This document shows, in pieces, positions 1 through 56,822 of a DNA stretch of 56,822 nucleotides. This stretch comes from Candidatus Gottesmanbacteria bacterium (lineage in GTDB: Bacteria; Patescibacteriota; Microgenomatia; UBA10105; UBA927), in contig CAWEKC010000002.1 in NCBI GenBank assembly GCA_963809665.1, positions 1-56,822 on the forward strand, read 5' to 3'. The position numbers and the translations under genes were made by a program. The notes beneath the pieces are model-generated. The model did no database searches, was not told where the DNA came from, and worked only from the letters and a program-made list of their open reading frames with translations. Positions within the stretch are counted from its first letter, which is position 1. Every line of letters begins with the position of its first letter.

Positions 1-296
1 GGAACTTCCTTTAATAGCCCGGTCATACGCGTCGGCCGGAATAATCTTTTCAAACGATTTATTGTTTTCCGCGATAGACCGGAGCCGGTCCGTTATGTTC
101 GCGTTAAAACCGAGTTCCTTTATCCTCTGTTCATTTGCTAACCTGACCATAGGCGGAAGATGATCAATAAGTGTTTGCGTAAACGGTTTATGCGTGTATG
201 CCGCAACACCCATTTTTATCTCGAAAAATGTTACGCAGAGCTCGCGGTAGGTATGTGATCCTTCGGAACTTTCCCTTCATTCATTTCCTGATTCAT
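1..296 (-). CDS. Partial hypothetical protein running off the left edge, probably frameshifted near its start
   Basis: ATG at 296 (MNQEMNEGKVPKDH...) stops early; another frame is open from about 270 to base 1 (..ELCVTFFEIKMGVAAYTHKPF..DRAIKGSS). No family recognised. Confidence 0.35.
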
Positions 297-343
297 AATG
301 ATATACTTTAAGGAACTATTTAAAAGGTACCCGAAATCATACC

Positions 344-2279
344 ATGTACCCGCTTACTAATCCATTGTTCTGGTTTTATTTTTTATATTTTTTCGTTGCG
401 GTCTTTCTTGCATTTTTTGTCCCCGGGAACCTCATTATCCGCAGGCTCAACGTCTCCCTCCTTACCGAAATACTACTCAGTATCGTAACGGGGTTTGTCT
501 TGTGGTCTCTATCGGGATTTATTCTCGGCTATCTTCATCTGCGGATCCTCATGTACCTGTACCCCCCGCTGTGCCGTGATTTTGTGGTTAAAGTCTAAAC
601 ACTACCGGATGTTCCTTTATATTAGCAAACCGTATAAAACCTAATATCGCTCTGAGCATTGTCATACTCGTCGGAACACTTATACAACTCGCATCCATAT
701 GGGCAAACGGTATCAGCGTACCCGGCGGCGTCTATTTCTGCTGTGGCATACCGGATACGATTACGCACACATCGTTAACACAGGAGCTTGTGCGGCGAAT
801 TTCCTCCGAACGAACCGGGGTTCAGCGGAATCGCGCTTACCAACTACCATTATCTTTCGAACCTGGGGGTGCCGACCTCGTACGTGTTTTCAGCCTGCCG
901 CTTATCAGCACACAGTATCAATACATGACGGTTCTGTTCTCAGTGCTGCTCGGCATATCGGCGTTTGCACTAGCGGAAGCTCTATACTTAGGTAGACGGT
1001 TTACCTTCTGGCTGACATTTTTCCTGTATTTCTCCGGTGACATTATTTTTCTTTTACCGCTCATTACCGGTCACGGCATTAATTTTTCCTTAACGACGCT
1101 CGAAAATGCTTCCAACCTCTGGAAGCGTCCCAGATTTTATGCGCTTATCGTCCTGCTTTCCGGTCTGACTTTATTTGTATATTGGTTAAAAAAGAAGGAT
1201 ATCTATTCAGGGCTCATTATGGGGGTTGTACTCGGAAGCATCATTGGTTTTAAGGTATATGTAGGATTGTTTGTCCTATGCGGGTTTGCCATACTCGGAA
1301 TCATATATTTCCTGAATAAAAAATATTCAGCAATAATACCAATACTTCTTATCTTTGTGGTTTCCGGAATTCTCTATACTCTTGTGAATAGAGACGCAGG
1401 CGGGTTGGTGTTCTCGGGTTTCTGGCGGTTCGAGGATTTTGTCGTTCAGCCGTCACTCGGCTTATCACATTTAGAGTTGGCTCGCAGATCGTTATTTGAA
1501 CAATACGATGTCATCAGGGCATCTCTCTATGATGTGCTTTTCGGATTCCTATATATCTTCTTTTCAACAGGAACCCTTCTTATGGGTCTTTTACAAACAA
1601 GGGGTTCATTACAAAGAATCCCGAAAGATTTCATTACTCTGCTTGTAGGAGGGCTCCTATGCACAGGTATTTCAGGATTTTTCTTTCTTCAGCAAACCGG
1701 CGGTGCAAATTCATCGCAATTCCTCATATCAATCTATATCGTAGGTACGATATTTGCCGCATTATCAGTTTCATGGTGGCTGAATAAATTCCCCCGCTTG
1801 ATTGCCCTAACGGCGGCAATTGTAATAATTCTCTTAACTTCAGCCAGGACTGTATATGCCACTTACAGGCAGATGGAAAGAACAATAACGCGAGAAGGTT
1901 TATTGATACCAAACGATATATTGCAGGCTTACATATATTTTTCCGGTACAAAACAAGGCAGTGTGATCATGGTATACGACGATACAAATTTGGATTGCCT
2001 GTTAATCACAATATTCGGGAATCGCCCGACATATACTTGTACTGCCGGATTGCCGGGGGTAATCAGCGACGAACTACTTTTACAGAGGTATGATATAAAG
2101 AATAACATCTTTTTCGGAAATAATCTCGACCAGAGGTTAAAGAGAATTGACATACATCCAACGGAATTTCTTACATATATATTTCAAAAAATAATGTAAG
2201 GGAGACCAAAATCGGAAAACTGAATTTAATTAAAGTATATGAAACGGAAAATAATGTCATTTATAAGGTCCGGAATTAA
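344..2279 (+). CDS. Large polytopic membrane protein, GT-C-like (polyprenyl-sugar-dependent glycosyltransferase-like), broken by several indels
   Basis: ORFs 344-598 and 790-2199 join through alternative frames. FPPNEPGFSGIALTNYHYLSNL is read in a third frame at about 800-868, and a soluble C-terminus (GISYIYISK..VYE..IYKVRN*) ends at 2279. Many hydrophobic segments. Confidence 0.6.
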
Positions 2280-2307
2280 ACGCAAAGATCTAACAGCAAT
2301 TATTTCT

Positions 2308-2316
2308 TGATATAAT
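2308..2316 (+). promoter_or_regulatory. Extended -10 promoter (TGaTATAAT) 6 nt before ATG; probable leaderless transcript
   Basis: TG at 2308-2309, TATAAT at 2311-2316, ATG at 2323, no SD. Confidence 0.6.
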
Positions 2317-2322
2317 TCCTTC

Positions 2323-3855
2323 ATGCGCAGACTTTTGTCTGAAAAAATTCATCTATCATCCGACTTCGTACTTTCCTTATTTCTTTTTATCCTCACATTT
2401 GTCATCGCCGGCAGTTTTTCCGTCATCGGTATTGATGCCCGCCATGACGGGGCTATGTTAAAACCGGCATTGGATGTCTCACGCGGCCTCATGCTTTTCC
2501 GGGATTCATTGACTACGTACGGGGCTTTAGCTACGCTTATGCAGGCCGGCGCCCTCATGCTCTTCGGCAGATATCTTGTAACGCTGAAACTGCTCTCCGC
2601 TGCGTTTTACGGGGGTATTGCCGTATTGCAGTACCTTATATATAAACGGGTTCTTCCGGGATCAATGGCATTTATAACCGTAATTCTCTGGCTGTTTTTA
2701 GCTCCCTATTTTTTCTGGCCGTTTCTTATCTGGTCATCGGTTTATGCCCAGTTCTTCCAGCTTGTCGCCGTATATCTTCTTATTCTCTGGTTGGAACATA
2801 AACGGATGTCGTATCTTATTTCTGCCGGTGTAGCAACAGCGTGCGTTTTTTATACCCGTCAAACGGTCGGCGTATTTACCGCGTTCGGAATAATCGCATT
2901 TTTTATAATTCTCGCTATTGCGCGCAAACTGTCCCTGAAACAAACGGTGAATGATATTGCCGGGTTGATGTCGGGAATTATTGCCGTCGCCCTTCTCATT
3001 ACAGTTTGGCTGGCCGCCAATCACAGCATACCGGATTGGTGGAAACAATCATTTGTGCTCGGGACATTGCTTGCCACCCAATTTAACTCAATCGGTGACT
3101 TACTGAACCTCCTCAAAATCACGTTCTTCCCACTGTCAAACCCTATTTTTGTTACCAGCCCGGTCGAATTGTGGGTACTACTCCCCGTTACATCCGTTAT
3201 CGTATTCGTACAGTATTGTTTTTTCCGTAAAAAGGGTAATCAAAACCACGTATCATACGTCTTGTTACTTACGCTTGTTGCGCTGGCTTCGTGGACCCAG
3301 TATTATCCGATGATAGATTACCGTCATATCTACTGGGGAAGCACGCCGATGTTCGGGGTTCTGGCGTTATTTTGTTATGAACTTGGTGCGGTTTATCCTG
3401 TCCATTTTTAAGAAGAACTCAGTTCTGCTTGCTACTAGTAATTACAATCGTAGGATTATGTATTCTTTTTTATCCCGATATTTCCACGAGGGTTCTTGCA
3501 GGAAAAGGAAAAACTATCCGCGTCATATGAAACGCTTTCGTATCCGGCGGTTCTTCAGGGCGTACGGGTTACTGCCCGCGAAAAACAGTATATTACGGAT
3601 TTTGACAATTCACTGACGTCATATTTCAAAAATAATCCCGAAGGCTCAGTCGTAAATCTCAGCGGGGACGGACTCTGGCCGTCACTATACGATCACATGA
3701 CAAATATCCGTCCGTTATATTTGTATGCGGCCCAATTCATGTGGGCAGTCTATCCTGATTTTCTTCCCCGTACACTTACATATATAGCAACAAATCACCC
3801 GCTTGTTGTAACAGACCCGACATCCATTTCTTCCGGCGGGTTATTGTCCCGATAA
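2323..3855 (+). CDS. Polytopic membrane protein, GT-C/ArnT-like, frameshifted at about 3390-3500; 3' end uncertain
   Basis: N-terminal DARHDG loop, about 11 TM segments (ORF 2323-3411), then a soluble C-terminal piece (ORF 3496-3855). Confidence 0.55.
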
Positions 3856-3916
3856 AATATCTGGATTCCGTCTACAAAGCGTACCTTGCCCTGCCCTGCG
3901 GCGAAAAGTTACCTTT

Positions 3917-5182
3917 ATGAAACGCTCAACAATTACAGGTGTAAACGTAAACCGGAAACTTATCACGATCATTGTGGGTGTCATTATTTGCTTACTTTTC
4001 CTTTTCTTCCGGGTTTATGAATTCAAACAACGTACTCAAATATCGTTCGATCAGGTAAACAATGCGTGGGCCGCCTACCGGATTATTGCTGAGCACAATT
4101 TTCCTTTAGAAGGTCCGGCTGCCAAAATGTCATCGATCACCATCGGCCCCCTCTATTATTACTACGTTGCCTTTTTTTACTGGATAACGGATTTACATTT
4201 TATTGCTTCCCCGATTATTGCTCTTGTAACGGCTAGTATTAATTTCGGTATATTATATGCCGTTACCCGGAGGTTATTCGGATCAAAAACGGCATTGATA
4301 GCATCGGGTATAAACGCTATATCAGTGTATTTTATATTTTCCGACCGGGGGCAGGTGCCGATAAATTTTATTCCTTCTGTCGGACTCCTGCTGTTTTATT
4401 ATTTATATGAAGTTCTCCGGGGAAAGGGTGATAATATCCCATGGCTTGCCGTCATGTTGGGTTTATCTTTTCATATCCATTTTACTTCCGTATTTTACCC
4501 GGTCATTATCGCGGTGACGCTTCCATGGTGGCCGAACATAAAAACAAATGCTAAATATTACCTGTATGCGGTTGGGCTTCTTATCGTTTCTTTTTCTCCC
4601 ATGATCATTGATAGTGTGATTAAAAAACAACCGTTTTGGCAGGCGTCGGGAGCGTACATCAGTTCTTCAACCCACGGATTGCACCTACGGAGAATTCTTC
4701 AGCTTTCCCACGATGCGTTTATTGAGTTTGAATCCATCCTGATGTTCAGGTTCTTCCGCCCGTTTGTCTATTTTGTATTACCGTTGTTTGTGTATATATA
4801 CAACATACGCCAAAAAAGAAAAAACCTGTGGATCGGGATACTTCTTTCCTTATGGATTATTGTCCCCTGGATAGGATTTTCACTGTATACGGGCGAAATC
4901 ACGAGTTATTATTTTTCAGTCAGCCGATACATCGTACTGATGATTATTTCCTATTTGATCTATTGGTTGTGGAATACACATATCATTTCAAAAATCTTCC
5001 TGTGCATATTTGCGGTTAGTTTCCTGTTTTTTAACACTCAGAAGTTCTTTACCGCAGGTAAGGGAAATCTCATTAAATTGGAAAATGAATTTAAAGTAAA
5101 CAACCAGTACAAAAACTATATCCCGTATAAGGAGGGCGACCCGAGGTCATACTTATATACAATTTATATAAGACAAAGATAA
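3917..5182 (+). CDS. Glycosyltransferase family 39 / ArnT-PMT-like membrane protein
   Basis: First-loop FDQ..AW and GPLYYY motifs, multi-TM body, 421 aa intact. Confidence 0.7.
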   Translation: MKRSTITGVNVNRKLITIIVGVIICLLFLFFRVYEFKQRTQISFDQVNNAWAAYRIIAEHNFPLEGPAAKMSSITIGPLYYYYVAFFYWITDLHFIASPIIALVTASINFGILYAVTRRLFGSKTALIASGINAISVYFIFSDRGQVPINFIPSVGLLLFYYLYEVLRGKGDNIPWLAVMLGLSFHIHFTSVFYPVIIAVTLPWWPNIKTNAKYYLYAVGLLIVSFSPMIIDSVIKKQPFWQASGAYISSSTHGLHLRRILQLSHDAFIEFESILMFRFFRPFVYFVLPLFVYIYNIRQKRKNLWIGILLSLWIIVPWIGFSLYTGEITSYYFSVSRYIVLMIISYLIYWLWNTHIISKIFLCIFAVSFLFFNTQKFFTAGKGNLIKLENEFKVNNQYKNYIPYKEGDPRSYLYTIYIRQR

Positions 5183-5210
5183 CCCTATTTTTGGAAATTT
5201 GTGTTTAGCC

Positions 5211-5219
5211 TGCTATAAT
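5211..5219 (+). promoter_or_regulatory. Extended -10 promoter (TGcTATAAT) of the NMP kinase gene
   Basis: TATAAT at 5214-5219, 9 nt before the ATG at 5229. Confidence 0.55.
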
Positions 5220-5228
5220 GCCTCAAAC

Positions 5229-5849
5229 ATGAACACCGAACGGGGCAGGCTCTATAACGTGGAAGGACTGGATGCGGCGGGAAAATCAACACTGGCTAAG
5301 GAATTACAGAAGAAATTTGACGGTGTTATGACATACAGCCCGCCGGACTGGATGAGACCGTACCGGACGTTTTCAACAACTCGCCAGCCGATATTCGGTT
5401 CCTGTATTATGCGTATAGTAATTTCTGGGTTGACAGGGTTATGGTACGTCCTCTTTTGGAACGTGACGGGAGATATGTATTCCAGGACCGGACATGGCTG
5501 ACGACGTTATCCGCACATGAAGATATGGGAACATCACGTATTCTGCTTCGGCTCGGATTAACAGCTCGCGAAAGCCGCAACCCGTCCCGATATCGCCTTT
5601 ATTATTCACGTTGATAACGCGGAAAGACGGCAGAGAATGATGAGCAGGAATGTGATTACCCCTGATGATATTACCAGTCTTGAAAACCAGGATGAAATGG
5701 AAAAAAGTCTGGTGTCATGGGTCGGTCGTCTCGGGTGGAAGACGGTTATCTTTGATAATTCGCACTTCACGCCCGATCAGGCGCGGGAGGAGTTAGTGCG
5801 GTATATCAGTGACAGAAATCTTAAAACGATCCCGGTAAAACCTCTTTGA
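5229..5849 (+). CDS. Nucleoside monophosphate kinase of the thymidylate kinase family, CMPK2-like (about 206 aa after fixing two compensating indels)
   Basis: P-loop EGLDAAGKST; SPP..MRPYRTFF..SP; DRTW motif in the shifted frame (5374-5560); RPD..FIIHV...ERRQR. One T is missing in TTTT 5370-5373 and there is one extra base near 5561. Confidence 0.8.
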
Positions 5850-6333
5850 TTGATATGTGTTGGGACTGACCCTTCGGTATATGGTATTCGACATTATCCC
5901 CTGCGTGCTTCCCCAGAAGCATCGTTCCTAACGGCGATTCATAGGAAATCCACCCCTGTTTGTTCTGAGACGCATCATCGGGGCCCAACAGGGTGAATGT
6001 TTCGTCTTCAGTCTCACCGGCAAACCTCACTGTAATCGTATTTCCGACGCCGATGGTATCTATTTGTTTGCGCGGCTCAATGATGGTCACGTCATAGAGC
6101 TTGTCTTTAATCTCGGAAAGCATCCGCGACGCCAGATCTGCCTGCCTCGATGCTTCTTCATACGCAAAGTTGTCATGGTATTCGTCGCCTTTCTCGATTG
6201 CCGCGCCCATTTCCAGCTGGAATCGTTTGTGTTGTTCCTGAAGCTGTGACAGCCGCTGCTCAAGGGCATCTTTGGTAAATTGCGTCATCAAACGGGATCC
6301 GGTACGGTTTTCCTGTTCAAATTTGTTATTCAT
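5821..6333 (-). CDS. greA: GreA/GreB-family transcript cleavage factor
   Basis: N-terminal coiled coil with acidic tip GDEYHDNFAY; C-terminal IS..SPLG..LLGK..GD motif; SD GGAGGG at 6339-6344; ATG at 6333 overlaps the PfkB stop. Confidence 0.85.
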   Translation of the reverse strand: MNNKFEQENRTGSRLMTQFTKDALEQRLSQLQEQHKRFQLEMGAAIEKGDEYHDNFAYEEASRQADLASRMLSEIKDKLYDVTIIEPRKQIDTIGVGNTITVRFAGETEDETFTLLGPDDASQNKQGWISYESPLGTMLLGKHAGDNVEYHIPKGQSQHISIKEVLPGSF

Positions 6334-7138
6334 AATCACCCTCCGATGTTATATGCTCCACGCCGAATGCCGAGACGGAAAGGGAAGCCAGGTTGACTGC
6401 CTTTTCCAGTGCGGTTTCCACAGGGACTCCTTTCGCACGCTGTGCTAAAAACGCACCGGCAAGTACGTCACCTGCGCCTGTAGTCTCAACGGAAGCAACA
6501 ACCGGCGCCGGTATCATTATTATATCGTTCCCGTGAATATATTCTGCACCGGATTTTCCTTTTTTAAGGACAATCGGTGTATCAAATACCGTCTCACCAA
6601 GCTCACGGACTATATTAAATTCCGCCTCGTTCGCAAATATCAACGAAGCTTTCCGGAACATCTGCTTTGTTAAATCCGGAAATTTTTCGACGAATTCCTC
6701 AAAACTATCAACGGAAACATGTGTATGGCCGGATAACATCTCCAGCCATGTTAAAGCATGTTCCGGCAATTGCGTCGGCAGATGGATAAATTTTGCAGAT
6801 ACATATGCATCAGGGAATATCGCTGTCTCTACAATCCCCGCCACGCCCCTTTGAGCCGCAAATTCTCTCGTATTATCCGGGTGCTGCGTTATAACAAACC
6901 TGCACGTTGCTCCGTTCTCCTTTATACGGATCCCTTCGATATCAATACCTTTCTGCGTAAGTACTGTTGTATCAAAATCCCTGCCGATCTTTGCCACCAC
7001 ACCCACTTTATCACTGTAGCGTGACGCCCCGACCGCAGCATAATACGCGGCCCCGCCGGGTGAAACTTTGCTTCCCGAGGGCGTAATGTCCTCATTCCAT
7101 GCAACATCGCCGATAATCGCAACATCCAGCTCTCTCAT
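6326..7138 (-). CDS. PfkB/ribokinase-family kinase (possible nucleoside kinase)
   Basis: PGGAAYYAA N-terminal motif, NEAE, and ETTGAGD anion-hole signature with the catalytic Asp; ATGA overlap with the RNR stop. Confidence 0.9.
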   Translation of the reverse strand: MRELDVAIIGDVAWNEDITPSGSKVSPGGAAYYAAVGASRYSDKVGVVAKIGRDFDTTVLTQKGIDIEGIRIKENGATCRFVITQHPDNTREFAAQRGVAGIVETAIFPDAYVSAKFIHLPTQLPEHALTWLEMLSGHTHVSVDSFEEFVEKFPDLTKQMFRKASLIFANEAEFNIVRELGETVFDTPIVLKKGKSGAEYIHGNDIIMIPAPVVASVETTGAGDVLAGAFLAQRAKGVPVETALEKAVNLASLSVSAFGVEHITSEGDYE

Positions 7139-8839
7139 AATTGTATTGGTTGGTTAATCTGACTTCCGTCCCTGTACACGGTAATGTTTTTTAATCCCAT
7201 GCCGTGCGCGTTGATAAAAATATCCAGAACATCCTGCACCGAAGCCGTTGACGGTAAATTCACTGTTTTGGAAACGGCTTCGTCATAGACGCTGCTTACT
7301 GCGGCAACCATTTTCAGCTGATCGATGGACTGATATCTCTTTAACTGTTTTAAGTACATCTTTGTCCGGGAGTGATCCGTTTTGAAACGTTCCACACGCC
7401 TGCGCCTGTTTCATGACACCGGAACTTTCATCGCCGGTCCTCTGCCGTACAAACGATTCTATGACTTTCCGGGTTTCATCGTTCAGTCTGTGCAAAGAAA
7501 ACAGCGGTTCTATGCTCGACGTTACTCCCAAAAGAATTGACGTCCTTCCTGTGGGTGGCAACGTCGTCGTCAATATATTTCTCAGGTATCCGGTATTCTT
7601 AATATACGCGGCGAACGATTCCCATGCCTCACGCGATACGGATTCAGTCGGATTGGCAGCATACCGGGACTCGATAAATCCGTTATAATATTTATTATTC
7701 TCCCGATCGGACATCGCACCGCACGACCCGCGATGCTCCGCCAGTCTCACTGATGCAACTTTCGATGAATAATTTATTGATGCAAGAATATTTTGCGCCG
7801 TTAGTCTTCCTTTGTCGGAATCGTAGGGTATTCCCAACTGAATAAGAGTATCCGCGAGTCCGCATACCCCGATACCGATTTTCCGTTTTAACGTTGCGAG
7901 ACGTTGACTCTCCTCATCGGGAAAGCCATTCCGGCTTATTTCTATTGCGTTATCAAGCGCTCTCACCATAACCGCCGTTGCCTCTGACAATTTTGTATAA
8001 TCCACTCCATCCTGTTTCACGAATTTTAACAGATTTATGTATCCGAATTGGCAGGTTTCTCCCGGGGCTAAACCCATCTCGGAACACGGAGGTGTTGACG
8101 TATATGAACTGATGGTTTTAATCGGATTATCCCTGTTCATCCGTTCCAAAGAAATAAGGCCCGGATCTCCGTTGTGATGCGCACACTGGGCCATTTCCTC
8201 CAATAATCCATAGGCATCTATATTTGTACCGTCCGACAATCTATATGATCTATGCTCCGTTGCGGATGCCATAAAGTCTTCGCTGACATCCACAGAAATA
8301 TTGAAGTGCTTCATGGATGAGTCTCTTTTCGCCCGGATAAACTCCCTGATCCGGGGATGGGAAACATGCAGGCTTCCCATATTGCCTATATACCTGTCAT
8401 ACAGTCCGGTTGCAGTTTCATTCGCTGAAAGTTCGTTTAACCAATGCAGGAGGCCGACGGGATCTTCGTATGATGTAAAATCAAATCCGGATCCCATATT
8501 TTGTCTGTAATACTTCCGTATTTTGACCGCTGCATCATCAAGTTTTCGTAAATCAACGGGTATTACGACGCAGGATGACAATGCGGCGTGAGAATATTCC
8601 GGTCTCCCTGCGTTGGTAAGCGTCGGTGTTCCGGGAGAAAGCGCACCTTCAAGCATATAACTGGCAAATAGGTCTTTGTTTCCCTGCGTTTCCCACTGAT
8701 CAATACCCCATGAAGATTCAACGGAAAACAGCGTGTGTACGACACGCTCAAACATATGCTGAGGTGTTTCTTCGGGGGCTAAAATTTTCCCTCCGGCTAA
8801 CATTTTAGTTACCCGTTGGGAAATTTCGAATTCTTTCAT
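7135..8839 (-). CDS. nrdJ: Divergent class II (B12-type, NrdJ-like) ribonucleotide reductase, about 567 aa after removing one extra base near 7327
   Basis: PTLTNAG, LSSC, NMG.L.V.HP.I.EFI.AK, FNISV, GDPG, PPCSE, ETC.FG.INL, RKIGIGVCGLAD, PTG..SI, SSIEP; C-terminal AVSKTVNLP and GLKNITVYRDGS. No class I Tyr-Tyr pair, no ATP cone. Confidence 0.85.
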
Positions 8840-8887
8840 ATATCATTCTTTACGTGATATTGCCGGGAACATCGGGCGTAAAAGCCT

Positions 8888-8916
8888 ATAATACCTTCCA
8901 AACACAACTATGTCAA
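8888..8916 (-). promoter_or_regulatory. Near-consensus sigma70 promoter of the nrdJ-like/pfkB/gre operon
   Basis: TTGACA (8916-8911), 17-nt spacer, TATTAT (8893-8888), about 50 nt upstream of the ATG at 8839. Confidence 0.8.
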
Positions 8917-8953
8917 CACACAACGTACAATAAATATGGGGAGGTATAAACCC

Positions 8954-10084
8954 TTAACTTCTCTGCCTCAGGAAGGCGGGGATATCGAATTCGTCCTCTT
9001 CCGGCGGCAGCTCATCGTTTTTTATCGGCGGCGGGGGAGCCTGGTTGGACGTCTGGGCTACATGCGTCTGCGTCGGCTGGGCCATGGTACTGTAGCTGGG
9101 TTGGCCGGATAACTCCCGTAAACGTTTTTTTGTCTCGTCAAAGCCGGTTGCAATCACGGCAATCTTCACCTGATCCACCATATTCTGGTCAATGGTTGCG
9201 CCGAAAATTATATTGGCGTCCGGATCAACGGCGGAAGCAATTTGTTTTGCAGCCTCATCCACTTCGGCCATTGTAAGGTCCGGCCCTCCGGTTATATTGA
9301 ATAAGACTCCCTTTGCCCCTTCAATAGAAATCTCAAGAAGCGGCGATGCAATAGCAGTACGGGCGGCCGTTGCAGCCCTGTTTTCCCCGACACCGGTCCC
9401 GATACCCATAAGGGAACTTCCCGCATTGGTCATAATTGTCCGTACATCGGCAAAATCCACATTGATGAGGCCGGGCATCGTGATAAGATCGGCAATACCC
9501 TGCACCCCTTGGCCCAAAACCGAATCCGTCACACGGAATGCGTCCAAAAGCGTCATTTTTTTATCAATGACTTCCATAAGCCGCTGGTTGGGAATGACAA
9601 TAAGCGTATCCACTTTATCTTTGAGGTTCATGATGCCTTCTTCCGCAGTCACCATGCGTCTCGTACCTTCAAAATGGAACGGTTTCGTAACAACGGCGAT
9701 AGTGAGGGCCCCTAATTCTTTAGCAAGTTCCGCGATAATCGGCGTGGCCCCTGTTCCCGTGCCACCCCCTTCACCGCAGGTAAGAAATACCATGTCCGCA
9801 TCGCGCAGGTATTCCTTGAGTTTTTCGCGCGATTCTTCCGCGGCTTGTTTCCCTATTTCCGGATCGCCGCCTGCCCCGAGCCCGCGGGTGAGATTTTCTC
9901 CGATCTGTACTTTCGTCGACGCCTGGCAGGTAAGTAACGCCTGTGCGTCCGTATTGAGTCCCACAAAATCCACGCCTTTTATCTGGCTGCCGATAATCAT
10001 GGAGTTTATGGCATTGCAGCCGCCGCCGCCGATACCGATGACTTTAATTTTGGCAAACCGCGCAATGTCTGGTTTTATAAGCAT
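8954..10084 (-). CDS. ftsZ: Cell division protein FtsZ
   Basis: GGGTGTG tubulin motif, NVDFADV, C-terminal DIPAFLR peptide. Confidence 0.99.
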
Positions 10085-10126
10085 AAGACCGTTTGGGGGC
10101 AGAAGAATAATTGCGGCAGATTTATT

Positions 10127-11437
10127 TCAGGGCATGAATGACTTTACCAGATCAATGACCTTCCCTGCAAGTCCCTTAATCTGAACCTTCTCTCTTATTT
10201 TTCCGAAACCTCTGAACATACTTCCCGACTCACCCGGTTCTCCCCGTGCGCCGAATAATATAAGTCCGACGCTTGCTGCATACGCGGGGGTCATTATTTC
10301 ATCAACCAGTCCGGTAATTTTCTTCGGCTCTCCGATATGAACCGGCATGGCAAGGTTGCGGCGAGCCGCCTCAACGGCTCCGACCGTCAGTGCTCCCCCG
10401 CCGGTGAGTACGATTCCCGACGGTGTCATCCCGCCGAAACCGCTCCGTTTAATTTCGAGTCCCACCATGGTGAATATTTCGTTTAATCTCGGTTTGATAA
10501 TTCCCTCGACGAGTGTTTTGCGTGACAGCATCCGCAACTCTTCCGGTAGTCCTAAACCGGATACATCCAACTCGTCGCCCTTTTCTCCTTTAACCGTTTT
10601 TACCCCCGCCATCGGTTGATCATCATCGGGGACCGCAGGGATACGCGGAGCCTTTCCCAATAACAGTTTAATTTTTTCCGCGCTTTCCAGAGATACTCTC
10701 AGCCCTGCCGCCAGATCTTTGGTAATGTTTATAGCACCGATCGGTATCACGGATGAATAAGACAACGCACCTTCAACAAAAATCGCTACGTCGGTTGTCC
10801 CGCCCCCGATATCGATAAGTACGACCCCCAATTCCTTTTCCGTATCCGTTATGGTTGCAATACTTGATGCCAGGCCGCCGAACGCCATGCCTTCCACTTC
10901 AACCCCCAGTTCCTCCACGCATTTACGCAAATTGCGGGTCGCCGTGGCGCCCCCGGTAACCAGGTGCGTATCAACCTCGAGTCTCACGCCGGTCATGCCT
11001 ATCGGGTCTACAACCCCTTCCTGACTGTCCACGACATATCCCCGCGGCAGCACGTGAAGAATTTCTCGAGATGACGGAAGTGATACGGCTTTTGCCGCTT
11101 CGATTACCCGTTTAACATCGCTCTCTGATATTTCCTTGTCGGGCTCTGATACCGCAACAACCCCGTGGGAGTTTTGCGATGCAATATGCGCGCCTCCGAC
11201 CAATAAAAACGCCCGTGCGACCTGGGTGCCGGCCATTCGCTCGGCTGCTTCCAGGGATCCGGAAATTGCAACAGTTGCTTCCTCAATATTGACCACCTGG
11301 CCCTTCCGCAGGCCGCGGCTGGGTACCGAAGAAACGCCGATAACACGAGCGTCCCCTTCTTCGGGAACAGTCGCGATGAGGGTCGTAATCTTACTGGTTC
11401 CGACATCTATGCCGGATACTATGTGGTCTCGCGCCAT
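10127..11437 (-). CDS. ftsA: Cell division protein FtsA
   Basis: GIDVGTSK, IDIGGGTTD, VLTGGGA actin-like motifs; upstream of ftsZ. Confidence 0.98.
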   Translation of the reverse strand: MARDHIVSGIDVGTSKITTLIATVPEEGDARVIGVSSVPSRGLRKGQVVNIEEATVAISGSLEAAERMAGTQVARAFLLVGGAHIASQNSHGVVAVSEPDKEISESDVKRVIEAAKAVSLPSSREILHVLPRGYVVDSQEGVVDPIGMTGVRLEVDTHLVTGGATATRNLRKCVEELGVEVEGMAFGGLASSIATITDTEKELGVVLIDIGGGTTDVAIFVEGALSYSSVIPIGAINITKDLAAGLRVSLESAEKIKLLLGKAPRIPAVPDDDQPMAGVKTVKGEKGDELDVSGLGLPEELRMLSRKTLVEGIIKPRLNEIFTMVGLEIKRSGFGGMTPSGIVLTGGGALTVGAVEAARRNLAMPVHIGEPKKITGLVDEIMTPAYAASVGLILFGARGEPGESGSMFRGFGKIREKVQIKGLAGKVIDLVKSFMP

Positions 11438-11439
11438 AA

Positions 11440-12144
11440 CTAAAATTTTAATATTGGTTTGTTAAACCGCAGATCAATAAACGTGGGCAGTGTACCTTTT
11501 ATTCTAAACCCCGCAAGAAGCGTTTGTAAAGTAGCCAGTACCGTGGCAGTGGGCGCGTCCTGAGGAAAAATTATATCTAGTTTGCCGCTTTTGGCCCGTA
11601 ATGACCGGTCGTCTTCAACCGAAACTTCGCTCACCGGCAGGATACCGCGCATACCCGTTATAAAGGCTATACCGGCGGTAACCCGCGGGTCAGAAATTTT
11701 TTCACCGATACGAACGACCGGGATTGCTACGACAAGACGGGGGAGTTCCATTGACCCGGAACCGGTATCCCCCAACACCACAGCGCCGGCATCCACCAGT
11801 ACATCGCGCGCCGGAAGAATCAAACGGACAACAGCAGAGCGCAGCGTAGGCATAATTACCAAAGTATGAGGATATTTTATTTGAAACTGGATATCGGCAA
11901 GTATGGGATTGTCTTCCAGAAGTTGCGTCCGGAGTTTTGAAGCAGGAAACAATAATAACGTTTTCGGTAACCTCCCTTCATCAACCTCAACGCGGATATT
12001 ATTCCCGACAACGACAATATTGTTAATGGTAAATATTTTTATGCAGGTCCAATAGACCGCACCGGAAAACAATAGAAACATTACAACGAATCCCACCGCT
12101 CTTCCGAATTTTCTTAAAAAAATAGACCGTTTGGATTTTATCAT
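11440..12144 (-). CDS. ftsQ: FtsQ/DivIB-like cell division protein
   Basis: Basic N-terminus, single TM, POTRA-like region, C-terminal IDLRF..P; position between murG and ftsA. Confidence 0.8.
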   Translation of the reverse strand: MIKSKRSIFLRKFGRAVGFVVMFLLFSGAVYWTCIKIFTINNIVVVGNNIRVEVDEGRLPKTLLLFPASKLRTQLLEDNPILADIQFQIKYPHTLVIMPTLRSAVVRLILPARDVLVDAGAVVLGDTGSGSMELPRLVVAIPVVRIGEKISDPRVTAGIAFITGMRGILPVSEVSVEDDRSLRAKSGKLDIIFPQDAPTATVLATLQTLLAGFRIKGTLPTFIDLRFNKPILKF

Positions 12145-13256
12145 GGCGCTGGTAGCAGGCGTTCGATTTCACGCACCAATCGCTTCGTGCCGTCATGCGG
12201 GATCAAAGCTGCAAACGCTTTAGCCCGTGGCTGTAGCAAGGGAATCCCTGCCCATATTTTTTCAATTTCTTTTTTCAGAATCTCCGGGGTTAGGTTCTTC
12301 TGGGTTAAAACTTTTGCACCCCCGTTATTCGCCAACCAAACGGCATTCTGCTGTTGTTCTCCTGCTCCTGACCACGGGAGAGGAATCAGAAGCGAAACCT
12401 TACCGAGCGCCGCAAGCTCCATAACGGTATTGGCACCGGACCTCCCGAGGACAAGCCCCGCGCGGGACAATACCCAAGCCAATTCCGTGACGGGTAGATA
12501 TGGCCGGACGATATACCTGTTTCTATATGCAGCATCAAGAGCCGATCTGATATTTTGCGCCTCTGCGATCGATGTATCGCCCACCTGATGAATTATAGAA
12601 TATTTCCTTACTAGTGATGGCAGTACCGGATACAACAGACGGTTCAACGATTGGGCGCCTGTTCCCCCGCCGGTAACATATATGAGCGGGTACGTAGATG
12701 TTTCAACCGCATACGGTGCTTTTTTTGGCGGTTTGAACAACTCCGCACGCATCGGTAATCCGGTCAGGACCGCCTTGCCTTTCGGGAAATGTCTTACTGA
12801 CTCGGGAAAGGTTACGCAGACGCGTTTCGCAATGCGGGCAATTATTCTGTTGGCGAGTCCGGCGGTAATCGTCTGTTCATGCGTAATAACGGGAATACGG
12901 CACAAACCTCCTGCTATGGCCGTCGGAAGGGCCACGTATCCGCCGAAACTCAGTATGAGAGACGGCCGCAAGCGAATACAATGCCACAATGCCTGAATGC
13001 ATCCGACAGGGATCTTGAGAAGCGAAGGTATTGTCATCCGCGTCAGTTGACGCTGCAACCTGCCGGTAGTAATGGAAATAAACGGAATATTCTTTCCTGT
13101 AATCAGCCGGTATTCGAATGAAATAGTTCTGCTGCCTTCCATCGCATACTTTCTTCCGAAAAATACGACGGATACATCTTCCGGAAGTACATCGATAACC
13201 GCAAGTGCCGGTGTGATATGTCCGCCCGTCATGACAATGGTGTTGGTATGATTCAT
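12141..13256 (-). CDS. murG: MurG lipid II GlcNAc transferase
   Basis: GGHITPAL, FGGYVALP, HEQ, RSGANTV.E, QQQNA. Confidence 0.95.
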   Translation of the reverse strand: MNHTNTIVMTGGHITPALAVIDVLPEDVSVVFFGRKYAMEGSRTISFEYRLITGKNIPFISITTGRLQRQLTRMTIPSLLKIPVGCIQALWHCIRLRPSLILSFGGYVALPTAIAGGLCRIPVITHEQTITAGLANRIIARIAKRVCVTFPESVRHFPKGKAVLTGLPMRAELFKPPKKAPYAVETSTYPLIYVTGGGTGAQSLNRLLYPVLPSLVRKYSIIHQVGDTSIAEAQNIRSALDAAYRNRYIVRPYLPVTELAWVLSRAGLVLGRSGANTVMELAALGKVSLLIPLPWSGAGEQQQNAVWLANNGGAKVLTQKNLTPEILKKEIEKIWAGIPLLQPRAKAFAALIPHDGTKRLVREIERLLPAP

Positions 13257-14344
13257 GATGCTTTACTTATATTTAACAGAACGCCTACTGCGGCTAACAT
13301 AATAATAAGGCTGGATCCGCCATACGAAACAAACGGAAGAGGTACCCCCGTCAGAGGCATGAGCGCGACCATGGCCGAGAGATTGATAATAGTTTGCACG
13401 GAAATCCATGATGTAATACCGATTGCAAGTAGCCGTCCGAAACCGTCCCGCGCGCGTTTTGCAATCCGGAACCCCCGCCACGAAGCAAATACAAACATCA
13501 GAATGACGGCAACCGACCCCACAAAACCGGTTTCTTCTCCAATAATAGCAAATATCGAATCGGTATTTGCCTCCGGAAGGTATTCATACTTCTGGCGCGA
13601 TTGTCCTATGCCGACTCCAAACCACCCGCCGGATCCCAAACCCAATAACGCCTGCCGGATGTGATAGGAAGATCCCAACGGGTCCTGGTTTGGATGTAAG
13701 AATGTCGTTAAACGCGCCATGCGGTATGGGGAAATAATCGCAAGGAGCAGAATTCCTGCCCCAAGTACCGGAATAATGACTGCAAAATGGAGAACCGGCG
13801 CACCCGAGGCGAAATACATAATAAGTGCGATAGCGATAATTATGACACTGGTTCCTAAATCAGGTTCCAGAAGTACTAAACCAACGACCATTGAAACAAG
13901 TAATGCAAACGCGGCAAACCTTCCCTTTTCGCGGCCGGAAAACCAAGCGGAAAGATACATCGCCAGAACCAGTTTGGCAAGCTCGGCCGGCTGCAATACG
14001 AAAAATCCGAAATTAATCCACCGATGCGCACCCAACGCTGATACACCGATGACCGGCAAAAAAACTGCTATGAGCAATACAAGTGTTCCCAGAAGTGCCG
14101 GCAATGCAATCTTGTACCACGCGTGGTAATCGATGAAAGAGAATACGGTGAGAGCGACAAAACCGAGGATTAGCCACTTCAACTGGTCCCGGAGGTAATA
14201 GTATTGGTTTCCGAAATCCCGTACGGCAATAGCCACCGATGAATCGTACACCATCAGAACGCCGAAGAGCGATAATATGATGACCGCAATGAGCATCCAT
14301 CGATCTCCCGGACGCCTTTTTACTTTAAAGGAGGGAAACTTCAT
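13253..14344 (-). CDS. ftsW: FtsW (SEDS peptidoglycan polymerase)
   Basis: HRWI..G...QPAELAK, EPDLGT, LPEANTDSIFA, GVPLPFVSYGGSS. Start placed at MKFPSF (14344). Confidence 0.96.
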   Translation of the reverse strand: MKFPSFKVKRRPGDRWMLIAVIILSLFGVLMVYDSSVAIAVRDFGNQYYYLRDQLKWLILGFVALTVFSFIDYHAWYKIALPALLGTLVLLIAVFLPVIGVSALGAHRWINFGFFVLQPAELAKLVLAMYLSAWFSGREKGRFAAFALLVSMVVGLVLLEPDLGTSVIIIAIALIMYFASGAPVLHFAVIIPVLGAGILLLAIISPYRMARLTTFLHPNQDPLGSSYHIRQALLGLGSGGWFGVGIGQSRQKYEYLPEANTDSIFAIIGEETGFVGSVAVILMFVFASWRGFRIAKRARDGFGRLLAIGITSWISVQTIINLSAMVALMPLTGVPLPFVSYGGSSLIIMLAAVGVLLNISKAS

Positions 14345-15707
14345 GCTTAAATAATTTGCCGCGTTCCTTATAATTTTGAAACATATCAAACGATGCACAG
14401 GCGGGAGAAAGCAGTACCACGTCGCCCGCCGACGCCTGGCCGGCGGCAAGCGTTACAATATCATGCATGGACCGGACATCGGTAAGGATTTTTCCTGTGA
14501 ATCCCGCGTCTTTGACGGCTTTGACTATCCTGTCGGTCATCCGGCCTATCGCAATAAGTACCCTGACCGGATTGGCGGCAATTATTTTCCCCAGTTCGGT
14601 AAAATCCGAACCTTTTTCAGACCCACCCGCGATAAGAATCATCGGCTGTACAAACGATTCTATCGCGGCAATCGCGGTTTCGGGAACGGTAGAAAAAGAA
14701 TCGTTTACCCAGAGGACTCCATTTACTTCACGGTATATTTCTAGTCTGTGTTCCAAACCCTCAAAGGACAACGCCGCTGCACGGATTGACGCGAAAGATG
14801 CTCCTGCGGCTCCTGCTGCAAGGCTAGCCGCTGCAATATTATCAAGATTATGAATTCCCCGGAGTTTAATTTCTCCCAGAGAACAAATTTTTTGTGCGTT
14901 ATTTTGCAGCCGCATGTACACCGCCCCGTCGTGAACGTACGCATCCCGGGTTTGATCGGACCGGCTGAAGTATGCGATATGCGCGGGTGTTTCTGCTGCA
15001 AATGACAGGCTCGTCGGGTCATCGGCATTCAGAACAGCTGTATCGGTTTTTTTCTGATACCGGACGATGGATTTTTTTGCGTCGACGTAACTTTGACGGG
15101 TTTCGTGAAAATTCGAGGCAAGAGAATCCTGATTTGCTAAATGTTCCTGTGTCGTTTTCAGAATGACTGCAATATGCGGACTTTGCCTGCTGTCCTCAAG
15201 CTGAAATGACGACAGTTCCAATACGACTACGTTCGACGGTTTGATCGTTCTCACTTTTGAAAGTATGGGTATACCGACATTCCCTCCGAGCCAAACCTTT
15301 TTTCCGGCGGTTTCGAGCATCTGTGCGATAAGTGTACTCGTTGTCCCCTTCCCTTTTGTTCCTGTTACCCCGACGATCGGGGCAGTACATAAGGAAAAAA
15401 ATAATTTTGTCTGGCTGGTAATTTCGTGTCCGTCCCTCCGGACGGAAACAAGCTCCGGCAGACGCAGCGACATACCCGGCGTGCGTACGATAATATCAAA
15501 CCGGTTAATACGATTTAAATACCCCTCGCCCAACTGAAATCCCTCCGCAAGGGGAACAAGTTCCCCGTACGTATCCCCGAGTTGTTCTTTAGATCTGCGG
15601 TCGCAACACCAGATGCGCGCTCCTTCATTGTGGAAAAAAATCGCAGAGTCTATTCCTTCGACCGATAATCCTAAAATCGCAACTGTTTTTCCTTTATATT
15701 GCTGCAT
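14325..15707 (-). CDS. murD: UDP-MurNAc-L-Ala:D-Glu ligase
   Basis: GTKGKGTT, GGNVG, ELSSFQL, HRLE, NDSFST, LSPACASFD. Start placed at MQQYKGK (15707), overlapping the murI stop. Confidence 0.96.
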   Translation of the reverse strand: MQQYKGKTVAILGLSVEGIDSAIFFHNEGARIWCCDRRSKEQLGDTYGELVPLAEGFQLGEGYLNRINRFDIIVRTPGMSLRLPELVSVRRDGHEITSQTKLFFSLCTAPIVGVTGTKGKGTTSTLIAQMLETAGKKVWLGGNVGIPILSKVRTIKPSNVVVLELSSFQLEDSRQSPHIAVILKTTQEHLANQDSLASNFHETRQSYVDAKKSIVRYQKKTDTAVLNADDPTSLSFAAETPAHIAYFSRSDQTRDAYVHDGAVYMRLQNNAQKICSLGEIKLRGIHNLDNIAAASLAAGAAGASFASIRAAALSFEGLEHRLEIYREVNGVLWVNDSFSTVPETAIAAIESFVQPMILIAGGSEKGSDFTELGKIIAANPVRVLIAIGRMTDRIVKAVKDAGFTGKILTDVRSMHDIVTLAAGQASAGDVVLLSPACASFDMFQNYKERGKLFKHEVSLL

Positions 15708-16491
15708 ATTGTACCTGTACACCCGTATCCAATAACGTAGAGGCGATTCCTGATGCCTCCGGCCAATTCCTCGTCGAATAAAATATATGGTCGACTCTGT
15801 TACCATGGGCCAACATATGATTCTGCTCCAAAATCCTCCTCACATGCCGCGCCACAGCACCTCCCGAATCCAAAATGGCGATACCATCTCCTACTATAGC
15901 ACGGATTTGTTCCCTCAAAAACGGGTAGTGAGTGCACCCCAATGCGATAACATCAACATTCCGGCTCACTACGGGATCAAGGATTCCATGGAGTTCTTTT
16001 TCCAATACCGGTCCCCGCAACTTTGCTGCCTCAACGAACGAAATAAGGTTCGGGCAACCGAGATTGAAAACACGGCAATCACCGGCAAATTTCCGGATAA
16101 GTTTTTTCTGATACAAACTTCTGGCGGTTAACTCCGTTGAAAGGACGATAAACTTTCTTGTTTTTGATACGGCAGCTGCGGTTTTAACAACCGGTACGAC
16201 ACCGATAATCGGCATATCGGGAAACCACCGGCGGTATCTGTCAATACCTGCGACCGTCGCCGTATTACAGGCGATGACGATCAGTTTGACGTGCTTTAAA
16301 GTTAAGAACTGTATAATTTTTTTTACACGGGAGCGGATGATTCGGGGGGATTTTGTGTTATACGGCAGATATGCATGATCACCGATATACACCGTTGATT
16401 CGTGCGGAAGTAAACCTGTAATACTTTGGTACACGGACAATCCCCCGAAGCCGGAATCCATAATACCGACCGCCGCTGTTGGTTTTTCCAT
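15694..16491 (-). CDS. murI: Glutamate racemase
   Basis: DSGFGGLSV, ACNTA, LGCTHYP. Confidence 0.96.
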   Translation of the reverse strand: MEKPTAAVGIMDSGFGGLSVYQSITGLLPHESTVYIGDHAYLPYNTKSPRIIRSRVKKIIQFLTLKHVKLIVIACNTATVAGIDRYRRWFPDMPIIGVVPVVKTAAAVSKTRKFIVLSTELTARSLYQKKLIRKFAGDCRVFNLGCPNLISFVEAAKLRGPVLEKELHGILDPVVSRNVDVIALGCTHYPFLREQIRAIVGDGIAILDSGGAVARHVRRILEQNHMLAHGNRVDHIFYSTRNWPEASGIASTLLDTGVQVQYAAI

Positions 16492-16503
16492 AGAAGAAAC
16501 CCG

Positions 16504-17553
16504 TTATAGGGCAGGTACTTTTGTGAGCATCGCAATCCATAAACCGAAAATGGCAAGAATAATTGAAATTACCCACAAGCGCATCACGATCTTCGGCTCG
16601 GGCCAGCCGTTATACTGGAGCCATAAATGAAACGGCGCTACTGAAAATGCCTTTTTATGCAGGAATTTTTTCGATAACAACTGGACGAGTGATGATGTAA
16701 CCTCGACAACAAAAACACCCCCAATAACGACGAGTGCGGGCGCTTTCCCTAATACGAGCCCGACGACCGCCATAGTCGCACCGAACGAAAGGGATCCGAC
16801 ATCGCCTAAAAAGATACGGGCCGGAAAAATATTGAAATATAAAAATGCAATCAGACTCCCGAGCCAGATAGCAAGAAACACGGAAAGCGGCGTGTCCAGA
16901 ATCGACGCTGAAATGATCCAGAAAGCCCCGATGGCAATCATGAGGAGCCCCGGCGCAAGCCCATCCAGACCGTCGGTTATGTTAAATGCGTTGGCAAACG
17001 AAATGATGACAAGAGTCGCAAACGGTATGTACCACCACCCTAACCGAATGATGCCAAAAAGAGGTACGTAGAAAATATCAATCCGCAGGTCATGAATCAG
17101 CCAGAAACTGATGATACCTGCCAACAATATTTCCAACAGTAATTTGTGCCGGAGCCGCAGACCGAAAAATGTCGGCGTGATCCCTCCGAACGTTTTTTTG
17201 ATATCATCCAATAATCCGAGAGCCCCGAATGAGACAAACGTAAACAGAAGAATTTTAATTTCACTGGCGATAGGATACACAGCGGTGATGGGAAGCCAAA
17301 AATAATACATGATAAGCACCGCAAGAGGGAATAAAATTGTCGTGACCGCGATAATGAGTGCTCCTCCCCCGACCGGTGTCCCCGCTTTATTTTCATGAAA
17401 ACGGTCAAATATCGGCGTCCGTTTATTAAACGCGTCCAGGGTTTTTTGATGGAGCCTCTGCATGCGCCATTTATACAAAAGCCGTATAAAAGGAAAATAG
17501 AGAATGCTGCTGACGAGCCACGAAAATAGCACTAAACCAAGTAAAAAAACCAT
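16504..17553 (-). CDS. mraY: Phospho-MurNAc-pentapeptide transferase
   Basis: KAGTPVGGG, LLDD, NAFNITDGLDGL, IFLGDVGS, APFHLW. Start placed at MVFLLG (17553). Confidence 0.95.
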   Translation of the reverse strand: MVFLLGLVLFSWLVSSILYFPFIRLLYKWRMQRLHQKTLDAFNKRTPIFDRFHENKAGTPVGGGALIIAVTTILFPLAVLIMYYFWLPITAVYPIASEIKILLFTFVSFGALGLLDDIKKTFGGITPTFFGLRLRHKLLLEILLAGIISFWLIHDLRIDIFYVPLFGIIRLGWWYIPFATLVIISFANAFNITDGLDGLAPGLLMIAIGAFWIISASILDTPLSVFLAIWLGSLIAFLYFNIFPARIFLGDVGSLSFGATMAVVGLVLGKAPALVVIGGVFVVEVTSSLVQLLSKKFLHKKAFSVAPFHLWLQYNGWPEPKIVMRLWVISIILAIFGLWIAMLTKVPAL

Positions 17554-17558
17554 AGATA

Positions 17559-17915
17559 TTATAGGTACGGCAAAAACACGAAACCCGCAACAACGACGGC
17601 ACCGACAGCCACGGTCAGCATCATACCGGCCGCTACATCTTTGGCAATTTTGGCTTCGGCACGCCACTCGTGGGTAATAAGGTCCGTCATTGATTCAAGC
17701 GCAGTATTTATAAATTCAGCTGTAAGCCCAAGAACGATCGTAAATATGATGATAGCCCATTCGGTCCGGGTAATACGTAAATACCAGCTTAATAAGAGAG
17801 CGAATACGGCAAGAACGAGATGGATGCGGAAATTCGGTTGTGTACGCAGTGCCCATGCAAGGCCGGAAAAGGCGTTTTTGAACGAAACCGTATGTTTCCG
17901 GATGATTTCTCTCAT
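17559..17915 (-). CDS. dgkA: Diacylglycerol/undecaprenol kinase
   Basis: SFKNAFSG..NFRIH, EFINTALE..TD, AKIAKDVAAG. Confidence 0.9.
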   Translation of the reverse strand: MREIIRKHTVSFKNAFSGLAWALRTQPNFRIHLVLAVFALLLSWYLRITRTEWAIIIFTIVLGLTAEFINTALESMTDLITHEWRAEAKIAKDVAAGMMLTVAVGAVVVAGFVFLPYL

Positions 17916-17956
17916 AACTATATAAAAGTATAACGGCTCAACTGTAAAAATACAAA

Positions 17957-18910
17957 TTAGTACCCTTTAAGGTGTTTGCGTACGAGTTCTATGGTTTTCG
18001 GGATCACATACAGGGGAGTTACCGGATAATCCATCGCATGTATAAATGACACCGTACGCCCCCCGAACCCTGTTTTGAACAACGTTATACCCCGCCACGG
18101 ATGATTTAGTTTGTTGTCCGGCGCTATACCCCAAAAATTGTACAATTTTTTCCCCCGTTTCCTAGCCTCACAGACTGCCTCCCACTGAATTAAATAGGAC
18201 CCCGGAATTTTACTTGGTATCGAGGCTCCGTGATGGTAAACGGCCTCATCACCGAAATAGACAATAATTGCCGCGGCAAGTATTTTTCCTTCGAACGATG
18301 CAAGGTACAGCTGTGCGTCGAGTGTTTCCATCTCTTCACGGATGCCTTTGTGCTGCACAAAATTATGCCTGTTTGATGTGTCGCTGTATAAGTCAAGAAA
18401 CTTAGATATATCATTACTTTTTACAATTTTTACTCCCATTTTTTGTGCTTTCCTGATTTCATAGCGGGTAGTTTTACGCATCCCCGCCAGAAGGTCATCT
18501 TCGGTTTTATCCAAGTCCAGCACCCAGCAGACTTCCGCATCCATCGCATGAATCGGGGCGGGCACAAATCCCATATTTTTATACAAACCGGGTTCTGTTA
18601 CTTGCGGGCTGATGCGGATAAACCATGACCGTTCATTTTTGGCGAGTTCTTTAAGATCAGTAAAATTTATGTCACCTACCGGTCCGTGGCGGATATGGAG
18701 AAACATTCCGCGCCGGGCTGATACTTTAATTATTTGCGCAACACCGACAAGCGAGTTTTTGTCAAACCACCCCCACCGCCAAACATGATGACCCATCTTC
18801 TTCTCCACGTCTCCCCATGCCCATAATTGAAAAAGTGCATGAGGGGAATGGCTGAGAATAAACGCATTCCATACATTCTCCGATATAATTTCCTTTTTCA
18901 GTAGAACCAT
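17957..18910 (-). CDS. FemABX-family (aminoacyl-tRNA-dependent) peptidoglycan peptidyltransferase
   Basis: LFQ..AWG, HGPV, MRKTTRYEIRKAQK.GV, YHHGAS, YNFWGI, GITLFKTGFGG. Confidence 0.88.
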   Translation of the reverse strand: MVLLKKEIISENVWNAFILSHSPHALFQLWAWGDVEKKMGHHVWRWGWFDKNSLVGVAQIIKVSARRGMFLHIRHGPVGDINFTDLKELAKNERSWFIRISPQVTEPGLYKNMGFVPAPIHAMDAEVCWVLDLDKTEDDLLAGMRKTTRYEIRKAQKMGVKIVKSNDISKFLDLYSDTSNRHNFVQHKGIREEMETLDAQLYLASFEGKILAAAIIVYFGDEAVYHHGASIPSKIPGSYLIQWEAVCEARKRGKKLYNFWGIAPDNKLNHPWRGITLFKTGFGGRTVSFIHAMDYPVTPLYVIPKTIELVRKHLKGY

Positions 18911-18915
18911 GCCGT

Positions 18916-19254
18916 TTATTGTACCAGGCTGTGTAAAATCGTGGTTATGACGGAGAAAAGTATGGATCCCAATAGTGCGGTGAGGAACCCGTCGATTTTG
19001 AATCCCGGCGTCAGGGCACTGGCGAGCATAAGCATGAGCGCGTTCAGGACTAATGCAAAAAGTCCGAATGTGATAATGGTTACGGGAAGCGTCAGCAGAA
19101 AAAGAAGCGGTTTAATAAGAGCATTCACAAAACCGATGACAACGACGGCTATCAAAGCACTTCCGAAATCTAACAGGTGAATACCCGGCAAAATCTTTGC
19201 GACAATATACAGGGCGAGCGCATTGAGAACCCAGCGGACGAGTATGCTTATCAT
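18916..19254 (-). CDS. YvlD-like 4-TM membrane protein (phage holin 4_2 family)
   Basis: NALIKP.L.LLTLP..I.T.GLF..V.NA motif; 112 aa. Confidence 0.85.
   Translation of the reverse strand: MISILVRWVLNALALYIVAKILPGIHLLDFGSALIAVVVIGFVNALIKPLLFLLTLPVTIITFGLFALVLNALMLMLASALTPGFKIDGFLTALLGSILFSVITTILHSLVQ
18918..18926 (-). promoter_or_regulatory. Extended -10 (TGgTACAAT) 7 nt before the femABX-like ATG
   Basis: Built from the last codons and stop of the upstream gene (GTA CAA TAA). Confidence 0.55.
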
Positions 19255-19793
19255 AGAGAAAACTCCTTTCCGTGACCCGGCAGAATCCGGGTATCTTTCG
19301 GGAACGACATAATTTTTTTAAGTGATACCGTAAGCTTCTGCCGATCGGAGTAGGAAAAATCCGTTCTTCCCACGCCGTTAGCAAACATAGTGTCTCCCAC
19401 AACGAGTATATCATTGAACTGCAAACAGATACTACCCGGTGTATGTCCGGGCGTGTGAATAAACGGCAGATTTCCAATTTTCGACGGTACCGGCGGCGGA
19501 TCAATTTCTTGTATCCCGAGAAAATGTTTTGCGGACGATTGCATTCGCGAAAGGAGAAATATATCGTCATCGTGAATATAAAACGGAATATTGTACGCCA
19601 ATTGCAGCGCATATGCCGCCATAATGTGATCAAAGTGCCCGTGCGTTGCCACAATCATTGTAGGTTTGGTAGTGAGATGGGAGATTATATATTCCGCGTC
19701 ATCCCCGGGGTCAATAATGATGGATTTATTTTTATCGATTACTATATAACAATTTGTTGCCATCTGGCCGACAACAAGAGTTTCTACAGTCAT
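19251..19793 (-). CDS. MBL-fold metallo-hydrolase (glyoxalase II/YcbL-like)
   Basis: THGHFDH, HTPGHTPGS, GD, PGHG. Confidence 0.9.
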   Translation of the reverse strand: MTVETLVVGQMATNCYIVIDKNKSIIIDPGDDAEYIISHLTTKPTMIVATHGHFDHIMAAYALQLAYNIPFYIHDDDIFLLSRMQSSAKHFLGIQEIDPPPVPSKIGNLPFIHTPGHTPGSICLQFNDILVVGDTMFANGVGRTDFSYSDRQKLTVSLKKIMSFPKDTRILPGHGKEFSL

Positions 19794-20947
19794 AGGACGC
19801 TGAGGACTTTTCGCGCTTGCCGCACGGAAAGCCGCGTAGGAAGATTGATAATATGCTTTGCCGCATCTTCCGCCCGCGGGCAGCTGCCTCTCTTATAGCC
19901 GACTGTACCCAAATCGACATCTGCCGGGTCAATTACATTATGATACCAGTTACCCAACAGTATCCCCCGTTTTTTAGCACGCGTACTCACCTGCCCTGGA
20001 TTTTCAACTAACTTGGGAAAGCGTAAAAACGGTCCGTCAATTCCGTACATACGGGATATTTCCCGGCGCTGACGCGTGAACCGATCAAGTTTTTTCAGCT
20101 GTTTGAGGAGAAGGGACGCAAGCGCATTCGGATATTTGGCAGGAAAATCATCCGGCCGCCGCCCTATCTTTTCTTCGGCATATACGGGGAATGACAATAT
20201 CCGCAGCCGTTGAAGAACGACTAGGATTATTTTTCCGATTCCTATCCGGTAGAGCGGTAAAATAACAGAAAATGCCACAGGATGTACAAGTTGCCGGAAT
20301 GTCCAAGCTGCTGATGGGATCCCAAGTTTTTTATGATATGCTTTCAGTGCGGCAATCTGTTTTTGATGATCAGCCCGTATGGTAGCAAGACCGCCGAATA
20401 CGCTTGAAACTACCTTATCTCTGCCGAAACTGAAAAAGGCCGCATCTCCCGCCCTTCCTGTTGCACCGAGCGAATGTGCGCAGTCTTCGATAACAACAAG
20501 GTTGTGTTTCCGGGCAATTCCCATAAGCTCGTCAGTTTTTGCCGGGCGGCCGAAGGTGTGCTGAATAATGATCGCTTTTGTTTTTGATGTGATTTTTTCC
20601 TCCACAGAAGCCGGATCCAAATTGAACGTTTCTTCAATATCCGCGTATATAGGAATAGCTCCTGACCACCGGATGCTGTTAGGCACGGCAACGCACGTAA
20701 ATGCCTGGACGATTACTTCGTCACCCTTGCCGATAGCAAACGCTTTGAGAATAGCCAGAAGCGCAGACCTTCCGCTGTTAAACGAAACCGCACATGAAGT
20801 CTTCTGATACGAGCGAAACCACGCTTCTACTTTTCCGGGAGCTGTCCCCCGTTGCCACGCCCAGGGAGCAACCAAAAGCCTGAACGAAAGCCATACATCA
20901 TCAACCTCTGTGTTGGGCGATAAGGAAGCGGAAATTATTCGGCTCAT
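19790..20947 (-). CDS. DegT/DnrJ/EryC1/StrS-family PLP aminotransferase
   Basis: SGRSAL, FTCVAV, QHTFG, IEDCAHSLG, FSFGRDK (PLP Lys), INLPT. Confidence 0.9.
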   Translation of the reverse strand: MSRIISASLSPNTEVDDVWLSFRLLVAPWAWQRGTAPGKVEAWFRSYQKTSCAVSFNSGRSALLAILKAFAIGKGDEVIVQAFTCVAVPNSIRWSGAIPIYADIEETFNLDPASVEEKITSKTKAIIIQHTFGRPAKTDELMGIARKHNLVVIEDCAHSLGATGRAGDAAFFSFGRDKVVSSVFGGLATIRADHQKQIAALKAYHKKLGIPSAAWTFRQLVHPVAFSVILPLYRIGIGKIILVVLQRLRILSFPVYAEEKIGRRPDDFPAKYPNALASLLLKQLKKLDRFTRQRREISRMYGIDGPFLRFPKLVENPGQVSTRAKKRGILLGNWYHNVIDPADVDLGTVGYKRGSCPRAEDAAKHIINLPTRLSVRQARKVLSVL

Positions 20948-21663
20948 AACGACTGAATCCAGGGCACAACCGTTTTGGCAAACAACGCGGGATTTGTAAA
21001 CGGAACGTTATGGCCTTCGTGGGGCAATACAGCAAGCTTTGAACCGCGAATGACTTTTTCCATCCGGCGGGCAATTGGTTCCGGCACGATAATATCGTTG
21101 GCGCCCCACACGAGAAGTGTCGGAACCCGGACATGTTCCATGCATGTAACCAACGGTTCCTTGACAATATTTTTGAACGTTTCTCGCATGACGCCTTCCG
21201 CACGGTAAAAATCCCGCGCACCGATGATATAGTAATACCAAAGCCGCACACGGTCCTTCAGCCTATACAGAATAGGCAGAGAAAAAAGTGTCCCGCCGAT
21301 TTTCGCCACGGTGATAAAGAGGGCAAGCTTTTTACGGGAAACCGGCGTAAAACCGGGCGCTCCTGTGAGGATGAGCGCGGTAACGTTTTTCGGATGTTCC
21401 AATTGATACTTCAGCGCCACCCTGCCTCCGAAAGAATGACCCACAAGAATAGGTTTTTCAATATGATGTTTTTGAAAGTAGGAATCTACAAAATCCGCGT
21501 AATCTGTTAACGTCAGCGGCCGGGGAGGAATATGGAGCGCGTCAAACCCGGGAAAGTCTGGGGCAATTACGTCCAGATTATGTTTCTTCAGTTCCGAAAT
21601 AAGCGGCGCAAAGATTCTTGCGGACAATGCCCATCCATGCAAAATGACAACCGGATATTTCAT
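20944..21663 (-). CDS. Alpha/beta hydrolase
   Basis: HGW oxyanion motif, GHSFGG nucleophile elbow, GAND, GHN. Confidence 0.9.
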   Translation of the reverse strand: MKYPVVILHGWALSARIFAPLISELKKHNLDVIAPDFPGFDALHIPPRPLTLTDYADFVDSYFQKHHIEKPILVGHSFGGRVALKYQLEHPKNVTALILTGAPGFTPVSRKKLALFITVAKIGGTLFSLPILYRLKDRVRLWYYYIIGARDFYRAEGVMRETFKNIVKEPLVTCMEHVRVPTLLVWGANDIIVPEPIARRMEKVIRGSKLAVLPHEGHNVPFTNPALFAKTVVPWIQSL

Positions 21664-21668
21664 ATACG

Positions 21669-22979
21669 TTAAATTCTCTGTTTAAATGCTTCGCGGGATA
21701 GAGGTGCGGTTTTTAAATTTCTAGTTACCGTAATCCCGGGCCGGACCGTGCAAAATGAATCTTCAGGCAGATCGCGATCCAATACAACTCCCGCACCGAT
21801 AAACGAATTCTGCCCTATTTTTACTCCGGGCATGACGCTTGCATTAACGCCTATCCTCACACTCCTGCCGATCATGGCCCCAAGTTTATTTCTGCCGGTT
21901 ACAATCTTGGTTCCCGCGACCATGGATGAAATTACACCGTCGTCCAGTCGGAGATTGGCGAGGTTTGCCCCCGATCCCATACTGATGTGATCATCAAGTA
22001 CGCTGTCGCCGATATAATTGCTATGGAACCAGCAATCGTTGCCGATGTAGCTACGCGTAATGTCCGTATTAAATCCCGTAACACAGTTGGCGCCGATATG
22101 TGACTGCCGGATGATATTGTTGTTACCTATAATGGTATTTTTACCGATATAACACGGACCCAAAATTTTTGAATTCTCAAAAATTTTGACCCCGTCTTCT
22201 ATATACACCGGCCCCTCTATTACGACATTATCTTTAATAACAACGTCTTTCCCTTTATGCGGCTCAATACGGCCCAAAAACAAATCCATCACCCTGAGGA
22301 TATGCCACGGATATTTTATCGGCTGCCACGGACCCGTATAGGCAATCACCCGCACAGTATGGGTAGCGGCATACGAACTTAATGCTATTTCATACACATC
22401 ATCTTTTTTACTTTGTGCCGACTCAATCGTTTTGAAAAAATCCGTTGGGGCCGGAAAATAATGAAATACTAAATTAACGAGGTCCGAGGGTTCACGTCCT
22501 GCTTCCGGTTTTTCTGTAATACTCATCAACCGGCCGTTCTTTACCGTCAAATATCCGGCGGGAAAATGTGAAGAAACCCTTTTTCCGACCACCAGTGCAT
22601 CGTGATCATCCATTTCCTTTAAAAGTCCTTCATACAACACGTCATCCACAACATCCGCTGCATTCATAATAAGGCAGGGACTATCCCCGACGGTGGTTTT
22701 GGCAGAAAGTACAGCGTCGGCCATACCGGCAGCATGCTCCTGAACGACGATATCCAGTTCCATTCCGGGGATTTCAAGAGATCTCACAACGTTCGCATCC
22801 CCGGGATTGGTCACGATTATTGCATGAGCAATACCAGCAATCCTCAATGATTCAAGAGTATGTTCAAGAAGTGTCCTTTCAAAAAAACGGAAAACAGATT
22901 TTCCCGTCGTGATGGGCCAAAACCTTTTTCCCTCCCCGCCCGCCAATAGAAGTGCAACCAGATTATTTTGTTTCATCAT
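21669..22979 (-). CDS. glmU: Bifunctional sugar-1-phosphate nucleotidyltransferase/acetyltransferase (archaeal-type GlmU-like)
   Basis: LAGGEGKRFWP nucleotidyltransferase domain plus a hexapeptide LbH domain (YIGDSV, GANLANLR, GRNKLGA). Confidence 0.8.
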   Translation of the reverse strand: MMKQNNLVALLLAGGEGKRFWPITTGKSVFRFFERTLLEHTLESLRIAGIAHAIIVTNPGDANVVRSLEIPGMELDIVVQEHAAGMADAVLSAKTTVGDSPCLIMNAADVVDDVLYEGLLKEMDDHDALVVGKRVSSHFPAGYLTVKNGRLMSITEKPEAGREPSDLVNLVFHYFPAPTDFFKTIESAQSKKDDVYEIALSSYAATHTVRVIAYTGPWQPIKYPWHILRVMDLFLGRIEPHKGKDVVIKDNVVIEGPVYIEDGVKIFENSKILGPCYIGKNTIIGNNNIIRQSHIGANCVTGFNTDITRSYIGNDCWFHSNYIGDSVLDDHISMGSGANLANLRLDDGVISSMVAGTKIVTGRNKLGAMIGRSVRIGVNASVMPGVKIGQNSFIGAGVVLDRDLPEDSFCTVRPGITVTRNLKTAPLSREAFKQRI

Positions 22980-24307
22980 TCCTCCGTTATCCGCTGAATA
23001 TGTGCTCCTAACGCGGCAAGTCGTTCTTCTATTTTCTCATATCCGCGGTCAACCTGCTCAACGCCGTGTACTACGCTTTCACCGGGGGCTGAGAGCGCTG
23101 CCAGGATAAGCGTTGCGCCGGCACGAAGATCATTAATTTCCAGGACAGCATTGTGCAATGGGGTGGGGCCTTTAATTTTTATCCCTTGATGGTCCCCGTC
23201 AACGCGGTCCTCCCAATTAAAATTATAAAATGCTTCCGGATTGGCGATGTTCGGGTCAAAAAATTCTATATGGGCACCCATCTTCAATAACTGCGACACG
23301 TAAGAAAACCTGCTTTCGAAAACAGTTTCGTGAATTGTTGATATTCCGCTGGCCTGCGTCATAAGTACCGCCCAGGGGGCCTGCCAATCGGTCATAAATC
23401 CCGGGTGAGGCGACGTTACGATATCCGTGGATGTCAGTGGCCCGTCTGCATAATACCGGGTTGTGGTAGTATCCATTTCTTCTAACTTCCCGCCTGCTTT
23501 ACGGTACGCATCAAGAAATGGTCCCAGATTACGCCGCGAAGAATTTTTAACAATGATGTCTCCTGCTGTTATCACACTTGCTATAGCAAACGTCACTTCT
23601 TCGTTGCGGTCCGGCATTATTGAATATTCGGTTCCGTGAAGTTTAGTCACCCCATCTATAACAATCGTTCGGGATGCAGTCCGCCGGATTTTTGCACCCA
23701 TTTGATTTAAACATGCAATCAAATCGTCAATTTCCACTTCCTCTGCTGCATTTTCAAGCACCGTTCTGCCACGGGCAAGTACAGCCGCCAAAAGAAGCGT
23801 TTCCGTACCTGTGTGGGTATTTTTGGGAAACCGTATAGTGGCTCCGTGGAGTTCTTTCGTTTTTGCATAAAAATAGCCGTCGTCCGAATGGTACTGGATA
23901 TCCGCTCCCATGTCTTTCAGGGCAGTAATGTGTCTATCTATCGGCCGTGCGCCTAACCTGCATCCGCCGGGATTCGGCGTTGTTGCTGCTTTGTAGCGTG
24001 CAAGAAGCGGCCCCAAAACCAGCGATGATGTCCTTAGTCTTGCTGCTACATCCAAAGGAACCTTCGCATTATGGATGTAATTGTGCGTAACGTGGATTGT
24101 ATGCCCGTCGCGTCTATTGTTCACGCCGAGTGCCCCCAAAACTTCCAGCATCAGGGTCACATCGCGGATAAGCGGTACGTTTCGAATCACTATTTCTTCA
24201 TCCGTCAGAAGTGAAGCTACGAGAATTTTGAGCGCAACATTTTTTGCTCCTTCAACAGCAATTTCCCCTTTGAGCGGCACTCCGCCGCTGATGATAAACT
24301 TATCCAT
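22976..24307 (-). CDS. murA: UDP-GlcNAc enolpyruvyl transferase
   Basis: GAKNVAL, PGGCRLGARPID (catalytic Cys), PGFMTDWQ, DLRAGA, DRGYE. Confidence 0.97.
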   Translation of the reverse strand: MDKFIISGGVPLKGEIAVEGAKNVALKILVASLLTDEEIVIRNVPLIRDVTLMLEVLGALGVNNRRDGHTIHVTHNYIHNAKVPLDVAARLRTSSLVLGPLLARYKAATTPNPGGCRLGARPIDRHITALKDMGADIQYHSDDGYFYAKTKELHGATIRFPKNTHTGTETLLLAAVLARGRTVLENAAEEVEIDDLIACLNQMGAKIRRTASRTIVIDGVTKLHGTEYSIMPDRNEEVTFAIASVITAGDIIVKNSSRRNLGPFLDAYRKAGGKLEEMDTTTTRYYADGPLTSTDIVTSPHPGFMTDWQAPWAVLMTQASGISTIHETVFESRFSYVSQLLKMGAHIEFFDPNIANPEAFYNFNWEDRVDGDHQGIKIKGPTPLHNAVLEINDLRAGATLILAALSAPGESVVHGVEQVDRGYEKIEERLAALGAHIQRITEE

Positions 24308-24309
24308 AG

Positions 24310-25266
24310 TTAAAATTCCCCCACGCGGATAATTTCTTCACTCAGTATCACACCGAATTTTTCTTGTACTTTTAGCCTGACCAGCTCCAGTAATTGTACC
24401 ACGTCTGCGGCTGTTGCCCTCCCGCGGTTCACAATGAAATTGGCGTGAATCCCGGATATTTCTGCGTCGCCGACCCGCGTGCCCTTGAGTCCGGCGTGAT
24501 CAATGAGAAACCCCGCGGATGTCGTCTGATTGGGAGTCGAAGCTGACAGCGCCTCGGCCTGCGAAATATTTTTAAATGCGCAGCCTGCCGTGAATACCCC
24601 CTGCGGCTGTGTTTCTCTGCGGTATTGAATGCTTTCGTTGGCAATACGCCATAACCGGTCTTTGGAATCAGCGCCCAGGGCGAAAACTACGTGTAGCACA
24701 ATATCTTTTGTCTTTTGGATAGAGCTCGCGTCATACCCGAAGTGAAAATATGATTTGGGAACGGTGACGCGTGTATTTTCCGGTGTTAAAATTTCCGCCT
24801 GATAGACGGCATCACCCACATACCCGGGCGGATGGGTCCATTTGGAATTCATGAATATGGCGCCCCCGACCGTACCGGGCAGTCCTAAATGCATTTCAAT
24901 ACCCGAAAGACCCTCCTCGACGGTAAAACGGACAAACGAGTTGAATACGACTCCGCTCGCAGCCTCCACAAATACCAGGCCGCTGCGTGCCGTACCCCCT
25001 TTTACCTCTCCTCTCATTCCTTTAATCCGTATGGTGTTCGTGCCGTTTTTTATAACAAATCCGCGGATACCGCGGTCCCCGATAAGGACATTGGTCCCGC
25101 CCCCGAGGATAAAAATGGGCATGTTGAGTTTCCGCCCGAGCAAAATTGCGCTCACAAAGTCGTCTACCGTTTTCGCATCATAAAAATAATCGGCCGGTCC
25201 TCCGATTTTGAAGGTTGTATGCCTGCCTAAAGGCTCATTTTTCAATAAATCGTTTACTCCAACCAT
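24310..25266 (-). CDS. murB: UDP-N-acetylenolpyruvylglucosamine reductase
   Basis: HTTFKIGGPAD, LGGGTNVL, LPGTVGGA, AGCAFKN, HANFIVN. Start placed at 25266. Confidence 0.95.
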   Translation of the reverse strand: MVGVNDLLKNEPLGRHTTFKIGGPADYFYDAKTVDDFVSAILLGRKLNMPIFILGGGTNVLIGDRGIRGFVIKNGTNTIRIKGMRGEVKGGTARSGLVFVEAASGVVFNSFVRFTVEEGLSGIEMHLGLPGTVGGAIFMNSKWTHPPGYVGDAVYQAEILTPENTRVTVPKSYFHFGYDASSIQKTKDIVLHVVFALGADSKDRLWRIANESIQYRRETQPQGVFTAGCAFKNISQAEALSASTPNQTTSAGFLIDHAGLKGTRVGDAEISGIHANFIVNRGRATAADVVQLLELVRLKVQEKFGVILSEEIIRVGEF

Positions 25267-26620
25267 AAATATCTCCTGCCCCCATAAAAATAATAACATC
25301 ACCGGGCTGCATATGTTCACGAAGCAGTGCGGCAGCGTGGGAAAAATCGGGCGCGTACAATACATCGGTATGGTGTTTCGCCGTTTCTTCTACTAGCGTT
25401 TTTCCGGAAATGCCCTGTGAACCCGATTCGCGGGCAGATGAATAAATATCGGTGATAATTACTTTATGAGCGTTTGTGAAAGCTCGGGAAAATTCGCTCA
25501 GAAGCGCTTTCGTCCGTGAGTACGTGTGTGGCTGAAATACCGCAATTATCCTCCTGCGGGGGTACCATTCCCGGACAGCTGCGAGCGTTGCTATGATTTC
25601 TTTGGGATGATGCGCATAATCATCATAGACACGTGTTTCACCGATAGCCCCTACAAATTCGAACCGCCGTTTGGTTCCGCCAAAAACCTGTAATCCCTTT
25701 TTAATATCCTCCCAGGGTACGCCGAGTGACCTGCACGCCAGTGCCGCAGCGGCGGCATTAAGTGCATTGTGACGACCCGGAACCTTCAGCGTAAACTCGC
25801 CGACCGCCATACCCCGCTCAAAAAGTGTGAAAAATGTCTGTTCCGCGCCGGAACGCACATTGGTCACCCGGAATTCCGCTCTGGGCGAAAATCCGTATGT
25901 CACAGAAGATTCAAGGACACGACTTGCGGGATCATCCGCGTTCACGATCGTCAGTTTTGATTGCTTTTGTAGCTTCACAAATGCATCCTGTACCGCAGTC
26001 AGCGAGGCATACGCATCCGGATGATCAAAATCTATATTGGTAACGACAAGAACGTCGGGGTGCTGCCATAAAAATCTCGGCGTTGAGTCGTGATTGGGAT
26101 CCGTGATGTATTCGTCTGCTTCAGCCACGAATATGCTCTTTTTCCCTTTGTGTCCCGGAAGTCCCAATCCGCGGATTTCTCCGCAGCCGATTGCATACGA
26201 TGCATCCAAACCGGAAGAGATAAGGATTGTAGCAATCATTGCGGACGTGGTTGTCTTCCCGTGGCTGCCGGCAACCGACACTTGTTTATTATCTTCCATG
26301 ATAAGTCCCAGCGCTTTTCCGTGCGGTAAGACCGGGATTCCTTGAGCTTCCGCCTCAACAACCTCTTCGCTATCGCGACCCCCATGTGCGCCGGTATAGA
26401 TAACGAGGTCCGGCCGTATGTGTGTTATATTTTTTGGACTAAATTCTAAAGCGGTAATACCACCCTGAGCCAGGACTTCGTCCGACGGAAACTCTTCCGA
26501 GATATCCGAGCCTGAAACGTGATATCCCGCTTCTGTTGCCCACACGGCAAGTGCCGCCATGGCGACTCCTTTAATGCCGACAAAATGTATTCTTTTTATC
26601 TTTTTCCAATTAATATTCAT
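25235..26620 (-). CDS. murC: UDP-MurNAc:L-Ala ligase
   Basis: HFVGIKG, GSHGKTTT, EADE, DDYAHHP.EI, FQPHTYSRT, MGAGDI. Confidence 0.97.
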   Translation of the reverse strand: MNINWKKIKRIHFVGIKGVAMAALAVWATEAGYHVSGSDISEEFPSDEVLAQGGITALEFSPKNITHIRPDLVIYTGAHGGRDSEEVVEAEAQGIPVLPHGKALGLIMEDNKQVSVAGSHGKTTTSAMIATILISSGLDASYAIGCGEIRGLGLPGHKGKKSIFVAEADEYITDPNHDSTPRFLWQHPDVLVVTNIDFDHPDAYASLTAVQDAFVKLQKQSKLTIVNADDPASRVLESSVTYGFSPRAEFRVTNVRSGAEQTFFTLFERGMAVGEFTLKVPGRHNALNAAAAALACRSLGVPWEDIKKGLQVFGGTKRRFEFVGAIGETRVYDDYAHHPKEIIATLAAVREWYPRRRIIAVFQPHTYSRTKALLSEFSRAFTNAHKVIITDIYSSARESGSQGISGKTLVEETAKHHTDVLYAPDFSHAAALLREHMQPGDVIIFMGAGDIYGWSKRFIEK

Positions 26621-26625
26621 GGTAC

Positions 26626-27352
26626 TTAAAAGTGTATTATACCGAGTTGGACGCCAAAAGTTTTTTTCGTGTCTTTTCTGAATGAATTAAACTCGCTGAC
26701 CTGGCATGATGTACAGGTCACCGGAGCATCAATATGTTCTTTTTTAATACCTGCGTTGACTAACTGCAGATAATTTACATACCCGATGTCCAGATGCCAT
26801 CCGTCCCGCTCCCGCGCTGTGATCTTCTCATTATTGCCGAATATTTTTTGAAATACTTCGGCCCTGTCATCCGGAACAGTATAGCAACACATACCGATAT
26901 GCGGACCTATGGATAGACGGATGTCACCGGGTGTACAGCCCGCGGCAACCATCGAACTGACTAATTTTCCTGCAATCCCGTTTGCCGTTCCCCGCCATCC
27001 CGCATGCGCCACACCAATTGTCTGAGTTTCAGGATCCACTGCCAACAAAGGAACGCAGTCCGCAAACGAGACTCCCAAGCGCTACCGGCGCACCGTCTTT
27101 CCTGTACACAAGTCCGTCGGTTTCTGGGAGAGTCTTTCCGCGATCACTTGCTGTTACCACCGCAATGCGCACACCATGAATTTGCCGCGCCATTATAAGA
27201 TCTTTTGCTTGCGATCCGGTTAACCGGAGGAACGCGTCCCTATTGTCTGCCATTCGCATATCACCCAATATACGGCAGGAATACCCGGCCGAGATTGGTA
27301 GTCCGGTAAACGAAGAAATTGTATAGATCCCCCGCGGGTCTTTATGAATCAT
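26626..27352 (-). CDS. pgeF: PgeF/YfiH peptidoglycan editing factor (laccase-domain family); one extra base at CCC 27074-27076
   Basis: QIHG, DGL, ADCVP, AHAGWRG, IGPHIG.CCY; two ORFs join with a 1-nt correction. Confidence 0.88.
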
Positions 27353-28525
27353 CTAAAGTAATTTTACCGCTTTTTTCACCGCTTCCTTATCACTCCAGGG
27401 GTATTCGTGACGGCCTCTGGCTAAACTTTGCTCGTGGCCTTTGCCCGTAATAATAACAACATCACCCTTTTCGGCAAGCTTTACGGCAAAATCAACGGCA
27501 TTCTGGCGGTTAGGGAATCGGTACACCTGCGGCCCCGGCTCAATTCCCGCGGATATTTCGTCCATAATCGTCTCAATGTTCTCCGTTCGGTAATCTTCTT
27601 CTGTGAGCACAATGACATCAGCATATGTTCCTGATGCCTTACCCATAAGCGGCCGCTTGCTCGTATCGCGCAGGCCCGCGCTCCCGAACACATGAATAAG
27701 CCGTTTTTTGGTGCTTTCGCGTGCGGTTTTGAGCGCCCGGTCAATGGCATTCGGGGTATGCGCAAAATCTACAATGACAGTAAACGGATCGTGTTTGACA
27801 ATTTCCATCCTGCCCGGTACACCGGAAAATTCAGCAACGGCTTTCTGGGCGATTTTTTTAGGAATTTCAAGCGCGGAGGCCACGGAGAGGGCTGCAAGAC
27901 AATTATACTGATTAAACTCACCCGGAAGCTGCGTTGTAAACGGGTATGTTTGCGGGGTAATCATCGCCTCCCTGTGGATGCCATAGGTGATGAGGTTTTT
28001 GCGCCGCAACAGCGGAATAGCCCGCGTGTACAAATCCGCTTCATCCCGGTTAATAACCGCAATAGTCGCCCGGGTTAACAAAGATAATTTTGCGGCCAGA
28101 TACCTGTCGAACGTCCTATGCCAATCAAGATGCTCATGTGTAACATTGGTGATCACTCCAATAACAAATCGGATTCCTAGTACCCGGTGCTGACTTAACC
28201 CATGAGAGGTAACTTCCAATACCATATGCGTGTCACCGTGCTCTGCGGCTTGGCGCAGATATTTTTGCACTGAAAACGGGTCCGGATTGGTTACGTGAAG
28301 GCCTGTATCATAGGATTTACCTGCAATTACCGCATTCACAGTTGTTATCATGGATGTTTTATATCCCGCAGCTTTAAGAATTTCATAAATGAGCGTGGTT
28401 GTTGTTGTTTTCCCGTCCGTACCGGTCACACCGATTACTGTAAGGTTGTGGCTGGGAAAGCCGTACCGGATGTTGGCCGCGATTGCCGAAAGTAGATGAT
28501 AGAGCCCTTTAAGGCTTCGTAGCAT
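27353..28525 (-). CDS. murE: MurE-family amino acid ligase, short form lacking the N-terminal domain
   Basis: GVTGTDGKTTT, LEVTSH, TNVTHEHLD, VDFAHTP, GKGHE. Confidence 0.9.
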   Translation of the reverse strand: MLRSLKGLYHLLSAIAANIRYGFPSHNLTVIGVTGTDGKTTTTTLIYEILKAAGYKTSMITTVNAVIAGKSYDTGLHVTNPDPFSVQKYLRQAAEHGDTHMVLEVTSHGLSQHRVLGIRFVIGVITNVTHEHLDWHRTFDRYLAAKLSLLTRATIAVINRDEADLYTRAIPLLRRKNLITYGIHREAMITPQTYPFTTQLPGEFNQYNCLAALSVASALEIPKKIAQKAVAEFSGVPGRMEIVKHDPFTVIVDFAHTPNAIDRALKTARESTKKRLIHVFGSAGLRDTSKRPLMGKASGTYADVIVLTEEDYRTENIETIMDEISAGIEPGPQVYRFPNRQNAVDFAVKLAEKGDVVIITGKGHEQSLARGRHEYPWSDKEAVKKAVKLL

Positions 28526-28532
28526 GATAGTA

Positions 28533-28541
28533 ATTATACCA
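28533..28541 (-). promoter_or_regulatory. Extended -10 (TGgTATAAT) 7 nt before the murE ATG
   Basis: Between the ftsI stop (28543) and the murE start (28525); no SD. Confidence 0.65.
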
Positions 28542-28542
28542 C

Positions 28543-30219
28543 TTACAATGAGGAGGGGATGCTGTAGTAGGTAAATAAGTCTTTCGCGATCTTGAAGAAA
28601 AGCGGTGCGGCAGTCTCCGATCCCCAGGGCGAAGTTGAGGGTTCCGTAAAGGTAACGAGCATAACGAACTTCGGATTATCGGCAGGCCCGAAACCCACAA
28701 ATGATGCTATTGTCTTCGTAGCGTCATAATGGCCTGCAACCGGAATCTGGGCCGTGCCGGTTTTGCCTGCAATGCGGTAACCGGCTGGTTTTGCCCACTT
28801 GGCCTCACCTAAATCAACCGCAGATATCATCATTTCAGTCAGGACGCTTGCAGTGCTGCTGCTTATTACCTGACGGATCTGCTTCGGCGGAATTTCGACC
28901 TTCTTTCCCGTACTATCGACGATTTCACGTACCATATGCGGCTCCATAAGCCATCCGCCGTTGGCAATAGCTCCGACAGCCCGGACCATTTGTATCGGCG
29001 TTACGGCAATTCCCTGTCCGAACGCAGCTGTGGCAAGGTCTATATTTTTCCAATCCCGGTCGTCACGCAGCTGCGGCGAGCTTTCTTCCTGCAGATCTAT
29101 ACCGGTCGGGGTCCCGATACCAAATGCATGGAGATATTTGAGCATCATATTTTTCCCCATTTTTTGCTCCACCCGCACCATACCGACGTTGCTTGAATAC
29201 TCCAGAATCTGCGCCATGGTAATCGGACCATGATACGAATCATTCCATGTATGAATGACATAATCGTCAACCGGTACGGGAGCGTCTTCGTCCACTTTGG
29301 TATCGCTTGTCACCTTGTGTTCGTTGAGGGCCCCGCTCATAATAAGCACCTTAAACGTACTCCCCGGTTCATATGACTGGGAAACAATCGGGTTTTTGTA
29401 TAATGTTTTATCAAACGATTGGTAACTTCCCGGGTCATAACTGGGATAAGAGGCCATTGCAAGGATCCCTCCGCTTTTAGGATCCATAATTGTCACCGTG
29501 CCTGCTTTAGCCCCGTACTGGGCAATTCCTTCGGACAGACGTTTCTGGGCAATCTGCTGGACCGTCCTGTCGGTCCATAATACGAGCGACCTGCCATCCT
29601 CGGCTTCTATCCGTTTTATGTCTCCGACCAATATAGCCGATCCGCGAACGTCCTTTTCAAGCTGGATGCTGCCGTCCCGGCCCCGGAGCTCCCGGTCATA
29701 ATACCCTTCCAGCCCGAAATATCCCTGGTCATTACCGTTCTGGTCGGATCCCACAAACCCCAACAGCTGGGCGGCCATTGATGCTTCGGGGTAATACCGT
29801 TTTGCCTCCGGTTCAAATCCCAGACCCTTGAGATTTAGTGCGGTAAGCTGATCTTTTGCGGTAGCATCAACTTTATGCGCCAACGGCACCCACATCCGTC
29901 CGGGAATGGTTAATATTGCCGATATCGATGCAGTTTCCTGATCCAATACCGGAGCGACTACCTTGGCAAACACATCGATATTATCTATTTCCTTTGGCTG
30001 CCCGTACACCAAAAAACCCTGCTGGTTCATGGCCAGCGGACTTCCGTCGGTAGATGCGATCGTACCACGCATGGCGGGAATAATAAGTTCCAGATTATAT
30101 TGTTGATTCGCCTGGACCCTGAGAGTATCGCCTTGTAAAATCTGCCAGTAAAAAAGACGTGCGATAATCGCTAAAAATAGAAGTATGATGATGCCAAACA
30201 GTATCCAGATCCTCCACAT
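28543..30219 (-). CDS. ftsI: Class B penicillin-binding protein (FtsI/PBP2-type)
   Basis: EPGSTFK (SxxK), SSN (SxN), KTGT; N-terminal TM and RG.I dimerisation motif. Confidence 0.93.
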   Translation of the reverse strand: MWRIWILFGIIILLFLAIIARLFYWQILQGDTLRVQANQQYNLELIIPAMRGTIASTDGSPLAMNQQGFLVYGQPKEIDNIDVFAKVVAPVLDQETASISAILTIPGRMWVPLAHKVDATAKDQLTALNLKGLGFEPEAKRYYPEASMAAQLLGFVGSDQNGNDQGYFGLEGYYDRELRGRDGSIQLEKDVRGSAILVGDIKRIEAEDGRSLVLWTDRTVQQIAQKRLSEGIAQYGAKAGTVTIMDPKSGGILAMASYPSYDPGSYQSFDKTLYKNPIVSQSYEPGSTFKVLIMSGALNEHKVTSDTKVDEDAPVPVDDYVIHTWNDSYHGPITMAQILEYSSNVGMVRVEQKMGKNMMLKYLHAFGIGTPTGIDLQEESSPQLRDDRDWKNIDLATAAFGQGIAVTPIQMVRAVGAIANGGWLMEPHMVREIVDSTGKKVEIPPKQIRQVISSSTASVLTEMMISAVDLGEAKWAKPAGYRIAGKTGTAQIPVAGHYDATKTIASFVGFGPADNPKFVMLVTFTEPSTSPWGSETAAPLFFKIAKDLFTYYSIPSSL

Positions 30220-30226
30220 GTATAGG

Positions 30227-30529
30227 TTATTGGGGGCGGTTTAAAGCAACGGGCAACGTTTCATTCCCTATCATAACAAATTGGCGGCTTGTTGGTTCGA
30301 CAAACCCCATATCTTTTGCTTTAAGGGCAATTGTTGTCAGTGATGAGGCGCTCGCTACCTGCTGGGCAAGCTGTTCATTTGTCGCCCGCAGGGCCATGAT
30401 CTCAAGATCGACCGAGCTAACCTGTTTTCCTGTTACGACAAACGTGTTGGACCAGAGAATTTCAATGACAATGAGAATAATGACAATTCCGGGTATGCTT
30501 TTGGCTACTGTTCGTAGTATGTTAATCAT
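30227..30529 (-). CDS. ftsL: FtsL-like protein
   Basis: 100 aa, TM then heptad coiled coil, AKDMGFVEP; position between rsmH and ftsI. Confidence 0.65.
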   Translation of the reverse strand: MINILRTVAKSIPGIVIILIVIEILWSNTFVVTGKQVSSVDLEIMALRATNEQLAQQVASASSLTTIALKAKDMGFVEPTSRQFVMIGNETLPVALNRPQ

Positions 30530-31344
30530 ATTTTTTCCGCAATCCGTAATTTCGCACTTCGCGACCGGCTGTTTGCTCTACGTTCAATATCACTTGTCAC
30601 TATTGGCTTCTTGGTTATCAATTTCCATGCATCGGTTTTCAAAAACAATTTCACGATACGGTCTTCCAATGAATGAAAACTGATGACCGCCAGTCTTCCC
30701 CCCGGTGTGAGCAATTCTTTAGCACCTGATAGACCTTCTTTCAGGGCGCCCAACTCGTCATTGACGACAATGCGTAACGCCTGAAATACCTGAGATGCGG
30801 CCCGTTTATTAATTATTTTTAAAAGATCTCCCGTCGTTGCGATCGGACTCACATGACGGGCGCGGACAATAGCAGTAGCAATTGCCCGACTATGCTCTTC
30901 TTCACCAAACGTTGCCAAAATTTCATACAGTTCCTGTTCAGTAACTTTTTGTAACAATTCAGCGGCCGTTGCCCCTTCGTCCTGGTTCAGTCTTAAGTCC
31001 AATGATGCATCTTTGAATCTATAACTAAAACCTCTTCCCGCGGTATCGAGTTGGTGGCTCGACACACCCAAATCAAATAAAATCCCGTCTACGGTATCAA
31101 ATCCGTTTGCCTTCGCAATATCCGCAATATGTCTGAAATTCCCCTGTATGACCTTCCAGTCCATCCCTTTATTCTCTTCAACCGCATCCTTATCCGTGTC
31201 TATTCCAAGTACCACTGCACCCCGCTTTACAATCTCCCGTGCGTGCCCTCCTCCTCCTACCGTTGCATCAATAAACCTCTTCCCTGGGGCTACCTGGAGC
31301 CCTTCAATGACCTCTTTAACCATTATCGGCGTGTGATAGGGCAT
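30526..31344 (-). CDS. rsmH: 16S rRNA m4C1402 methyltransferase
   Basis: HTPIM..EV, DATVGGGGH, FDLGVSSHQLD, SFHSLEDR, RSRSAKLR. SD GGAGGA before the ATG at 31344. Confidence 0.97.
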   Translation of the reverse strand: MPYHTPIMVKEVIEGLQVAPGKRFIDATVGGGGHAREIVKRGAVVLGIDTDKDAVEENKGMDWKVIQGNFRHIADIAKANGFDTVDGILFDLGVSSHQLDTAGRGFSYRFKDASLDLRLNQDEGATAAELLQKVTEQELYEILATFGEEEHSRAIATAIVRARHVSPIATTGDLLKIINKRAASQVFQALRIVVNDELGALKEGLSGAKELLTPGGRLAVISFHSLEDRIVKLFLKTDAWKLITKKPIVTSDIERRANSRSRSAKLRIAEKI

Positions 31345-31720
31345 ATTTCCTCCAATTCTCTTTATCCCAGATCTCAAAATGGTCTCCGGCACCGATAACT
31401 GTAACTTCACGGGAAATCGAAGCATATTCCTTGAGCTGGGCAGGCAAAAGAATACGACCAAGCTTGTCTATTTCCGCTTTTTGCGCCCCGCTAAACAGGT
31501 ACCGGCGCAAACCCCTGGCTTCTTTATCGGTCACCGGCGTTTCAAGGTGCTTTCCCGCTTCCCGTTCCCAACTGGACTTGTCGAATCCGAAAACACATGT
31601 ATCAAACCCTCTCGTAAGTACCACTTCCTTCTCGTTTAGTTCTTGCCGGATCTTTCTCGGGAGCGTTATACGGCCCCGATCGTCCAGTGCATGATCGTAT
31701 TCCCCAAGGAACAACTTCAT
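31316..31720 (-). CDS. mraZ: Transcriptional regulator MraZ
   Basis: GEYDHALDDRGR..LP and DKLGRILLP duplicated SpoVT/AbrB motifs; IGAGDHFEIW. Confidence 0.96.
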   Translation of the reverse strand: MKLFLGEYDHALDDRGRITLPRKIRQELNEKEVVLTRGFDTCVFGFDKSSWEREAGKHLETPVTDKEARGLRRYLFSGAQKAEIDKLGRILLPAQLKEYASISREVTVIGAGDHFEIWDKENWRKYALSHADNG

Positions 31721-31732
31721 TCCCTTAATCTA

Positions 31733-31783
31733 CCATATCTTCCCATCTATATCCATAGTTACCCATTTTTCACGCTCTGTCAA
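31733..31783 (-). promoter_or_regulatory. dcw promoter with MraZ-type direct repeats
   Basis: TTGACA at 31783-31778; four ATGG(G/A/T) repeats at exact 10-nt period (CCAT on + at 31733, 31743, 31753, 31763). Confidence 0.8.
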
Positions 31784-31868
31784 GGGGCATTTCACGCGGG
31801 AAGAGCAGTAGAATAAGCCGTAGCGTTACGTTAACAATAGCAACACTAATGGTAGAGTGAAAAGATGA

Positions 31869-32330
31869 TTACAGCGTGTAGTCTTTGGAGAACTGGCTTT
31901 GCTTGCCCGCGGTATCGGTAAATACGAGGACTAAATTCACCTTACTGACCCCAAGATGCGGGGTACAGACATTCCGCGAACACGTACCCAGATAGAGATC
32001 CCGTTCAAACGTATCTTTTCCGGCTACATCCACGCTTTTTCCGGTAACTCCCTGCGTGACTCCTTTGCTTTCATACATCAACTCATACGCGATGCTCGCC
32101 ATTTTCCCGTTCATTCCTTTTGCGGAAATAATAACGGTATTGGCAGCAGTTGTGCTTTTGACCAGGTTCACGCTGATGGACGCATCGACAGGAGGAGCCT
32201 CGGCCGGTATGATATCGGTACTGGCGGCCGGAGCCGGACTTCCGGAAAACACTGCTTTATACACCACAAAACCGGTTATAAGTAGTAGGACAACTAAAAC
32301 TCCGATAACAATTTTCATTTTCTTGTTCAT
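31869..32330 (-). CDS. Membrane-anchored hypothetical protein with a CxxxxC pair
   Basis: N-terminal TM, Pro/Ala linker, beta-rich body, LYLGTCSRNVC; SD GGAG. Confidence 0.75.
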   Translation of the reverse strand: MNKKMKIVIGVLVVLLLITGFVVYKAVFSGSPAPAASTDIIPAEAPPVDASISVNLVKSTTAANTVIISAKGMNGKMASIAYELMYESKGVTQGVTGKSVDVAGKDTFERDLYLGTCSRNVCTPHLGVSKVNLVLVFTDTAGKQSQFSKDYTL

Positions 32331-32341
32331 ATAGCTCCAGC

Positions 32342-33627
32342 TTACAGTCTCCCCAATTTTTCGTCAATATAACAGGAAGTTTGGAAATATTTACCCTGTC
32401 CTGTTTGGTTGTATCGCGGTCCCGGACCGTAACCGTATCATCTTCGAGTGTCGTATAGTCAATGGTTACGCACATCGGCGTCCCCGCCTCATCCTGCGAG
32501 AGATATCGTTTGCCGATATTTCCCCGCGCATCCCACGCAGTCATATACCGGGTTTTGAGTCTCTCATACACTGCCTGAGCTTTCGCTGTAATGTCTTCCT
32601 TGTTGGCAACCAATGGAAATACGGCAACCTTTTTCGGCGCGAGTCTCGGATCGAGTTTCAGTACGGTACGCTTTTCCTCCTCGTGATATGCCTCCAGAAG
32701 GAAAAACAAAGCCGCTCGGTCTACCCCGCCGGATGTTTCAATCACCCACGGTGTATACACCTCACCCGTTATATCGTCGTGGTACGTCAACTTGTGGTTA
32801 CCTAAATCAAAATCACCGCGGTTATGGATTCCTTCAAATTCGCTCCACCCGAACGGGGCGTTATATTCTATGTCCGTTGCGGACCTGGCATAGTGTGCGC
32901 GTTCATGTTCTTCATGATCCCGTAACCTCAGATGGTCTTTTGACATTCCCAAAGACTCATACCACTTCATCCGCTCTTTTTTCCAAAAATCAAAGCGTTT
33001 TTCAGCCTCCCCCGCGTCTGGTTTAATGAAATATTCAAGTTCCATCTGTTCAAACTCGCGGCTGCGGAACGTAAAATTCCCCGGCGTAATTTCATTGCGG
33101 AATGCTTTCCCGATTTGTGCGATACCGAAGGGAATTTTTATCCGGGTTGAATCAACGACATTCCGGAAGTTTACAAACACCCCCTGGGTAATTTCTCCGC
33201 GCAAGTACACTTTCTCTTTCGGTTCGGTTACCCCGAGATACACCTCTGTTAATAAATTAAACTGTTTTGGCTCTGTCCAGCTGACTTTTTCCTTGTGAGT
33301 TTTTTCATGCACGAGGAGAATTTCTTCTTTATCAGCGCGGAACCGTTTATGGCACACCTTGCACTCCACGAGCGGATCCGCGAACACTTTTGTATGCCCT
33401 GAAGCTTCCCATACCTGGGGATTCATGATGATTGCAGCGTCAAGCCCGACCACGTCTTCACGCCTCTGGACCATGGACTTCCACCATTCTTGCTTAATAT
33501 TATTTTTGAGTTCGACCCCAAGCGGCCCGTAGTCCCAGAATCCCGTTATCCCGCCGTAAATCTCACTGCCGGGGTAAATAAATCCGCGGCGTTTGGCGAG
33601 TGCGACAATGTTATCGAGGTCGGTCAT
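32342..33627 (-). CDS. glyQS: Glycyl-tRNA synthetase, alpha2 (eukaryote/archaea-like) type; 1-nt deletion at T5 32357-32361
   Basis: GSEIYGG, LRGEITQG, AQIGKAFRNEITPG, FEQME, IETSGG.DR, anticodon-binding domain. Adding one A gives ..TKKLGRL* at 32342. Confidence 0.95.
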
Positions 33628-33633
33628 AGTGAA

Positions 33634-33642
33634 ATTGTATCA
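33634..33642 (-). promoter_or_regulatory. Extended -10 (TGaTACAAT) 6 nt before the glyQS ATG
   Basis: The TG is supplied by the recO TGA stop codon. Confidence 0.6.
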
Positions 33643-34191
33643 AATGTTGAAGTGTGAAGCCAGCCGTACGGTTTTGAGGTGCCGCTCCAGGAGCTGTTCA
33701 ACATAAGAGTCCAGAGACCCGGTCGGAGGCTTTTTCCCCCGTTCCAAATAGCCCAACGCGCGAAGGAGGGCTGCCGCAAAGCGTTCCCGAAGTACTTCAA
33801 TCCGTTCTTTTTTAACGTTGGCAAGAGCCTCAAGCGCATCGCAAAGGAGTATAAACACGTCTTCATGGATCTGGCCTTCCGGCAAAAGTCCGTCGATAAG
33901 CTCGCAAAGATAATACGCCGCACCGACGCGTTGAAGATCTTTCCGGATAGATTCATACGAAGCGACAGGAGAAACTTCCGTCAGTGTCTCCATTCCCCGT
34001 CCTTTATACATTGTCAGCACGCAACGGTTAAATACTTCAATATGCGGACCGCGTTTACTTGATATTTTCCTTACTCCGCGGGCAATTATACGAAGTTTTC
34101 CGTACTGTTTCGTAAATACGGTAAGAATTCTGTCAGTCTCGCCTGTTGACCGACGTTTGAGAATAATAACTTCTGCGGTATAGAGGCGCAT
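33640..34191 (-). CDS. recO: DNA repair protein RecO (short form)
   Basis: GETDRILTVFTKQYGK..IARGVRK..SK OB-fold; YYLCELID.LL. Confidence 0.9.
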   Translation of the reverse strand: MRLYTAEVIILKRRSTGETDRILTVFTKQYGKLRIIARGVRKISSKRGPHIEVFNRCVLTMYKGRGMETLTEVSPVASYESIRKDLQRVGAAYYLCELIDGLLPEGQIHEDVFILLCDALEALANVKKERIEVLRERFAAALLRALGYLERGKKPPTGSLDSYVEQLLERHLKTVRLASHFNI

Positions 34192-34194
34192 GCG

Positions 34195-36168
34195 TTAAAA
34201 AGTAAATTCCGTATCAGACAGGAGCACTGCGTTGACTTTTTCACGGCCGTTGAGCTTTATAATTAAGTTCTGATCGGATGACCCCGACTGCCGCTGAATT
34301 AGCAGCCTGTATTTGCCGTCTGTTTTCTTCACAGGGGAAGAATACGACAATGTAAGTTGTGCTACCCCTAATGGATTGACGACGACGAATCCTTCAAACA
34401 CCGTCTTTCCCAGACTTTGGGATGTCGTCATCGGGACGGCTTTTCCACCTTTGGGCGATTGCGTCCCTTTATTGTCTTTCAGAGTACTGCCGGCCGGCAC
34501 ATAGATCCGAATCCAATCCCGCAGCGGTGCATTGAGGCACAATCCTCCCGACTCCAAACCACAGTCACTACCGGGATAGGGATTTTTATAGTCAATCGTC
34601 AGGTTAGTCGTTATCGTGCCGTCACTGTTTACCGTTGTGTCTTTAGTTATTTTTTCCGTGACAAACATATTCGCCTTAGCTCCTCCCATGTTGGCTTCGT
34701 TGATATGAAGATAATCCCACCCGTCACCGTCCTTATATTTCAGAATTGCTGCGCTATCGGACGCGGTCATAATTCGGCCTGCCATATTAAAGCTTTCAGC
34801 GGCTTTTTGGATCGTGGCGTCCGTAAAGTACGCCTGAACATGTTTATTCGATATTTCCGTCAGGAGCATCTGAAAAAGATTTCCCCAATATTTGGACGGG
34901 GATACGCCTAATGCCATCTGAAGCATTGCGCGCATCAGTTCACCAATCTCACCTTTCCGGTCGGTACGCACGTAATTGACGGGCCGTGAGGAATAATCCT
35001 CAAGTTCGTAAATTGCCCCAGCACAATTACAGCGTTTATCAATTTCCGCGCTGAATACACGGCCGCTGGCGGTAATGGGTCCTAATATTTTGAGGGTTTC
35101 CACAAGTACATGTGTATCCATGGTAATAATACCGTCTATATTATGTTCAGTCCCTGCCGTATTGTTGTACATGGACTGAAATTGCTGCATTGATATTTTA
35201 AAATCGGGGGATAAATTCGAATCCCTGATGTTCAAGTTGGATACACCCGGAAGATAGGTAAGGATTTCCGGCGGTGCGGGATATCTTTTTGTCAGTGCCG
35301 CGTCAAGCGCATAGATATCATCGGATTTCTCCAAAATTGCCTTTCCGCCGACAAACCGGAACTGTGCGTATGCCGTCATGAATCCGCCGGTTGGCCGCAG
35401 TTCCTTATCATTCTGGAAAATTATCAGGTACCGTTTCTCCTTCGGATACCCGAGAATGCCCGGTAAGTTGGTTAAGAGCGGCTGGGCATTCACAAATAAG
35501 TTTGCTGCATTTTCTATAACGTCTTTGGCACCTATAAGCTGCGGGCGGATGGATGTTTTGCCAATGTGGTCCGGATACCGGTTGGGATCTATATAATCAA
35601 TTTCTTTTCGCAGCGTATCGATCGAAGCCGCCATTGCGTTGATTTTAGGAACCAATGCGCTCATGGTTTTGACTGCCGTCTGAATACGGTCATCAGCCGT
35701 TCCGGAAACGAAATTACCTTTGCCTTTGAGTCCCAAAAGGTCTGCATTCGGCTCGAGTGCGGCAACTGCCGCATCCCCGGCGTCGAGCGCCGCATACCCT
35801 GCTTTTATTGCATGATCGCCGTCGGAAATATATGCGCCTAAGAACGGAACAACTTTGAGAACGAGCACTTTGTTATATTCAGCGCGCATCGCGGCAAGGT
35901 TAGTCCTGGTAGTCGCAAGCCCTTCTTTCGTTTTAACAAGATCCTGTTTCTTGACCGCTGCACCCGTTTCCCTGGCGGCTGCGATGAGTGCGGGGGCTTT
36001 CGATATCACTCCCCGCAGGGGTAAAAGCATAATACCGATGATTGCAAGAATCAAAACCAGTATCCCCAGCGGGATTCCGATAAATTTCCATTGAAATGTT
36101 TTTTTTGCTTTCATGGGTGGTATTGTCGGAGTTGTCTTCAACTCAATTTTTTTCAGTTCATCGGGCAT
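34195..36168 (-). CDS. DUF4012-domain membrane-anchored protein
   Basis: RYLIIFQNDKELRPTGGF, RDSNLSPDF, DGII..D. Start placed at MPDELKK (36168). Confidence 0.85.
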   Translation of the reverse strand: MPDELKKIELKTTPTIPPMKAKKTFQWKFIGIPLGILVLILAIIGIMLLPLRGVISKAPALIAAARETGAAVKKQDLVKTKEGLATTRTNLAAMRAEYNKVLVLKVVPFLGAYISDGDHAIKAGYAALDAGDAAVAALEPNADLLGLKGKGNFVSGTADDRIQTAVKTMSALVPKINAMAASIDTLRKEIDYIDPNRYPDHIGKTSIRPQLIGAKDVIENAANLFVNAQPLLTNLPGILGYPKEKRYLIIFQNDKELRPTGGFMTAYAQFRFVGGKAILEKSDDIYALDAALTKRYPAPPEILTYLPGVSNLNIRDSNLSPDFKISMQQFQSMYNNTAGTEHNIDGIITMDTHVLVETLKILGPITASGRVFSAEIDKRCNCAGAIYELEDYSSRPVNYVRTDRKGEIGELMRAMLQMALGVSPSKYWGNLFQMLLTEISNKHVQAYFTDATIQKAAESFNMAGRIMTASDSAAILKYKDGDGWDYLHINEANMGGAKANMFVTEKITKDTTVNSDGTITTNLTIDYKNPYPGSDCGLESGGLCLNAPLRDWIRIYVPAGSTLKDNKGTQSPKGGKAVPMTTSQSLGKTVFEGFVVVNPLGVAQLTLSYSSPVKKTDGKYRLLIQRQSGSSDQNLIIKLNGREKVNAVLLSDTEFTF

Positions 36169-36174
36169 AGAATA

Positions 36175-36180
36175 ATTATA
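36175..36180 (-). promoter_or_regulatory. -10 box TATAAT 6 nt before the DUF4012 ATG
   Basis: Contains the TAA stop of the upstream sugar transferase (GTA TAA T). Confidence 0.55.
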
Positions 36181-36814
36181 CCGCACCTTTACCGGAGATC
36201 ATAGCCCAGGGACTTTGAAGAAGAATTGCGAAATCCATCGCGAGCGACCGCTTCTTCACATAATCCGCATCCATTTTTATCCGTTTATCAAAATTGACTT
36301 CACTCCGGCCGGATACCTGCCAATGTCCGGTAATGCCGGGTTTTGCTGATAGTACGATTCTCACGAGATCCTTGGTGTGCGGGTATTTCCTTTGCTGTTC
36401 GACGAGTTCGTCGGGATAATACGGCCGTGGCCCGACGAGGCTCATATCCCCTTTCAGAACGTTTAGCAGCTGCGGGATCTCGTCTACGGAATGTTTCCGG
36501 ATAAACCGTCCGACTCTCGTCACCCGGGGGTCATCCATAAGTTTATAACTGTTCCGCTTGTATTCCGTGTAGAGTTTTGCCAGCTTAGGGTCACTGCGTA
36601 ATTTCTCATGTGCATTTATAACCATGGACCGGAATTTGAATAGTTTAAAAAGTTTCCCGTTTTTACCCACCCGTTGAGGAGTATCAGCAAATACCGGCCC
36701 GGAACTATCCAGAACAATTGCAATTGCCGTAACAATACAAACAGGCAGAAACAATACGGCGAGAACTATGCTTCCCACCATATCAATACATCGTTTAACG
36801 AATGCGTAGATCAT
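36176..36814 (-). CDS. Polyprenyl-phosphate sugar phosphotransferase (Bac_transf, WcaJ/WbaP C-terminal type)
   Basis: [50 protein letters not shown]. Confidence 0.93.
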
Positions 36815-36820
36815 AACGTG

Positions 36821-37903
36821 TCAGGTAAGATGCTCGTTTTCCGTACCTTTCAAACTCTCGACGAGTTTCTTTATTTTCGGGACCGAAGATTTACTGCACA
36901 CAAGTATAACATCATTCGTTGCGACGATAAGCGCATCTTTTACATCTATGGTGGTCACGAGCGATCCCGTATAATTATAAACCAGTGAATCTTCAGTATC
37001 CGTGAGGAGTACTTTTCCTTCCGTCACGTTTTTATCCGACGCTTCTTCAAGTGCCTCTTTGAGCGCCTCCCATGCGCCTATATCGCTCCACTCTATATCC
37101 TCGGAAATGACATACGCATTGGACGGATCCAGTTTTTCCAATATTAAATTATCAAAACTGATTTTTTCCAGCGTCGGGTATACGGCATTAAGAGTTTCCG
37201 CATATGTTCCGCTGTGCCAACTCTCTGCAATCCGGGAAAGGCCCGGATAGATATTCGGTGCAAATTTTTTATATTGCGCCCATAAAAATTTCGGCGTGGT
37301 GACAAAATATCCCAGATTCCATGCATGATGGCCGCTTTCAAAATATCGTTTGGCCGTAGCCGCGTCCGGACGATATTGAAAATCAACAAACGAATAAATC
37401 GGTATGCCGCCGGAAGAAAGCATTTCCTTGCCGAATTCTATCCATCCCAAATTTTCGCTTGCGAATCTGGGTTTTTGGGCAACGAACACGATCCGGTCGG
37501 GATCCTTTTTGACGACCTCGCCCGCAGCCAATAAAATTTTCCGGAAGAGCGATTCTTTTCGTACAAGGTGATCGCTCCATACTATCACCATCGGCTCCAA
37601 AGGATGTTCCCGGACCAGAAGTGATGTAATGAGACCGACGGCCGGCCCGACGTCACGCATCTCCGGTTCTCCTATCACGTGATCCGGGGGTAACTGGTCA
37701 AGTTGTTTCTGGACAGTTTCTACGTACGCTCCGCCTGTGGATACGTACATATCTTTCCAACTGAAATCAGGCAATAACCTGTTGGCCGCCAGCTGCAACG
37801 TCGACTGATTGCCGATAATTTTCTCGAATTGTTTTGGGGATTTTTTGCGCGACAGCGGCCATAATCTGGTCCCCACACCTCCTGCAAAAATGATTGCTTT
37901 CAT
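36821..37903 (-). CDS. manC: Mannose-1-phosphate guanylyltransferase
   Basis: AGGVGTRLWPLSR..PKQF, EP..RDVGPA, SDH, ISFD, WSDIGAW. Confidence 0.9.
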   Translation of the reverse strand: MKAIIFAGGVGTRLWPLSRKKSPKQFEKIIGNQSTLQLAANRLLPDFSWKDMYVSTGGAYVETVQKQLDQLPPDHVIGEPEMRDVGPAVGLITSLLVREHPLEPMVIVWSDHLVRKESLFRKILLAAGEVVKKDPDRIVFVAQKPRFASENLGWIEFGKEMLSSGGIPIYSFVDFQYRPDAATAKRYFESGHHAWNLGYFVTTPKFLWAQYKKFAPNIYPGLSRIAESWHSGTYAETLNAVYPTLEKISFDNLILEKLDPSNAYVISEDIEWSDIGAWEALKEALEEASDKNVTEGKVLLTDTEDSLVYNYTGSLVTTIDVKDALIVATNDVILVCSKSSVPKIKKLVESLKGTENEHLT

Positions 37904-38988
37904 ATGTTTTTAGATAATCGCCCGACCGCCGTCTTCATCTCTGTCCGAAAACGGTCTACCGAAAATTTTTCTGCGTTCTTTCTGCACAACGCGTTATCAT
38001 ACCATTCTTTATTAAACGTCATCAATGCAGCGCTCAATGAAGATACGGATTGCTTATTAAAAAACTTTCCGGTCTTTCCTTCAACTATTGTTTCCGCCAT
38101 GCCTGACCCGCGTAAACATACGACCGGTTTGCCGCATGCCTGTGCCTCAAGCGACACAATACCGAAATCCTCATCCGCAGCCGAAACAAAAGCCCGGCAC
38201 TTTTGATAATAGGCAGCAAGCTGGGTATCTGTCAAATCACCGCGGACAAACCTGACGTTATTGTTTGCGCACTTTTTCAACTCACTGGCACTGCTGCCGG
38301 ATCCTATAATGGTCAGCGGCCACCCGAGTTTGTTAAACGCATCAATGACAATATCCACCCGTTTATACGGCACTAGTCTTGAGACACACAGAAAATAATC
38401 TCCTTTTGTCTTTGCCGGTGTAAATGTATCCACATCTACCGGAGGGTAGATTATTTTTTCAACTTTCCTCTGATAATATTTATCGATTCGTTTGGCAACG
38501 TGGTTGGATATCGCTAAATAATAGTCAGGACGCGCTGCAGCAACCATATCCCAACGCTTGAGTGTGGATCGCCATATTCCAAAAAAGAATGAAGAAATAC
38601 TATCAGAGTATTTTATATATTCTTTCTCCCCGCTCCAAAGATATCGCGTCGGTGTGAGGCAGAAGCAAATATGTACAGTACCCGGCTTAGTAATAATATC
38701 TTTGGCTTCCGCACTCGTGACGGAAAGAACCACATCATAATTGTCAAACGAAAACGACTCAAACGCCATCGGGGTAAGCCACGGATAAAACTCGTGATGC
38801 CGCTTGGCAAAAGGCATGTGTTGTAAAAATGACGGATTGACGCGGAAAACATTTGCCCATGATGCGCGGCGTGAATCGTACACCGCCGTATAAAGAGGCG
38901 CATTCGGCCATATATCGTGGAGAGAAAGCAACACCCGCTCGGCTCCTCCCCATTTATTGACCCGGTCGTACACGAGCGCTATGTTCAT
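37900..38988 (-). CDS. GT4 glycosyltransferase (WbaZ-like)
   Basis: MNIALVYDRVNKWGGAERVL, SRLVPYKR.D, EDFGIVSLEAQACGKPV. Confidence 0.9.
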   Translation of the reverse strand: MNIALVYDRVNKWGGAERVLLSLHDIWPNAPLYTAVYDSRRASWANVFRVNPSFLQHMPFAKRHHEFYPWLTPMAFESFSFDNYDVVLSVTSAEAKDIITKPGTVHICFCLTPTRYLWSGEKEYIKYSDSISSFFFGIWRSTLKRWDMVAAARPDYYLAISNHVAKRIDKYYQRKVEKIIYPPVDVDTFTPAKTKGDYFLCVSRLVPYKRVDIVIDAFNKLGWPLTIIGSGSSASELKKCANNNVRFVRGDLTDTQLAAYYQKCRAFVSAADEDFGIVSLEAQACGKPVVCLRGSGMAETIVEGKTGKFFNKQSVSSLSAALMTFNKEWYDNALCRKNAEKFSVDRFRTEMKTAVGRLSKNI

Positions 38989-39451
38989 ATACGGATAATG
39001 TCTCCTTTCCCATTTTTTGCCAACTATATCTTTGCACAATTCGTTTTATTTTTTCCTGAAACAAATTTGACCGTTGAGGCGGGTTTTTCAGACATTCTGC
39101 CAATGCTTCTTCATCATGCGGATCAAAATATTTCGGAACATCACCAAGAATCTCGTGAAACACAGGAATGTCGCTCACGATCACAGGACACCCGTGTGCA
39201 AGGGCCTCAAGCGCCGGGAGTCCGAATCCCTCCATAAGAGACGGAAACACGAGCGCCTCTGCATTTGCATATAAATTCGCAAGTTCAGAATCATTTACCG
39301 TTTTCGGTATGATATGCAATTTTCTGTAAAAATAATCATCTTTCCCCACATAAACAATATTCACTCCGGCAAGAATGGCGGACCGTATGAGCGTTTCAAG
39401 ATTTTTATGCGGATACGCGTTGCCGACGTATAAAAAATATTTATCCTTCAT
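38954..39451 (-). CDS. Stand-alone C-terminal (donor-binding) domain of a GT4 glycosyltransferase
   Basis: Starts MKDKYFLYVGNAYPHKN; EGFGLPALEA ExxxxxxxE motif. Confidence 0.8.
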   Translation of the reverse strand: MKDKYFLYVGNAYPHKNLETLIRSAILAGVNIVYVGKDDYFYRKLHIIPKTVNDSELANLYANAEALVFPSLMEGFGLPALEALAHGCPVIVSDIPVFHEILGDVPKYFDPHDEEALAECLKNPPQRSNLFQEKIKRIVQRYSWQKMGKETLSVYEHSARVRPGQ

Positions 39452-39962
39452 AAATAACCTTTATATTTTCAGGAAGTACATCAAAATGATTAAGAATTTC
39501 CTTTTTTGTCGTTTGTGATACTGCGATTATTTTTTCACTCCAGAAAATCGCTTTTAACAGTGAAACATAATATCCGAAACGCCGGAGCTGGTAAAAAATA
39601 TACGGAAGCGTCGTCGCTTTTCCGGTATCAAAATGCAAAATCGTCAAATCATGGATGGTGACAACAAACTTCCCGAAGTATAACAGCGGTACGTTAAAAT
39701 ACGGGACGTGCAGGAGATCAAGATGTTCACGATTAAAAATCGCCGGCATGAACAGTTGTTCAGTTACACTGTGCCAGGGAATGTCCGCGAGCCGTGCTTC
39801 CCATCTTTCGTTCTTTGGTATAAACGTATGGAATTCGTCTTTCCGCAGAAATATAATATAGGAATTATCCCTATCAATCGTACCCAACTCCTGAATCAGG
39901 TTCCGTATATATCTGCCGACTCCGGTTTCATGTATGAGCCGTCCGTCAATGCCTATTTTCAT
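39441..39962 (-). CDS. Stand-alone N-terminal (acceptor-binding) domain of a GT4 glycosyltransferase
   Basis: MKIGIDGR..GVGRY, HVPYFN, VVTIHDL, AVSQTTK; ends VIYEG*. Confidence 0.8.
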   Translation of the reverse strand: MKIGIDGRLIHETGVGRYIRNLIQELGTIDRDNSYIIFLRKDEFHTFIPKNERWEARLADIPWHSVTEQLFMPAIFNREHLDLLHVPYFNVPLLYFGKFVVTIHDLTILHFDTGKATTLPYIFYQLRRFGYYVSLLKAIFWSEKIIAVSQTTKKEILNHFDVLPENIKVIYEG

Positions 39963-40822
39963 ATGGAATATTGTTTTAAGAAAAATAGCCGGACCGTATA
40001 GAACAGGTTAATAATGGCGGAAACAAGCGCGCCGTATTTTTTAGCATAATGTTTTGTATAAAACAGCCGGTTATATGTATGGAAATAGATCTCCGTAGTA
40101 ACTGCGCGAGAACGGTTCCGCTGACTTCTGCCGCTTTGCTTCTTTTTGTGGAGCACTGATGCCTCGGGATTAAACCATATTTCCCAGCCCTTCTGTTTAA
40201 ACCGGTACGCCCAATCAATATCTTCTGCATACATAAAAAAATCTTCATCAAGCAGACCGACCTGGGTCACCGCTTTCCTGCGTGTAAGGAAAAACGCACC
40301 GCTGATACAATCCACCTGGTGACGGATTGACATGTCTTTGTACCCCATGTGATACCGGCCGAACAGGCGGGATGCAGGTATTAACTTTTCCAAACCCGTC
40401 ATGTACGTGAAAGCAGCCCACGGAGTCGGAAATCCGCGGTGACATGCGGGATCAATTGCCCCATCAGGTAAATCAAGCCGGCACGTTGCTGCGCCCGCTT
40501 TCGGGTGCCCGTCCATAAACCGAAGCATTGTCTGGATCGAGTCCCGGCGGATTTCGGTATCGGAATTTAGAAGTAAAATATATTTTCCCTTCGCAATTTT
40601 TATTCCTTTGTTATTTGCTTTGGCAAACCCCATGTTCTTCCTGTTTACTATTAGCGTTATATCTTTGAATGTTTTAAGCATCTGCCGGCTGCCGTCCGTA
40701 GAACCGTTATCAACAACAATGATTTCCCACGCAACCCCCTGTGAATATTTCCGTATCGAATCCAGACAGGCATGTGTCAGATCTTTTGTATTGAAACTTA
40801 CAATTATTATAGAGAGGTCCAT
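39959..40822 (-). CDS. GT2 glycosyltransferase (WbbL-like)
   Basis: IIIVSFNT, VVDNGS.D, GFAKANN, LLNSD, FFMYAEDIDW. Confidence 0.9.
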   Translation of the reverse strand: MDLSIIIVSFNTKDLTHACLDSIRKYSQGVAWEIIVVDNGSTDGSRQMLKTFKDITLIVNRKNMGFAKANNKGIKIAKGKYILLLNSDTEIRRDSIQTMLRFMDGHPKAGAATCRLDLPDGAIDPACHRGFPTPWAAFTYMTGLEKLIPASRLFGRYHMGYKDMSIRHQVDCISGAFFLTRRKAVTQVGLLDEDFFMYAEDIDWAYRFKQKGWEIWFNPEASVLHKKKQSGRSQRNRSRAVTTEIYFHTYNRLFYTKHYAKKYGALVSAIINLFYTVRLFFLKQYSI

Positions 40823-41946
40823 ACGTGATCTAATTTTTGTGCAATTATTTCCCAGGAATATTCTTTTTCGATAAGTGCGCGGGCGTTTTTGACTAATTCG
40901 GTTCGTGTAGTATCGTTACGTAAATATGCTATAGAAGCAAGTACGTCGTAAGCACTTTCAGCAATCAGAAAATGTTTTTTATCCTCCCCGTTCATGCCCT
41001 CGATTCCCTGTGCAGTTGTAATCACCGGTAATCCTGCTGCCATAGCTTCCAATATTTTATATTTCGTGCCGCCCCCCACCCGGATCGGTGCAAGCATAAT
41101 GTCTGCTTTATGCAGTTCATCCGCAATAGAACCGACCTCGCCGATAAAATACTCTCCTTTCGGAGCATTTTTCCCTACAATCCGGAGATTTGCATCCGGG
41201 TATTTTTCTTTAATGGCCGGCCAGAAGTCCCGTATAATGTTATCAGCTGCATCGCGGTTTTCTATCCAGCGGAAATTCCCGACGTACAAAAAAGTAGGGT
41301 TTTTGGCCATTCTTTTTTTCGGACGGAATGTAAAAGATTTTGTATCCACACCGTTCGGAACTACGGACACATTCAGTTGTTGTATATACGCTTTGTCACT
41401 TTCGGAAACGGTAATAATCCGGGCTGCCCGCTTCCACACATGACGCTGCCACGTTTTCATTTTTATAACATCACGCAGGAGAAACGGCCGGAGCATACCG
41501 ATTCTGAAGCGCTTCGCATATGATTCATACACAGTGTGTTCAATATTATGTTCACCTACTACGGTGGGAATGCGGTGTTCCGTCGGGATCGACGGCCATA
41601 CATATCCCGGTTCAATATGAATGAGATCATAGTTACCCGTGGATACTTCATCCGCAAGCGCAGCTAACATGTCACTGTTATGATAACTGGCCCACAATAG
41701 CGGATAGGAACCCGTTAGCGCTTTCAACAAATATTTGGATTGCCACACACGACCCCGTAAAACCGGGGTAACGGATTTGCAGAATGACAACTCAGAAAGA
41801 TATTCCTTCTCACCCGCTGAACGGATAAACGCATACAGGTGAATTTCATGTTTACTACTTAATCTTTTTAGGAGATTATAAATGCGGATTTGTCCTCCGG
41901 AATGAAGAGGATAAGGTAGTACCGCAGATACAAAAAGAATTTTCAT
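40807..41946 (-). CDS. GT4 glycosyltransferase
   Basis: PYPLHSGGQIR, VPNGVD, GGGTKYKILEAMAAG.PV. Confidence 0.9.
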   Translation of the reverse strand: MKILFVSAVLPYPLHSGGQIRIYNLLKRLSSKHEIHLYAFIRSAGEKEYLSELSFCKSVTPVLRGRVWQSKYLLKALTGSYPLLWASYHNSDMLAALADEVSTGNYDLIHIEPGYVWPSIPTEHRIPTVVGEHNIEHTVYESYAKRFRIGMLRPFLLRDVIKMKTWQRHVWKRAARIITVSESDKAYIQQLNVSVVPNGVDTKSFTFRPKKRMAKNPTFLYVGNFRWIENRDAADNIIRDFWPAIKEKYPDANLRIVGKNAPKGEYFIGEVGSIADELHKADIMLAPIRVGGGTKYKILEAMAAGLPVITTAQGIEGMNGEDKKHFLIAESAYDVLASIAYLRNDTTRTELVKNARALIEKEYSWEIIAQKLDHVWTSL

Positions 41947-43367
41947 TTTTTTAGCTTCGTCAAATCAATAATAGCGAACTTATCAGTGCGGACTAATACC
42001 GTGTATTTTGCCGCCAGGTCGCGGGTTTCAGTATCCGCGTCAGTCGGCGATACTGTAACGTATGCGGTAGCCCCCATGGCAATTTTCTTATCGATGTCAA
42101 ACCCCAGGGGCCAACCCTGACGCTGCGTCTGGTACAAAAATGTCGTGTCACCGTTATATGGAGCAATTACTTTCGCGTCTTTCGGAAGAATCGCGTCGGC
42201 AACTTTTCCTGCTTCAACAATTTCCGGACGGTTAATCCAATAGTATGTCCGTATGGTAAACCACGAAAATCCTAACATCGCAACAACACTTATGAATGCC
42301 ACTATCTTACCTGATAGATTCTGCCGCAGAAGGAATGCTAATCCTTTTGCAGCGTAAATGCAGACAACAGGAATGATGAGAATCTGGTAATAGTCATGCT
42401 GAACATTTCCTGTTGCAAAAATAATAAGATACAAGAGCGCCCCAAAAATCCACCATCGGAAAAACCATCCTTCTTTTTTTACAGATGTAACTGTCAGCCC
42501 TATACCGAAAAGAATAAGCCCCCAGAACCCGAGAATAAGATCCCCCAGACGGACCGCAAACAACCAATGGAACCATGCGCCTTTGAAGCGTATACCGTTA
42601 CCGTTTAAAAGCCATGTGCTCACCGGAATGCCTTCCGGGAACTGCAGAATCCACCGCCGCCACAGCAAAAGAGGAATAAGACTGATAATTCCATACAGTA
42701 ATGTTTGCACCACCATCCGCTTGGACCATCCGTAATTACGGATGAGAATCCATACCGCCGGTAAAAGAAGAAATACGGCCATAGGTTTGGATAAGAGCGC
42801 AAGCGCCCCTGAAACAGCGCCAAATAGAGTCCACCAAAAACTCTTTCCCCGCCCGATGAACCAGAGACTTAAGAGGGACCAAAAAACCATGGACGGATCC
42901 GGCAATATGGTTCTTCCGTAGTACATACTGTACGGAAGTATCGCAAAAAGCAGTGCAGTCAGCACGCCGGTAAACTTATCTATATATTGCGCAACCAGCA
43001 GGCCCAACAGAATTACCGTTCCCGCAGAGACAACTATGGTAGCAAGACGCAGTATTACTTCCAGCGGTATGTCCGGAAAACCCAATTTCGCCGATGCGCC
43101 AATCACCTGATAGAGCGGAAATTCCACCATACGCCATCCCTGGGGGTTATCTTTACCGGATTGAATGTTAGAAAGGTCATCATACCGCGGGTGCAGGGGG
43201 TCTATGCCGAACCGCAAAAAATTCCTCGCGACCGCCGCGGTATCCGCCTGACGCCAGCTATGCCAGTCGGCAACAGGATACGTGATGTGATACAACCGCG
43301 CTGTGAACGCCACAATACCTATGCCGATAAGAAGAGCGACAAAATATTTAGCAATAATTTTTTCCAT
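41943..43367 (-). CDS. GT39/ArnT-like membrane glycosyltransferase
   Basis: HSWRQADTAAVARNF, EFPLYQ, YGRTILPDP, HDYYQ. Confidence 0.8.
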   Translation of the reverse strand: MEKIIAKYFVALLIGIGIVAFTARLYHITYPVADWHSWRQADTAAVARNFLRFGIDPLHPRYDDLSNIQSGKDNPQGWRMVEFPLYQVIGASAKLGFPDIPLEVILRLATIVVSAGTVILLGLLVAQYIDKFTGVLTALLFAILPYSMYYGRTILPDPSMVFWSLLSLWFIGRGKSFWWTLFGAVSGALALLSKPMAVFLLLPAVWILIRNYGWSKRMVVQTLLYGIISLIPLLLWRRWILQFPEGIPVSTWLLNGNGIRFKGAWFHWLFAVRLGDLILGFWGLILFGIGLTVTSVKKEGWFFRWWIFGALLYLIIFATGNVQHDYYQILIIPVVCIYAAKGLAFLLRQNLSGKIVAFISVVAMLGFSWFTIRTYYWINRPEIVEAGKVADAILPKDAKVIAPYNGDTTFLYQTQRQGWPLGFDIDKKIAMGATAYVTVSPTDADTETRDLAAKYTVLVRTDKFAIIDLTKLKK

Positions 43368-46348
43368 TATTTCTCAACTTTCACAAGTCTTTTTAATTGA
43401 TAGTTTTCAAAAATTAAAATATCCGGCGTGAACCCCGCCGGGACAGGTGCACTGTACGCGGCTTCGGGCGTGAAAACATTGGTCGTTGTAAATTCCCACG
43501 GATTAAAATGAAACACGTGCCATAGCGGGTCCGCCATGCCAGTAGGAAATATCCATGCGCGCCCGTACCGGATCGGGGTGTTGATAAATATAAAGCTTTT
43601 ATTCTCACGGAGAGGGAAAAACTGCGTGCTCATAATTGAGAGCGTTTCCCGGGAGGTGGCGCTTGCTTTCTGCCAGTCACCGCCCACGCGGACTACTTCC
43701 GAAACATTCCAGATAATAAGACCGCATGTGATAACAGCAACTACGTATTTCCAAATACGGCGGCCGGTGACTGCCCACGATGTTGATACAAACGAACCGA
43801 ACCCGGCGATAAAAAACCCGCTGGCAGCAAAGGCGTACCGCTCGCTCATATTCCCTAACCCGACATACGCACCGAGTGACACGAATCCGCAGATAAGCCA
43901 GAGAATCGCAGTCCGGTATACGGACAATACGTTCTTTATTTTGAATAAAATATAAACAAGAATCACTGCGATACCCAAGCCGGTAATTCCAGCAGTCACC
44001 CGGTGCACACGAAGGTACCCGCGGGCCGTACCCCAAAATTCGAAAAACCGCGGGCCGAAAAACGTTCCGAAGAAATACCCGATGCTGTTACCCCCAAAGT
44101 TAAACGGTAATGCAGAGAGTTTATACCCGTAATCTCCGGATGGCGGCACGGCTCCGGCTGCAGTACGGAGTATCCAGTACAAGGGTATTGCCAAAAGCGG
44201 AATAAATGCGGTCCAATTTTTCTTGCGTACGGTAAACCATGCTGCGGCGCAAAGTATGACGGGTGCCACAATCATCCCGTCATACGAAAGCATTGCCAGT
44301 CCCATGAGAATCATTGCTGACGTAAACAGTAGGCTCCTCCGCAATCCGGAATACCGCTGCTGCACGATAGTTATATAGACTCCTGCAAACAGAAATACGG
44401 CTGAGAGTACACTGCTCATCCCGGAAATCCAAAACACGTTTTCGTGGTGAACAGAAAGGACGGTAAATACTATGGCTGCAATAAGAGCAATAGTCCGTTT
44501 CACTCCCGTTACTCTCATCAAAAGATACACGAGGTACGCCGCCAGTCCGTACAAAAGAATAGAGACGACATGATATCCCTCAGGTTTTAGCCAAAAAACC
44601 GCGTACAGGATAAAATACAAAACCTTCGGAATAGGCCGGTAGAAAAATCCTGCCGCGTTTGTAAAATATTTGGCAACATCGGTGAAGGACGAACTTGCGG
44701 CCCATTTGAGCCACGTAAAGTCGTCGGCAACAAAGTAGTTGGAGACGGACGAACCAAACAGGACAACCGCTGTCACGAATAAGTACCCGAGATACGCGAC
44801 ATTCGAGGTCAGTGCTTTGCCAAGTAACTTAAAATAATCGGTAAGTGTCATCCCCTCCGTAGAGAGAACGGCAACCGCGGCACCCAGAAGAAGCCACAGA
44901 ATAAATGCCACCTTCGATGCTTCAAACACGTCAATAAGAATTCCGTTGAACATGAGACCGGTCAATCCGCCGAATACGCCGACGACAAAAGCCTTTTCTA
45001 TCCCGTTCAGCTTGTCTTTTCTTCTGAAAAACAGCGTGTATGCAGCAAGTAATATTCCTAAAAAGCTTATGGTGCCCAATATGCCGGTCTCTCCCAACAT
45101 CCGGACATAATCACCATCGGACGCGACTGACAGTGTCGAGTAGCCGCTGCCCAATACTATGTTCCGTTTAAACGCGTCGAGGGCCATCGGCCATTCTCCC
45201 TGCAGGCGCGTTGTGATGGAAATATCGTAGACGAGTGCCTTTTGGATAAGAAAGCTTCCGGACACGGTTGCAATTTCGCCTGCGCCGCCGGATAGACTTA
45301 CGCTGGTGTACGAAATTGTTTTCACCTGCCCGGATGCACTGGCTTGCGGGAGCCCGATATACTGGCTGCCCGTCGGTAGATTTTCAACAGCCGGTGATTG
45401 GGACTTTTCAATGACTGCTGTCGTCCCTTCGAGTGATGCTAAGGTCCCCACCGGTTTTCCCGTGGATATGTCAATGATCACATCGTTGTATCTGAATGTT
45501 TTATAAAACCGGTCTGAAGCGTCGTTAAAATAATTCAACAGGAAAAAGCTTGCGAGGATGACCGGAATAATAAACCACTTTTTCTTATACCACAGAAGCG
45601 TTACGCTTATTCCTACCAGATACACGATAAACGATGTTCTGGATTGCGTTAAAAACAACATGACCAGCGATCCGACGGACAAAAGGAAAAATATGATTTT
45701 CTGCCAGACATACTTGGCTGCAAATACAAACGCGGCGAATATCGGTATGGTTAAAACCACAAATGCCGCTAAATCATAGTGCCCTGCAAATGTGGACGGT
45801 ATACGTGCGGTCGGAGGAAGCCTGAGGGGTATCCCCTTTGCAAACTGCTCGTTCATCGTCAAAAATGCCGGCCATCCGAAAAACTTCTGCCCGAGTCCGT
45901 AGAAAATAATTGCCATCATCGTCCCGGCAAGCGTCCAAACTATCGCAGTCACAAAAGATTTCTTTCTGGCAACGACATCAAACGCCATGAAAAAAAGCAT
46001 CATGTATTCTATACGGCGCAGAAAATGAAGAATAACAAGATGAGGGAAATATCCGGTCAGCTTCGGACCGATGAACAGAATAGAAAATACGGCTGACGTA
46101 ATGCCTACGCCCCAATACACAAGGATCGGCCATGTGAGCGGCGTCCTGGGAATTTGGCGCTCACGCAAACGCTTGAGAATATACAGTCCTATTGCGAAGG
46201 CAACAAGAAAATCTTCCAGTCGAATATATACGAACGTCCGGATGACATTTATTAACGGGACCTTCGGATAGAGCGGGATGAACGCCAGGAAAAATAAAAT
46301 GGCAAGGCCGCTGATGTTACTCGTTAACCAATGAAAGAGCTTCTTCAT
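43367..46348 (-). CDS. O-antigen ligase/polymerase-like domain fused to a GT-C-like membrane domain (993 aa)
   Basis: N-half: R..STFAGHYDLA, TQSR, R.QGEWP.A..AF..N..LGSG. C-half: YFVADDF, FYRPI, HHENVFWISG. Confidence 0.75.
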   Translation of the reverse strand: MKKLFHWLTSNISGLAILFFLAFIPLYPKVPLINVIRTFVYIRLEDFLVAFAIGLYILKRLRERQIPRTPLTWPILVYWGVGITSAVFSILFIGPKLTGYFPHLVILHFLRRIEYMMLFFMAFDVVARKKSFVTAIVWTLAGTMMAIIFYGLGQKFFGWPAFLTMNEQFAKGIPLRLPPTARIPSTFAGHYDLAAFVVLTIPIFAAFVFAAKYVWQKIIFFLLSVGSLVMLFLTQSRTSFIVYLVGISVTLLWYKKKWFIIPVILASFFLLNYFNDASDRFYKTFRYNDVIIDISTGKPVGTLASLEGTTAVIEKSQSPAVENLPTGSQYIGLPQASASGQVKTISYTSVSLSGGAGEIATVSGSFLIQKALVYDISITTRLQGEWPMALDAFKRNIVLGSGYSTLSVASDGDYVRMLGETGILGTISFLGILLAAYTLFFRRKDKLNGIEKAFVVGVFGGLTGLMFNGILIDVFEASKVAFILWLLLGAAVAVLSTEGMTLTDYFKLLGKALTSNVAYLGYLFVTAVVLFGSSVSNYFVADDFTWLKWAASSSFTDVAKYFTNAAGFFYRPIPKVLYFILYAVFWLKPEGYHVVSILLYGLAAYLVYLLMRVTGVKRTIALIAAIVFTVLSVHHENVFWISGMSSVLSAVFLFAGVYITIVQQRYSGLRRSLLFTSAMILMGLAMLSYDGMIVAPVILCAAAWFTVRKKNWTAFIPLLAIPLYWILRTAAGAVPPSGDYGYKLSALPFNFGGNSIGYFFGTFFGPRFFEFWGTARGYLRVHRVTAGITGLGIAVILVYILFKIKNVLSVYRTAILWLICGFVSLGAYVGLGNMSERYAFAASGFFIAGFGSFVSTSWAVTGRRIWKYVVAVITCGLIIWNVSEVVRVGGDWQKASATSRETLSIMSTQFFPLRENKSFIFINTPIRYGRAWIFPTGMADPLWHVFHFNPWEFTTTNVFTPEAAYSAPVPAGFTPDILIFENYQLKRLVKVEK

Positions 46349-47186
46349 AAGTATGAACCAAGTCCTGTTTTCCGAATATTTTACCGATTCCGATTGAAAT
46401 TCCTGCTTTAACAGTCAACATAAATTTTAACACAGACAGCTCCATGGGCGTGCTGTGCTTACGGTAAAAATACATGAGTCCCAAAAAGATGTTTTTCACG
46501 GGTGCACGTTTATTTCCGCTCGAGGCGGCTCCCGTATGAATAAAGCGCGCCTGGGGCGTAAAGTAAACCGTATAGCCTTTCTCACCGGCCCGGTATAAAA
46601 ATTCTATTTCGTCCATATACATAAATATCTCCTGATCAAATAACCCAACCCCGTAAAAAGACTCTTTTTCTCCTAACAAACACGCTCCCGATACCCAACC
46701 AACATGCCTCACATGGTTCGGCGAATACCGGGTAATCGAATGCTTGTCCCCGCGGCAGAACAGCATAAGAAATACATACCCGAGGGTAAACATAGGCCCG
46801 CATGACGGCTGGGCGGAACCGTCTTCGTTGTACAGCTTTCCTCCGACAAAAGATTTAGGATGAGACACGGCGAATGCGTACAGCCGTTCAACAGACCCGG
46901 CAAGGGCTTCTATATCGGAATTAAGCATAAGTACGTACGTACCTTTTGCTTTATGAAGCCCCATGTTATTGGCAGTACCATAGCCTGCATTTTCCTTATT
47001 GAGTATTTTTATTACCTGAGGAAATTGTGTATTCAACATTTCAACCGTACCGTCATGGGAGGCGTTATCTACGACAATAATTTCGTACGTCAATTCCGAA
47101 CGCTTCAGTGTTTCAATAATCGAGCGGAGACACCGTTCTAATAGGTGTTTCGTATTATAACTGGGGATAATAATCGATACATCCAT
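46317..47186 (-). CDS. GT2 glycosyltransferase
   Basis: IIIPSYNT, VVDNASHD, GYGTANN, LNSD, FMYMDE. Confidence 0.9.
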   Translation of the reverse strand: MDVSIIIPSYNTKHLLERCLRSIIETLKRSELTYEIIVVDNASHDGTVEMLNTQFPQVIKILNKENAGYGTANNMGLHKAKGTYVLMLNSDIEALAGSVERLYAFAVSHPKSFVGGKLYNEDGSAQPSCGPMFTLGYVFLMLFCRGDKHSITRYSPNHVRHVGWVSGACLLGEKESFYGVGLFDQEIFMYMDEIEFLYRAGEKGYTVYFTPQARFIHTGAASSGNKRAPVKNIFLGLMYFYRKHSTPMELSVLKFMLTVKAGISIGIGKIFGKQDLVHTYEEALSLVNE

Positions 47187-47189
47187 ACA

Positions 47190-47753
47190 TCACTGGAAGA
47201 GCCGTGCAAACTTTAGCGTATAGTGAAGATTTTTAGCCCGTTCCCTGATGTGTCTGGCAGGTACACCTGCGACCACTTCAAACTCTTCTACATCGCCGGT
47301 AACTACCGCCCCTGACGCAATGACTGCCCCGCGCCCTATATGGACCCCGGGTAGAATTGTTACTCTCGAACCTATTACCACATAGTCATCAATAACAACC
47401 GCGGCTCCTACTTCAGCAAAATCAGGAGAGTCGATATCGTGTTCCATAGTATAAATCCGGACTTCCCCTGCGATAGAAACATTGTTACCGATTTTTAAAG
47501 GAGCCCCATGATCTTTTCGGTACGAAATAAAATTTTTCATCCGTCCGTCGAGGAATGCGTCGTTACCGATAATTGTATTGTGCCCGATTTCCACTCCTGC
47601 CGGCTGGTTAAACTCAGCGCGCCAGTGAACGGACGAATCCTTCCCGATCTTAATCCGGTAGAGTGTCCGGTAAAGAAATAACCGTATGGAATGACTCGGA
47701 ATATACCCGGTGAGCGTGCAACAGTATACCCAAAAATCTATGAGTGTTCTCAT
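47190..47753 (-). CDS. Hexapeptide-repeat O-acyltransferase
   Basis: LbH repeats; IGSRVTILPGV.IG.GAVIASGAVV..DV....VVAGVPA. Confidence 0.9.
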   Translation of the reverse strand: MRTLIDFWVYCCTLTGYIPSHSIRLFLYRTLYRIKIGKDSSVHWRAEFNQPAGVEIGHNTIIGNDAFLDGRMKNFISYRKDHGAPLKIGNNVSIAGEVRIYTMEHDIDSPDFAEVGAAVVIDDYVVIGSRVTILPGVHIGRGAVIASGAVVTGDVEEFEVVAGVPARHIRERAKNLHYTLKFARLFQ

Positions 47754-48865
47754 GAGGCGCCTCCTACTTGTTCGAGAACTTCAAGCGTCTTCTTTGCGGC
47801 TTTGTCCCATGTAAATTTTTTCATTTGGGTTAATCCTTCATTTACTCGGGTTCTTCCCTGTATTAAATTTCTCTCCCGCACTGCAGTGAGAAGCCCGCCT
47901 GCGATACTTTTGGCGCTATCCGCATTCACATAAATCCCCGCTTTCCCTGCTATTTCCGGCAGGCTGGAAACATCAGAAACTACCACGGGGCATTTGTATG
48001 CCATTGCCTCCAGAACCGGCAGCCCGAATCCCTCGTACAGGCTGGGCAGGGCAAAACAAACAGCGTGCTGATAAAAAGAGGGGAGCTCACTATCCGGTAC
48101 AAAATCCAGGAATTTCACATGCTGCGCGACTCCGAATTTCTCCGGGGCGGCAAGTATATCCTCATACAGCCAGCCTTTCTTCCCGATTATAACCAACTGA
48201 AGATCAGAAAACTTCTGGCGGTTTAGCTTCAAAAATACACTGAAGGCTTCGATCAATCTTGTATAGTTTTTCCTGGGCTGAATCGTCCCGACGGATAGGA
48301 TGAAATTACGGCTTATGCCGTATTTAGCTGGAATTGGCGACACTTGGGCCATAGTGAATCCGGGATACGTCACCACGACGGTATCAGCCGGAACGTGATA
48401 CTCTTTGATTATATCATTTTTACTGGCCTCACTTATTGTAAAAATCTTTCTGGTATGGGCTACGGCATATGCCGTCCAGTGCCTCAGCTGATATAAATCT
48501 TTTGTTCTGAAAAGATCCGGAAATTTGAGATATGACACATCCATGATCGCCATTACCCGCGGAACCGAATTAAACCGCGGTATATAGTGTGTCGGGGAAT
48601 ACATAACATCAAGATGCTCTCTTCTCATGGCCAGGGGTAATCCGATTACTGTCCAGAGTTTACCGGGCCCCGTAACACGATATTTCCAAAAATCCGTTTC
48701 CGCAGGCATATCAGGGAGCGGCGCAGTCGGTAAAAAAACTACGACGTTAACATTTTTTTTGTTTTCGATTATACGGTAGATATGCCGGAGCATTTCGAAT
48801 GCATACTGCCCTATTCCGACCCTCCTGGTTACATTAGCTTCATACCCGTCAATACCGATCATCAT
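47750..48865 (-). CDS. GT4 glycosyltransferase, full length
   Basis: GIDG, VGTIQPRKN, YEGFGLPVLEAMA. Confidence 0.92.
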   Translation of the reverse strand: MMIGIDGYEANVTRRVGIGQYAFEMLRHIYRIIENKKNVNVVVFLPTAPLPDMPAETDFWKYRVTGPGKLWTVIGLPLAMRREHLDVMYSPTHYIPRFNSVPRVMAIMDVSYLKFPDLFRTKDLYQLRHWTAYAVAHTRKIFTISEASKNDIIKEYHVPADTVVVTYPGFTMAQVSPIPAKYGISRNFILSVGTIQPRKNYTRLIEAFSVFLKLNRQKFSDLQLVIIGKKGWLYEDILAAPEKFGVAQHVKFLDFVPDSELPSFYQHAVCFALPSLYEGFGLPVLEAMAYKCPVVVSDVSSLPEIAGKAGIYVNADSAKSIAGGLLTAVRERNLIQGRTRVNEGLTQMKKFTWDKAAKKTLEVLEQVGGAS

Positions 48866-49404
48866 AATGAAATCCCCGGATAAACGACATGGAGTCTCGT
48901 GTCAGGGATATGCAGTAACTGCGCGATGTCATTTTTTGTAGACTCGCTGTCGCAGAATATCGCTTTGCATTCTTTTTTTACCCATCCCAGGCGCCGCGAA
49001 TGTGTGGCGACAATACGTGCGTCCATCTCTTTTGGGAATACCATGGTTGAAAGATCGTGAATAGTCGTCACGCCTCTGGCCGCTTTAAGCGGAGGTTGTG
49101 TCCAGTCGCTTGACCAAAATACGTCAACCGGGCCGGTAAATGTTTCGACCGGGATGATGTGGAATTGATTCCAGAGAATATCCAGTACGACCGGTGGCAA
49201 TGGAATGGTTACCAATTCCGCTCGTGAATGCGGCAGCGTAGAATAAAATGTTTGAAATACACTTCTCCGCCTGACAGAAGCCCCGAACAGTACATAGTCG
49301 TTTTTTGTATCACTCCTCAATAATGACGTAACCACGCTACGTACGTATGTCCCCACGCCGGTACCCTCATACACTATCTGGCTGATATCAATACCTATTC
49401 TCAT
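48862..49404 (-). CDS. Stand-alone N-terminal domain of a GT4 glycosyltransferase
   Basis: MRIGIDISQ..GTGVGTY, TTIHDL, DSESTK.D; ends VVYPGISL* with ATGA coupling on both sides. Confidence 0.8.
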   Translation of the reverse strand: MRIGIDISQIVYEGTGVGTYVRSVVTSLLRSDTKNDYVLFGASVRRRSVFQTFYSTLPHSRAELVTIPLPPVVLDILWNQFHIIPVETFTGPVDVFWSSDWTQPPLKAARGVTTIHDLSTMVFPKEMDARIVATHSRRLGWVKKECKAIFCDSESTKNDIAQLLHIPDTRLHVVYPGISL

Positions 49405-50394
49405 TTTGTTTTGTACCCGTTCGGATGACTTTTGTGCCATTTCCATGCCGATGAAACAATCAGCTCTATATCGGAGTATTTTGGCTGCCACGTGAACTCA
49501 TTTTTGAAACCGTGTGGCATCGGCGACTAAACTATGCGGATCTCCCGCCCGGCGCCCTGACTTCCGGACCGCAAAATCTATACCGGTCACCTTTTTAACG
49601 GCTGCAACCATTTCCATATTTGTTGTCCCATGCCCGGTTGCAAGATTATATACGTCAGTTTTGTGCCCCTCTTTTAACGCTTCCAACGCCAGTAGGTGTG
49701 CTTCTGCCAGGTCCTCAATGTGGATATAGTCACGCAGACACGAGCCATCCCGTGTCGGATAGTCGGTGCCGTAGAGCAAAAATTCTTTCTGGCCTCCCAT
49801 TGCCGCCCGGATGGCAACCGGAATGATATGGGTTTCAGGGTCATGTGCCTCGCCGTTTGCACCATCCAATGCTGCACCGCACGCATTAAAATACCGTAGG
49901 CTGATGCTTCGTATATTGTGTTGATAATCCGTAACCCGCAATAATTCCTCAAAACACCATTTCGACAGACCATACGGACTCGTCGGGTTTTTGGCATGGC
50001 TTTCCGGTATAGGAATAACCACCGGATTTCCGTACACCGCTGCGCTGGAGGAGAAAATAATTTTATCAACACCGTGCTCCTGCATGACGGCAAGGAGATT
50101 CATAGGCGTGATAACATTATTTTCCATGTATTTGACCGGGTCGCGGACGGATTCTTCCACCATGAGATACCCTGCAAAATGGATGACCGCGTCGATCTTA
50201 TATTTGGAAAATACCGGATCCAGTGTTTGTTTATCTTTGATGTTACCTACTATAAGCGGCACGCCGACAGGTAACGCCTCTTTGTGGCCGTATTCGAGGG
50301 AATCCACGACGACCGGCGAGTACCCACGGGTAACAAGCATCCGCACCATATTGCTTCCGATATAGCCGGCTCCCCCGGTAACAAGAATATTCAT
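49401..50394 (-). CDS. galE: UDP-glucose 4-epimerase; one extra base at T5 49501-49505
   Basis: GGAGYIGS, HFAG, SSSAAVYG, YGLSK, LRYFN..GA, RDYIHI.DLA. Corrected C-terminus WQPKYSDIELIVSSAWKWHKSHPNGY. Confidence 0.95.
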
Positions 50395-50402
50395 GGATAG
50401 TG

Positions 50403-50624
50403 TTATTGTACCCTATCAGGTACGAAGAAGGAAAATAGAAGAAATGTAAAAACAAATGCCGCGCCGAACCACGTCAGGCGCTCTGCAGTAAAAAATATCC
50501 ACCCGGCAAAAAGCGGAATTGCCAGCATCCAGCTTATGAGTCCGGCAATTAAAAATATCCGGGGTTTTCTGAGTATAAGTAGGACAATGAATACCAGAAA
50601 AAAACCTATATCCTGTACCTTCAT
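50403..50624 (-). CDS. Small hydrophobic membrane protein (73 aa)
   Basis: ATGA-coupled to the upstream gene; MKVQDIGFFLVF..WIFFTAERLTWFG. Confidence 0.65.
   Translation of the reverse strand: MKVQDIGFFLVFIVLLILRKPRIFLIAGLISWMLAIPLFAGWIFFTAERLTWFGAAFVFTFLLFSFFVPDRVQ
50405..50410 (-). promoter_or_regulatory. -10 box TACAAT 10 nt before the galE ATG
   Basis: Matches the pattern of other start-proximal -10 boxes in the window. Confidence 0.4.
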
Positions 50625-51565
50625 TTTTTGTAGAACTCTATGGTTTTTTTGAGCCCGTCTTCTATGTTCACTTTCGGCTCCCATTGCAAGCGGGTTTTTA
50701 TCTTCGTAATATCCGGCTGACGCCTCGTAGGATCATCCTCCGGCAGGGCTTCGAAGGTAATTTTAGAAGAGGATCCTGTCAGCGTTAATATTTTTTGGGC
50801 GAGGTCTTTGACCATATATTCCCCGGGATTTCCGAGATTGAATATTTCACCTTTGAGATTGTCCCCGAACATGACGGCAAGAATTCCGGAGACAAGATCG
50901 GAAACATAGCAAAATGACCTGGTTTGGGTCCCTTCCCCGAACACCGTAAGAGGTTTCCCTTCAAGCGCCTGATTGATGAAGTTTGAAACAACCCGTCCGT
51001 CGTCTTTCCGCATCCTGGGACCGTATGTATTAAAAATCCGGATAATGCGGGCATCCAGACCGTATTTCCGTACATACACCATGGTGATTGCCTCCGCAAA
51101 GCGTTTCGACTCATCGTAGCAGGACCTCACCCCGTTTGGATTCACGTTCCCCCAGTATGTTTCTTTCTGCGGATGCTCGGCCGGGTCTCCGTATACTTCC
51201 GACGTTGATGCTTCCAGATACCTTGCCGTATTGGTTTTCGCCAGTTTCAGCATGTTTATCGTGCCGCCGGAGTTCACCAGTGCTATTTCTTCGGCAAGGG
51301 TTTTAAAATCCATCGGAGAAGCAGGAGATGCCAGGTTAAAAACATAATCTACATGGACGGAAATATCGGGAACTGATTCAATAATGTCGTGCCGTAAAAA
51401 CGAAAAATTCGGATTTTGTCCGGCTTGAGCAATGTTCGTTTCCGATCCCGTGACAAGATTATCTATACATATGACTTTGTGCCCTAACCCTAATAGTGCC
51501 TCGCACAGGTGTGATCCTATAAATCCGGCTCCTCCTGCGACTACGCTTGTCTTCCCGTCTGTCAT
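50621..51565 (-). CDS. UDP-glucuronate decarboxylase (UDP-xylose synthase)-like SDR
   Basis: GGAGFIGSHL, LASPASP, ASTSEVYGDP..HPQ.ETYWGNVNP.G.RSCYDESKR, RIFNTYGPRM..DDGRVVSNF. Start placed at MTDGK (51565). Confidence 0.9.
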   Translation of the reverse strand: MTDGKTSVVAGGAGFIGSHLCEALLGLGHKVICIDNLVTGSETNIAQAGQNPNFSFLRHDIIESVPDISVHVDYVFNLASPASPMDFKTLAEEIALVNSGGTINMLKLAKTNTARYLEASTSEVYGDPAEHPQKETYWGNVNPNGVRSCYDESKRFAEAITMVYVRKYGLDARIIRIFNTYGPRMRKDDGRVVSNFINQALEGKPLTVFGEGTQTRSFCYVSDLVSGILAVMFGDNLKGEIFNLGNPGEYMVKDLAQKILTLTGSSSKITFEALPEDDPTRRQPDITKIKTRLQWEPKVNIEDGLKKTIEFYKK

Positions 51566-51569
51566 ATGT

Positions 51570-52287
51570 TTATTGTAGCATACGAATACGGATTGCTCCC
51601 GCAAGCGACCGTACGAGTTCTTTCAGATTTGCATTAGAGGCACCGTATTTTCTATCCCGGAAAGTGATGGGAACTTCCGTGATAAGAAATCCGTTTCGCT
51701 TCAGTCTATATGCAATTTCCGACAGTGCGATAAATCCGGTTTCCCGAAGGTGCGCACGCAGTCAGAAATTCAGCTGCTTTCCGTGAATAGAGACGAAAGC
51801 CGTTTGTGTAATCCGTAATTTGTAATCCGAGCCATACATTTAAAAATGAATTAATTATCCTGCTCTGAATCAACCGGCGGCCCGGCCATTTTACGATACG
51901 ACTCTGTTTCAGGTAGCGCGATCCGATTACCAGATCTGCCCTGTTAGACACCGCCAGAAATCGGCCGAACTCTGCCGGTGAATGCGCCAGATCCGCATCC
52001 ATTTCGAAACAATACTGAATCTCCTTATGCGTGAGCGTTTCCGCTAATCCCGCTCGTACCGCGCTCCCCCTGCCCAATTTTTTCCCGCGTGATATAAGGA
52101 CAGTTTTCGGAAAATCCCGGCGCAGCATAGCCGACAATTGCGTTGCTTCGTCTGGAGAAGAATCGTCTACCACTACCACAAAAGCGTTAGGCAGATATCG
52201 GCGTATCTCTTTTAACAAAATCCGTAAACTTTGCCGTTCGTTGAAGGCCGGAATAATCACTGCGACCCCTGGTGTATTCATGCTCAC
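51570..52287 (-). CDS. Polyprenol-monophosphosugar synthase (DPM1/Ppm1-like GT2), frameshifted near 51760
   Basis: IIPAFNE, VVDDSSPD, EMDADLAHSP, GSRY, TNGFRLY. Corrected C-terminus GFIALSEI..EVPITFRDRKYGAS. Confidence 0.88.
51572..51580 (-). promoter_or_regulatory. Extended -10 (TGcTACAAT) 6 nt before ATG 51565
   Basis: Overlaps the upstream GT2 end (ATG CTA CAA TAA). Confidence 0.6.
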
Positions 52288-53291
52288 GGTTTTGAGAAAT
52301 AAAAATGCAAATGCGGATAGACATACAAAGCGTTTTGTTCATCCTGCAAATCCGCGACCAGATCATCAATTGACCGATACCTCTCAATTTTTCCTAAAGC
52401 CTCCCCGTTGTGCTGAAAAAGAAACAGCGCAGTCAGTAATTTCCGGATTGGCCACGGCATACGGAGAAAATATGCCGGTTCACAACTTATCACCTGCTGA
52501 AGTTTATATCCGGCTGCCTGAAGAGAGCGAAGAACCTCGATGGACTTTTTTGCATGGAGGAAAAATGCATGGAATTCCATTATGATATGCGCATTCCGTA
52601 GTTGCTTCAAAAACTGCATATTTCCGATGATCAGATTATATTCATACCCTTCGATATCACATCGCAATATGACATCACGTTTTGGAATATTATACGTAGA
52701 AAATAGAGTATGAAGGGTATACAACGAAACGATTTCCGTTTGTTGTGTAGTGTCGTTTACGGTAGATGTATCATCCTTGATTTTTGACAGGTTGTGCTCC
52801 GGCATGATGATCATTTCTGCTGTACCGTCACGATTACCGGCACCGATGTTTAGCGCCAGTATGTCTCTGACTTTATTTAGTTTAATGTTGAACCGCAATT
52901 CTTCAAATGTACTCTTTACCGGTTCCAGAGCATAAATATTCCCGCGGCCGCCAGCTTTCCGTACCGTGTCGCGGGTTAGCAGGGCGTAATAACCAATATT
53001 TGCACCTATACCGATATACGTTGCTATCGAATGTGCATGAGTCCCGATATAATTTTTAAAATACAAAGCGTTCGGATATTCCCGTAGGCTGTTTATATAA
53101 AGATCCTGTGAAATTCCGCCCAACCTGGCATTTATACGGAGCTTATACGATATGTCATCAACAGTAATGGTCTTTATTAAATGAGTGTCCCTCGTACGGG
53201 GACGCATGATTACCTTATACGGGATGTAGTAGAAAAGAAAATAGAATAGTCCGCGTGCGTACAGAGCAATGCGCTGAAGTATTTTTTTCAT
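52284..53291 (-). CDS. FkbM-family SAM-dependent methyltransferase
   Basis: IGANIGYY, ALEP, CDIEGYE, MEFH. Confidence 0.8.
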   Translation of the reverse strand: MKKILQRIALYARGLFYFLFYYIPYKVIMRPRTRDTHLIKTITVDDISYKLRINARLGGISQDLYINSLREYPNALYFKNYIGTHAHSIATYIGIGANIGYYALLTRDTVRKAGGRGNIYALEPVKSTFEELRFNIKLNKVRDILALNIGAGNRDGTAEMIIMPEHNLSKIKDDTSTVNDTTQQTEIVSLYTLHTLFSTYNIPKRDVILRCDIEGYEYNLIIGNMQFLKQLRNAHIIMEFHAFFLHAKKSIEVLRSLQAAGYKLQQVISCEPAYFLRMPWPIRKLLTALFLFQHNGEALGKIERYRSIDDLVADLQDEQNALYVYPHLHFYFSKP

Positions 53292-53292
53292 A

Positions 53293-55164
53293 TTACTGGA
53301 CTCTAAATACCAAAAAATCTGTGTCTTCGTATACCACAGAAGAAACTGACAACAGCTTCGCTACGTCCACGTGATATGGAAAATCTGTCTTAGTAAATCT
53401 GGGAACAAGTATATAACCAATACCCTCACGTTTAGCCAGAGCTATGTCTCCTGAGTAAATACGTTCAACCGAATCCGTCCGGATCTTCCATCCTATATTA
53501 CCAAAAAATCCGAAATAATTCTTCCGTCCCGCGAGTACGACCGGATCAATGATGTCCGCATACGATACAAATACATCATCCTTGATCGTATGAGTATGAA
53601 TCCATGAAATTATTGGTAAGATCTGTTTATTGACGATAGGAAACGCAAATTCATTTTTAATAGGCATCAGGTCAATAACACCGGATACGGTGAGTACCCC
53701 AAAAATTAAAATTGCCGTCAATTTCAATACCCGTGAACGCATTCGCCATATCCACACGACACCTATTGCAGCAAGGATATTAATACCGATAATGAGGAAT
53801 GAATAAAACTTCTGATCGAATCCCCGTTTTCCGAATCCTGCAAATATGCACTCCAATATAAAAAGCGTAAAGATCGGGAAGAATAAAACCCGTGATTTTT
53901 TAGGAAGCACCATATATCCAAGCCCTGCTATTATCGGAACGATTCCGAGATTCTGCCAAAGATAATCGATTATGGTCCATGTAGGCGTCTGCATGGAAGG
54001 GGTTTTGTTATTTATAACAGCTTTTACACCTAAATAGGACACTTCAGTTAATGCATGCATAATATTCGGCAAATTAATTATAAATCCGGCACCTGCTGCC
54101 GTAATGGCAAATATAGCAAACGCACTCCATTTTTTGTGTGAAAGCAGCAATATGGAAATAGTAAGAAAGACAAGGGGGCATATTGCAATATTCCAGAGAA
54201 ACAAAAATCCCGTAACGGCGCCGATCAATATGCTTACTTGGTATCGAATAGTCTTTTCACCTAAGGCTCTCAGTGTCAAAAGACAAAGAAAGAGCCCCAG
54301 AGCAATGGAAAATGCAAGGTGCCGCTGGTTCACATAATTATTGAGTGTTATGAATAGCGAAATAGTTGATCCGTCGAAGGGCCCGGCAAATGGATACCCG
54401 GGTAAATTCCAAATGGTATTTACCAATTTCCAAGATAGTCCTTTTTGCATAAGTACCTGCAAAAACGTCAGCGAGCTGTTAGTAACAGTGAGAAGAACCG
54501 CAATCCATCCGACAAAAGGTTCTTGCTTTGCTGCAATCTGCGGTAGAAAATATACGACAATCAGAAGTGCGGCAAAGGATAAGACACTCGGAATATTTAC
54601 CGCCCATACAATAGGTACTCCGAAGTATTCCCAAATTGCGACAAAAAATAAAAAGAAGAAGTTGTAAAAAAAGGGAGATCCTGACTCAAATGGCGATGTA
54701 AGCGGAATATTTGATCCCCACGAAAAGGAGCGGATGATCCCGAGGGCATGCCCGGAATCAAATATATTGTTACTCCCGACATACAATTGTCCGCTTGAGT
54801 CCCCATGAAATGTTTTAATCATCATCCACGAACTAAATGCGAGCGACAGAACGACAAGCGCAATATCGCTACAAGATAATCGTTGTTTATGAGTGTTAGG
54901 AATTTTGTTTTTCCAAAAAAATAATAGCAGCGCAATAAGTACGGTACTTAATACGGTCCCTAAGAAAATCGGGTAGGCGGTTTTGGCTACTAAGCAGGTT
55001 ATTCCATACGTAACAGGTACCCCGATCCCTGTACCGACGAGAAAAGCCCCAACAACGTTCAGAAGAACCGGAAAACCCGGCAACCATATTTTTATCGCTC
55101 TCGATCCCAGGGCATAGAGGGATATAAGATAAAGTACAAGAATACCTAAAAATGCAACCTGCAT
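53293..55164 (-). CDS. Large polytopic membrane protein, GT-C-like
   Basis: 623 aa; luminal DSGH loop, PF..G.PFFY, soluble C-terminus similar in layout to 344-2279. Confidence 0.65.
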   Translation of the reverse strand: MQVAFLGILVLYLISLYALGSRAIKIWLPGFPVLLNVVGAFLVGTGIGVPVTYGITCLVAKTAYPIFLGTVLSTVLIALLLFFWKNKIPNTHKQRLSCSDIALVVLSLAFSSWMMIKTFHGDSSGQLYVGSNNIFDSGHALGIIRSFSWGSNIPLTSPFESGSPFFYNFFFLFFVAIWEYFGVPIVWAVNIPSVLSFAALLIVVYFLPQIAAKQEPFVGWIAVLLTVTNSSLTFLQVLMQKGLSWKLVNTIWNLPGYPFAGPFDGSTISLFITLNNYVNQRHLAFSIALGLFLCLLTLRALGEKTIRYQVSILIGAVTGFLFLWNIAICPLVFLTISILLLSHKKWSAFAIFAITAAGAGFIINLPNIMHALTEVSYLGVKAVINNKTPSMQTPTWTIIDYLWQNLGIVPIIAGLGYMVLPKKSRVLFFPIFTLFILECIFAGFGKRGFDQKFYSFLIIGINILAAIGVVWIWRMRSRVLKLTAILIFGVLTVSGVIDLMPIKNEFAFPIVNKQILPIISWIHTHTIKDDVFVSYADIIDPVVLAGRKNYFGFFGNIGWKIRTDSVERIYSGDIALAKREGIGYILVPRFTKTDFPYHVDVAKLLSVSSVVYEDTDFLVFRVQ

Positions 55165-55166
55165 AA

Positions 55167-56822
55167 TTATTTCGTTCTTAGAATTACCAATATCCCCGCG
55201 CTTGTTACTATAAATAGTACACTAATGATAAGGCCGATATCCGTAAATAGCTGCTGCCGTACCAGCGATGCCGGGCGCTCCGATATAAAAGTAAATTGTG
55301 AATTTTCAAACACTGCGATTGAATGAAAAGCAGAATCCTGAACGAGCCGGGTATGCTGAAGCGATTCAATAAGTGCACGGCGCTCTCCTGCATCAAAACG
55401 GTAGTCGGTTAGAAATAACCGCCGCTCTACATCCTGCGGCACTACGACATACCGCACACCCGCACCTTCAAGTATAGACATAAAATCCTGCGTTCCTGCA
55501 AGTTTCATGATAGCCGACATCGACGCTGCCGGAAATAGTTGGTCTGCATACAACAGCGGGTGAACGTCCGACTCGAATGCAAATTTTTCCTGCTGAGGAA
55601 TCCACAGTGTTCGGGAAGGAACCGGATCTGCCGTCAATAGATTTTTAAGTTGCACATACTCCTGCGGAAGTTGCAGCGGTCGGAAGTTTCCCCTCACCCC
55701 GCCCAAAAATACCGCTCGGATGGTGAAAATCCAGAAAATAACAAATAAGACGGGCAGGATCTTTTTATTTATACGCTGCAGGACAAACGGAATAAGTACG
55801 GAGTACCCGATGGCAATACATACATAAAATTTCGTCGGGTCACGGAACATGACAAATCCCGGTACATGGGTAAACATCCATTGATAGACTGAACCGAACG
55901 GTTCCTGTACGCCTTTAGACAGAAATGCTCCAATGAGGGCCAGCAGGGCAAAAAAAGCTACCGGTTTTTTGCTTTCATATATTCGGTTTGACGAAAAACA
56001 ATGCTGAAAACGCGATGACCGGTAGCAATAGAAATTCCGGTTGTAAAAAGTAAACTTTACCGAACAGGTTTTCCGGCCAATTCGGATGCAGGAACGCCAG
56101 TGTATGCGAAAAGTCGGCAAAACTTAAAAAATGGAGCATTCCCGGATTGGTAAGGTCATTATCCAACCCGACCATTCCTCCCGCCTGCCAACATACCGGG
56201 TAAAATCCAGAATGCGTGGATTCCGGCGGCTATTATCAGAGGCACGCTGATGTCAAGGATAGATATCCAATAAATCTTTTATCCCGTGCTTTAACCTGAA
56301 TATCAGGTGGTACAATGCGACCACGCCTATTAGCAAATACGTAAACCGGAGGTCAAAGGCAGTCAGAAGTGCAAGAGCGAACCCGCGTCGTATCGAATCT
56401 GTATAGGAAAATCCGCGCAGCCCATCAAGCGATCTCATAAAAGCAATAAGTACGAGCGGCATGTATGCATATGCCCACGCGACGCCGAGTTGTCCGCCGG
56501 AAAACAGCAATAAAAAATAGGTATTGGTAACGTACACTATCGGAACGAGATAAATATAGGGCTTTTTGAAAAAGAATTTCCCGAACGTGTATGAGGCGTA
56601 TAGGGCAAGTACAACAGCACCCATCCACAAAAGTTTGTCCATCCACCACCAATTAAAACCCACGGATGAAAGAATTTTTATGACCAGCTGAAGCGTGTAA
56701 TCGTACCAAAGCCGGAATCCATGGTTCGCACCGAACCCTTCATCCGCACGCCATATAACAGGAAGCCATCCCAATTTTCTGATTGTTTCAGCAAAATAAA
56801 ACGGTCCGTCCCCGGCGGAAAA
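55167..56822 (-). CDS. Large membrane protein (YfhO/GT-C-like), 5' end outside the window, at least three frameshifts
   Basis: Pieces 56253-56774, 55975-56175 and 55167-56120 join via IHAFWILP, HPNWPEN and VPGFVMFRDPTKF. Confidence 0.6.

Follow-up and report, generated by a model that had tools for sequence, protein, structure and literature searches.

A gene for an enzyme resembling class II ribonucleotide reductases (RNRs) is grouped here with genes for two kinases and a Gre-family factor. The genes lie between positions 5211 and 8916 of the stretch of DNA analysed (56,822 nucleotides; hereafter, the window). Those for the NrdJ-like enzyme, a PfkB-family kinase and the Gre-family factor are on the minus strand, and a gene for a Tmk-family kinase converges with them (Table 1). 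A preliminary description suggested a nucleotide-modifying system that would parallel viperin plus CMPK2, perhaps directed against phages, with deoxynucleotide salvage as its conservative alternative.

Layout and integrity of the window copy

The preliminary description placed this 3.7 kb unit between ftsZ and membrane genes. This is correct; ftsZ forms one flank and a PMT_2-type glycosyltransferase gene the other. The gene overlaps it listed are also present. The start of the PfkB gene overlaps the NrdJ-like stop (the reverse complement of 7135-7138 reads ATGA), a further overlap joins the PfkB stop to the Gre start (6326-6333, which reads ATGAATAA in reverse complement), and the convergent Gre and Tmk-like genes share 29 nt (5821-5849). 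The suggestion that the genes have their own promoters stood in part. Both pairs of hexamers exist, have the highest scores and are best positioned, with the minus-strand TTGACA-17-TATTAT being the top-scoring promoter-like site within 5000-9100. However, there are 9 such sites in total, compared to 7.4 +/- 2.5 in shuffled sequences, which is no excess. The two sites are consensus matches only, and we refer to them as putative promoters.

Table 1. Positions of the module genes, putative promoters and flanking genes in the window
Feature	Position	Strand	Remarks
NrdJ-like enzyme (class II RNR-like), Asn-less	7135-8839	-	567 aa once mended; Pfam Ribonuc_red_lgC (PF02867) 229 bits
PfkB-family kinase	6326-7138	-	270 aa, intact; Pfam PfkB (PF00294) 97.9 bits
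Gre-family paralogue	5821-6333	-	170 aa counted from ATG, intact; Pfam GreA_GreB C-terminal domain 68.7 bits
Tmk-family P-loop kinase	5229-5849	+	two single-base indels; mended, 27 bits against Pfam Thymidylate_kin
Promoter-like site TTGACA-17-TATTAT	8916-8888	-	11/12 matches; upstream of NrdJ-like gene, in 114-nt gap to ftsZ
Promoter-like site TTGGAA-17-TG-TATAAT, extended -10	5191-5219	+	10/12 matches plus TG; upstream of Tmk-like gene
ftsZ	8954-10084		flank of module
PMT_2-type membrane glycosyltransferase	3917-5182		flank of module

Two of the four genes are broken as written, to which the preliminary description alluded only by mentioning a 'corrected module'. There are three single-base frameshifts in 2.3 kb of coding sequence: one in the NrdJ-like gene and two in the Tmk-like gene. 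The former is split into ORFs of 518 aa (7283-8839) and 86 aa (7135-7395) by one extra base near 7333-7334; tblastn puts the change of frame between 7334 and 7353. Once mended, the protein reaches 567 aa, as do the intact homologues P0002, P0003, and P0005. In the Tmk-like gene, the T run at 5366-5369 is one base short, and there is a surplus C near 5567. All three pieces of this gene match an HMM made from intact homologues.

In this genome, the module could be no more than a remnant in decay, or a product of faulty assembly, with its frameshifts leaving nothing functional encoded. We consider the chances of this to be even. The density of indels is consistent with such a view, as is the condition of other genes in the window. 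The genes ftsZ, ftsA, ftsQ-like, murD, and murI have full-length homologue matches in a single frame, while mraY, rsmH, and mraZ are unsplit according to Pfam. Only one more split gene, YfiH-like (26629-27352), was found in a non-exhaustive frameshift screen. Furthermore, disrupted copies occur in other genomes, making six when that of the window is counted. Conversely, the PfkB gene and the Gre paralogue are unbroken, and one of the three indels sits in a T run. Since the broken genes are 77-80% identical to intact homologues, and otherwise undamaged, any decay must have set in very recently, unless the indels are errors in the consensus. The window copy of the module, with its three frameshifts, may be dead here.

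The NrdJ-like enzyme and its active site

Intact homologues of the NrdJ-like protein are 77-80% identical to it. The best sequence match in the PDB is Thermotoga maritima NrdJ, an adenosylcobalamin-dependent class II RNR (PDB 1xje and 3o0q). The same protein (3o0q) is the top Foldseek hit for our AF2 model (pLDDT 91.6; TM 0.86). By this model, the protein has the NrdJ fold: the ten-stranded RNR barrel with a finger loop. As for class II NrdJ, genes for a beta subunit or activase are not consistently nearby. Residues C90, C252, E254, and C263, equivalent to E. coli C225, C439, E441, and C462, are invariant. These correspond to the redox cysteine pair, the finger-loop thiyl cysteine, and the glutamate. 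The proline diagnostic of class II enzymes, at E. coli position 438, is also kept (P251).

Other parts of the protein are unlike class II NrdJ. The active site reads STPPCSEMG in the window compared to STNPCGEIG in T. maritima NrdJ, the PPCSE codons being at 8078-8092. Thus, proline (codon 8090-8092) replaces the asparagine at E. coli N437 and T. maritima N320. Across the relatives examined, this position is Ala, Pro, Ser or Val. Note that RNR curators hold N437 to be necessary, and have thrown out sequences without it. The CNLGS motif is rebuilt as C[QVH]F[GA]Y, and loop 2 reads YDRYIGNMG rather than SRRRGALMG. The C-terminus (...VYRDGSQINQPIQL) has no conserved cysteine, and there is no cysteine tail, zinc finger or TSCPD. 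All three C-termini of canonical NrdJ controls carry TSCPD. The score against the NCBIfam model TIGR02504 (NrdJ_Z) is 350.8, under the cut-off of 399.95.

The preliminary description noted an altered RNR active site, and this is real. All 120 of the closest homologues have PPC/APC[SAG]EMG, and approximately 90 of the top 150 representatives (50% identity) have [PAVS]PC.E plus GE.C[QVH]F[GA]Y. Similarly, each of 80 metagenome loci is Asn-less. The canonical NPCGE...CNLGS appears only at around 380 bits and lower, save for P0147 and P0149, which are long, multi-stretch matches. Judged from these alignments, the change at the active site is characteristic of the clade and conserved in it.

Partner proteins and occurrence of the cluster

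The PfkB kinase has the motifs GG (PGGAA), NxxE (NEAE), and TGAGD. Its best NCBIfam match is ribose-1-phosphate kinase (65 bits). All equivalogs are far under their cut-offs, and no substrate is assigned. The best PDB match, 3kd6, is a PfkB protein of unknown function. The Tmk-like protein has a P-loop (EGLDAAGKST) and the DR[Y/H/W] motif (as QDRTW), with intact homologues in L001-L004. When mended, it scores 27.0 bits against PF02223 (Thymidylate_kin), exactly the cut-off, and 29.9 against TIGR00041, where the cut-off is 83. The best PDB match has an E of 0.01. Hence, the label 'CMPK2-like' given previously can be taken only as far as the Tmk family. One homologue (P0121) matches the PADLOC models PDC-M51B (68.7 bits) and VakA (37.5 bits).

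The Gre-family protein matches PF01272, for the C-terminal domain (68.7 bits), while the N-terminal domain is under the PF03449 cut-off (20.9 compared to 24.5). In the AF2 model (pLDDT 84), helices span residues 18-47 and 52-79, and Foldseek matches it to GreA and Gfh1 on RNA polymerase (TM 0.75-0.77). Like GreA/GreB, Gfh1, and Rnk, which act in the RNA polymerase secondary channel, it has a C-terminal globular domain and an antiparallel coiled coil; acidic residues are present at its tip. Of these factors, Rnk, an NCBIfam match, is a Gre-family member already tied to nucleotide metabolism by its name. The tip itself is distinct. Gre proteins linked to the NrdJ-like gene share [W/Y/F]HDN where GreA has GDLxENAEY, and [D/E]x[W/Y/F]HDN is one residue longer than DxxEN. 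In the window, the coiled-coil tip is KGDEYHDNFAY, and the two acidic residues of GDEYHDNFAY are spaced one residue wider than D41 and E44 of GreA. Also unlike GreA/GreB, the protein is encoded with nucleotide enzymes. At locus L016, a canonical GreA occurs in addition to the [W/Y/F]HDN protein. As far as these sequences can tell, the cluster Gre gene is a specialised paralogue rather than a chance neighbour, which agrees with its earlier treatment as a module member. A second link to transcription comes from P0215, where a TFIIS-type ribbon, whose acidic hairpin reads GHADED, is joined to the enzyme.

The four families had been described as a unit, and they do recur together. The exact order in the window is found, unbroken, in L001-L004, L097, and L107/L109, and a broader theme, an Asn-less NrdJ-like enzyme alongside nucleoside or nucleotide kinases, NTP or NDP hydrolases and a Gre paralogue, is seen in 100 non-redundant loci. 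In this census, partners were counted within 2.5 kb of the NrdJ-like gene. P-loop kinases occur at 46 loci, NUDIX at 43, Gre-like at 32, CYTH at 30, PfkB at 13, and APH at 12. Where flanks are complete, a kinase or hydrolase is present at 45 of 47 loci and a Gre-like gene at 21 of the 47. The set of partners is kept while order and strand are shuffled between loci, and two independent Pfam censuses agree on the partners. Some are fused, either to the enzyme (NUDIX in P0174, a P-loop kinase in P0175, HD in P0178 and P0183) or to each other (PfkB-NUDIX in L015, L079, and L098). Most hosts are Patescibacteria (CPR); relatives also occur in other lineages, DPANN-type archaea among them. We found no account of the Asn-less NrdJ-like clade, or of its cluster, in the searchable literature. 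The window region is one copy of a conserved gene cluster that is widespread in ultra-small bacteria, apparently undescribed and, on the reading favoured below, accessory.

Three signs suggest accessory status. First, actinomycetes (Nocardia, Amycolatopsis, and others) carry the gene beside NUDIX genes and XRE regulators. Actinomycetes possess canonical RNRs, and the NrdJ-like gene is presumably an extra copy. Second, the gene is rare, with 78 loci among 185,579 species genomes, an estimate resting on two exact peptide patterns. Third, there are the six disrupted copies.

Candidate functions

Our favoured reading, which we put at a little under an even chance, is that the cluster encodes an accessory route that starts from a nucleoside, ends in a ribose-reduced nucleotide and is coupled to RNA polymerase. 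A salvaged nucleoside would be raised to the di- or triphosphate by the Tmk-like kinase together with the PfkB kinase, whose place is taken in relatives by APH-type or P-loop kinases. In relatives, NUDIX, CYTH or HD hydrolases might cut triphosphates back to whichever level the enzyme uses. The NrdJ-like enzyme would then perform radical two-electron chemistry on the ribose. Finally, from a position in the secondary channel, the dedicated Gre paralogue could tie the product to RNA polymerase, either by excising it when misincorporated or by sensing it. By this route, the cluster would not provide the bulk dNTP supply of the cell. Some observations run counter to the accessory route. The conserved redox pair and glutamate are equally compatible with ordinary 2'-reduction. 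Among neighbours, there are genes for Nuc_deoxyrib_tr (5) and dNK (3), as would be usual for deoxynucleoside salvage. PADLOC yields no match for the NrdJ-like, PfkB or Gre protein, neighbours in the window are housekeeping genes, namely ftsZ and the dcw cluster, and the TFIIS-ribbon fusion is from a single cluster representative.

A more specific version of the accessory route concerns the product. The rebuilt RNR-fold enzyme (no Asn, CQFGY) might make a non-canonical ribose-reduced nucleotide, such as a 3'-deoxy or other chain-terminating NTP, from a substrate provided by the kinases. The secondary-channel partner (the Gre paralogue in bacteria or, if fused, the TFIIS/TFS-type ribbon) would either confer immunity through excision of this product, or deliver or sense it. 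We regard this as unlikely. If true, it would be a viperin-independent radical route to antiviral or antibiotic nucleotides, with a polymerase rescue factor built in.

Ordinary deoxynucleotide salvage is a strong competing explanation, although we think it somewhat less likely than the accessory route. Here, the NrdJ-like protein would be a working, if divergent, class II RNR, and possibly the only one. It would be accompanied by a PfkB nucleoside kinase and a Tmk-like NMP/dTMP kinase. In relatives, the NUDIX, CYTH, and HD proteins, along with deoxyribosyltransferases, would shuttle deoxyribose between bases. The Gre protein would be a housekeeping elongation factor that simply shares the operon. 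The host lineages have reduced genomes and rely on salvage. CPR bacteria are not known to make nucleotides de novo and, because of this, salvage clusters are expected in them. Moreover, since there is no canonical RNR in 2.0 Mb of flanking sequence, and no second RNR in any flank examined, the NrdJ-like enzyme could be the sole RNR there. Within the 56.8 kb of the window, there is no further gene for a Gre or Tmk protein. The fold, the invariant catalytic residues, P438, and the deoxyribosyltransferase and dNK neighbours all fit. Grouped kinases, with Nuc_deoxyrib_tr and dNK at some loci, in hosts dependent on salvage, also recall the deoxynucleoside salvage of Lactobacillus. However, that known pathway runs without an RNR and has no Gre, NUDIX or CYTH partner. 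Furthermore, the supposedly essential asparagine is missing clade-wide, CNLGS and loop 2 are rebuilt, the C-terminal cysteine tail and TSCPD are lacking, and the score is under the NrdJ cut-off. A gene that is rare among CPR genomes, frequently disrupted, and presumably supernumerary in actinomycetes is also not easily reconciled with salvage. Nor does this explanation account for the TFIIS-ribbon fusion, or for a Gre partner that is a distinct paralogue, found beside canonical GreA in L016.

We consider the anti-phage model of the preliminary description improbable. According to this, kinases would supply an NTP, from which the RNR-fold enzyme would make a chain terminator, and Gre would excise this from host transcripts. 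As with prokaryotic viperins, and vertebrate viperin with CMPK2, a predicted radical enzyme acting on ribose is encoded beside a Tmk-family or P-loop kinase. Of 150 neighbours, 16 linked P-loop kinases match the PADLOC model VakA (best E 5.6e-22), and 12 match PDC-M51B, a defence-candidate model (best E 9e-35). Viperins that are 'associated with kinases' have a PADLOC model of their own. NUDIX neighbours match PDC-S07 (17), a few neighbours match AbiEii, mad or AriA, and one of the 150 matches pVip. An immunity role at the polymerase would suit both the Gre paralogue and the fusion with the TFIIS ribbon. The preliminary description also raised patchy distribution and defence neighbours; the patchy occurrence and frequent decay of the cluster, and the PADLOC matches, agree with this, but many loci, like the window, sit beside housekeeping genes. 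None of the PADLOC models is matched by the NrdJ-like, PfkB or Gre protein. Cross-matches are easily obtained with models of P-loop kinases and NUDIX proteins, ATPase defence models are unspecific, and the literature gave no confirmation of what 'VakA' means. No relatives turned up among 2.9 million viral contigs, which therefore offer no hint of an arms race. In addition, the NrdJ-like enzyme has an RNR fold, not that of a radical SAM protein, and has extra NUDIX, CYTH, and Gre partners. Given its conserved pair of redox cysteines, a net reduction is indicated, and not a dehydration. No radical SAM gene is present in the window module.

Layout and reading frames of the module

The module lies between a membrane glycosyltransferase gene and ftsZ, which stands at the head of an extended run of division and cell-wall genes (ftsA, an ftsQ-like gene, mur genes, mraY, rsmH and mraZ). 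Family assignments for the predicted NrdJ-like, PfkB and Gre-like proteins are solid. As the preliminary description reported, the three minus-strand genes overlap, at ATGA and ATGAATAA. The Tmk-like gene, encoding a P-loop kinase, is convergent with the Gre gene and overlaps it by 29 nt. The two promoter-like sites also named there are indeed the best-scoring ones of the region. Note that, because the site total is no higher than in shuffled sequence, we treat both as consensus matches only. Neither tRNA genes nor Rfam families were detected in the window.

Coordinates of features in the window and in related loci (L numbers)
Feature	Position	Strand	Remarks
PMT_2-type membrane glycosyltransferase gene	3917-5182	+	One flank of module
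Tmk-family P-loop kinase gene	5229-5849	+	Pfam thymidylate kinase, 27 bits (exactly the cut-off)
Gre-family gene	5821-6333	-	Pfam Gre C-terminal domain, 69 bits
PfkB kinase gene	6326-7138	-	Pfam PfkB, 98 bits
NrdJ-like gene	7135-8839	-	Pfam RNR barrel domain, 229 bits
ftsZ	8954-10084	-	Other flank
Promoter-like TTGACA-17-TATTAT	8916-8888	-
Promoter-like TTGGAA-17-TG-TATAAT	5191-5219	+
YfiH/PgeF-type gene	26629-27352	-	Pfam PF02578 (Cu-oxidase_4); split
PfkB-NUDIX fusion, L079	9710-10936		About 408 aa; directly downstream of RNR-like gene
PfkB-NUDIX fusion, L015	11561-12781		As for L079
PfkB-NUDIX fusion, L098	4599-5822		As for L079
In-frame stop of RNR-like gene, L010	2139-2141		TAG
In-frame stop of RNR-like gene, L015	11255-11257		TGA
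In-frame stop of RNR-like gene, L027	11267-11269		TAA

One extra base, near 7333-7334, splits the NrdJ-like frame; homologues read KEIPFIDQL across that point. Once mended, the protein has 567 aa, and intact homologues (77-80% identical) are equally long. The Tmk-like gene is broken twice, by a T run (5366-5369) that is one base short and by an extra C near 5567. Elsewhere, ftsZ, ftsA, the ftsQ-like gene, murD and murI align to homologues at full length in a single frame, while mraY, rsmH and mraZ are unsplit in Pfam. The only other split gene found, which has the fourth frameshift of the window, is of YfiH/PgeF type. Its halves correspond to profile positions 28-91 (ORF 27032-27352) and 90-237 (ORF 26629-27081). 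Hence, in a non-exhaustive screen of the window, frameshifts look concentrated in the module. Recent decay is a possible cause of the module breaks, as is consensus error, and the chance that this copy is truly inactive is roughly even. Separately, two ORFs of 366 aa and 133 aa at 2311-3852 (+), in different frames and lacking Pfam matches, may be one membrane-protein gene split by a frameshift.

Besides the window, five loci (L010, L015, L027, L076 and L126) have enzyme copies disrupted by in-frame stops or frameshifts. Decayed copies seem unusually common for this RNR-like gene. Selenocysteine or other recoding at the in-frame stops was ruled out, since three different stop codons occur at three different positions. 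The L068 gene (10001-11701) is open only if TGA is read as glycine (TAPC*EV*L becoming TAPCGEVGL). This points to genetic code 25 for L068, despite a record title of Candidatus Peribacteria.

A clade of NrdJ-like enzymes without the active-site asparagine

The altered RNR active site noted previously is borne out by alignment. The STNPCGEIG of Thermotoga maritima NrdJ becomes STPPCSEMG in the window protein, with proline at the equivalent of Escherichia coli N437. We refer to homologues without this asparagine as Asn-less. All 120 of the 120 nearest homologues, down to 49% identity, have PPC or APC at the site. Motifs were also parsed from the hits of a profile run against 1.84 billion cluster representatives. 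Among the 150 highest-ranking ones (50% identity), about 90 have both [PAVS]PC[AGS]E and GE.C[QVH]F[GA]Y. Apart from P0147 and P0149, both long and multi-stretch, no canonical NPCGE...CNLGS sequence scores above about 380 bits. Similarly, a metagenome scan yielded 80 loci, each of them Asn-less. No variation occurs at the thiyl cysteine, the glutamate, either redox cysteine or the proline diagnostic of class II. In terms of alignment, these data show asparagine loss to be a character of the clade, in which the rest of the putative catalytic set is retained. Given also a stable partner set and a dedicated Gre paralogue, a coherent clade is a better reading of the data than a set of scattered defects.

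The predicted structure (pLDDT 91.6) superposes on NrdJ with a TM score of 0.86. Even so, the window enzyme scores under the NCBIfam NrdJ cut-off, its loop 2 is rebuilt, and it has neither the C-terminal cysteine tail nor the TSCPD domain present in three canonical NrdJ controls. A glycyl-radical (class III) enzyme was ruled out, since the fold and the C-terminal VYRDGS motif are those of class II and an activase is not consistently nearby.

RNR is one of the most closely studied radical enzymes. Curation pipelines require N437, C439, E441 and C462 and drop sequences without any one of these, making the missing asparagine a pass/fail criterion for a 'real' RNR (10.1101/2021.01.20.427478). In the searchable literature on RNR in Patescibacteria/CPR, RNR phylogeny and RNR-like proteins, we found no description of an Asn-less clade. 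Probably, this is because the curation filter discards such sequences.

Gene partners and the Gre paralogue

Co-occurrence of the four families, proposed from the window alone, was strongly supported elsewhere. Loci L001-L004, L097 and L107/L109 preserve the four genes intact in exactly the order seen in the window, and KKB64_04570-04585 is an example of an intact homologous cluster. Intact homologues of the enzyme include P0002 and P0004 (KKB64_04570). Complete or near-complete genomes bearing the cluster are CP023991.1, contigs Ga0210040_10000012 (1.005 Mb) and Ga0315291_10000002 (779 kb), and the MAGs of L001-L004. Neighbours were counted in two independent Pfam censuses and, using locally built HMMs, in 100 non-redundant loci, 47 of which have full flanks.

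Gene families near the enzyme. Pfam censuses cover the two nearest ORFs on either side; HMM counts cover distances of up to 2.5 kb
Family	Pfam, genome loci (n=33)	Pfam, metagenome loci (n=49)	HMM, all loci (n=100)	HMM, fully flanked loci (n=47)
P-loop kinase (Pfam: AAA_18 / Tmk / AAA_28)	8 / 7	15 / 12 / 15	46	28
NUDIX	11	18	43	23
Gre (Pfam: C-terminal domain; HMM: Gre-like)	9	8	32	21
CYTH	7	18	30	12
PfkB	9	4	13	8
APH	5	2	12	9
Nuc_deoxyrib_tr		5
HD		3
dNK		3

At least one kinase or hydrolase is present in 45 of the 47 fully flanked loci. The recurrent core consists of the enzyme, CYTH, a P-loop kinase and a Gre-like gene; the window version has PfkB in place of CYTH. The order and orientation of the core genes vary widely among loci, an argument against simple inherited synteny. 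Fusions point the same way, joining the enzyme to NUDIX (P0174), to a P-loop kinase (P0175) and to HD (P0178 and P0183). The PfkB-NUDIX fusions occur in three lineages, and that of L079 extends over the stop codon of the RNR-like gene. A double P-loop kinase is found in L016. We also observed a recurrent radical SAM (SPASM) protein of 417-464 aa near the RNR-like gene (L007, L013, L065, L081 and L126). Its companions are an APH-type kinase, a 2-phosphosulfolactate-phosphatase-like gene and a GFO/IDH/MocA oxidoreductase.

The predicted Gre-like structure has a GreA/Gfh1-type coiled coil and a globular domain (TM scores of 0.75-0.77 to polymerase-bound factors). The tip differs; GreA has GDLxENAEY whereas linked Gre proteins have [D/E]x[W/Y/F]HDN[F/A/P]A[F/Y]. 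Their N-terminal domain falls under the Pfam threshold. We conclude that, by primary structure, the linked proteins form a distinct Gre subfamily. One Parcubacteria contig (L016) has two Gre genes. The divergent one adjoins the RNR-like gene and canonical GreA (EEGDLKENSAY) is 5.9 kb away (8728-9315 and 17560-18018 for the two genes). Hence, for at least one genome, the factor beside the enzyme counts as a paralogue. In L081, canonical GreA is 8 kb from the enzyme.

A Gre-like gene lies within 2.5 kb in 45% of fully flanked loci, at enzyme identities down to about 33%. Since a single-per-genome gene would rarely be this close to another by chance, this is strong evidence that enzyme and Gre-like gene are functionally coupled. 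The Gre link is better supported than the window alone could reveal. In a single observation, the Asn-less protein P0215 (active site VATCGEIGL) has a C-terminal TFIIS/TFS-type zinc ribbon (PF01096, 42-44 bits). Its acidic hairpin reads ...QIGHADEDP..., and an extra cysteine-rich stretch precedes the ribbon. At the polymerase pore, archaea and eukaryotes have the TFIIS/TFS ribbon as their equivalent of Gre. No P0215 relatives were found in JGI metagenomes, and no separate TFS-like ribbon gene is near the enzyme in the loci examined.

Possible roles and distribution

The four-gene cluster is a variant of known enzyme kinds, in an arrangement that we did not find described in the searchable literature; neither did we find an RNR-Gre cluster there. 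We lean, tentatively and at close to an even chance, towards an accessory, polymerase-coupled pathway with a product that is not simply bulk dNDP supply. Kinases and hydrolases would set a nucleoside or NTP to the working phosphorylation level of the enzyme, which would then act on the ribose by two-electron radical chemistry. The resulting product would be tied to RNA polymerase via the Gre paralogue. Ordinary deoxynucleotide salvage, with the enzyme a divergent but normal RNR, is a lesser though still credible possibility. Consistent with this, the redox cysteine pair is conserved, deoxyribosyltransferase and dNK genes are among the neighbours, and the hosts depend on salvage.

Within the accessory pathway, the chain-terminator or defence version favoured by the preliminary description, which drew a parallel with viperin plus CMPK2, seems unlikely. 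That interpretation is partly supported, as regards co-occurrence and the Gre link; the product and the defence role are conjectural parts of it. Searched against PADLOC defence models, the enzyme, PfkB and the Gre protein gave no match. The Tmk-like homologue P0121 matches the defence-candidate model PDC-M51B (68.7 bits) and VakA (37.5 bits). Among 150 neighbours, there are matches to VakA (16), PDC-M51B (12), PDC-S07 (17, NUDIX genes) and a dCTPase model (6). A few match AbiEii, mad or AriA, and one matches pVip, probably the L126 radical SAM ORF, the only such ORF in the scanned set. PADLOC holds a model described as 'viperins associated with kinases', and the searchable literature yielded nothing on 'VakA' with viperin. 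These matches are suggestive but lack specificity, since models for kinases, NUDIX proteins and ATPases cross-match.

Should the enzyme still yield ordinary deoxynucleotides, accepted views on what the asparagine does would have to be revised. If it yields something else, this would be new RNR-fold chemistry. In that case, the genetic link to Gre, a secondary-channel factor of RNA polymerase, would join nucleotide modification to transcript proofreading; the link rests on 21 of 47 fully flanked loci and one TFIIS-ribbon fusion.

A scan of 185,579 species, with two exact peptide patterns and one genome per species, gave 78 loci. About 37 are from Patescibacteria or other MAGs, including Gottesman-, Roizman-, Davies-, Kerfeld-, Nomura- and Saccharibacteria, one Aminicenantes, one Woesearchaeota and one Heimdallarchaeota. 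Actinomycetes, for example Nocardia, Amycolatopsis, Saccharothrix and Streptoalloteichus, account for about 40. Since actinomycetes possess canonical RNRs, their Asn-less gene is presumably an extra copy. In L028 and other Nocardia/Amycolatopsis loci (L031-L077), the enzyme adjoins NUDIX, XRE-type regulators, DUF5753, DUF6879 and an HTH-peptide deformylase fusion, with no PfkB, Gre or Tmk-like genes nearby. Relatives of the enzyme were not found on viral contigs, and a contig search with the PfkB protein of the window returned no record. Word-indexed searches, which are uninformative on wider spread, gave 9 close relatives of the Tmk-like protein and 12 of the Gre protein.

Several TPA MAG records (L001, L004-L007, L011, L013 and L014) are titled 'uncultured Gammaproteobacteria' or 'Pseudomonadales' and have clearly Patescibacteria-like genes; the labels are probably wrong. 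Three close relatives, L001 and L002 (range from contig position 1) and L003 (to contig end), run out of contig about 1.9-2.2 kb upstream of their RNR-like gene, with no ftsZ in that stretch. This hints at a repeat or rearrangement point. Finally, L127 has two Asn-less copies on one contig (130-1797 and 5937-7670), about 4 kb apart, with CYTH, P-loop kinase and Gre-like genes between them.

What the first reader, a model, noticed from the sequence alone, without database searches (positions are those of the whole stretch)
5821..6344. Gre factor co-translated with nucleotide enzymes: possible proofreading immunity gene
Seen: last gene of the RNR-PfkB operon, with a strong SD (GGAGGG, 5 nt from ATG) plus stop/start overlap. 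The tip motif GDEYHDNFAY differs from the canonical GDLxENAEY by a one-residue insertion and Asp for Glu. Established: Gre factors stimulate cleavage of nascent RNA 3' ends, and the paralogue Rnk was named for a link to NDP kinase. Inference: it may remove incorporated nucleotide analogues from host transcripts, or couple transcription to nucleotide pools.
Basis: partly seen in the sequence, partly recalled or inferred. Interest (0 to 1): 0.6.

Follow-up and report, generated by a model that had tools for sequence, protein, structure and literature searches.

The report
Odd-tipped Gre factor tied to nucleotide enzymes
This is a third, divergent copy of the bacterial RNA-polymerase proofreading factor Gre, from a little-known subfamily with an altered active tip that sits next to nucleotide-handling enzymes in many uncultured bacteria, which suggests a still untested link between transcript proofreading and the quality of the nucleotide pool.

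Summary
Window 5821-6333 (-) encodes a 170-aa Gre-family protein. It has a GGAGGG Shine-Dalgarno 5 nt upstream and overlaps the PfkB stop by 8 nt. It is the last gene of an RNR-like/PfkB/Gre operon.

It is not the housekeeping greA. The 864-kb genome has three Gre paralogues, and a canonical greA lies beside lysS.

The window protein belongs to a distinct clade with the tip [D/E]-[W/Y]-H-D-N-x-x-[Y/F]. A 98% SH-aLRT branch separates this clade from canonical Gre.

The clade keeps the acidic pair, the Asn, the aromatic residue, the full-length coiled coil and the C-terminal SPLG serine.

Across 66 non-redundant loci, 40 have a Tmk-like kinase, NUDIX, SAM-methyltransferase or CYTH gene nearby. 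Canonical greA control loci have 0-1 of 45. The RNR-like/PfkB/Gre/kinase block recurs in 4 of 4 close orthologue loci.

In this window the RNR-like gene and the kinase gene are frameshifted.

Best reading: a specialised transcript-cleavage factor coupled to handling of non-canonical nucleotides. This is inferred, not shown. I found no defence-island signal and no published description.

The parts
5821..6333 (-). CDS of the HDN-type Gre-family protein (170 aa, P0001)
   Evidence: Translation. Pfam GreA_GreB C-terminal domain 68.8 bits. AF2 model pLDDT 83 with a Gre fold.
6160..6189 (-). Codons for the coiled-coil tip GDEYHDNFAY (residues 49-58). H53, D54 and N55 are invariant in the subfamily.
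   Evidence: The model places the loop at residues 48-52 and the start of helix 2 at residue 53.
6339..6344 (-). Shine-Dalgarno sequence GGAGGG, 5 nt upstream of the ATG
   Evidence: Sequence read directly.
6326..7138 (-). PfkB-family kinase (270 aa). Its stop overlaps the Gre start by 8 nt.
   Evidence: Pfam PfkB 97.9 bits. No NCBIfam equivalog passes its cut-off; the best hit is ribose-1-phosphate kinase at 65 bits.
7135..8839 (-). Accessory RNR-like gene (class II NrdJ-like), split by one frameshift into ORFs 7283-8839 and 7135-7395
   Evidence: Pfam and NCBIfam. tblastn against intact 566-600-aa orthologues shows the frame change. A separate housekeeping RNR lies on contig C1.
8888..8916 (-). 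Promoter-like site TTGACA-17-TATTAT (11 of 12) in the ftsZ/RNR-like intergenic gap
   Evidence: This is a consensus match only; the total number of sites in the region is not above the shuffled expectation.
5229..5849 (+). Convergent Tmk-like P-loop NMP kinase, broken by two frameshifts. Intact orthologues are 198-221 aa.
   Evidence: The family alignment has a conserved Walker A, DR motif and lid arginines. The profile hits thymidylate kinases in the PDB.

Best explanation
[quoted passage not shown] It belongs to a distinct 'HDN-tip' clade. I read it as a cleavage-competent proofreading factor. Its coiled coil would reach the RNAP active site, and its [D/E]-x-x-D-N-x-x-[Y/F] tip would promote hydrolysis of the 3' end of stalled or mis-extended transcripts. 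The substituted Trp/Tyr and invariant His would alter what the tip handles.

It is co-expressed with enzymes that salvage, modify or sanitise nucleotides. Here these are an RNR-like protein, a PfkB kinase and a Tmk-like NMP kinase. Elsewhere they are NUDIX, SAM-methyltransferase, CYTH, Ham1 and a variant radical SAM enzyme. This suggests its job is to clear non-canonical nucleotides from nascent RNA when such nucleotides are in the pool.

Shown here: the fold, the tip residues, the clade and the gene linkage.
Inferred: RNAP binding, cleavage activity, and the link to non-canonical nucleotides.

In this genome the module looks partly decayed, because the RNR-like gene and the kinase gene are frameshifted.
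For: (1) Gre fold with a full-length coiled coil. The AF2 model has helices 18-47 and 53-79. Foldseek TMq is 0.75-0.77 to GreA and to RNAP-bound Gfh1, and only 0.38 to the short-coiled Rnk.

(2) The tip keeps an acidic pair with canonical spacing, plus Asn55 and Tyr/Phe58. The C-domain keeps the Ser of SPLG. In M. tuberculosis Gre, the first tip Asp and the SPLG Ser are essential. The non-cleaving homologue Rv3788 lacks the Asn and Tyr (passages of PMC3132773).

(3) Accessory status. There are three Gre paralogues in the genome, and the canonical greA lies elsewhere. An orthologue is found in 1 of 6 congeners and in 2 of 40 relatives.

(4) A separate clade. A 98% SH-aLRT branch puts 46 canonical rows, including both other paralogues of G000, against 87 HDN-like rows. 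HDN is present in 113 of the 150 listed best representatives.

(5) Linkage. The RNR-like/PfkB/Gre/kinase block is present in 4 of 4 close loci, and it is the only thing all five loci share. A kinase, NUDIX, methyltransferase or CYTH gene lies within +-4 genes in 40 of 66 non-redundant loci. The figure is 26 of 34 for loci with at least 1.5 kb on both sides. At 45 canonical greA control loci the counts are 0, 1, 0 and 0.

(6) Translational coupling: the Shine-Dalgarno sequence and the overlaps.
Against: - No experiment and no expression data are available.
- The His and Trp substitutions at the tip could abolish cleavage or change it. Gfh1 and Rv3788 also keep acidic residues, yet they inhibit RNAP (review passages of PMC4598747).
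- The Pfam N-domain score is below its threshold, and all NCBIfam GreA models score well below their cut-offs.
- The neighbour HMMs were trained on the HDN loci themselves. The control loci come only from Patescibacteria and carry only +-1.5 kb of flank.
- 26 of 66 loci show none of the four partner families. Many of these loci are short.
- In this window two of the partner genes are broken, so the gene may be a remnant here.
- The role of the methyltransferase does not fit a simple pool-sanitising scheme.
Confidence: 0.45

Rival explanations
1. It is a regulator or inhibitor of RNAP rather than a cleavage factor. Like Gfh1, Rv3788, archaeal TFS4 or DksA with ppGpp, it would occupy the secondary channel and slow or reprogramme transcription. 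It might do so in response to a nucleotide that the neighbouring kinase, NUDIX-methyltransferase or CYTH enzymes make or destroy.
For: - Accessory Gre paralogues that have been studied are mostly inhibitors, and they keep acidic tip residues (review passages of PMC4598747).
- CYTH domains in the operons score as CyaB-like class IV cyclase (TIGR00318, 101 bits against a cut-off of 58), so a signal nucleotide is conceivable.
- The invariant His is new chemistry at the tip.
- Gre is the least conserved of the four module genes in 6 of 6 locus pairs.
Against: - Asn55 and Tyr/Phe58, which are missing in the inhibitor Rv3788, are retained.
- No conserved basic residues suggest a nucleotide pocket. 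The invariant or nearly invariant columns of A3 contain no Lys or Arg.
- Most CYTH proteins are triphosphatases (my own knowledge, not tested here).
Confidence: 0.27
2. It is an immunity component of an anti-phage or other conflict system. The module would make a chain-terminating or otherwise toxic nucleotide analogue, as viperins with their kinases do. The HDN-Gre would excise that analogue from host transcripts.
For: - The kinase family hits the PADLOC candidate-defence model PDC-M51B (1e-34 and 1.9e-17) and VakA.
- A stand-alone NUDIX hits PDC-S07.
- The sister clade has a variant radical SAM enzyme next to the Gre gene (NF045502, 158 bits).
- One locus lies beside an integrase and another beside a type IIG restriction-modification enzyme and an SNF2/PLD helicase.
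- The distribution is patchy and the genomic context moves between genomes.
Against: - The Gre protein itself has no PADLOC hit.
- Among 148 nearest non-core neighbours, only 3 UvrD-type helicases and 3 dCTPase-like proteins hit PADLOC models at E <= 1e-10.
- The Pfam tally of those same neighbours is ordinary nucleotide and DNA metabolism.
- No hit in 50,697 phage records and no HDN-type hit among plasmids.
- No toxic product has been shown.
Confidence: 0.15
3. It is a drifting, redundant GreA duplicate with no special function. On this view the gene linkage reflects inheritance of one cassette, not function.
For: - Partner genes are decaying in this window.
- Many of the loci are related to one another.
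- Small proteins often evolve fast.
Against: - The HDN tip, G97 and N98 are invariant across 43 sequences that are only 29-52% identical to the window protein. This argues for purifying selection.
- The partner enzymes recur in different gene orders, strands and fusions: kinase-MTase, NUDIX-MTase-CYTH, MTase-kinase. A single inherited cassette would not produce that.
Confidence: 0.08

Closest known systems
GreA/GreB transcript cleavage factors
   Same: [quoted passage not shown]
- Acidic pair, Asn and aromatic residue at the tip.
- SPLG serine in the C-domain.
   Different: - The tip is [D/E]-[W/Y]-H-D-N rather than D-[L]-[S/K/R]-E-N, and N98 in the C-domain is invariant.
- It fails every NCBIfam GreA/GreB cut-off and the Pfam N-domain threshold.
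- It falls on the far side of a 98% branch from canonical Gre.
- It is accessory, patchy in distribution, and linked to nucleotide enzymes rather than housekeeping genes.
Gfh1 (Thermus/Deinococcus) and Rv3788 (M. tuberculosis), Gre homologues that inhibit RNAP
   Same: - Extra Gre paralogues present alongside a canonical GreA.
- Tip acidic residues are kept.
- The RNAP-bound form of Gfh1 is the best structural match (TMq 0.77).
   Different: - Rv3788 lacks the Asn and Tyr that the HDN clade keeps (PMC3132773 passages).
- I know of no reported operon link to nucleotide kinases for either; this was not tested here.
- The HDN signature was not checked in their sequences, because I did not hold them.
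Rnk (regulator of nucleoside diphosphate kinase)
   Same: - A Gre-family protein historically tied to a nucleotide kinase (review passage).
- The C-domain is similar (NF004396, 40 bits on residues 66-165).
   Different: - Rnk has a short coiled coil that cannot reach the active site.
- The HDN protein has a full-length coiled coil. The Foldseek match to Rnk (3bmb) covers only 97 columns, TMq 0.38.
DksA with ppGpp
   Same: A secondary-channel coiled-coil factor whose action is coupled to a nucleotide made by dedicated enzymes. This is an analogy for the regulator rival.
   Different: - The globular domain is unrelated.
- No ligand is known here, and no conserved basic pocket is seen.
Prokaryotic viperins with associated NMP kinases; PADLOC candidate PDC-M51
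   Same: - A Tmk/CMPK-like kinase is linked to nucleotide-modifying enzymes.
- The kinase hits PDC-M51B and VakA.
- Viperin-kinase linkage is described in bioRxiv 10.1101/2023.09.13.557418 (passages).
   Different: - No viperin is present. The radical SAM enzyme of the sister clade is a 'variant' type that Pfam does not recognise.
- No Gre-family partner appears in the passages I read.

Membership tests
Gre family (GreA/GreB-like secondary-channel factors) | C-terminal GreA/GreB domain | tested here: met
   PF01272 scores 68.8 bits against a cut-off of 26.9.
Gre family (GreA/GreB-like secondary-channel factors) | N-terminal antiparallel coiled coil of GreA-like length | tested here: met
   The AF2 model has helices 18-47 and 53-79. 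TMq is 0.69-0.77 to GreA, GreB and Gfh1. The Pfam N-domain reaches only 20.9 bits against a 24.5 cut-off.
Cleavage-competent GreA/GreB | Two acidic residues at the coiled-coil tip, spaced D-x-x-E | tested here: met
   E51 and D54 have the canonical spacing with the residue identities swapped. D54 is invariant. Position 51 is Asp or Glu in 86 of the 150 listed representatives, scored with the pattern [DE]xHDN.
Cleavage-competent GreA/GreB | Asn and Tyr following the acidic pair (contact with backtracked RNA) | tested here: met
   N55 is invariant. Position 58 is Tyr or Phe in the close clade and mostly Tyr, Phe or Leu more widely. The role of these residues is taken from PMC3132773 passages.
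Cleavage-competent GreA/GreB | C-domain serine of the SPLG motif needed for RNAP binding | tested here: met
   S133-P-L-G is invariant in A2 and nearly invariant in A5. The mutational evidence for this residue comes from PMC3132773 passages.
Cleavage-competent GreA/GreB | Stimulates transcript cleavage by RNAP | not testable with these tools
   This needs an in vitro assay.
GreA equivalog (NCBIfam NF001263 / TIGR01462) | Score above the curated cut-off | tested here: not met
   82.0 bits against 145, and 90.6 bits against 139. The canonical paralogue of the same genome passes with 172.8 bits.
Rnk | Short coiled coil; NCBIfam NF004396 or NF004548 above cut-off | tested here: not met
   The coiled coil is full-length. 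Scores are 40.3 bits against 109 and 57.5 bits against 126.
Known anti-phage defence systems (PADLOC-DB 2.0.0) | The protein matches a defence-system model | tested here: not met
   P0001 and a second HDN-Gre have no hit at E <= 0.01. Only the partner kinase (PDC-M51B, VakA) and a NUDIX protein (PDC-S07) hit.

The most novel reading that the evidence does not exclude
HDN-tip Gre proteins, together with their dedicated Tmk-like kinase and a variable set of nucleotide enzymes (NUDIX-methyltransferase-CYTH fusions, a variant radical SAM enzyme, an RNR-like protein, PfkB, Ham1), would form an undescribed system. In it, a modified or non-canonical nucleotide is made or processed. A purpose-built secondary-channel factor then either excises that nucleotide from the cell's own transcripts (self-immunity) or lets RNAP use or sense it. 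That would be the first case of a Gre factor specialised for a particular nucleotide chemistry.
Probability: 0.3. Interest if true: 0.85.

Novelty: new variant of a known kind. Interest (0 to 1): 0.62.

Why it matters
Gre factors are usually treated as general housekeeping proofreaders. The few studied paralogues (Gfh1, Rv3788, Rnk) still lack a clear physiological role.

This clade offers a concrete, testable handle on that question. It has an invariant, chemically distinct tip and a recurrent operon partnership with nucleotide kinases, NUDIX, methyltransferase and CYTH enzymes.

If the link is real, it connects RNAP active-site chemistry to nucleotide-pool quality or to modified nucleotides. 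That is especially relevant in salvage-dependent, small-genome bacteria.

It also flags a set of unstudied nucleotide-modifying operons.

Tried and rejected
Complex prediction: HDN-Gre (A5) with the Tmk-like kinase (A4) returned 'no answer' (score 0.12, mark 0.32). I take it as no evidence either way.

Sequencing runs: none was listed for window 5100-8900, and no RNA holder was listed. The three frameshifts therefore could not be checked against reads. As an indirect check, the window has a 0.94 coding fraction and otherwise intact long genes. This argues against a generally error-ridden assembly, but local errors are not excluded.

Taxonomy of the clade:
- The listing of cluster members on 10 representatives returned no organism names.
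- tblastn against plasmids with an HDN-Gre at 1e-10 gave no match.
- P0001 against plasmids gave 44 records, all under 60% identity, with 15 of them listed. The five listed rows that carry an annotation are labelled greA.
- I read one unannotated hit, in Nonomuraea. It has a canonical GDLREN tip.
- The phage search gave no match.

Defence-island idea: PADLOC on the Gre protein was negative. The PADLOC tally on 148 neighbours gave only generic UvrD-type hits (3) and dCTPase hits (3). I rejected this idea as a main line.

Phylum survey: 401 Patescibacteria genomes were searched with the HDN profile. Of the 29 best loci outside G000, 25 have a canonical GD..EN tip, 1 has WHEN and 3 matched neither pattern. 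None is an HDN-type Gre. One FHDN string on the opposite strand in L044 is unrelated. The tally of 317 of 401 genomes includes the unpublished genome G193. No specific claim here rests on it.

Literature: searches found no description of a Gre-family gene linked to a Tmk-like kinase, NUDIX-methyltransferase or CYTH. Searches were partly spoiled because 'grea' matched 'great' and 'greater'. A 'TPR-GreA/B-PIN' conflict system is mentioned in PMC9503650 (one passage). It has a different architecture. Figure S1 of PMC3132773 (the Rv3788 alignment) and the supplements of the viperin preprint could bear on the comparisons.

I did not fold the variant radical SAM enzyme or the 368-aa unknown protein of the sister clade. 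A sequence search of the radical SAM enzyme against the PDB gave nothing.
Full report
**What is at the coordinates.**
On the minus strand, an ATG at 6333 opens a 170-codon frame that ends at 5821. GGAGGG lies at 6344-6339, five bases before the ATG. The TAA of the upstream PfkB gene is at 6328-6326, so the two frames overlap by eight bases. PfkB itself overlaps the stop of the RNR-like gene in an ATGA arrangement. A near-consensus promoter-like site (TTGACA-17-TATTAT) sits in the 115-base gap between ftsZ and the RNR-like gene. That is a consensus match only.

Pfam finds the GreA/GreB C-terminal domain at 68.8 bits. The N-terminal domain reaches only 20.9 bits, under its threshold.
- The RNR-like gene is split by a frameshift.
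- A fourth module gene, a convergent Tmk-like kinase at about 5229-5849, was overlooked. It is broken twice.
- The 'one-residue insertion' in the tip is an alignment choice, not a necessity.

**It is not the housekeeping greA.**
The genome (864 kb, 5 contigs, 98% complete) has three Gre-family genes.
- One lies next to lysS, has the tip GDLSENSEY and passes the NCBIfam GreA equivalog (172.8 bits, cut-off 145).
- A second has the tip GDLSENGYY.
- The window's copy scores 82 bits on the same model.

The genome also has a separate housekeeping ribonucleotide reductase (407 bits on PF02867) and two ordinary thymidylate kinases. The window's RNR-like gene is 25% identical to the housekeeping one. 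Together with the kinase and the Gre gene it forms an accessory module.

Orthologues are rare:
- Eight other proteins in the 5.8-billion-sequence word-indexed search.
- One of six congeneric genomes, plus one more distant genome, among 40 relatives.

**A distinct clade.**
Close orthologues and a 38%-identical relative share invariant E51, H53, D54, N55 and A57.

A full HMMER search of 1.84 billion representatives gave 7255 hits at E <= 0.001 and 47 at E <= 1e-30. Of the 150 listed:
- 113 carry H-D-N at the tip, and 86 of those match [D/E]-x-H-D-N.
- 6 carry W-H-E-N.
- 5 carry the canonical D-x-x-E-N.

In 43 sequences that are 29-52% identical to the window protein, the invariant columns are L24, H53, D54, N55, G97 and N98.

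I built a tree of 133 rows: 62 HDN, 41 canonical Patescibacteria GreA, the two other paralogues of G000, and 28 further representatives. A branch with 98% SH-aLRT support separates 46 canonical rows, including both other G000 paralogues, from the remaining 87. The tree used a quick search without bootstraps and is unrooted.

Read without a gap, the tip is [D/E]51-x-x-D54-N55-x-x-[Y/F]58. This is the canonical D-x-x-E-N-x-x-Y with Asp and Glu exchanged, and with Trp/Tyr-His in place of Leu-Ser/Lys/Arg.

**Structure.**
The AF2 model (10-sequence alignment, pLDDT 83, pTM 0.70) has helices 18-47 and 53-79 joined by a five-residue loop, followed by a beta-rich C-domain.

Foldseek matches:
- A GreA model: TMq 0.75.
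- RNAP-bound Gfh1: TMq 0.77.
- GreB: TMq 0.69.
- GreA: TMq 0.69.
- Rnk: 97 columns only, TMq 0.38.

The coiled coil is therefore long enough to reach the active site, as in GreA and unlike Rnk. No solved structure belongs to the HDN clade by sequence.

**Gene neighbourhood.**
The four-gene block (RNR-like, PfkB, Gre, convergent kinase) is present in all four close orthologue loci, L029-L032. It is the only gene content shared by all five loci. Two loci keep ftsZ upstream, two share ileS downstream, and two share neither.

More distant members show different partners:
- A Daviesbacteria locus has PRPP synthetase | Gre - Tmk-like kinase - NUDIX/methyltransferase - CYTH.
- Another locus has GHMP kinase - methyltransferase - Gre, with an AAA_18 kinase and two Ham1 genes nearby.

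A metagenome scan for [DE]WHDN gave 80 loci, and a viral-contig scan gave 3. Adding the six genome loci made 89. Six had no assignable Gre ORF, and de-duplication at 90% identity left 66 groups.

Within +-4 genes of the Gre gene, using iterated in-session HMMs:
- Tmk-like kinase in 27 loci, and at +-1 in 23.
- NUDIX in 19.
- SAM-methyltransferase in 20.
- CYTH in 10.
- At least one of the four in 40 of 66 loci.

Among the 34 loci with at least 1.5 kb on both sides, 26 have at least one partner. The commonest order is Gre, then kinase, then a NUDIX-methyltransferase fusion that sometimes also carries CYTH. Kinase-methyltransferase and methyltransferase-kinase fusions also occur.

At 45 canonical greA loci from Patescibacteria (+-1.5 kb) the same HMMs hit 0, 1, 0 and 0 loci.

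Caveats:
- The HMMs were trained on the HDN loci.
- The controls are from one phylum.
- Related loci are not independent.

The clade nearest the window's (41-45% identity) has NUDIX - Gre - variant radical SAM (NF045502, 158 bits) - a 368-aa unknown protein - CYTH, plus the kinase.

Features of the partner enzymes:
- The kinase family keeps the Walker A motif, the DR motif and the lid arginines. Its profile hits thymidylate kinases in the PDB (best 2.8e-15).
- Stand-alone NUDIX partners keep the NUDIX box. The fused NUDIX domains do not match a strict box pattern. Eight of 11 CYTH domains keep ExExK.

**Defence or metabolism?**
Evidence pointing towards defence:
- The kinase hits the PADLOC candidate model PDC-M51B and VakA.
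- A NUDIX protein hits PDC-S07.
- One locus lies beside an integrase. Another lies beside a type IIG restriction-modification enzyme and an SNF2/PLD helicase.

Evidence against:
- The Gre protein hits nothing in PADLOC.
- Of the 148 nearest non-core neighbours, only three UvrD-type helicases and three dCTPase-like proteins hit PADLOC at E <= 1e-10.
- The Pfam tally of the same set is nucleotide and DNA metabolism: RNR 7, PfkB 4, AAA_18 4, UvrD 3, UDG 3, NUDIX 3.
- No HDN-type protein was found in the phage or plasmid collections.

I therefore treat the defence/immunity version as a minority reading.

**Mechanism.**
In M. tuberculosis Gre, the first tip Asp and the serine of the C-terminal SPLG motif are required. 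The non-cleaving homologue Rv3788 keeps the acids but lacks the following Asn and Tyr (passages of PMC3132773). Gfh1 and Rv3788 inhibit RNAP, and Rnk is too short to reach the active site (passages of PMC4598747).

The HDN clade keeps the acidic pair, the Asn, the aromatic residue, the SPLG serine and the long coiled coil. On these criteria it looks cleavage-competent, with two new tip residues: an aromatic residue and an invariant His.

Combined with the recurrent nucleotide-enzyme partners, my best reading (0.45) is a specialised proofreading factor. It would deal with non-canonical nucleotides that are present because of salvage or because of the operon's own chemistry.

Rivals:
- A Gfh1- or DksA-like regulator that responds to an operon-made nucleotide (0.27).
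- A self-immunity part of a conflict system (0.15).
- A drifting duplicate (0.08).

RNAP binding, cleavage and any nucleotide specificity are all inferred. None is shown.

**State in this window.**
Intact orthologues of the RNR-like protein are 566-600 aa, and intact orthologues of the kinase are 198-221 aa. Here the former has one frame change near 7335-7355. The latter has two, one of them at a run of T near 5372.

The rest of the window is densely and cleanly coding. I could not check reads. If the frameshifts are real, the module is decaying in this genome while PfkB and Gre remain open.

Gre is the least conserved of the four genes in 6 of 6 pairs of the other loci.

**Novelty.**
My six literature searches found no description of this clade or of its operon.

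I class it as a new variant of a known kind: a Gre-family secondary-channel factor with a distinct conserved tip and a conserved nucleotide-enzyme partnership.

Noticed in passing
window 7135-8839 (-): The accessory RNR-like gene is only 25% identical to the genome's housekeeping RNR. It reads TPPCSEMG where the housekeeping enzyme has VNPCGEEG, so the Cys and Glu are kept and the preceding Asn is replaced by Pro. It is also frameshifted near 7335-7355.
   Followed up: partly
window 5229-5849 (+): The Tmk-like kinase is a pseudogene or an assembly error. It has two frame changes, the first at a T4 run where orthologues would need T5 (near 5372).
   Followed up: partly
G000:C1:125926-126339 (+) (L003): A genome of only 864 kb carries three Gre-family genes. 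The second canonical-type paralogue (tip GDLSENGYY, long branch in the tree) fails the GreA equivalog cut-offs (116 bits against 145). Many relatives also show two canonical-type matches.
   Followed up: partly
L033:9959-10990; proteins P0010, P0016, P0028: Some HDN-Gre proteins are 341-345 aa long, with a C-terminal extension of about 175 aa that has no Pfam match.
   Followed up: no
representatives P0044, P0073, P0087-P0149: Relatives of the HDN clade show further tip variants (WHEN, WHDS, WHGN, HHNEA, HDD). This suggests a wider radiation of non-canonical Gre tips.
   Followed up: no
L072:8531-10986 and homologues in L078, L079, L092: In the sister-clade operons, a 449-aa variant radical SAM protein (NCBIfam NF045502, no Pfam hit, no PDB sequence hit) is followed by a 368-aa protein with no family match.
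   Followed up: partly
neighbour set A6: In two HDN-Gre loci, a second gene with a GreA_GreB C-terminal domain lies within about 2.4 kb. RNR barrel domains occur in 7 of 148 neighbours, three of them outside the window's clade.
   Followed up: no
L069:683-7252: One HDN-Gre on an IMG/VR contig lies next to an Eco57I-like type IIG restriction-modification enzyme and a PLD/SNF2 helicase. Another (L067, same as L121) lies next to a tyrosine integrase and a UvrD-like helicase.
   Followed up: partly

Follow-up and report, generated by a model that had tools for sequence, protein, structure and literature searches.

A ribonucleotide reductase-like gene with proline at the site of the catalytic asparagine, from a large and apparently undescribed clade of class II-type enzymes

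Introduction

Among ribonucleotide reductases (RNRs), the active-site asparagine known as Asn437 in E. coli NrdA is treated in the field as immutable, being one of four such residues, and E. coli NrdA laboratory mutants at Asn437 and Cys462 have been reported to be inactive or suicidal. RNR curation pipelines discard homologues lacking Asn437 as non-functional 'bycatch'. What, then, is a gene that has a proline at this site? Such a gene lies in the stretch of DNA analysed here (hereafter the window), 56,822 nucleotides of a contig from a Candidatus Gottesmanbacteria bacterium (CAWEKC010000002.1 of GCA_963809665.1). An initial annotation, made from the window alone, had called it a gapless match to the class II finger loop, reading TPPCSE with proline in place of the catalytic Asn, and had inferred altered chemistry, such as uncoupled dehydration, a keto product, base release or a different substrate. 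In this study, we examine the reading frame of the gene, its alignment, predicted fold, relatives and neighbours, and weigh what its product may do.

The gene and its interruption

The gene is encoded on the minus strand and, as written in the assembly, is divided between two open reading frames.

7135..8839, minus strand: NrdJ-like (Asn-less) gene of the RNR family, 567 codons after removal of the extra base at 7330
7283..8839 (518 aa) and 7135..7395, minus strand: the open reading frames of the split gene as written, with the frameshift at 7330
8888..8916, minus strand: promoter-like site TTGACA-17-TATTAT, a consensus match only (11 of 12 positions agree), with 48 nt between its end and the ATG downstream

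The gene is not intact in the window, the initial annotation having overlooked a one-base insertion. An extra G at 7330, outside any homopolymer, shifts the frame between ..VKEIS and SIDQLKMVAAV... and displaces the last 64 codons into the second reading frame. Homologues are continuous across this site (e.g. P0006, ..VKEISSIDQLEMVAAV..), and identity to them amounts to 70–81% over the 64 codons after the lesion and 75–80% over the 503 before it, with no further stops. The insertion must have arisen very recently or else reflect an error of assembly, and no public sequencing run was found to contain the stretch. Single lesions each break three of the 18 fully covered Patescibacteria-type loci, namely the window copy (insertion), L021 (TAG at the Tyr246 codon) and L026 (TGA), which suggests that the gene is dispensable.

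Whether the window copy is a recently inactivated pseudogene or a mis-assembled intact gene is independent of the function of the family. Inactivation would agree with the position of the insertion outside a homopolymer, with the frameshift in a second gene of the same window, a YfiH/Cu-oxidase_4 homologue, and with the nonsense codons in the NrdJ-like gene of the two other lineages. It is, however, the only lesion in the gene, the codons beyond it are as homologue-like as those before it, and two single-base insertions in 57 kb would also fit assembly error; we consider a pseudogene possible, though rather less probable than an intact gene.

Proline at the asparagine site

The active-site residues of the predicted protein were placed by translation and by alignment to NrdJ of Thermotoga maritima.

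8054..8098, minus strand: finger-loop tip, residues 248–262, STPPCSEMGLAPGET, from the translation and the alignment to T. maritima NrdJ
8090..8092, minus strand: CCT codon of Pro250, aligned with E. coli Asn437 and T. maritima Asn320
8084..8086, minus strand: Cys252, the thiyl-radical Cys (Cys439 equivalent), invariant in the clade
8078..8080, minus strand: Glu254 (Glu441 equivalent), invariant in 79 of 79 clade representatives
8051..8053, minus strand: Cys263 of ETC (Cys462 equivalent), kept in 76 of 79, with Ser in a few
8570..8572, minus strand: Cys90 of LSSC (Cys225 equivalent), kept in 78 of 79
8039..8041, minus strand: Tyr267, clade-specific (74 of 79), Ser in canonical NrdJ, on the same strand of the fold as Cys263
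8102..8104, minus strand: Tyr246, clade-specific (73 of 79), Ile in canonical NrdJ, on the ascending strand of the finger loop

The minus-strand codons aca cct ccg tgt tcc gag encode T249-P250-P251-C252-S253-E254, and HMMER aligns 'stppcsemglapgetcqfgyinl' with 'stnpcgeiglsdyeacnlgsidv' of T. maritima NrdJ at an E-value of 5e-32; the family profile matches the same protein (1XJE) at 6e-82. Since the alignment contains no gaps, a proline stands at the Asn position, while the Cys, Glu and Cys of the loop occupy canonical positions. The gapless match, the proline in the TPPCSE motif and the retention of the Glu, the thiyl Cys and the two redox Cys are thus reproduced.

The survey of homologues that the initial annotation had proposed, with a count of natural Pro and Ala variants, found Pro in 118 and Ala in 2 of the 120 closest homologues (48–80% identity, Patescibacteria). 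The proline is therefore no artefact, as the initial annotation had thought likely, but its view of a single-gene oddity has to be given up: the site is Ala, Pro, Ser or Val in 79 of 79 representatives of a large clade of which this substitution is the hallmark, and Asn in 13 of 13 canonical NrdJ sequences. Although the assembly has indel problems elsewhere, the 118 homologues with Pro come from independent samples and the remaining clade has Ala, Ser or Val, so that a sequencing or assembly artefact, or a mutation private to the window genome, has a negligible probability and is, for practical purposes, refuted by this survey. The argument by which the earlier claim had been defended, that CCT is two substitutions away from an Asn codon, is beside the point, because the Pro group is nested inside a larger clade with Ala, Ser or Val. 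Ala is the ancestral state at the Asn site, with Pro in a Microgenomates sub-branch, and Pro250 likely derives from Ala by a GCN to CCN step. We rejected a special mechanistic role for Pro as such, given that Ala is both the ancestral state and the commonest one, and that the Pro group includes two members which reverted to Ala. We conclude that Pro is a real and selected feature of a large offshoot, so far uncharacterised, of the dimeric class II (AdoCbl-type) RNRs.

Predicted fold, loops and C-terminal end

The AF2 model of the window protein has a pLDDT of 94.7 and a pTM of 0.94. A Foldseek comparison returned T. maritima NrdJ, a dimeric, AdoCbl-dependent class II diphosphate reductase (PDB 1XJE, 3O0N), as all of the top 21 matches, with TM-scores of 0.83–0.86 (best match 0.85, 25% identity). 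In this model, the protein is a ten-stranded alpha/beta barrel with a finger loop and has the NrdJ fold over its whole length, and the superposition on T. maritima NrdJ suggested by the initial annotation accordingly yields the full fold. Three further loop regions bear on the comparison.

8375..8419, minus strand: loop-2 region ETATGLYDRYIGNMG, with Glu141, Arg149, Ile151 and Asn153 invariant in the Pro group
8624..8635, minus strand: apical phosphate loop P-G-T-P, resembling the diphosphate-type P-N-S-P and not the triphosphate-type P-x-G-R
7544..7558, minus strand: distal phosphate loop PPTGR, with Arg432 invariant in the Pro group and present in 56 of 79 of the wider clade

With T. maritima NrdJ the window protein shares the xPCxE finger loop, the thiyl Cys, the Glu and both redox Cys, the loop-2 Arg, with which Arg149 aligns, a VYRDGS C-terminal strand, and a diphosphate-like apical loop, the two types of this motif having been defined in PMC8365446. 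The shared finger loop includes a Pro at the 438-equivalent position, which is diagnostic of class II, Leu at this position being the mark of class I; the window protein thereby differs from class I alpha subunits (NrdA/NrdE). From its nesting within NrdJ, the clade is predicted to bind and homolyse AdoCbl.

The differences from T. maritima NrdJ extend beyond Asn320, which is replaced by Pro in the window protein and by Ala in most of the clade. The surroundings of the finger loop are remodelled throughout the clade, with Tyr246, Gly260, Phe265 and Tyr267 where T. maritima NrdJ has Ile, Tyr, Leu and Ser; loop 2 reads TATGxYDRYIGNMG against KQGSRRRGALMG; and the distal phosphate loop has an Arg in place of the Thr or Ser of canonical NrdJ. 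The window protein is also 14 residues shorter from the GxG motif to the next helix, the Gly118–Trp133 segment comprising 15 residues as against 29 in most NrdJ. A short loop-1 region is not unique to the clade, since P0227, a canonical NrdJ with the Asn, has 17 residues in the same segment, and length alone does not decide whether the allosteric specificity site for four substrates, formed by loops 1 and 2, is kept.

The C-terminal extension with its Cys, present in T. maritima NrdJ, is missing: the window protein ends ..YRDGSQINQPIQL, 11 residues after YRD, with no Cys in the tail. At least two tail Cys occur in 3 of 82 Asn-less sequences versus 11 of 13 Asn-bearing ones, and no separate NrdJb-like gene was found in the 33 neighbourhoods examined. 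A C-terminal Cys pair or Cys-rich Zn-finger serving re-reduction, or else a split NrdJb, is a class II feature, although some accepted class II sequences have no tail Cys (PMC5704485, PMC9669993).

Extent and conservation of the Asn-less clade

Among the best 150 representatives (clusters at 50% identity), 92 lack the Asn, with 73 Ala, 8 Pro, 8 Ser and 3 Val. The hosts are bacteria of the candidate phyla radiation together with cultured actinomycetes, such as Amycolatopsis, Prauserella marina, Kibdelosporangium, Saccharomonospora and others, and this presence in cultured organisms makes the question of function directly testable. Clade members share only ~30–45% identity; within the Pro group, the mean column identity is 55%, and C90, C252, E254 and R149 are among the invariant residues. 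The clade is under strong purifying selection.

Profile searches recognise the window protein as a member of the RNR superfamily while placing it below every NCBIfam RNR cut-off. Pfam assigns Ribonuc_red_lgC (2.8e-55) as well as lgN. Against TIGR02504 (NrdJ_Z) it scores 351.1 bits, the cut-off being 399.95, and six other clade members score 289–366 bits; against TIGR02506 it scores 176 (cut-off 341), and against NF005401, the 'ribonucleotide reductase-like protein' model (PRK06948), 153 bits (cut-off 906), with other members at 145–196 bits. No NrdD model is found among its 21 NCBIfam matches. These scores, the remodelled finger loop, the kinase and Nudix partners described below and the loss of the tail all co-occur with the loss of the Asn and set the protein apart from standard class II RNRs. 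To this extent the initial annotation is borne out, while the reactions and the different substrate that it had named are guesses.

The homologues are annotated as 'hypothetical protein' at NCBI. Phage and plasmid collections contained canonical NrdJ at no more than 35% identity and no member of the clade, which was also absent from IMG/VR, where a single 25% match was obtained. No description of an Asn-less NrdJ-like clade was found in the full-text literature searched, a scope that leaves aside most subscription journals, and large published RNR phylogenies do not mention it. The clade is thus apparently undescribed, and because curation pipelines discard homologues without the Asn, it has probably been filtered out of RNR phylogenies.

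Gene neighbourhood

Two genes follow the RNR-like gene closely on the same strand.

6326..7138, minus strand: PfkB-family kinase, its ATG overlapping the stop codon of the RNR-like gene (ATGA)
5821..6339, minus strand: GreA-family gene, overlapping the end of the PfkB gene

By virtue of the ATGA overlap, the RNR-like gene and the PfkB kinase are translationally coupled, and the GreA-family gene probably belongs to the same operon; GreA is also adjacent in L001-3, L009, L012-15 and L024. PfkB adjoins the RNR-like gene in ~15 of 22 distinct loci, one of them actinobacterial, and is either fused to the RNR-like protein or overlaps it downstream. In three distant loci, the best match of the PfkB partner, below threshold, is ribose-1-phosphate kinase. 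The usual operon partners across the clade are a PfkB kinase and/or a Nudix or HD hydrolase, the Nudix proteins being MutT-like; AAA_18 kinases are conserved partners as well, a bona fide PyrH UMP kinase adjoins the gene in three loci, and a thymidylate kinase and a YfbR-like HD protein are encoded in the vicinity. Such a partnership of PfkB, AAA_18, Nudix and HD proteins is atypical of nrd operons.

In actinomycetes, the gene forms part of an accessory cassette consisting of a regulator (XRE-type, HTH_31), the RNR-like gene and a Nudix gene. The cassette is sometimes carried on conjugative elements, with positions on an integrative element next to tRNA genes and next to a TrwC relaxase. The genomes concerned would be expected to possess standard RNRs. 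Among the called genes of the neighbourhoods inspected, no ferritin-like or RNR small-subunit Pfam domain was annotated. Rfam models detected no riboswitch or other RNA in the window; in six related loci, tRNAs were the sole matches. Neither the enzymes P0002 and P0159 nor the PfkB partner matched PADLOC-DB 2.0, in which the Nudix partner from Amycolatopsis weakly matches PDC-S07 (39 bits).

What the enzyme may do

The reading that we favour over new radical chemistry, with a confidence somewhat short of even, is that the clade represents an atypical, tail-less class II reductase which still removes the 2'-OH reductively. The protein would be an active thiyl-radical enzyme working on nucleoside diphosphates that salvage supplies (nucleoside to NMP to NDP), and reduction would proceed through the Cys90–Cys263 pair. 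Water, the backbone or remodelled residues may supply the hydrogen bonds of the Asn, much as in class III, and Tyr267, Tyr246 or Gln264 might hypothetically reach the vacated site. Electrons would pass to the active-site disulfide directly or from a small reductant, with no C-terminal shuttle involved. This reading is consistent with the retention of C90 (78/79), C263 (76/79) and E254 (79/79), with the PGTP loop, and with the nucleotide-related gene context of PfkB, PyrH, MutT-like Nudix, YfbR-like HD protein and thymidylate kinase. In particular, the Cys462 equivalent has no established role other than in the reduction step, so its near-universal retention argues that the reductive half-reaction is still used; when this Cys is mutated, free base is produced instead of deoxynucleotide (PMC4493059). 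Class III RNRs (NrdD) provide a precedent, as they reduce nucleotides without equivalents of Asn437 or Glu441, relying on backbone and water, with a subclass in which Tyr replaces an essential active-site Asn, and take their electrons from formate or thioredoxin without a C-terminal Cys shuttle (PMC4493059). Loss of the Asn alone therefore does not imply loss of reduction. The window protein is like NrdD in lacking both the Asn437 equivalent and the shuttle, but it has no glycyl-radical domain, keeps the Glu and both Cys, and is nested with NrdJ by sequence as well as structure. If nucleotide reduction proves true, a class II enzyme works without the Asn and without the C-terminal redox shuttle, which changes the accepted minimal catalytic set and bears on DNA-precursor supply in many Patescibacteria.

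Several observations weigh against a tail-less reductase: the lack of both a C-terminal Cys pair and an NrdJb-like gene in the 33 neighbourhoods, the occurrence of the gene as an accessory cassette beside an XRE-type regulator in actinomycetes, the dispensability suggested by the broken loci, and the few members with Ser for Cys263. In addition, Asn437 substitutions in the E. coli class I enzyme, the work of Kasrayan et al. in 2002, were reportedly inactive. The natural Ala, Ser or Pro mimics the N437A and N437S changes at the same position of E. coli NrdA, yet those are single changes in a standard enzyme, whereas the clade carries many co-varying ones.

If there is no reduction, the clade constitutes a new family of radical enzymes that arose from RNR and has kept a kinase and a Nudix protein as conserved partners. 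Such a neofunctionalised enzyme, which we regard as a real though less probable prospect, would keep the thiyl radical and H3' abstraction and would not carry out the standard thioredoxin-coupled reduction of all four ribonucleotides. It might instead convert one dedicated nucleotide or ribose-phosphate to another product, for example by redox-neutral 2'-dehydration to a 3'-keto-2'-deoxy compound; the Nudix/HD hydrolase and kinase could then process the product, and on the actinomycete elements it could serve nucleotide modification, depletion or defence. A possible mechanistic analogy is offered by glycyl-radical dehydratases such as glycerol dehydratase, in which a Cys abstracts a hydrogen, the neighbouring OH leaves and the hydrogen is returned, without net redox change. 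They share the ten-stranded barrel with the clade and are no closer to it than that, the window protein having no glycyl-radical domain. The coincidence of Asn loss with redox-tail loss and coordinated finger-loop remodelling points to new chemistry, as do the conserved partners atypical of nrd operons, the HTH_31-regulated cassette in genomes that should already have RNRs, its position on an integrative element with tRNA genes alongside and next to a TrwC relaxase, the broken copies in three lineages, and the resemblance, sub-threshold, of the PfkB partner to ribose-1-phosphate kinase. The 14-residue-shorter Gly118–Trp133 region would fit a loss of four-substrate allosteric control, but the canonical P0227 is short-looped too. 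Of the clade, 96% retain the Cys462 equivalent, for which a keto-forming or redox-neutral enzyme should have no need; the enzyme matched no PADLOC defence model, and the absence of the clade from the phage, plasmid and IMG/VR collections likewise tells against a new function of this kind.

A more specific proposal, which we put forward as speculative and rather unlikely, is a three-part module built around a new kind of AdoCbl-dependent thiyl-radical enzyme that descends from NrdJ and whose task is not simply the production of the four dNDPs. With its kinase and its Nudix/HD hydrolase, it would convert a single salvaged nucleotide or ribose phosphate to some other compound. This compound might be a 3'-keto-2'-deoxy nucleotide, a nucleotide with another modification, or a deoxyribose phosphate formed independently of the base. 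In candidate-phyla-radiation bacteria the module would serve a housekeeping function, and on actinomycete mobile elements it would travel as a regulated accessory cassette.

Very improbable, in our view, is a catalytically dead pseudoenzyme, that is, an RNR-derived nucleotide-binding or regulatory protein like the betaherpesvirus proteins UL45 and M45, which are inactive homologues of the RNR large subunit without the residues for standard catalysis. A residue regarded as essential and the C-terminal tail are indeed missing, the scores fall below every curated RNR cut-off, and some copies are broken. Nevertheless, the phosphate-binding loops and the loop-2 Arg are conserved, and the catalytic set lost by UL45/M45, the thiyl Cys, the Glu and both redox Cys, which pseudoenzymes normally lose, is kept invariant or nearly so in the clade at ~30–45% identity.

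The finger loop and the fold of the RNR-like protein

The minus-strand RNR-like gene at 7135..8839 reads aca cct ccg tgt tcc gag at its finger loop, giving T249-P250-P251-C252-S253-E254 (window protein numbering). Gap-free HMMER alignment of this stretch to T. maritima NrdJ (E 5e-32) places the Pro on the catalytic Asn320 (E. coli Asn437), and Cys252, Glu254 and Cys263 on Cys322, Glu324 and Cys333. The initial annotation had reported a TPPCSE loop, with Pro in place of the catalytic Asn and with the thiyl-radical Cys, the Glu and both redox Cys retained; its reading and codon coordinates are exact, the substitution is borne out by the alignment, and the retention holds both in this sequence and in counts across related proteins. 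The residues lie as follows:

8092-8090, minus strand, codon of Pro250
8086-8084, minus strand, Cys252 (thiyl-radical Cys)
8080-8078, minus strand, Glu254
8053-8051, minus strand, Cys263 (ETC), the Cys462 equivalent
8572-8570, minus strand, Cys90 (LSSC)

RNR barrel and N-terminal domains are found by Pfam, and the family profile matches 1XJE (E 6e-82) over residues 206-636. The structure predicted by AlphaFold2 from a 78-sequence alignment (pLDDT 94.7, pTM 0.94) was compared with T. maritima NrdJ, as had been proposed earlier, and has the NrdJ fold: all top 21 PDB matches in Foldseek are this protein (TM 0.83-0.86, 25% identity), with class I alpha subunits ranking next. Every curated NCBIfam cut-off is missed by the window protein (NrdJ_Z, 351 against 399.95; NrdE_NrdA, 176 against 341; NF005401 'RNR-like protein', 153 against 906) and likewise by six other proteins of the Asn-less clade, that is, the NrdJ relatives with Ala, Pro, Ser or Val at the Asn position. 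Homologues are labelled 'hypothetical protein' at NCBI, whereas JGI calls them RNR alpha chain. A class II RNR is the ancestor of the window protein and the model for its predicted working; the protein departs from class II membership in having neither the Asn nor the redox tail and in scoring below the family cut-off.

A clade of NrdJ relatives without the Asn

The count of natural Asn variants proposed in the initial annotation gave Pro (PPC[SAG]EMG) in 118 of the 120 nearest homologues and Ala (APC) in 2; these come from independent assemblies, mostly of Microgenomates-type Patescibacteria, at 48-80% identity. When 1.84 billion representatives were searched exhaustively with a profile, this Pro group fell within a much larger clade, mostly with Ala. 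Taking the best 150 clusters at 50% identity, the position is occupied by Ala in 73, Pro in 8, Ser in 8, Val in 3, the canonical Asn in 39 and Asp in 2, the other 17 being 16 motif-less fragments and one spurious match. A neighbour-joining tree built from 95 full-length sequences has one split between the Asn-less sequences and a single clade with Asn and Asp. Because the Pro group branches from within the Ala sequences, Ala is likely ancestral, with Pro arising through one substitution; the group also holds two reversions to Ala. The homologous proteins P0247 and P0255 carry Asp (TDPCGE and DTCEM); they are without the Cys-pair tail, yet cluster with canonical NrdJ, and may show that the canonical site was also lost independently on a second occasion.

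Further differences emerge when 79 Asn-less and 13 canonical sequences are compared.

Residues distinguishing Asn-less from canonical NrdJ sequences (position: Asn-less; canonical)
250: Ala/Pro/Ser/Val; Asn
246: Tyr; Ile
260: Gly; Tyr
264: Gln/His/Val; Asn
265: Phe; Leu
267: Tyr; Ser
115: Met; Gly
326: Cys; Met
428: Pro; Ala
432: Arg (56/79); Thr/Ser

Cys90 (78/79), Glu254 (79/79) and Cys263 (76/79) are kept, as are Cys252, the loop-2 Arg149 and the core RNR motifs. The Gly118-Trp133 segment has 15 residues in the Asn-less clade and 29 in most canonical NrdJ, although the Asn-bearing NrdJ P0227 is also short here (17 residues). Canonical proteins end in Cys-containing tails or Zn-finger domains, whereas Asn-less sequences end 5-18 residues past YRD; at least two tail Cys occur in 3/82 Asn-less against 11/13 canonical sequences (Fisher p = 3e-10, the events not being phylogenetically independent).

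No description of this clade was found in full-text literature searches, most subscription journals lying outside their scope; it is apparently undescribed, and an earlier description is possible. The PASV preprint discarded RNR homologues without N437, C439, E441 or C462 as bycatch (286 of 29,401 RNRdb representatives), and Burnim et al. noted Cys-less class II C-termini, leaving the Asn uncommented.

Integrity of the gene

The gene is not one ORF in the window, a point on which the initial annotation was silent. ORF 7283..8839 (518 aa) ends in nonsense sequence, and the conserved C-terminus (..SIDQLKMVAAVSSVYDEAVSKTVNLP..ITVYRDGSQINQPIQL) is encoded in a different frame by ORF 7135..7395; in homologues one ORF of about 567-570 aa spans the whole gene. 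An extra G at 7330, outside any homopolymer, shifts the frame of this minus-strand gene 64 codons before its end, and deleting it yields a 567-aa protein that aligns end to end with homologues. Since similarity is equal on both sides of the lesion (70-81% identity over the 64 residues after it, 75-80% over the 503 before), the lesion is recent or an assembly error; a search found no public sequencing reads for checking the stretch. A YfiH/PgeF-type (Cu-oxidase_4) homologue (26626..~27340, minus strand) is likewise divided where the frame shifts by a single base near 27,080 (27,075-27,090), its N-terminal ~110 residues lying in one frame and the C-terminal 150 aa that match Pfam in a different one. 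The presence of two lesions of this kind within 57 kb points to indels in the assembly or to gene decay in progress. Single lesions break the RNR-like gene in three of 18 fully covered Patescibacteria-type loci: the window, L021 (in-frame TAG at 2139-2141, exactly at the clade-specific Tyr246 codon) and L026 (in-frame TGA at 11255-11257, in a variable region). Some lineages may be able to do without the gene, or the L021 and L026 stops may be consensus errors.

Genomic context and distribution

The RNR-like gene follows ftsZ, the end of a complete dcw cluster directly upstream (8954..31461, minus strand) that encodes MraW, an FtsI-type PBP, Mur ligases, MurB, MurA-like, GlmU-like and FemAB-family proteins, MraY, Glu racemase, MurD, FtsW, MurG, FtsA and FtsZ. 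An 11/12 sigma-70-like site precedes the gene, whose stop overlaps the start of a PfkB-family kinase gene (ATGA), which in turn overlaps a GreA gene. A survey of 33 related loci, the neighbourhood comparison that had been suggested, revealed recurrent PfkB, Nudix, HD and PyrH partners. PfkB is the next gene downstream in about 15 of 22 distinct loci and is fused to Nudix in several Patescibacteria; in three loci the RNR-like gene adjoins that of a bona fide PyrH UMP kinase, which scores 279 bits and clears its cut-off; a 37%-identical Ala-type member is flanked by an AAA_18 P-loop kinase, Nudix and GreA; and related loci also encode thymidylate kinase, Nudix and a YfbR-like HD protein in the vicinity. 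The top, far sub-threshold NCBIfam match of the PfkB partner is ATP-dependent ribose-1-phosphate kinase in three distant loci (window, 6326..7138; L006, 8287-9525; L027, 11709-12575), and its closest PDB relative is an uncharacterised kinase. The Nudix partners appear MutT-like or (d)NTP-pyrophosphatase-like.

Nearly all 19 loci from a GTDB scan are Patescibacteria (Gottesman-, Roizmanbacteria); one is an Egibacteraceae actinobacterium with the order TrwC relaxase, HTH_31 regulator, RNR-like, PfkB, HD. Several TPA MAGs with the gene are labelled 'Gammaproteobacteria' and have the Patescibacteria gene order. The titles 'uncultured Gammaproteobacteria' or 'Pseudomonadales' are borne by many TPA MAGs with the gene (L012, L015-L018, L022, L023, L025 and L028-L030); those in which neighbours are detectable (L012 and L015-L017, 54-78% identity to the query) share with labelled Patescibacteria MAGs the order RNR-like/PfkB or PfkB-Nudix, accompanied by GreA or PyrH, and these labels look unreliable.

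A second homologue search, with an Amycolatopsis member as query, found carriers in >40 named actinomycetes (Amycolatopsis spp., Saccharomonospora, Lentzea, Streptoalloteichus, Actinokineospora, Saccharothrix, Prauserella marina, Kibdelosporangium, Pseudonocardia and Actinomadura), all with APCAEVGL and none with the tail Cys pair. Free-living actinomycetes are expected to possess standard RNRs. In the actinomycetes found here, HTH_31 regulator, RNR-like and Nudix genes form a cassette set among unrelated genes. L008 and L027 place it on mobile DNA: in L008 (1-9300) it is part of an integrative element that also carries an N6/N4 methyltransferase, T4SS pilin and TrbL genes, and an integrase adjacent to four tRNA genes, while L027 (3135-9844) encodes a TrwC relaxase-helicase, with a D12 adenine methyltransferase close by. 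The clade was not found in phage, plasmid and IMG/VR collections, and had no PADLOC match.

Possible activity of the Asn-less proteins

The window protein is a strongly conserved NrdJ-fold protein that retains the radical Cys, the Glu and the two reducing Cys, with a small residue for the Asn and no redox tail, and its gene is tied to those of a kinase and a nucleotide pyrophosphatase. It is predicted to be catalytically active, since the catalytic residues do not vary among sequences with 30-45% pairwise identity; a dead pseudoenzyme is highly improbable. Its apical phosphate loop, P-G-T-P, resembles the P-N-S-P of the diphosphate type more than the P-x-G-R of the triphosphate type, as defined by Schell et al. 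(PMC8365446), and nucleoside diphosphates are the predicted substrates.

We tentatively read the Asn-less clade as atypical reductases. Retention of the Cys462 equivalent in 96% of the clade argues for this, since the residue has no known role outside the reductive step and its mutant gives free base, not product (PMC4493059). Class III RNRs, which reduce nucleotides without this Asn through backbone and water, or even with Tyr for an essential Asn, and which need no C-terminal shuttle, using formate or thioredoxin as reductant (PMC4493059), are a precedent that the barrel can work without either. A salvage route from nucleoside through NMP and NDP to dNDP, in hosts without de novo nucleotide synthesis, would agree with the kinase and PyrH context. 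New chemistry or a new substrate is somewhat less likely; pointing to it are the joint loss of Asn and tail, the accessory, regulated and sometimes mobile actinomycete cassette, the Nudix or HD partner and the broken gene copies.

Other ORFs of the window

Three large ORFs have no Pfam match (E <= 1e-3 or 1e-4):

790..2199, plus strand, 469 aa
2323..3411, plus strand, 362 aa
53293..55164, minus strand, 623 aa

A 993-aa ORF at 43367..46348, inside a glycosyltransferase gene block, has only a weak Wzy_C (O-antigen ligase) match.

Follow-up and report, generated by a model that had tools for sequence, protein, structure and literature searches.

The window, as we call the whole 56,822-nt stretch of Candidatus Gottesmanbacteria DNA analysed here, harbors on its minus strand a homologue of class II (NrdJ-type) ribonucleotide reductase (RNR) at positions 7135-8839. 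The gene is split into two ORFs of 518 aa (7283-8839) and 86 aa (7135-7395), and PF02867, the Pfam model for the RNR barrel, matches both halves (E-values 2.8e-55 and 2.8e-9). Intact relatives have 566-570 aa, the closest of them, P0002, being 80% identical. The top NCBIfam model is TIGR02504 (AdoCbl-dependent NrdJ_Z) with 276.8 + 67.4 bits for the two scored ORFs, under its cut-off of 399.95. A score of 42.4 bits for TIGR02505 (RTPR, NrdJm), which has a cut-off of 340, places the protein outside monomeric class II, and NF005401 (PRK06948, "ribonucleotide reductase-like protein") gives 119 bits vs. a cut-off of 906. Pfam returns only Ribonuc_red_lgN at the N-terminus and Ribonuc_red_lgC, in agreement with an earlier note on this DNA which had seen no ATP cone. 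No Rfam family, B12 riboswitch included, reaches its gathering score anywhere in the window.

For P0002, an AF2 model based on a 60-sequence alignment has a pLDDT of 94, and its best Foldseek match is Thermotoga maritima NrdJ (TM 0.85), which is the closest solved relative by both sequence and structure. The ten-stranded α/β barrel and the finger loop with its radical Cys, as expected for class II, are present according to PF02867, the AF2 model and the conservation of this Cys in 97 of 97 representatives of the clade described below.

The split of the gene corresponds to a +1 frameshift site with one extra base at 7322-7340 (minus strand; shift near 7325-7336), where intact relatives read KEISSIDQL or KEIPSVDQL and the window gives KEISV/HRS.. 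in one reading frame and ..QSIDQLKMV in the second. A tblastn search with P0002 recovers residues 1-502 in frame -2 and resumes in frame -3 from residue 496 to 567, with 76% identity over the 72 residues past the frameshift vs. 80% before it. In total, 3.7 kb of sequence contain three single-base indels with protein conservation around them: that of the RNR gene plus a compensating pair in the Tmk-like gene described below. Public read data include no run that contains this stretch. Judging from the sequence, these three indels are most likely assembly errors rather than decay, given that the sequence past the shift stays conserved and that several single-base indels fall in conserved genes. 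Programmed frameshifting was ruled out, since a slippery motif is absent and the frame is intact in all relatives. The assembly looks indel-prone, and further same-strand ORF pairs that overlap, such as 19112-19654 with 19251-19793, may also be split genes.

Immediately downstream, a PfkB-family kinase gene (6326-7138, minus strand) overlaps the RNR stop codon with its start (ATGA). It is the commonest neighbour in the family, adjacent to the RNR gene in at least 12 distinct loci, and the best NCBIfam match of its product is a weak one to ATP-dependent ribose-1-phosphate kinase (65 bits vs. a cut-off of 330). The kinase is translationally coupled to the RNR gene, and its orthologue in locus L005 is fused to a NUDIX domain. 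The same-strand run ends with a gene for a GreA-like factor (5821-6339, minus strand), which is met by a convergent Tmk-like gene of the dTMP-kinase family (5229-5849, plus strand), broken in the assembly by the two compensating frameshifts mentioned above. Both GreA and the Tmk-like kinase recur near family members. Similarly, the 80 metagenome loci of the sister branch (L034-L113) contain CYTH triphosphatase-like (25 loci), Tmk-like (23) and NUDIX (15) genes, along with two other groups of P-loop kinases (12 and 11). Neither redoxin nor cobalamin genes were among the recurrent neighbours in these 80 loci. Genes for nucleotide-phosphate chemistry, including members of the dTMP-kinase family, make up this neighbourhood, in keeping with deoxynucleotide supply. 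GreA-like genes are seen in 20-25 of the same 80 loci, a linkage without obvious metabolic reason.

Upstream of the RNR gene, a promoter-like TTGACA-17-TATTAT site (8888-8916, minus strand), a consensus match only with 11 of 12 positions, sits in the 114-nt gap after an ftsZ-like ORF. FtsZ-, FtsA- and FtsQ-like ORFs, assigned by eye from their translations, directly precede the RNR unit at 8954-12144 (minus strand).

Loops 1 and 2 and the effector site

Strand βB, a remnant of loop 1 and the start of helix αB are encoded at nt 8447-8500 (minus strand), where the earlier note had located the loop-1 motif NMGSGFDFTSYEDPVGLL (residues 114-131); the remnant itself is TSYED (nt 8462-8476). When 8 family members are aligned by MAFFT with 41 proteins of the sister branch, 15 canonical NrdJ and E. 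coli NrdA, the family loop 1 reads FDFTPY--------------DDPVGLL, with a 14-residue gap relative to canonical NrdJ and NrdA that falls exactly in loop 1. About 17 effector-binding residues had been thought to be gone: the deletion of loop 1 holds, with its size corrected to 14 residues. The stretch from βB to αB counts 16 residues here and 30 in 40 out of 50 canonical (Asn-bearing) representatives, the others presenting either intein-sized inserts (8/50) or short loops of 18-19 residues (2/50). Structure prediction also shows the shortened βB-αB join: the AF2 model of P0002 leaves only 6 residues between the strand at 116-120 and the helix at 127-143.

The deletion is found in 60/60 aligned family members and in all asparagine-less clade representatives covering the region. 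No intact effector site is recovered in the alignment. Chance loss of loop 1 was ruled out by the deletion across the 60 family members and 97 representatives, and an alignment artefact by the agreement of an HMM alignment and the AF2 secondary structure with three independent MAFFT runs.

In characterized enzymes, the 3′-OH of the effector ribose is contacted by Asp232 and His275 in E. coli (Ec) and by Asp141 in T. maritima (Tm), and the effector phosphates by Ec Arg262 and Arg269, by Tm Arg171 and Lys158 and by loop-1 backbone amides (Zimanyi 2016, PMC4728125). At the position of Ec Asp232/Tm Asp141 the window protein carries Leu97 (nt 8549-8551, minus strand), a Leu in 60/60 family members vs. 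an Asp in 47/50 canonical proteins, while the equivalents of Ec Arg262 (Tm Arg171), Arg269 and His275 all lie within the deletion. The dNTP specificity site of class II enzymes, made up of loop 1 with a conserved Asp and Arg, is absent. As every binding group is either replaced or deleted, the canonical effector pocket is lost and not merely altered. The predicted lack of dNTP specificity regulation in the window RNR homologue, already put forward in the earlier note, is strongly supported by the replacement or deletion of all known effector-anchor side chains; a new allosteric site may exist elsewhere in the protein.

Loop 2 is remodelled. It reads ETATGLYDRYIGNMG (residues 141-155, nt 8375-8419, minus strand), precisely as the earlier note had it, with the Arg298 equivalent kept, Gln294 replaced by Ala, an acidic residue before the Arg and two additional residues. 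The family consensus is ETATGxYDRYIGNMG, in which the equivalent of Arg298/Tm Arg207, a substrate-phosphate contact, is invariant. No segment is more conserved within the family than loop 2 (pairwise identity of 0.82 vs. 0.53 for the whole protein), and between sub-branches its conservation does not exceed that of the whole protein (0.30 vs. 0.34). Canonical NrdJ proteins share one common loop 2 (0.67 vs. 0.53), and since this loop is also highly conserved, conservation of loop 2 alone is no proof of fixed specificity. The protein had been proposed to be both unregulated and fixed in its base specificity, giving one product. The loss of regulation is well supported, as seen above; the single-base part, a fixed specificity with one product, is plausible and only indirectly suggested by loop-2 conservation.

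Active site, C-terminus and extent of the clade

The finger loop TPPCSEMG (nt 8072-8095, minus strand) keeps the thiyl Cys and the Glu, and has a Pro in place of the catalytic Asn (Ec Asn437), as do 58 of 60 family members. By alignment, the first redox Cys (Ec Cys225) is found in LSSCVVIPV (nt 8543-8581, minus strand) and the second (Ec Cys462) is kept in GETCQFGYINL (nt 8030-8062, minus strand). Apart from this Asn, the catalytic set of class II (thiyl Cys, Glu and redox Cys pair) is complete. In the E. coli enzyme, mutation of Asn437 abolishes activity. The residue contacts the substrate 3′-OH in the E. coli, yeast and T. maritima enzymes (PMC4728125).

Conservation of the remaining residues is high: the equivalents of Cys225, Cys439, Glu441, Cys462, Arg298 and Thr209 are retained in approximately 90-100% of 97 clade representatives, with the thiyl Cys present in all 97 and both bottom-face Cys plus the Glu in at least 94. 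These alignments show strong selection to keep the residues of the substrate side and of the radical chemistry, the Asn excepted. New conserved residues also appear near the active site, namely CQFGY for CNLGS, an Arg in the distal phosphate loop and the acidic residue of loop 2. The class I-type Tyr-Tyr dyad is absent.

Both phosphate loops match what the earlier note had read. The apical loop is P-G-T-P (nt 8624-8635, minus strand), that is, a hydroxyl residue followed by Pro and no Arg, which resembles the diphosphate type under the rule that P-N-S-P marks diphosphate and P-A-G-R triphosphate reducers (Schell 2021, PMC8365446). The distal loop is PPTGRTS (nt 7538-7558, minus strand), with PTGR for PTGT: beside the phosphate-binding Ser625, the position of Ec Thr624 holds an Arg in 60/60 family members, and a Thr or Ser in 50/50 canonical proteins. 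Because of this distal-loop Arg, the assignment of the substrate phosphate is a little open.

Two further regions are reduced. The class I/II β-hairpin region after strand βH (nt 7472-7519, minus strand) is ~8 residues shorter than in canonical NrdJ, and since this hairpin is linked to cofactor binding, AdoCbl is only a putative radical source. At the C-terminus, most clade members end 0-7 residues past a YRDGSxxxQPxxL motif with no Cys there, a few having longer extensions, and canonical tails contain 2-12 Cys. The C-terminal redox Cys pair or Cys-rich domain of class II is thus absent.

A profile search of 1.84 billion cluster representatives (50% identity), from which the best 150 proteins were taken, shows how far these features extend. 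The finger-loop Cys is present in 147 of them, and 97 of these 147 are without the catalytic Asn, having Ala (77), Pro (9), Ser (8) or Val (3) instead. All asparagine-less representatives covering the region have a βB-αB stretch of 16 or 17 residues, and the same proteins combine the absence of loop 1 and of the Asn with a hairpin ~8 residues shorter and, in almost all cases, no C-terminal redox Cys. In a maximum-likelihood tree from which the loop-1 columns had been removed they form a monophyletic clade (SH-aLRT 99), with the "PPC" family of the window nested inside "APC" proteins. The clade is old. Its named records belong to Gottesman-, Roizman-, Levy- and Peregrinibacteria and to the "Patescibacteria group".

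A phage origin was also considered and ruled out: family and sister branch are absent from IMG/VR, whose only matches, at 26-28% identity, are too distant for the clade.

Two other observations concern further NrdJ proteins. P0224 and P0266, which are Asn-bearing NrdJ from the representative search, have an independently shortened loop 1 (18-19 vs. 30 residues) without the effector Asp and Arg; they keep a TNPCGE active site and the tail Cys, being candidate bona fide RNRs without a specificity site. P0126 (1351 aa) and P0128 (1600 aa) each consist of two complete canonical NrdJ barrels fused in tandem, with loop-2 sequences that differ between the copies.

Proposed function and its alternatives

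The account that we prefer, and hold as a whole with moderate confidence, is that the window gene is a member of a deep, monophyletic branch of NrdJ-fold RNR homologues without a dNTP specificity site, and that its product is an unregulated enzyme of class II fold reducing a ribonucleoside diphosphate. Thiyl-radical chemistry would still be started on the ribonucleoside diphosphate, and the substrate would most likely be reduced to its deoxy form; reduction is thought the most likely outcome because both bottom-face Cys and the Glu are kept. Substrate choice would be set by a rigid loop 2 with no feedback from dNTP effectors, and the enzyme could serve in nucleotide salvage together with the kinases encoded next to it. 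As the protein has no Cys tail at its C-terminus, a redoxin or a small thiol would have to act on the active-site disulfide itself to re-reduce it, for which the thioredoxin-dependent class III enzymes are a precedent.

With the catalytic Asn and the redox tail both lost, the reading as an ordinary RNR is uncertain. It is possible, though unlikely, that the protein is no reductase and that the thiyl-radical scaffold of RNR is used for other chemistry on one nucleotide, for instance to isomerise or dehydrate it or to produce a modified nucleotide. An enzyme with just one substrate can do without a specificity site, and a redox-neutral reaction would make the reductant tail unnecessary and the Asn dispensable. 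In line with this, every member has jointly lost loop 1, the Asn, some of the β-hairpin and the Cys tail of the C-terminus; the new residues by the active site (CQFGY, the distal-loop Arg and the acidic residue of loop 2) are conserved; loop 2 varies between sub-branches; and NCBI names the members hypothetical proteins. On the other hand, the conservation of both bottom-face Cys and the Glu speaks for a reductase, as these are required for disulfide-forming reduction and otherwise unnecessary, the dTMP-kinase-family neighbours are those of deoxynucleotide supply, and neither a product nor a precedent for the alternative chemistry can be named.

Doubtful, in its strict form, is the proposal of a true RNR hard-wired for one base, which would yield one dNDP instead of balancing four. 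It draws on the absent effector site, on a loop 2 that is near-invariant in the family and specific to the sub-branch, and on the neighbouring kinases, which could make up a linear route from nucleoside to NMP, NDP and dNDP. However, the canonical loop 2 is highly conserved too, as given above, and a genome of ~1 Mb with one single-base RNR would need another origin for the remaining dNTPs; no second paralogue was noticed in the 6-10 kb flanks upon (unsystematic) inspection. Herpesvirus RNRs still reduce all four substrates, so a loss of regulation need not mean a single substrate. These viral enzymes, too, are without specificity regulation (Hofer 2012, PMC3267527). Finally, a decaying pseudogene whose odd loops reflect degeneration is improbable: the reading frame is indeed broken near residue 503 and the adjacent Tmk-like gene is broken as well, but hundreds of intact relatives conserve these very loops, conservation past the frameshift is as strong as before it and several single-base indels in conserved genes suggest assembly error.

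Whether loop 1 can be dispensed with has a wider bearing. Specificity regulation through loops 1 and 2 has been called universal in RNRs, with few herpesvirus exceptions (PMC3267527), and the loop-1 site and the β-hairpin were described as belonging to the minimal architecture shared by classes I and II (PMC9531940). Our literature search found no account of an RNR branch without loop 1 and none on CPR RNRs, and the loss of the effector site marks a large, apparently undescribed branch of the RNR family: the site is missing from at least 97 of the 150 nearest cluster representatives (50% identity), and the named records are mostly ultra-small CPR bacteria living on scavenged nucleotides. If these proteins are reductases, as we prefer to think, cells can live without balancing their dNTP pools at the level of RNR, and turnover can do without both Asn and tail; otherwise, the RNR radical scaffold has found a new use. 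Pipeline labels such as "hypothetical protein" or plain "ribonucleoside-diphosphate reductase" are both misleading, whichever reading holds. We put forward, quite tentatively, that this is a cellular branch of class II-type radical enzymes without dNTP regulation, Asn or redox tail, in which each sub-branch would be hard-wired by its loop 2 for one or a few nucleotides, amounting either to a new deoxynucleotide route in CPR bacteria or to a new radical reaction.

Comparison with known systems

The nearest known system is T. maritima NrdJ (NrdJd, PDB 1XJE/3O0N), with which the window protein shares the barrel, the Cys and Glu of the finger loop, the redox Cys pair, the loop-2 Arg (Tm Arg207), a diphosphate-like apical loop and the absence of an ATP cone. 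It differs in a loop 1 that is 14 residues shorter, in the replacement of Tm Asp141 by Leu and of Tm Asn320 by Pro, in the deletion of Tm Arg171, in a different loop 2 that is 2 residues longer, in a hairpin shortened by ~8 residues and in having no C-terminal Cys-rich domain.

As unregulated RNRs, the class I enzymes of Herpesviridae provide the functional precedent, being the only RNRs known to be without allosteric specificity regulation (Hofer 2012, PMC3267527). They are viral, need a radical-generating β subunit and belong to a lineage unrelated to the cellular, class II-like clade presented here. The class O (clade Ø) RNR α of Synechococcus phage S-CBP4 is similar in being a small α subunit with few insertions and no ATP cone, but the present clade, in contrast to this minimal RNR, is without the loop-1 site and has a shortened β-hairpin.

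NrdJm, exemplified by the L. leichmannii RTPR, is the AdoCbl-type class for comparison and, like the window protein, has no Cys-rich C-terminal domain. Its loop 1, however, is lengthened, mimics the dimer interface and keeps the specificity site, whereas the loop is deleted in the window protein, and its apical loop bears the triphosphate motif P-A/S-G-R (PMC8365446) where the window protein has PGTP. With neither the long loop-1 insertion nor the P-A/S-G-R motif, the window protein falls outside NrdJm.
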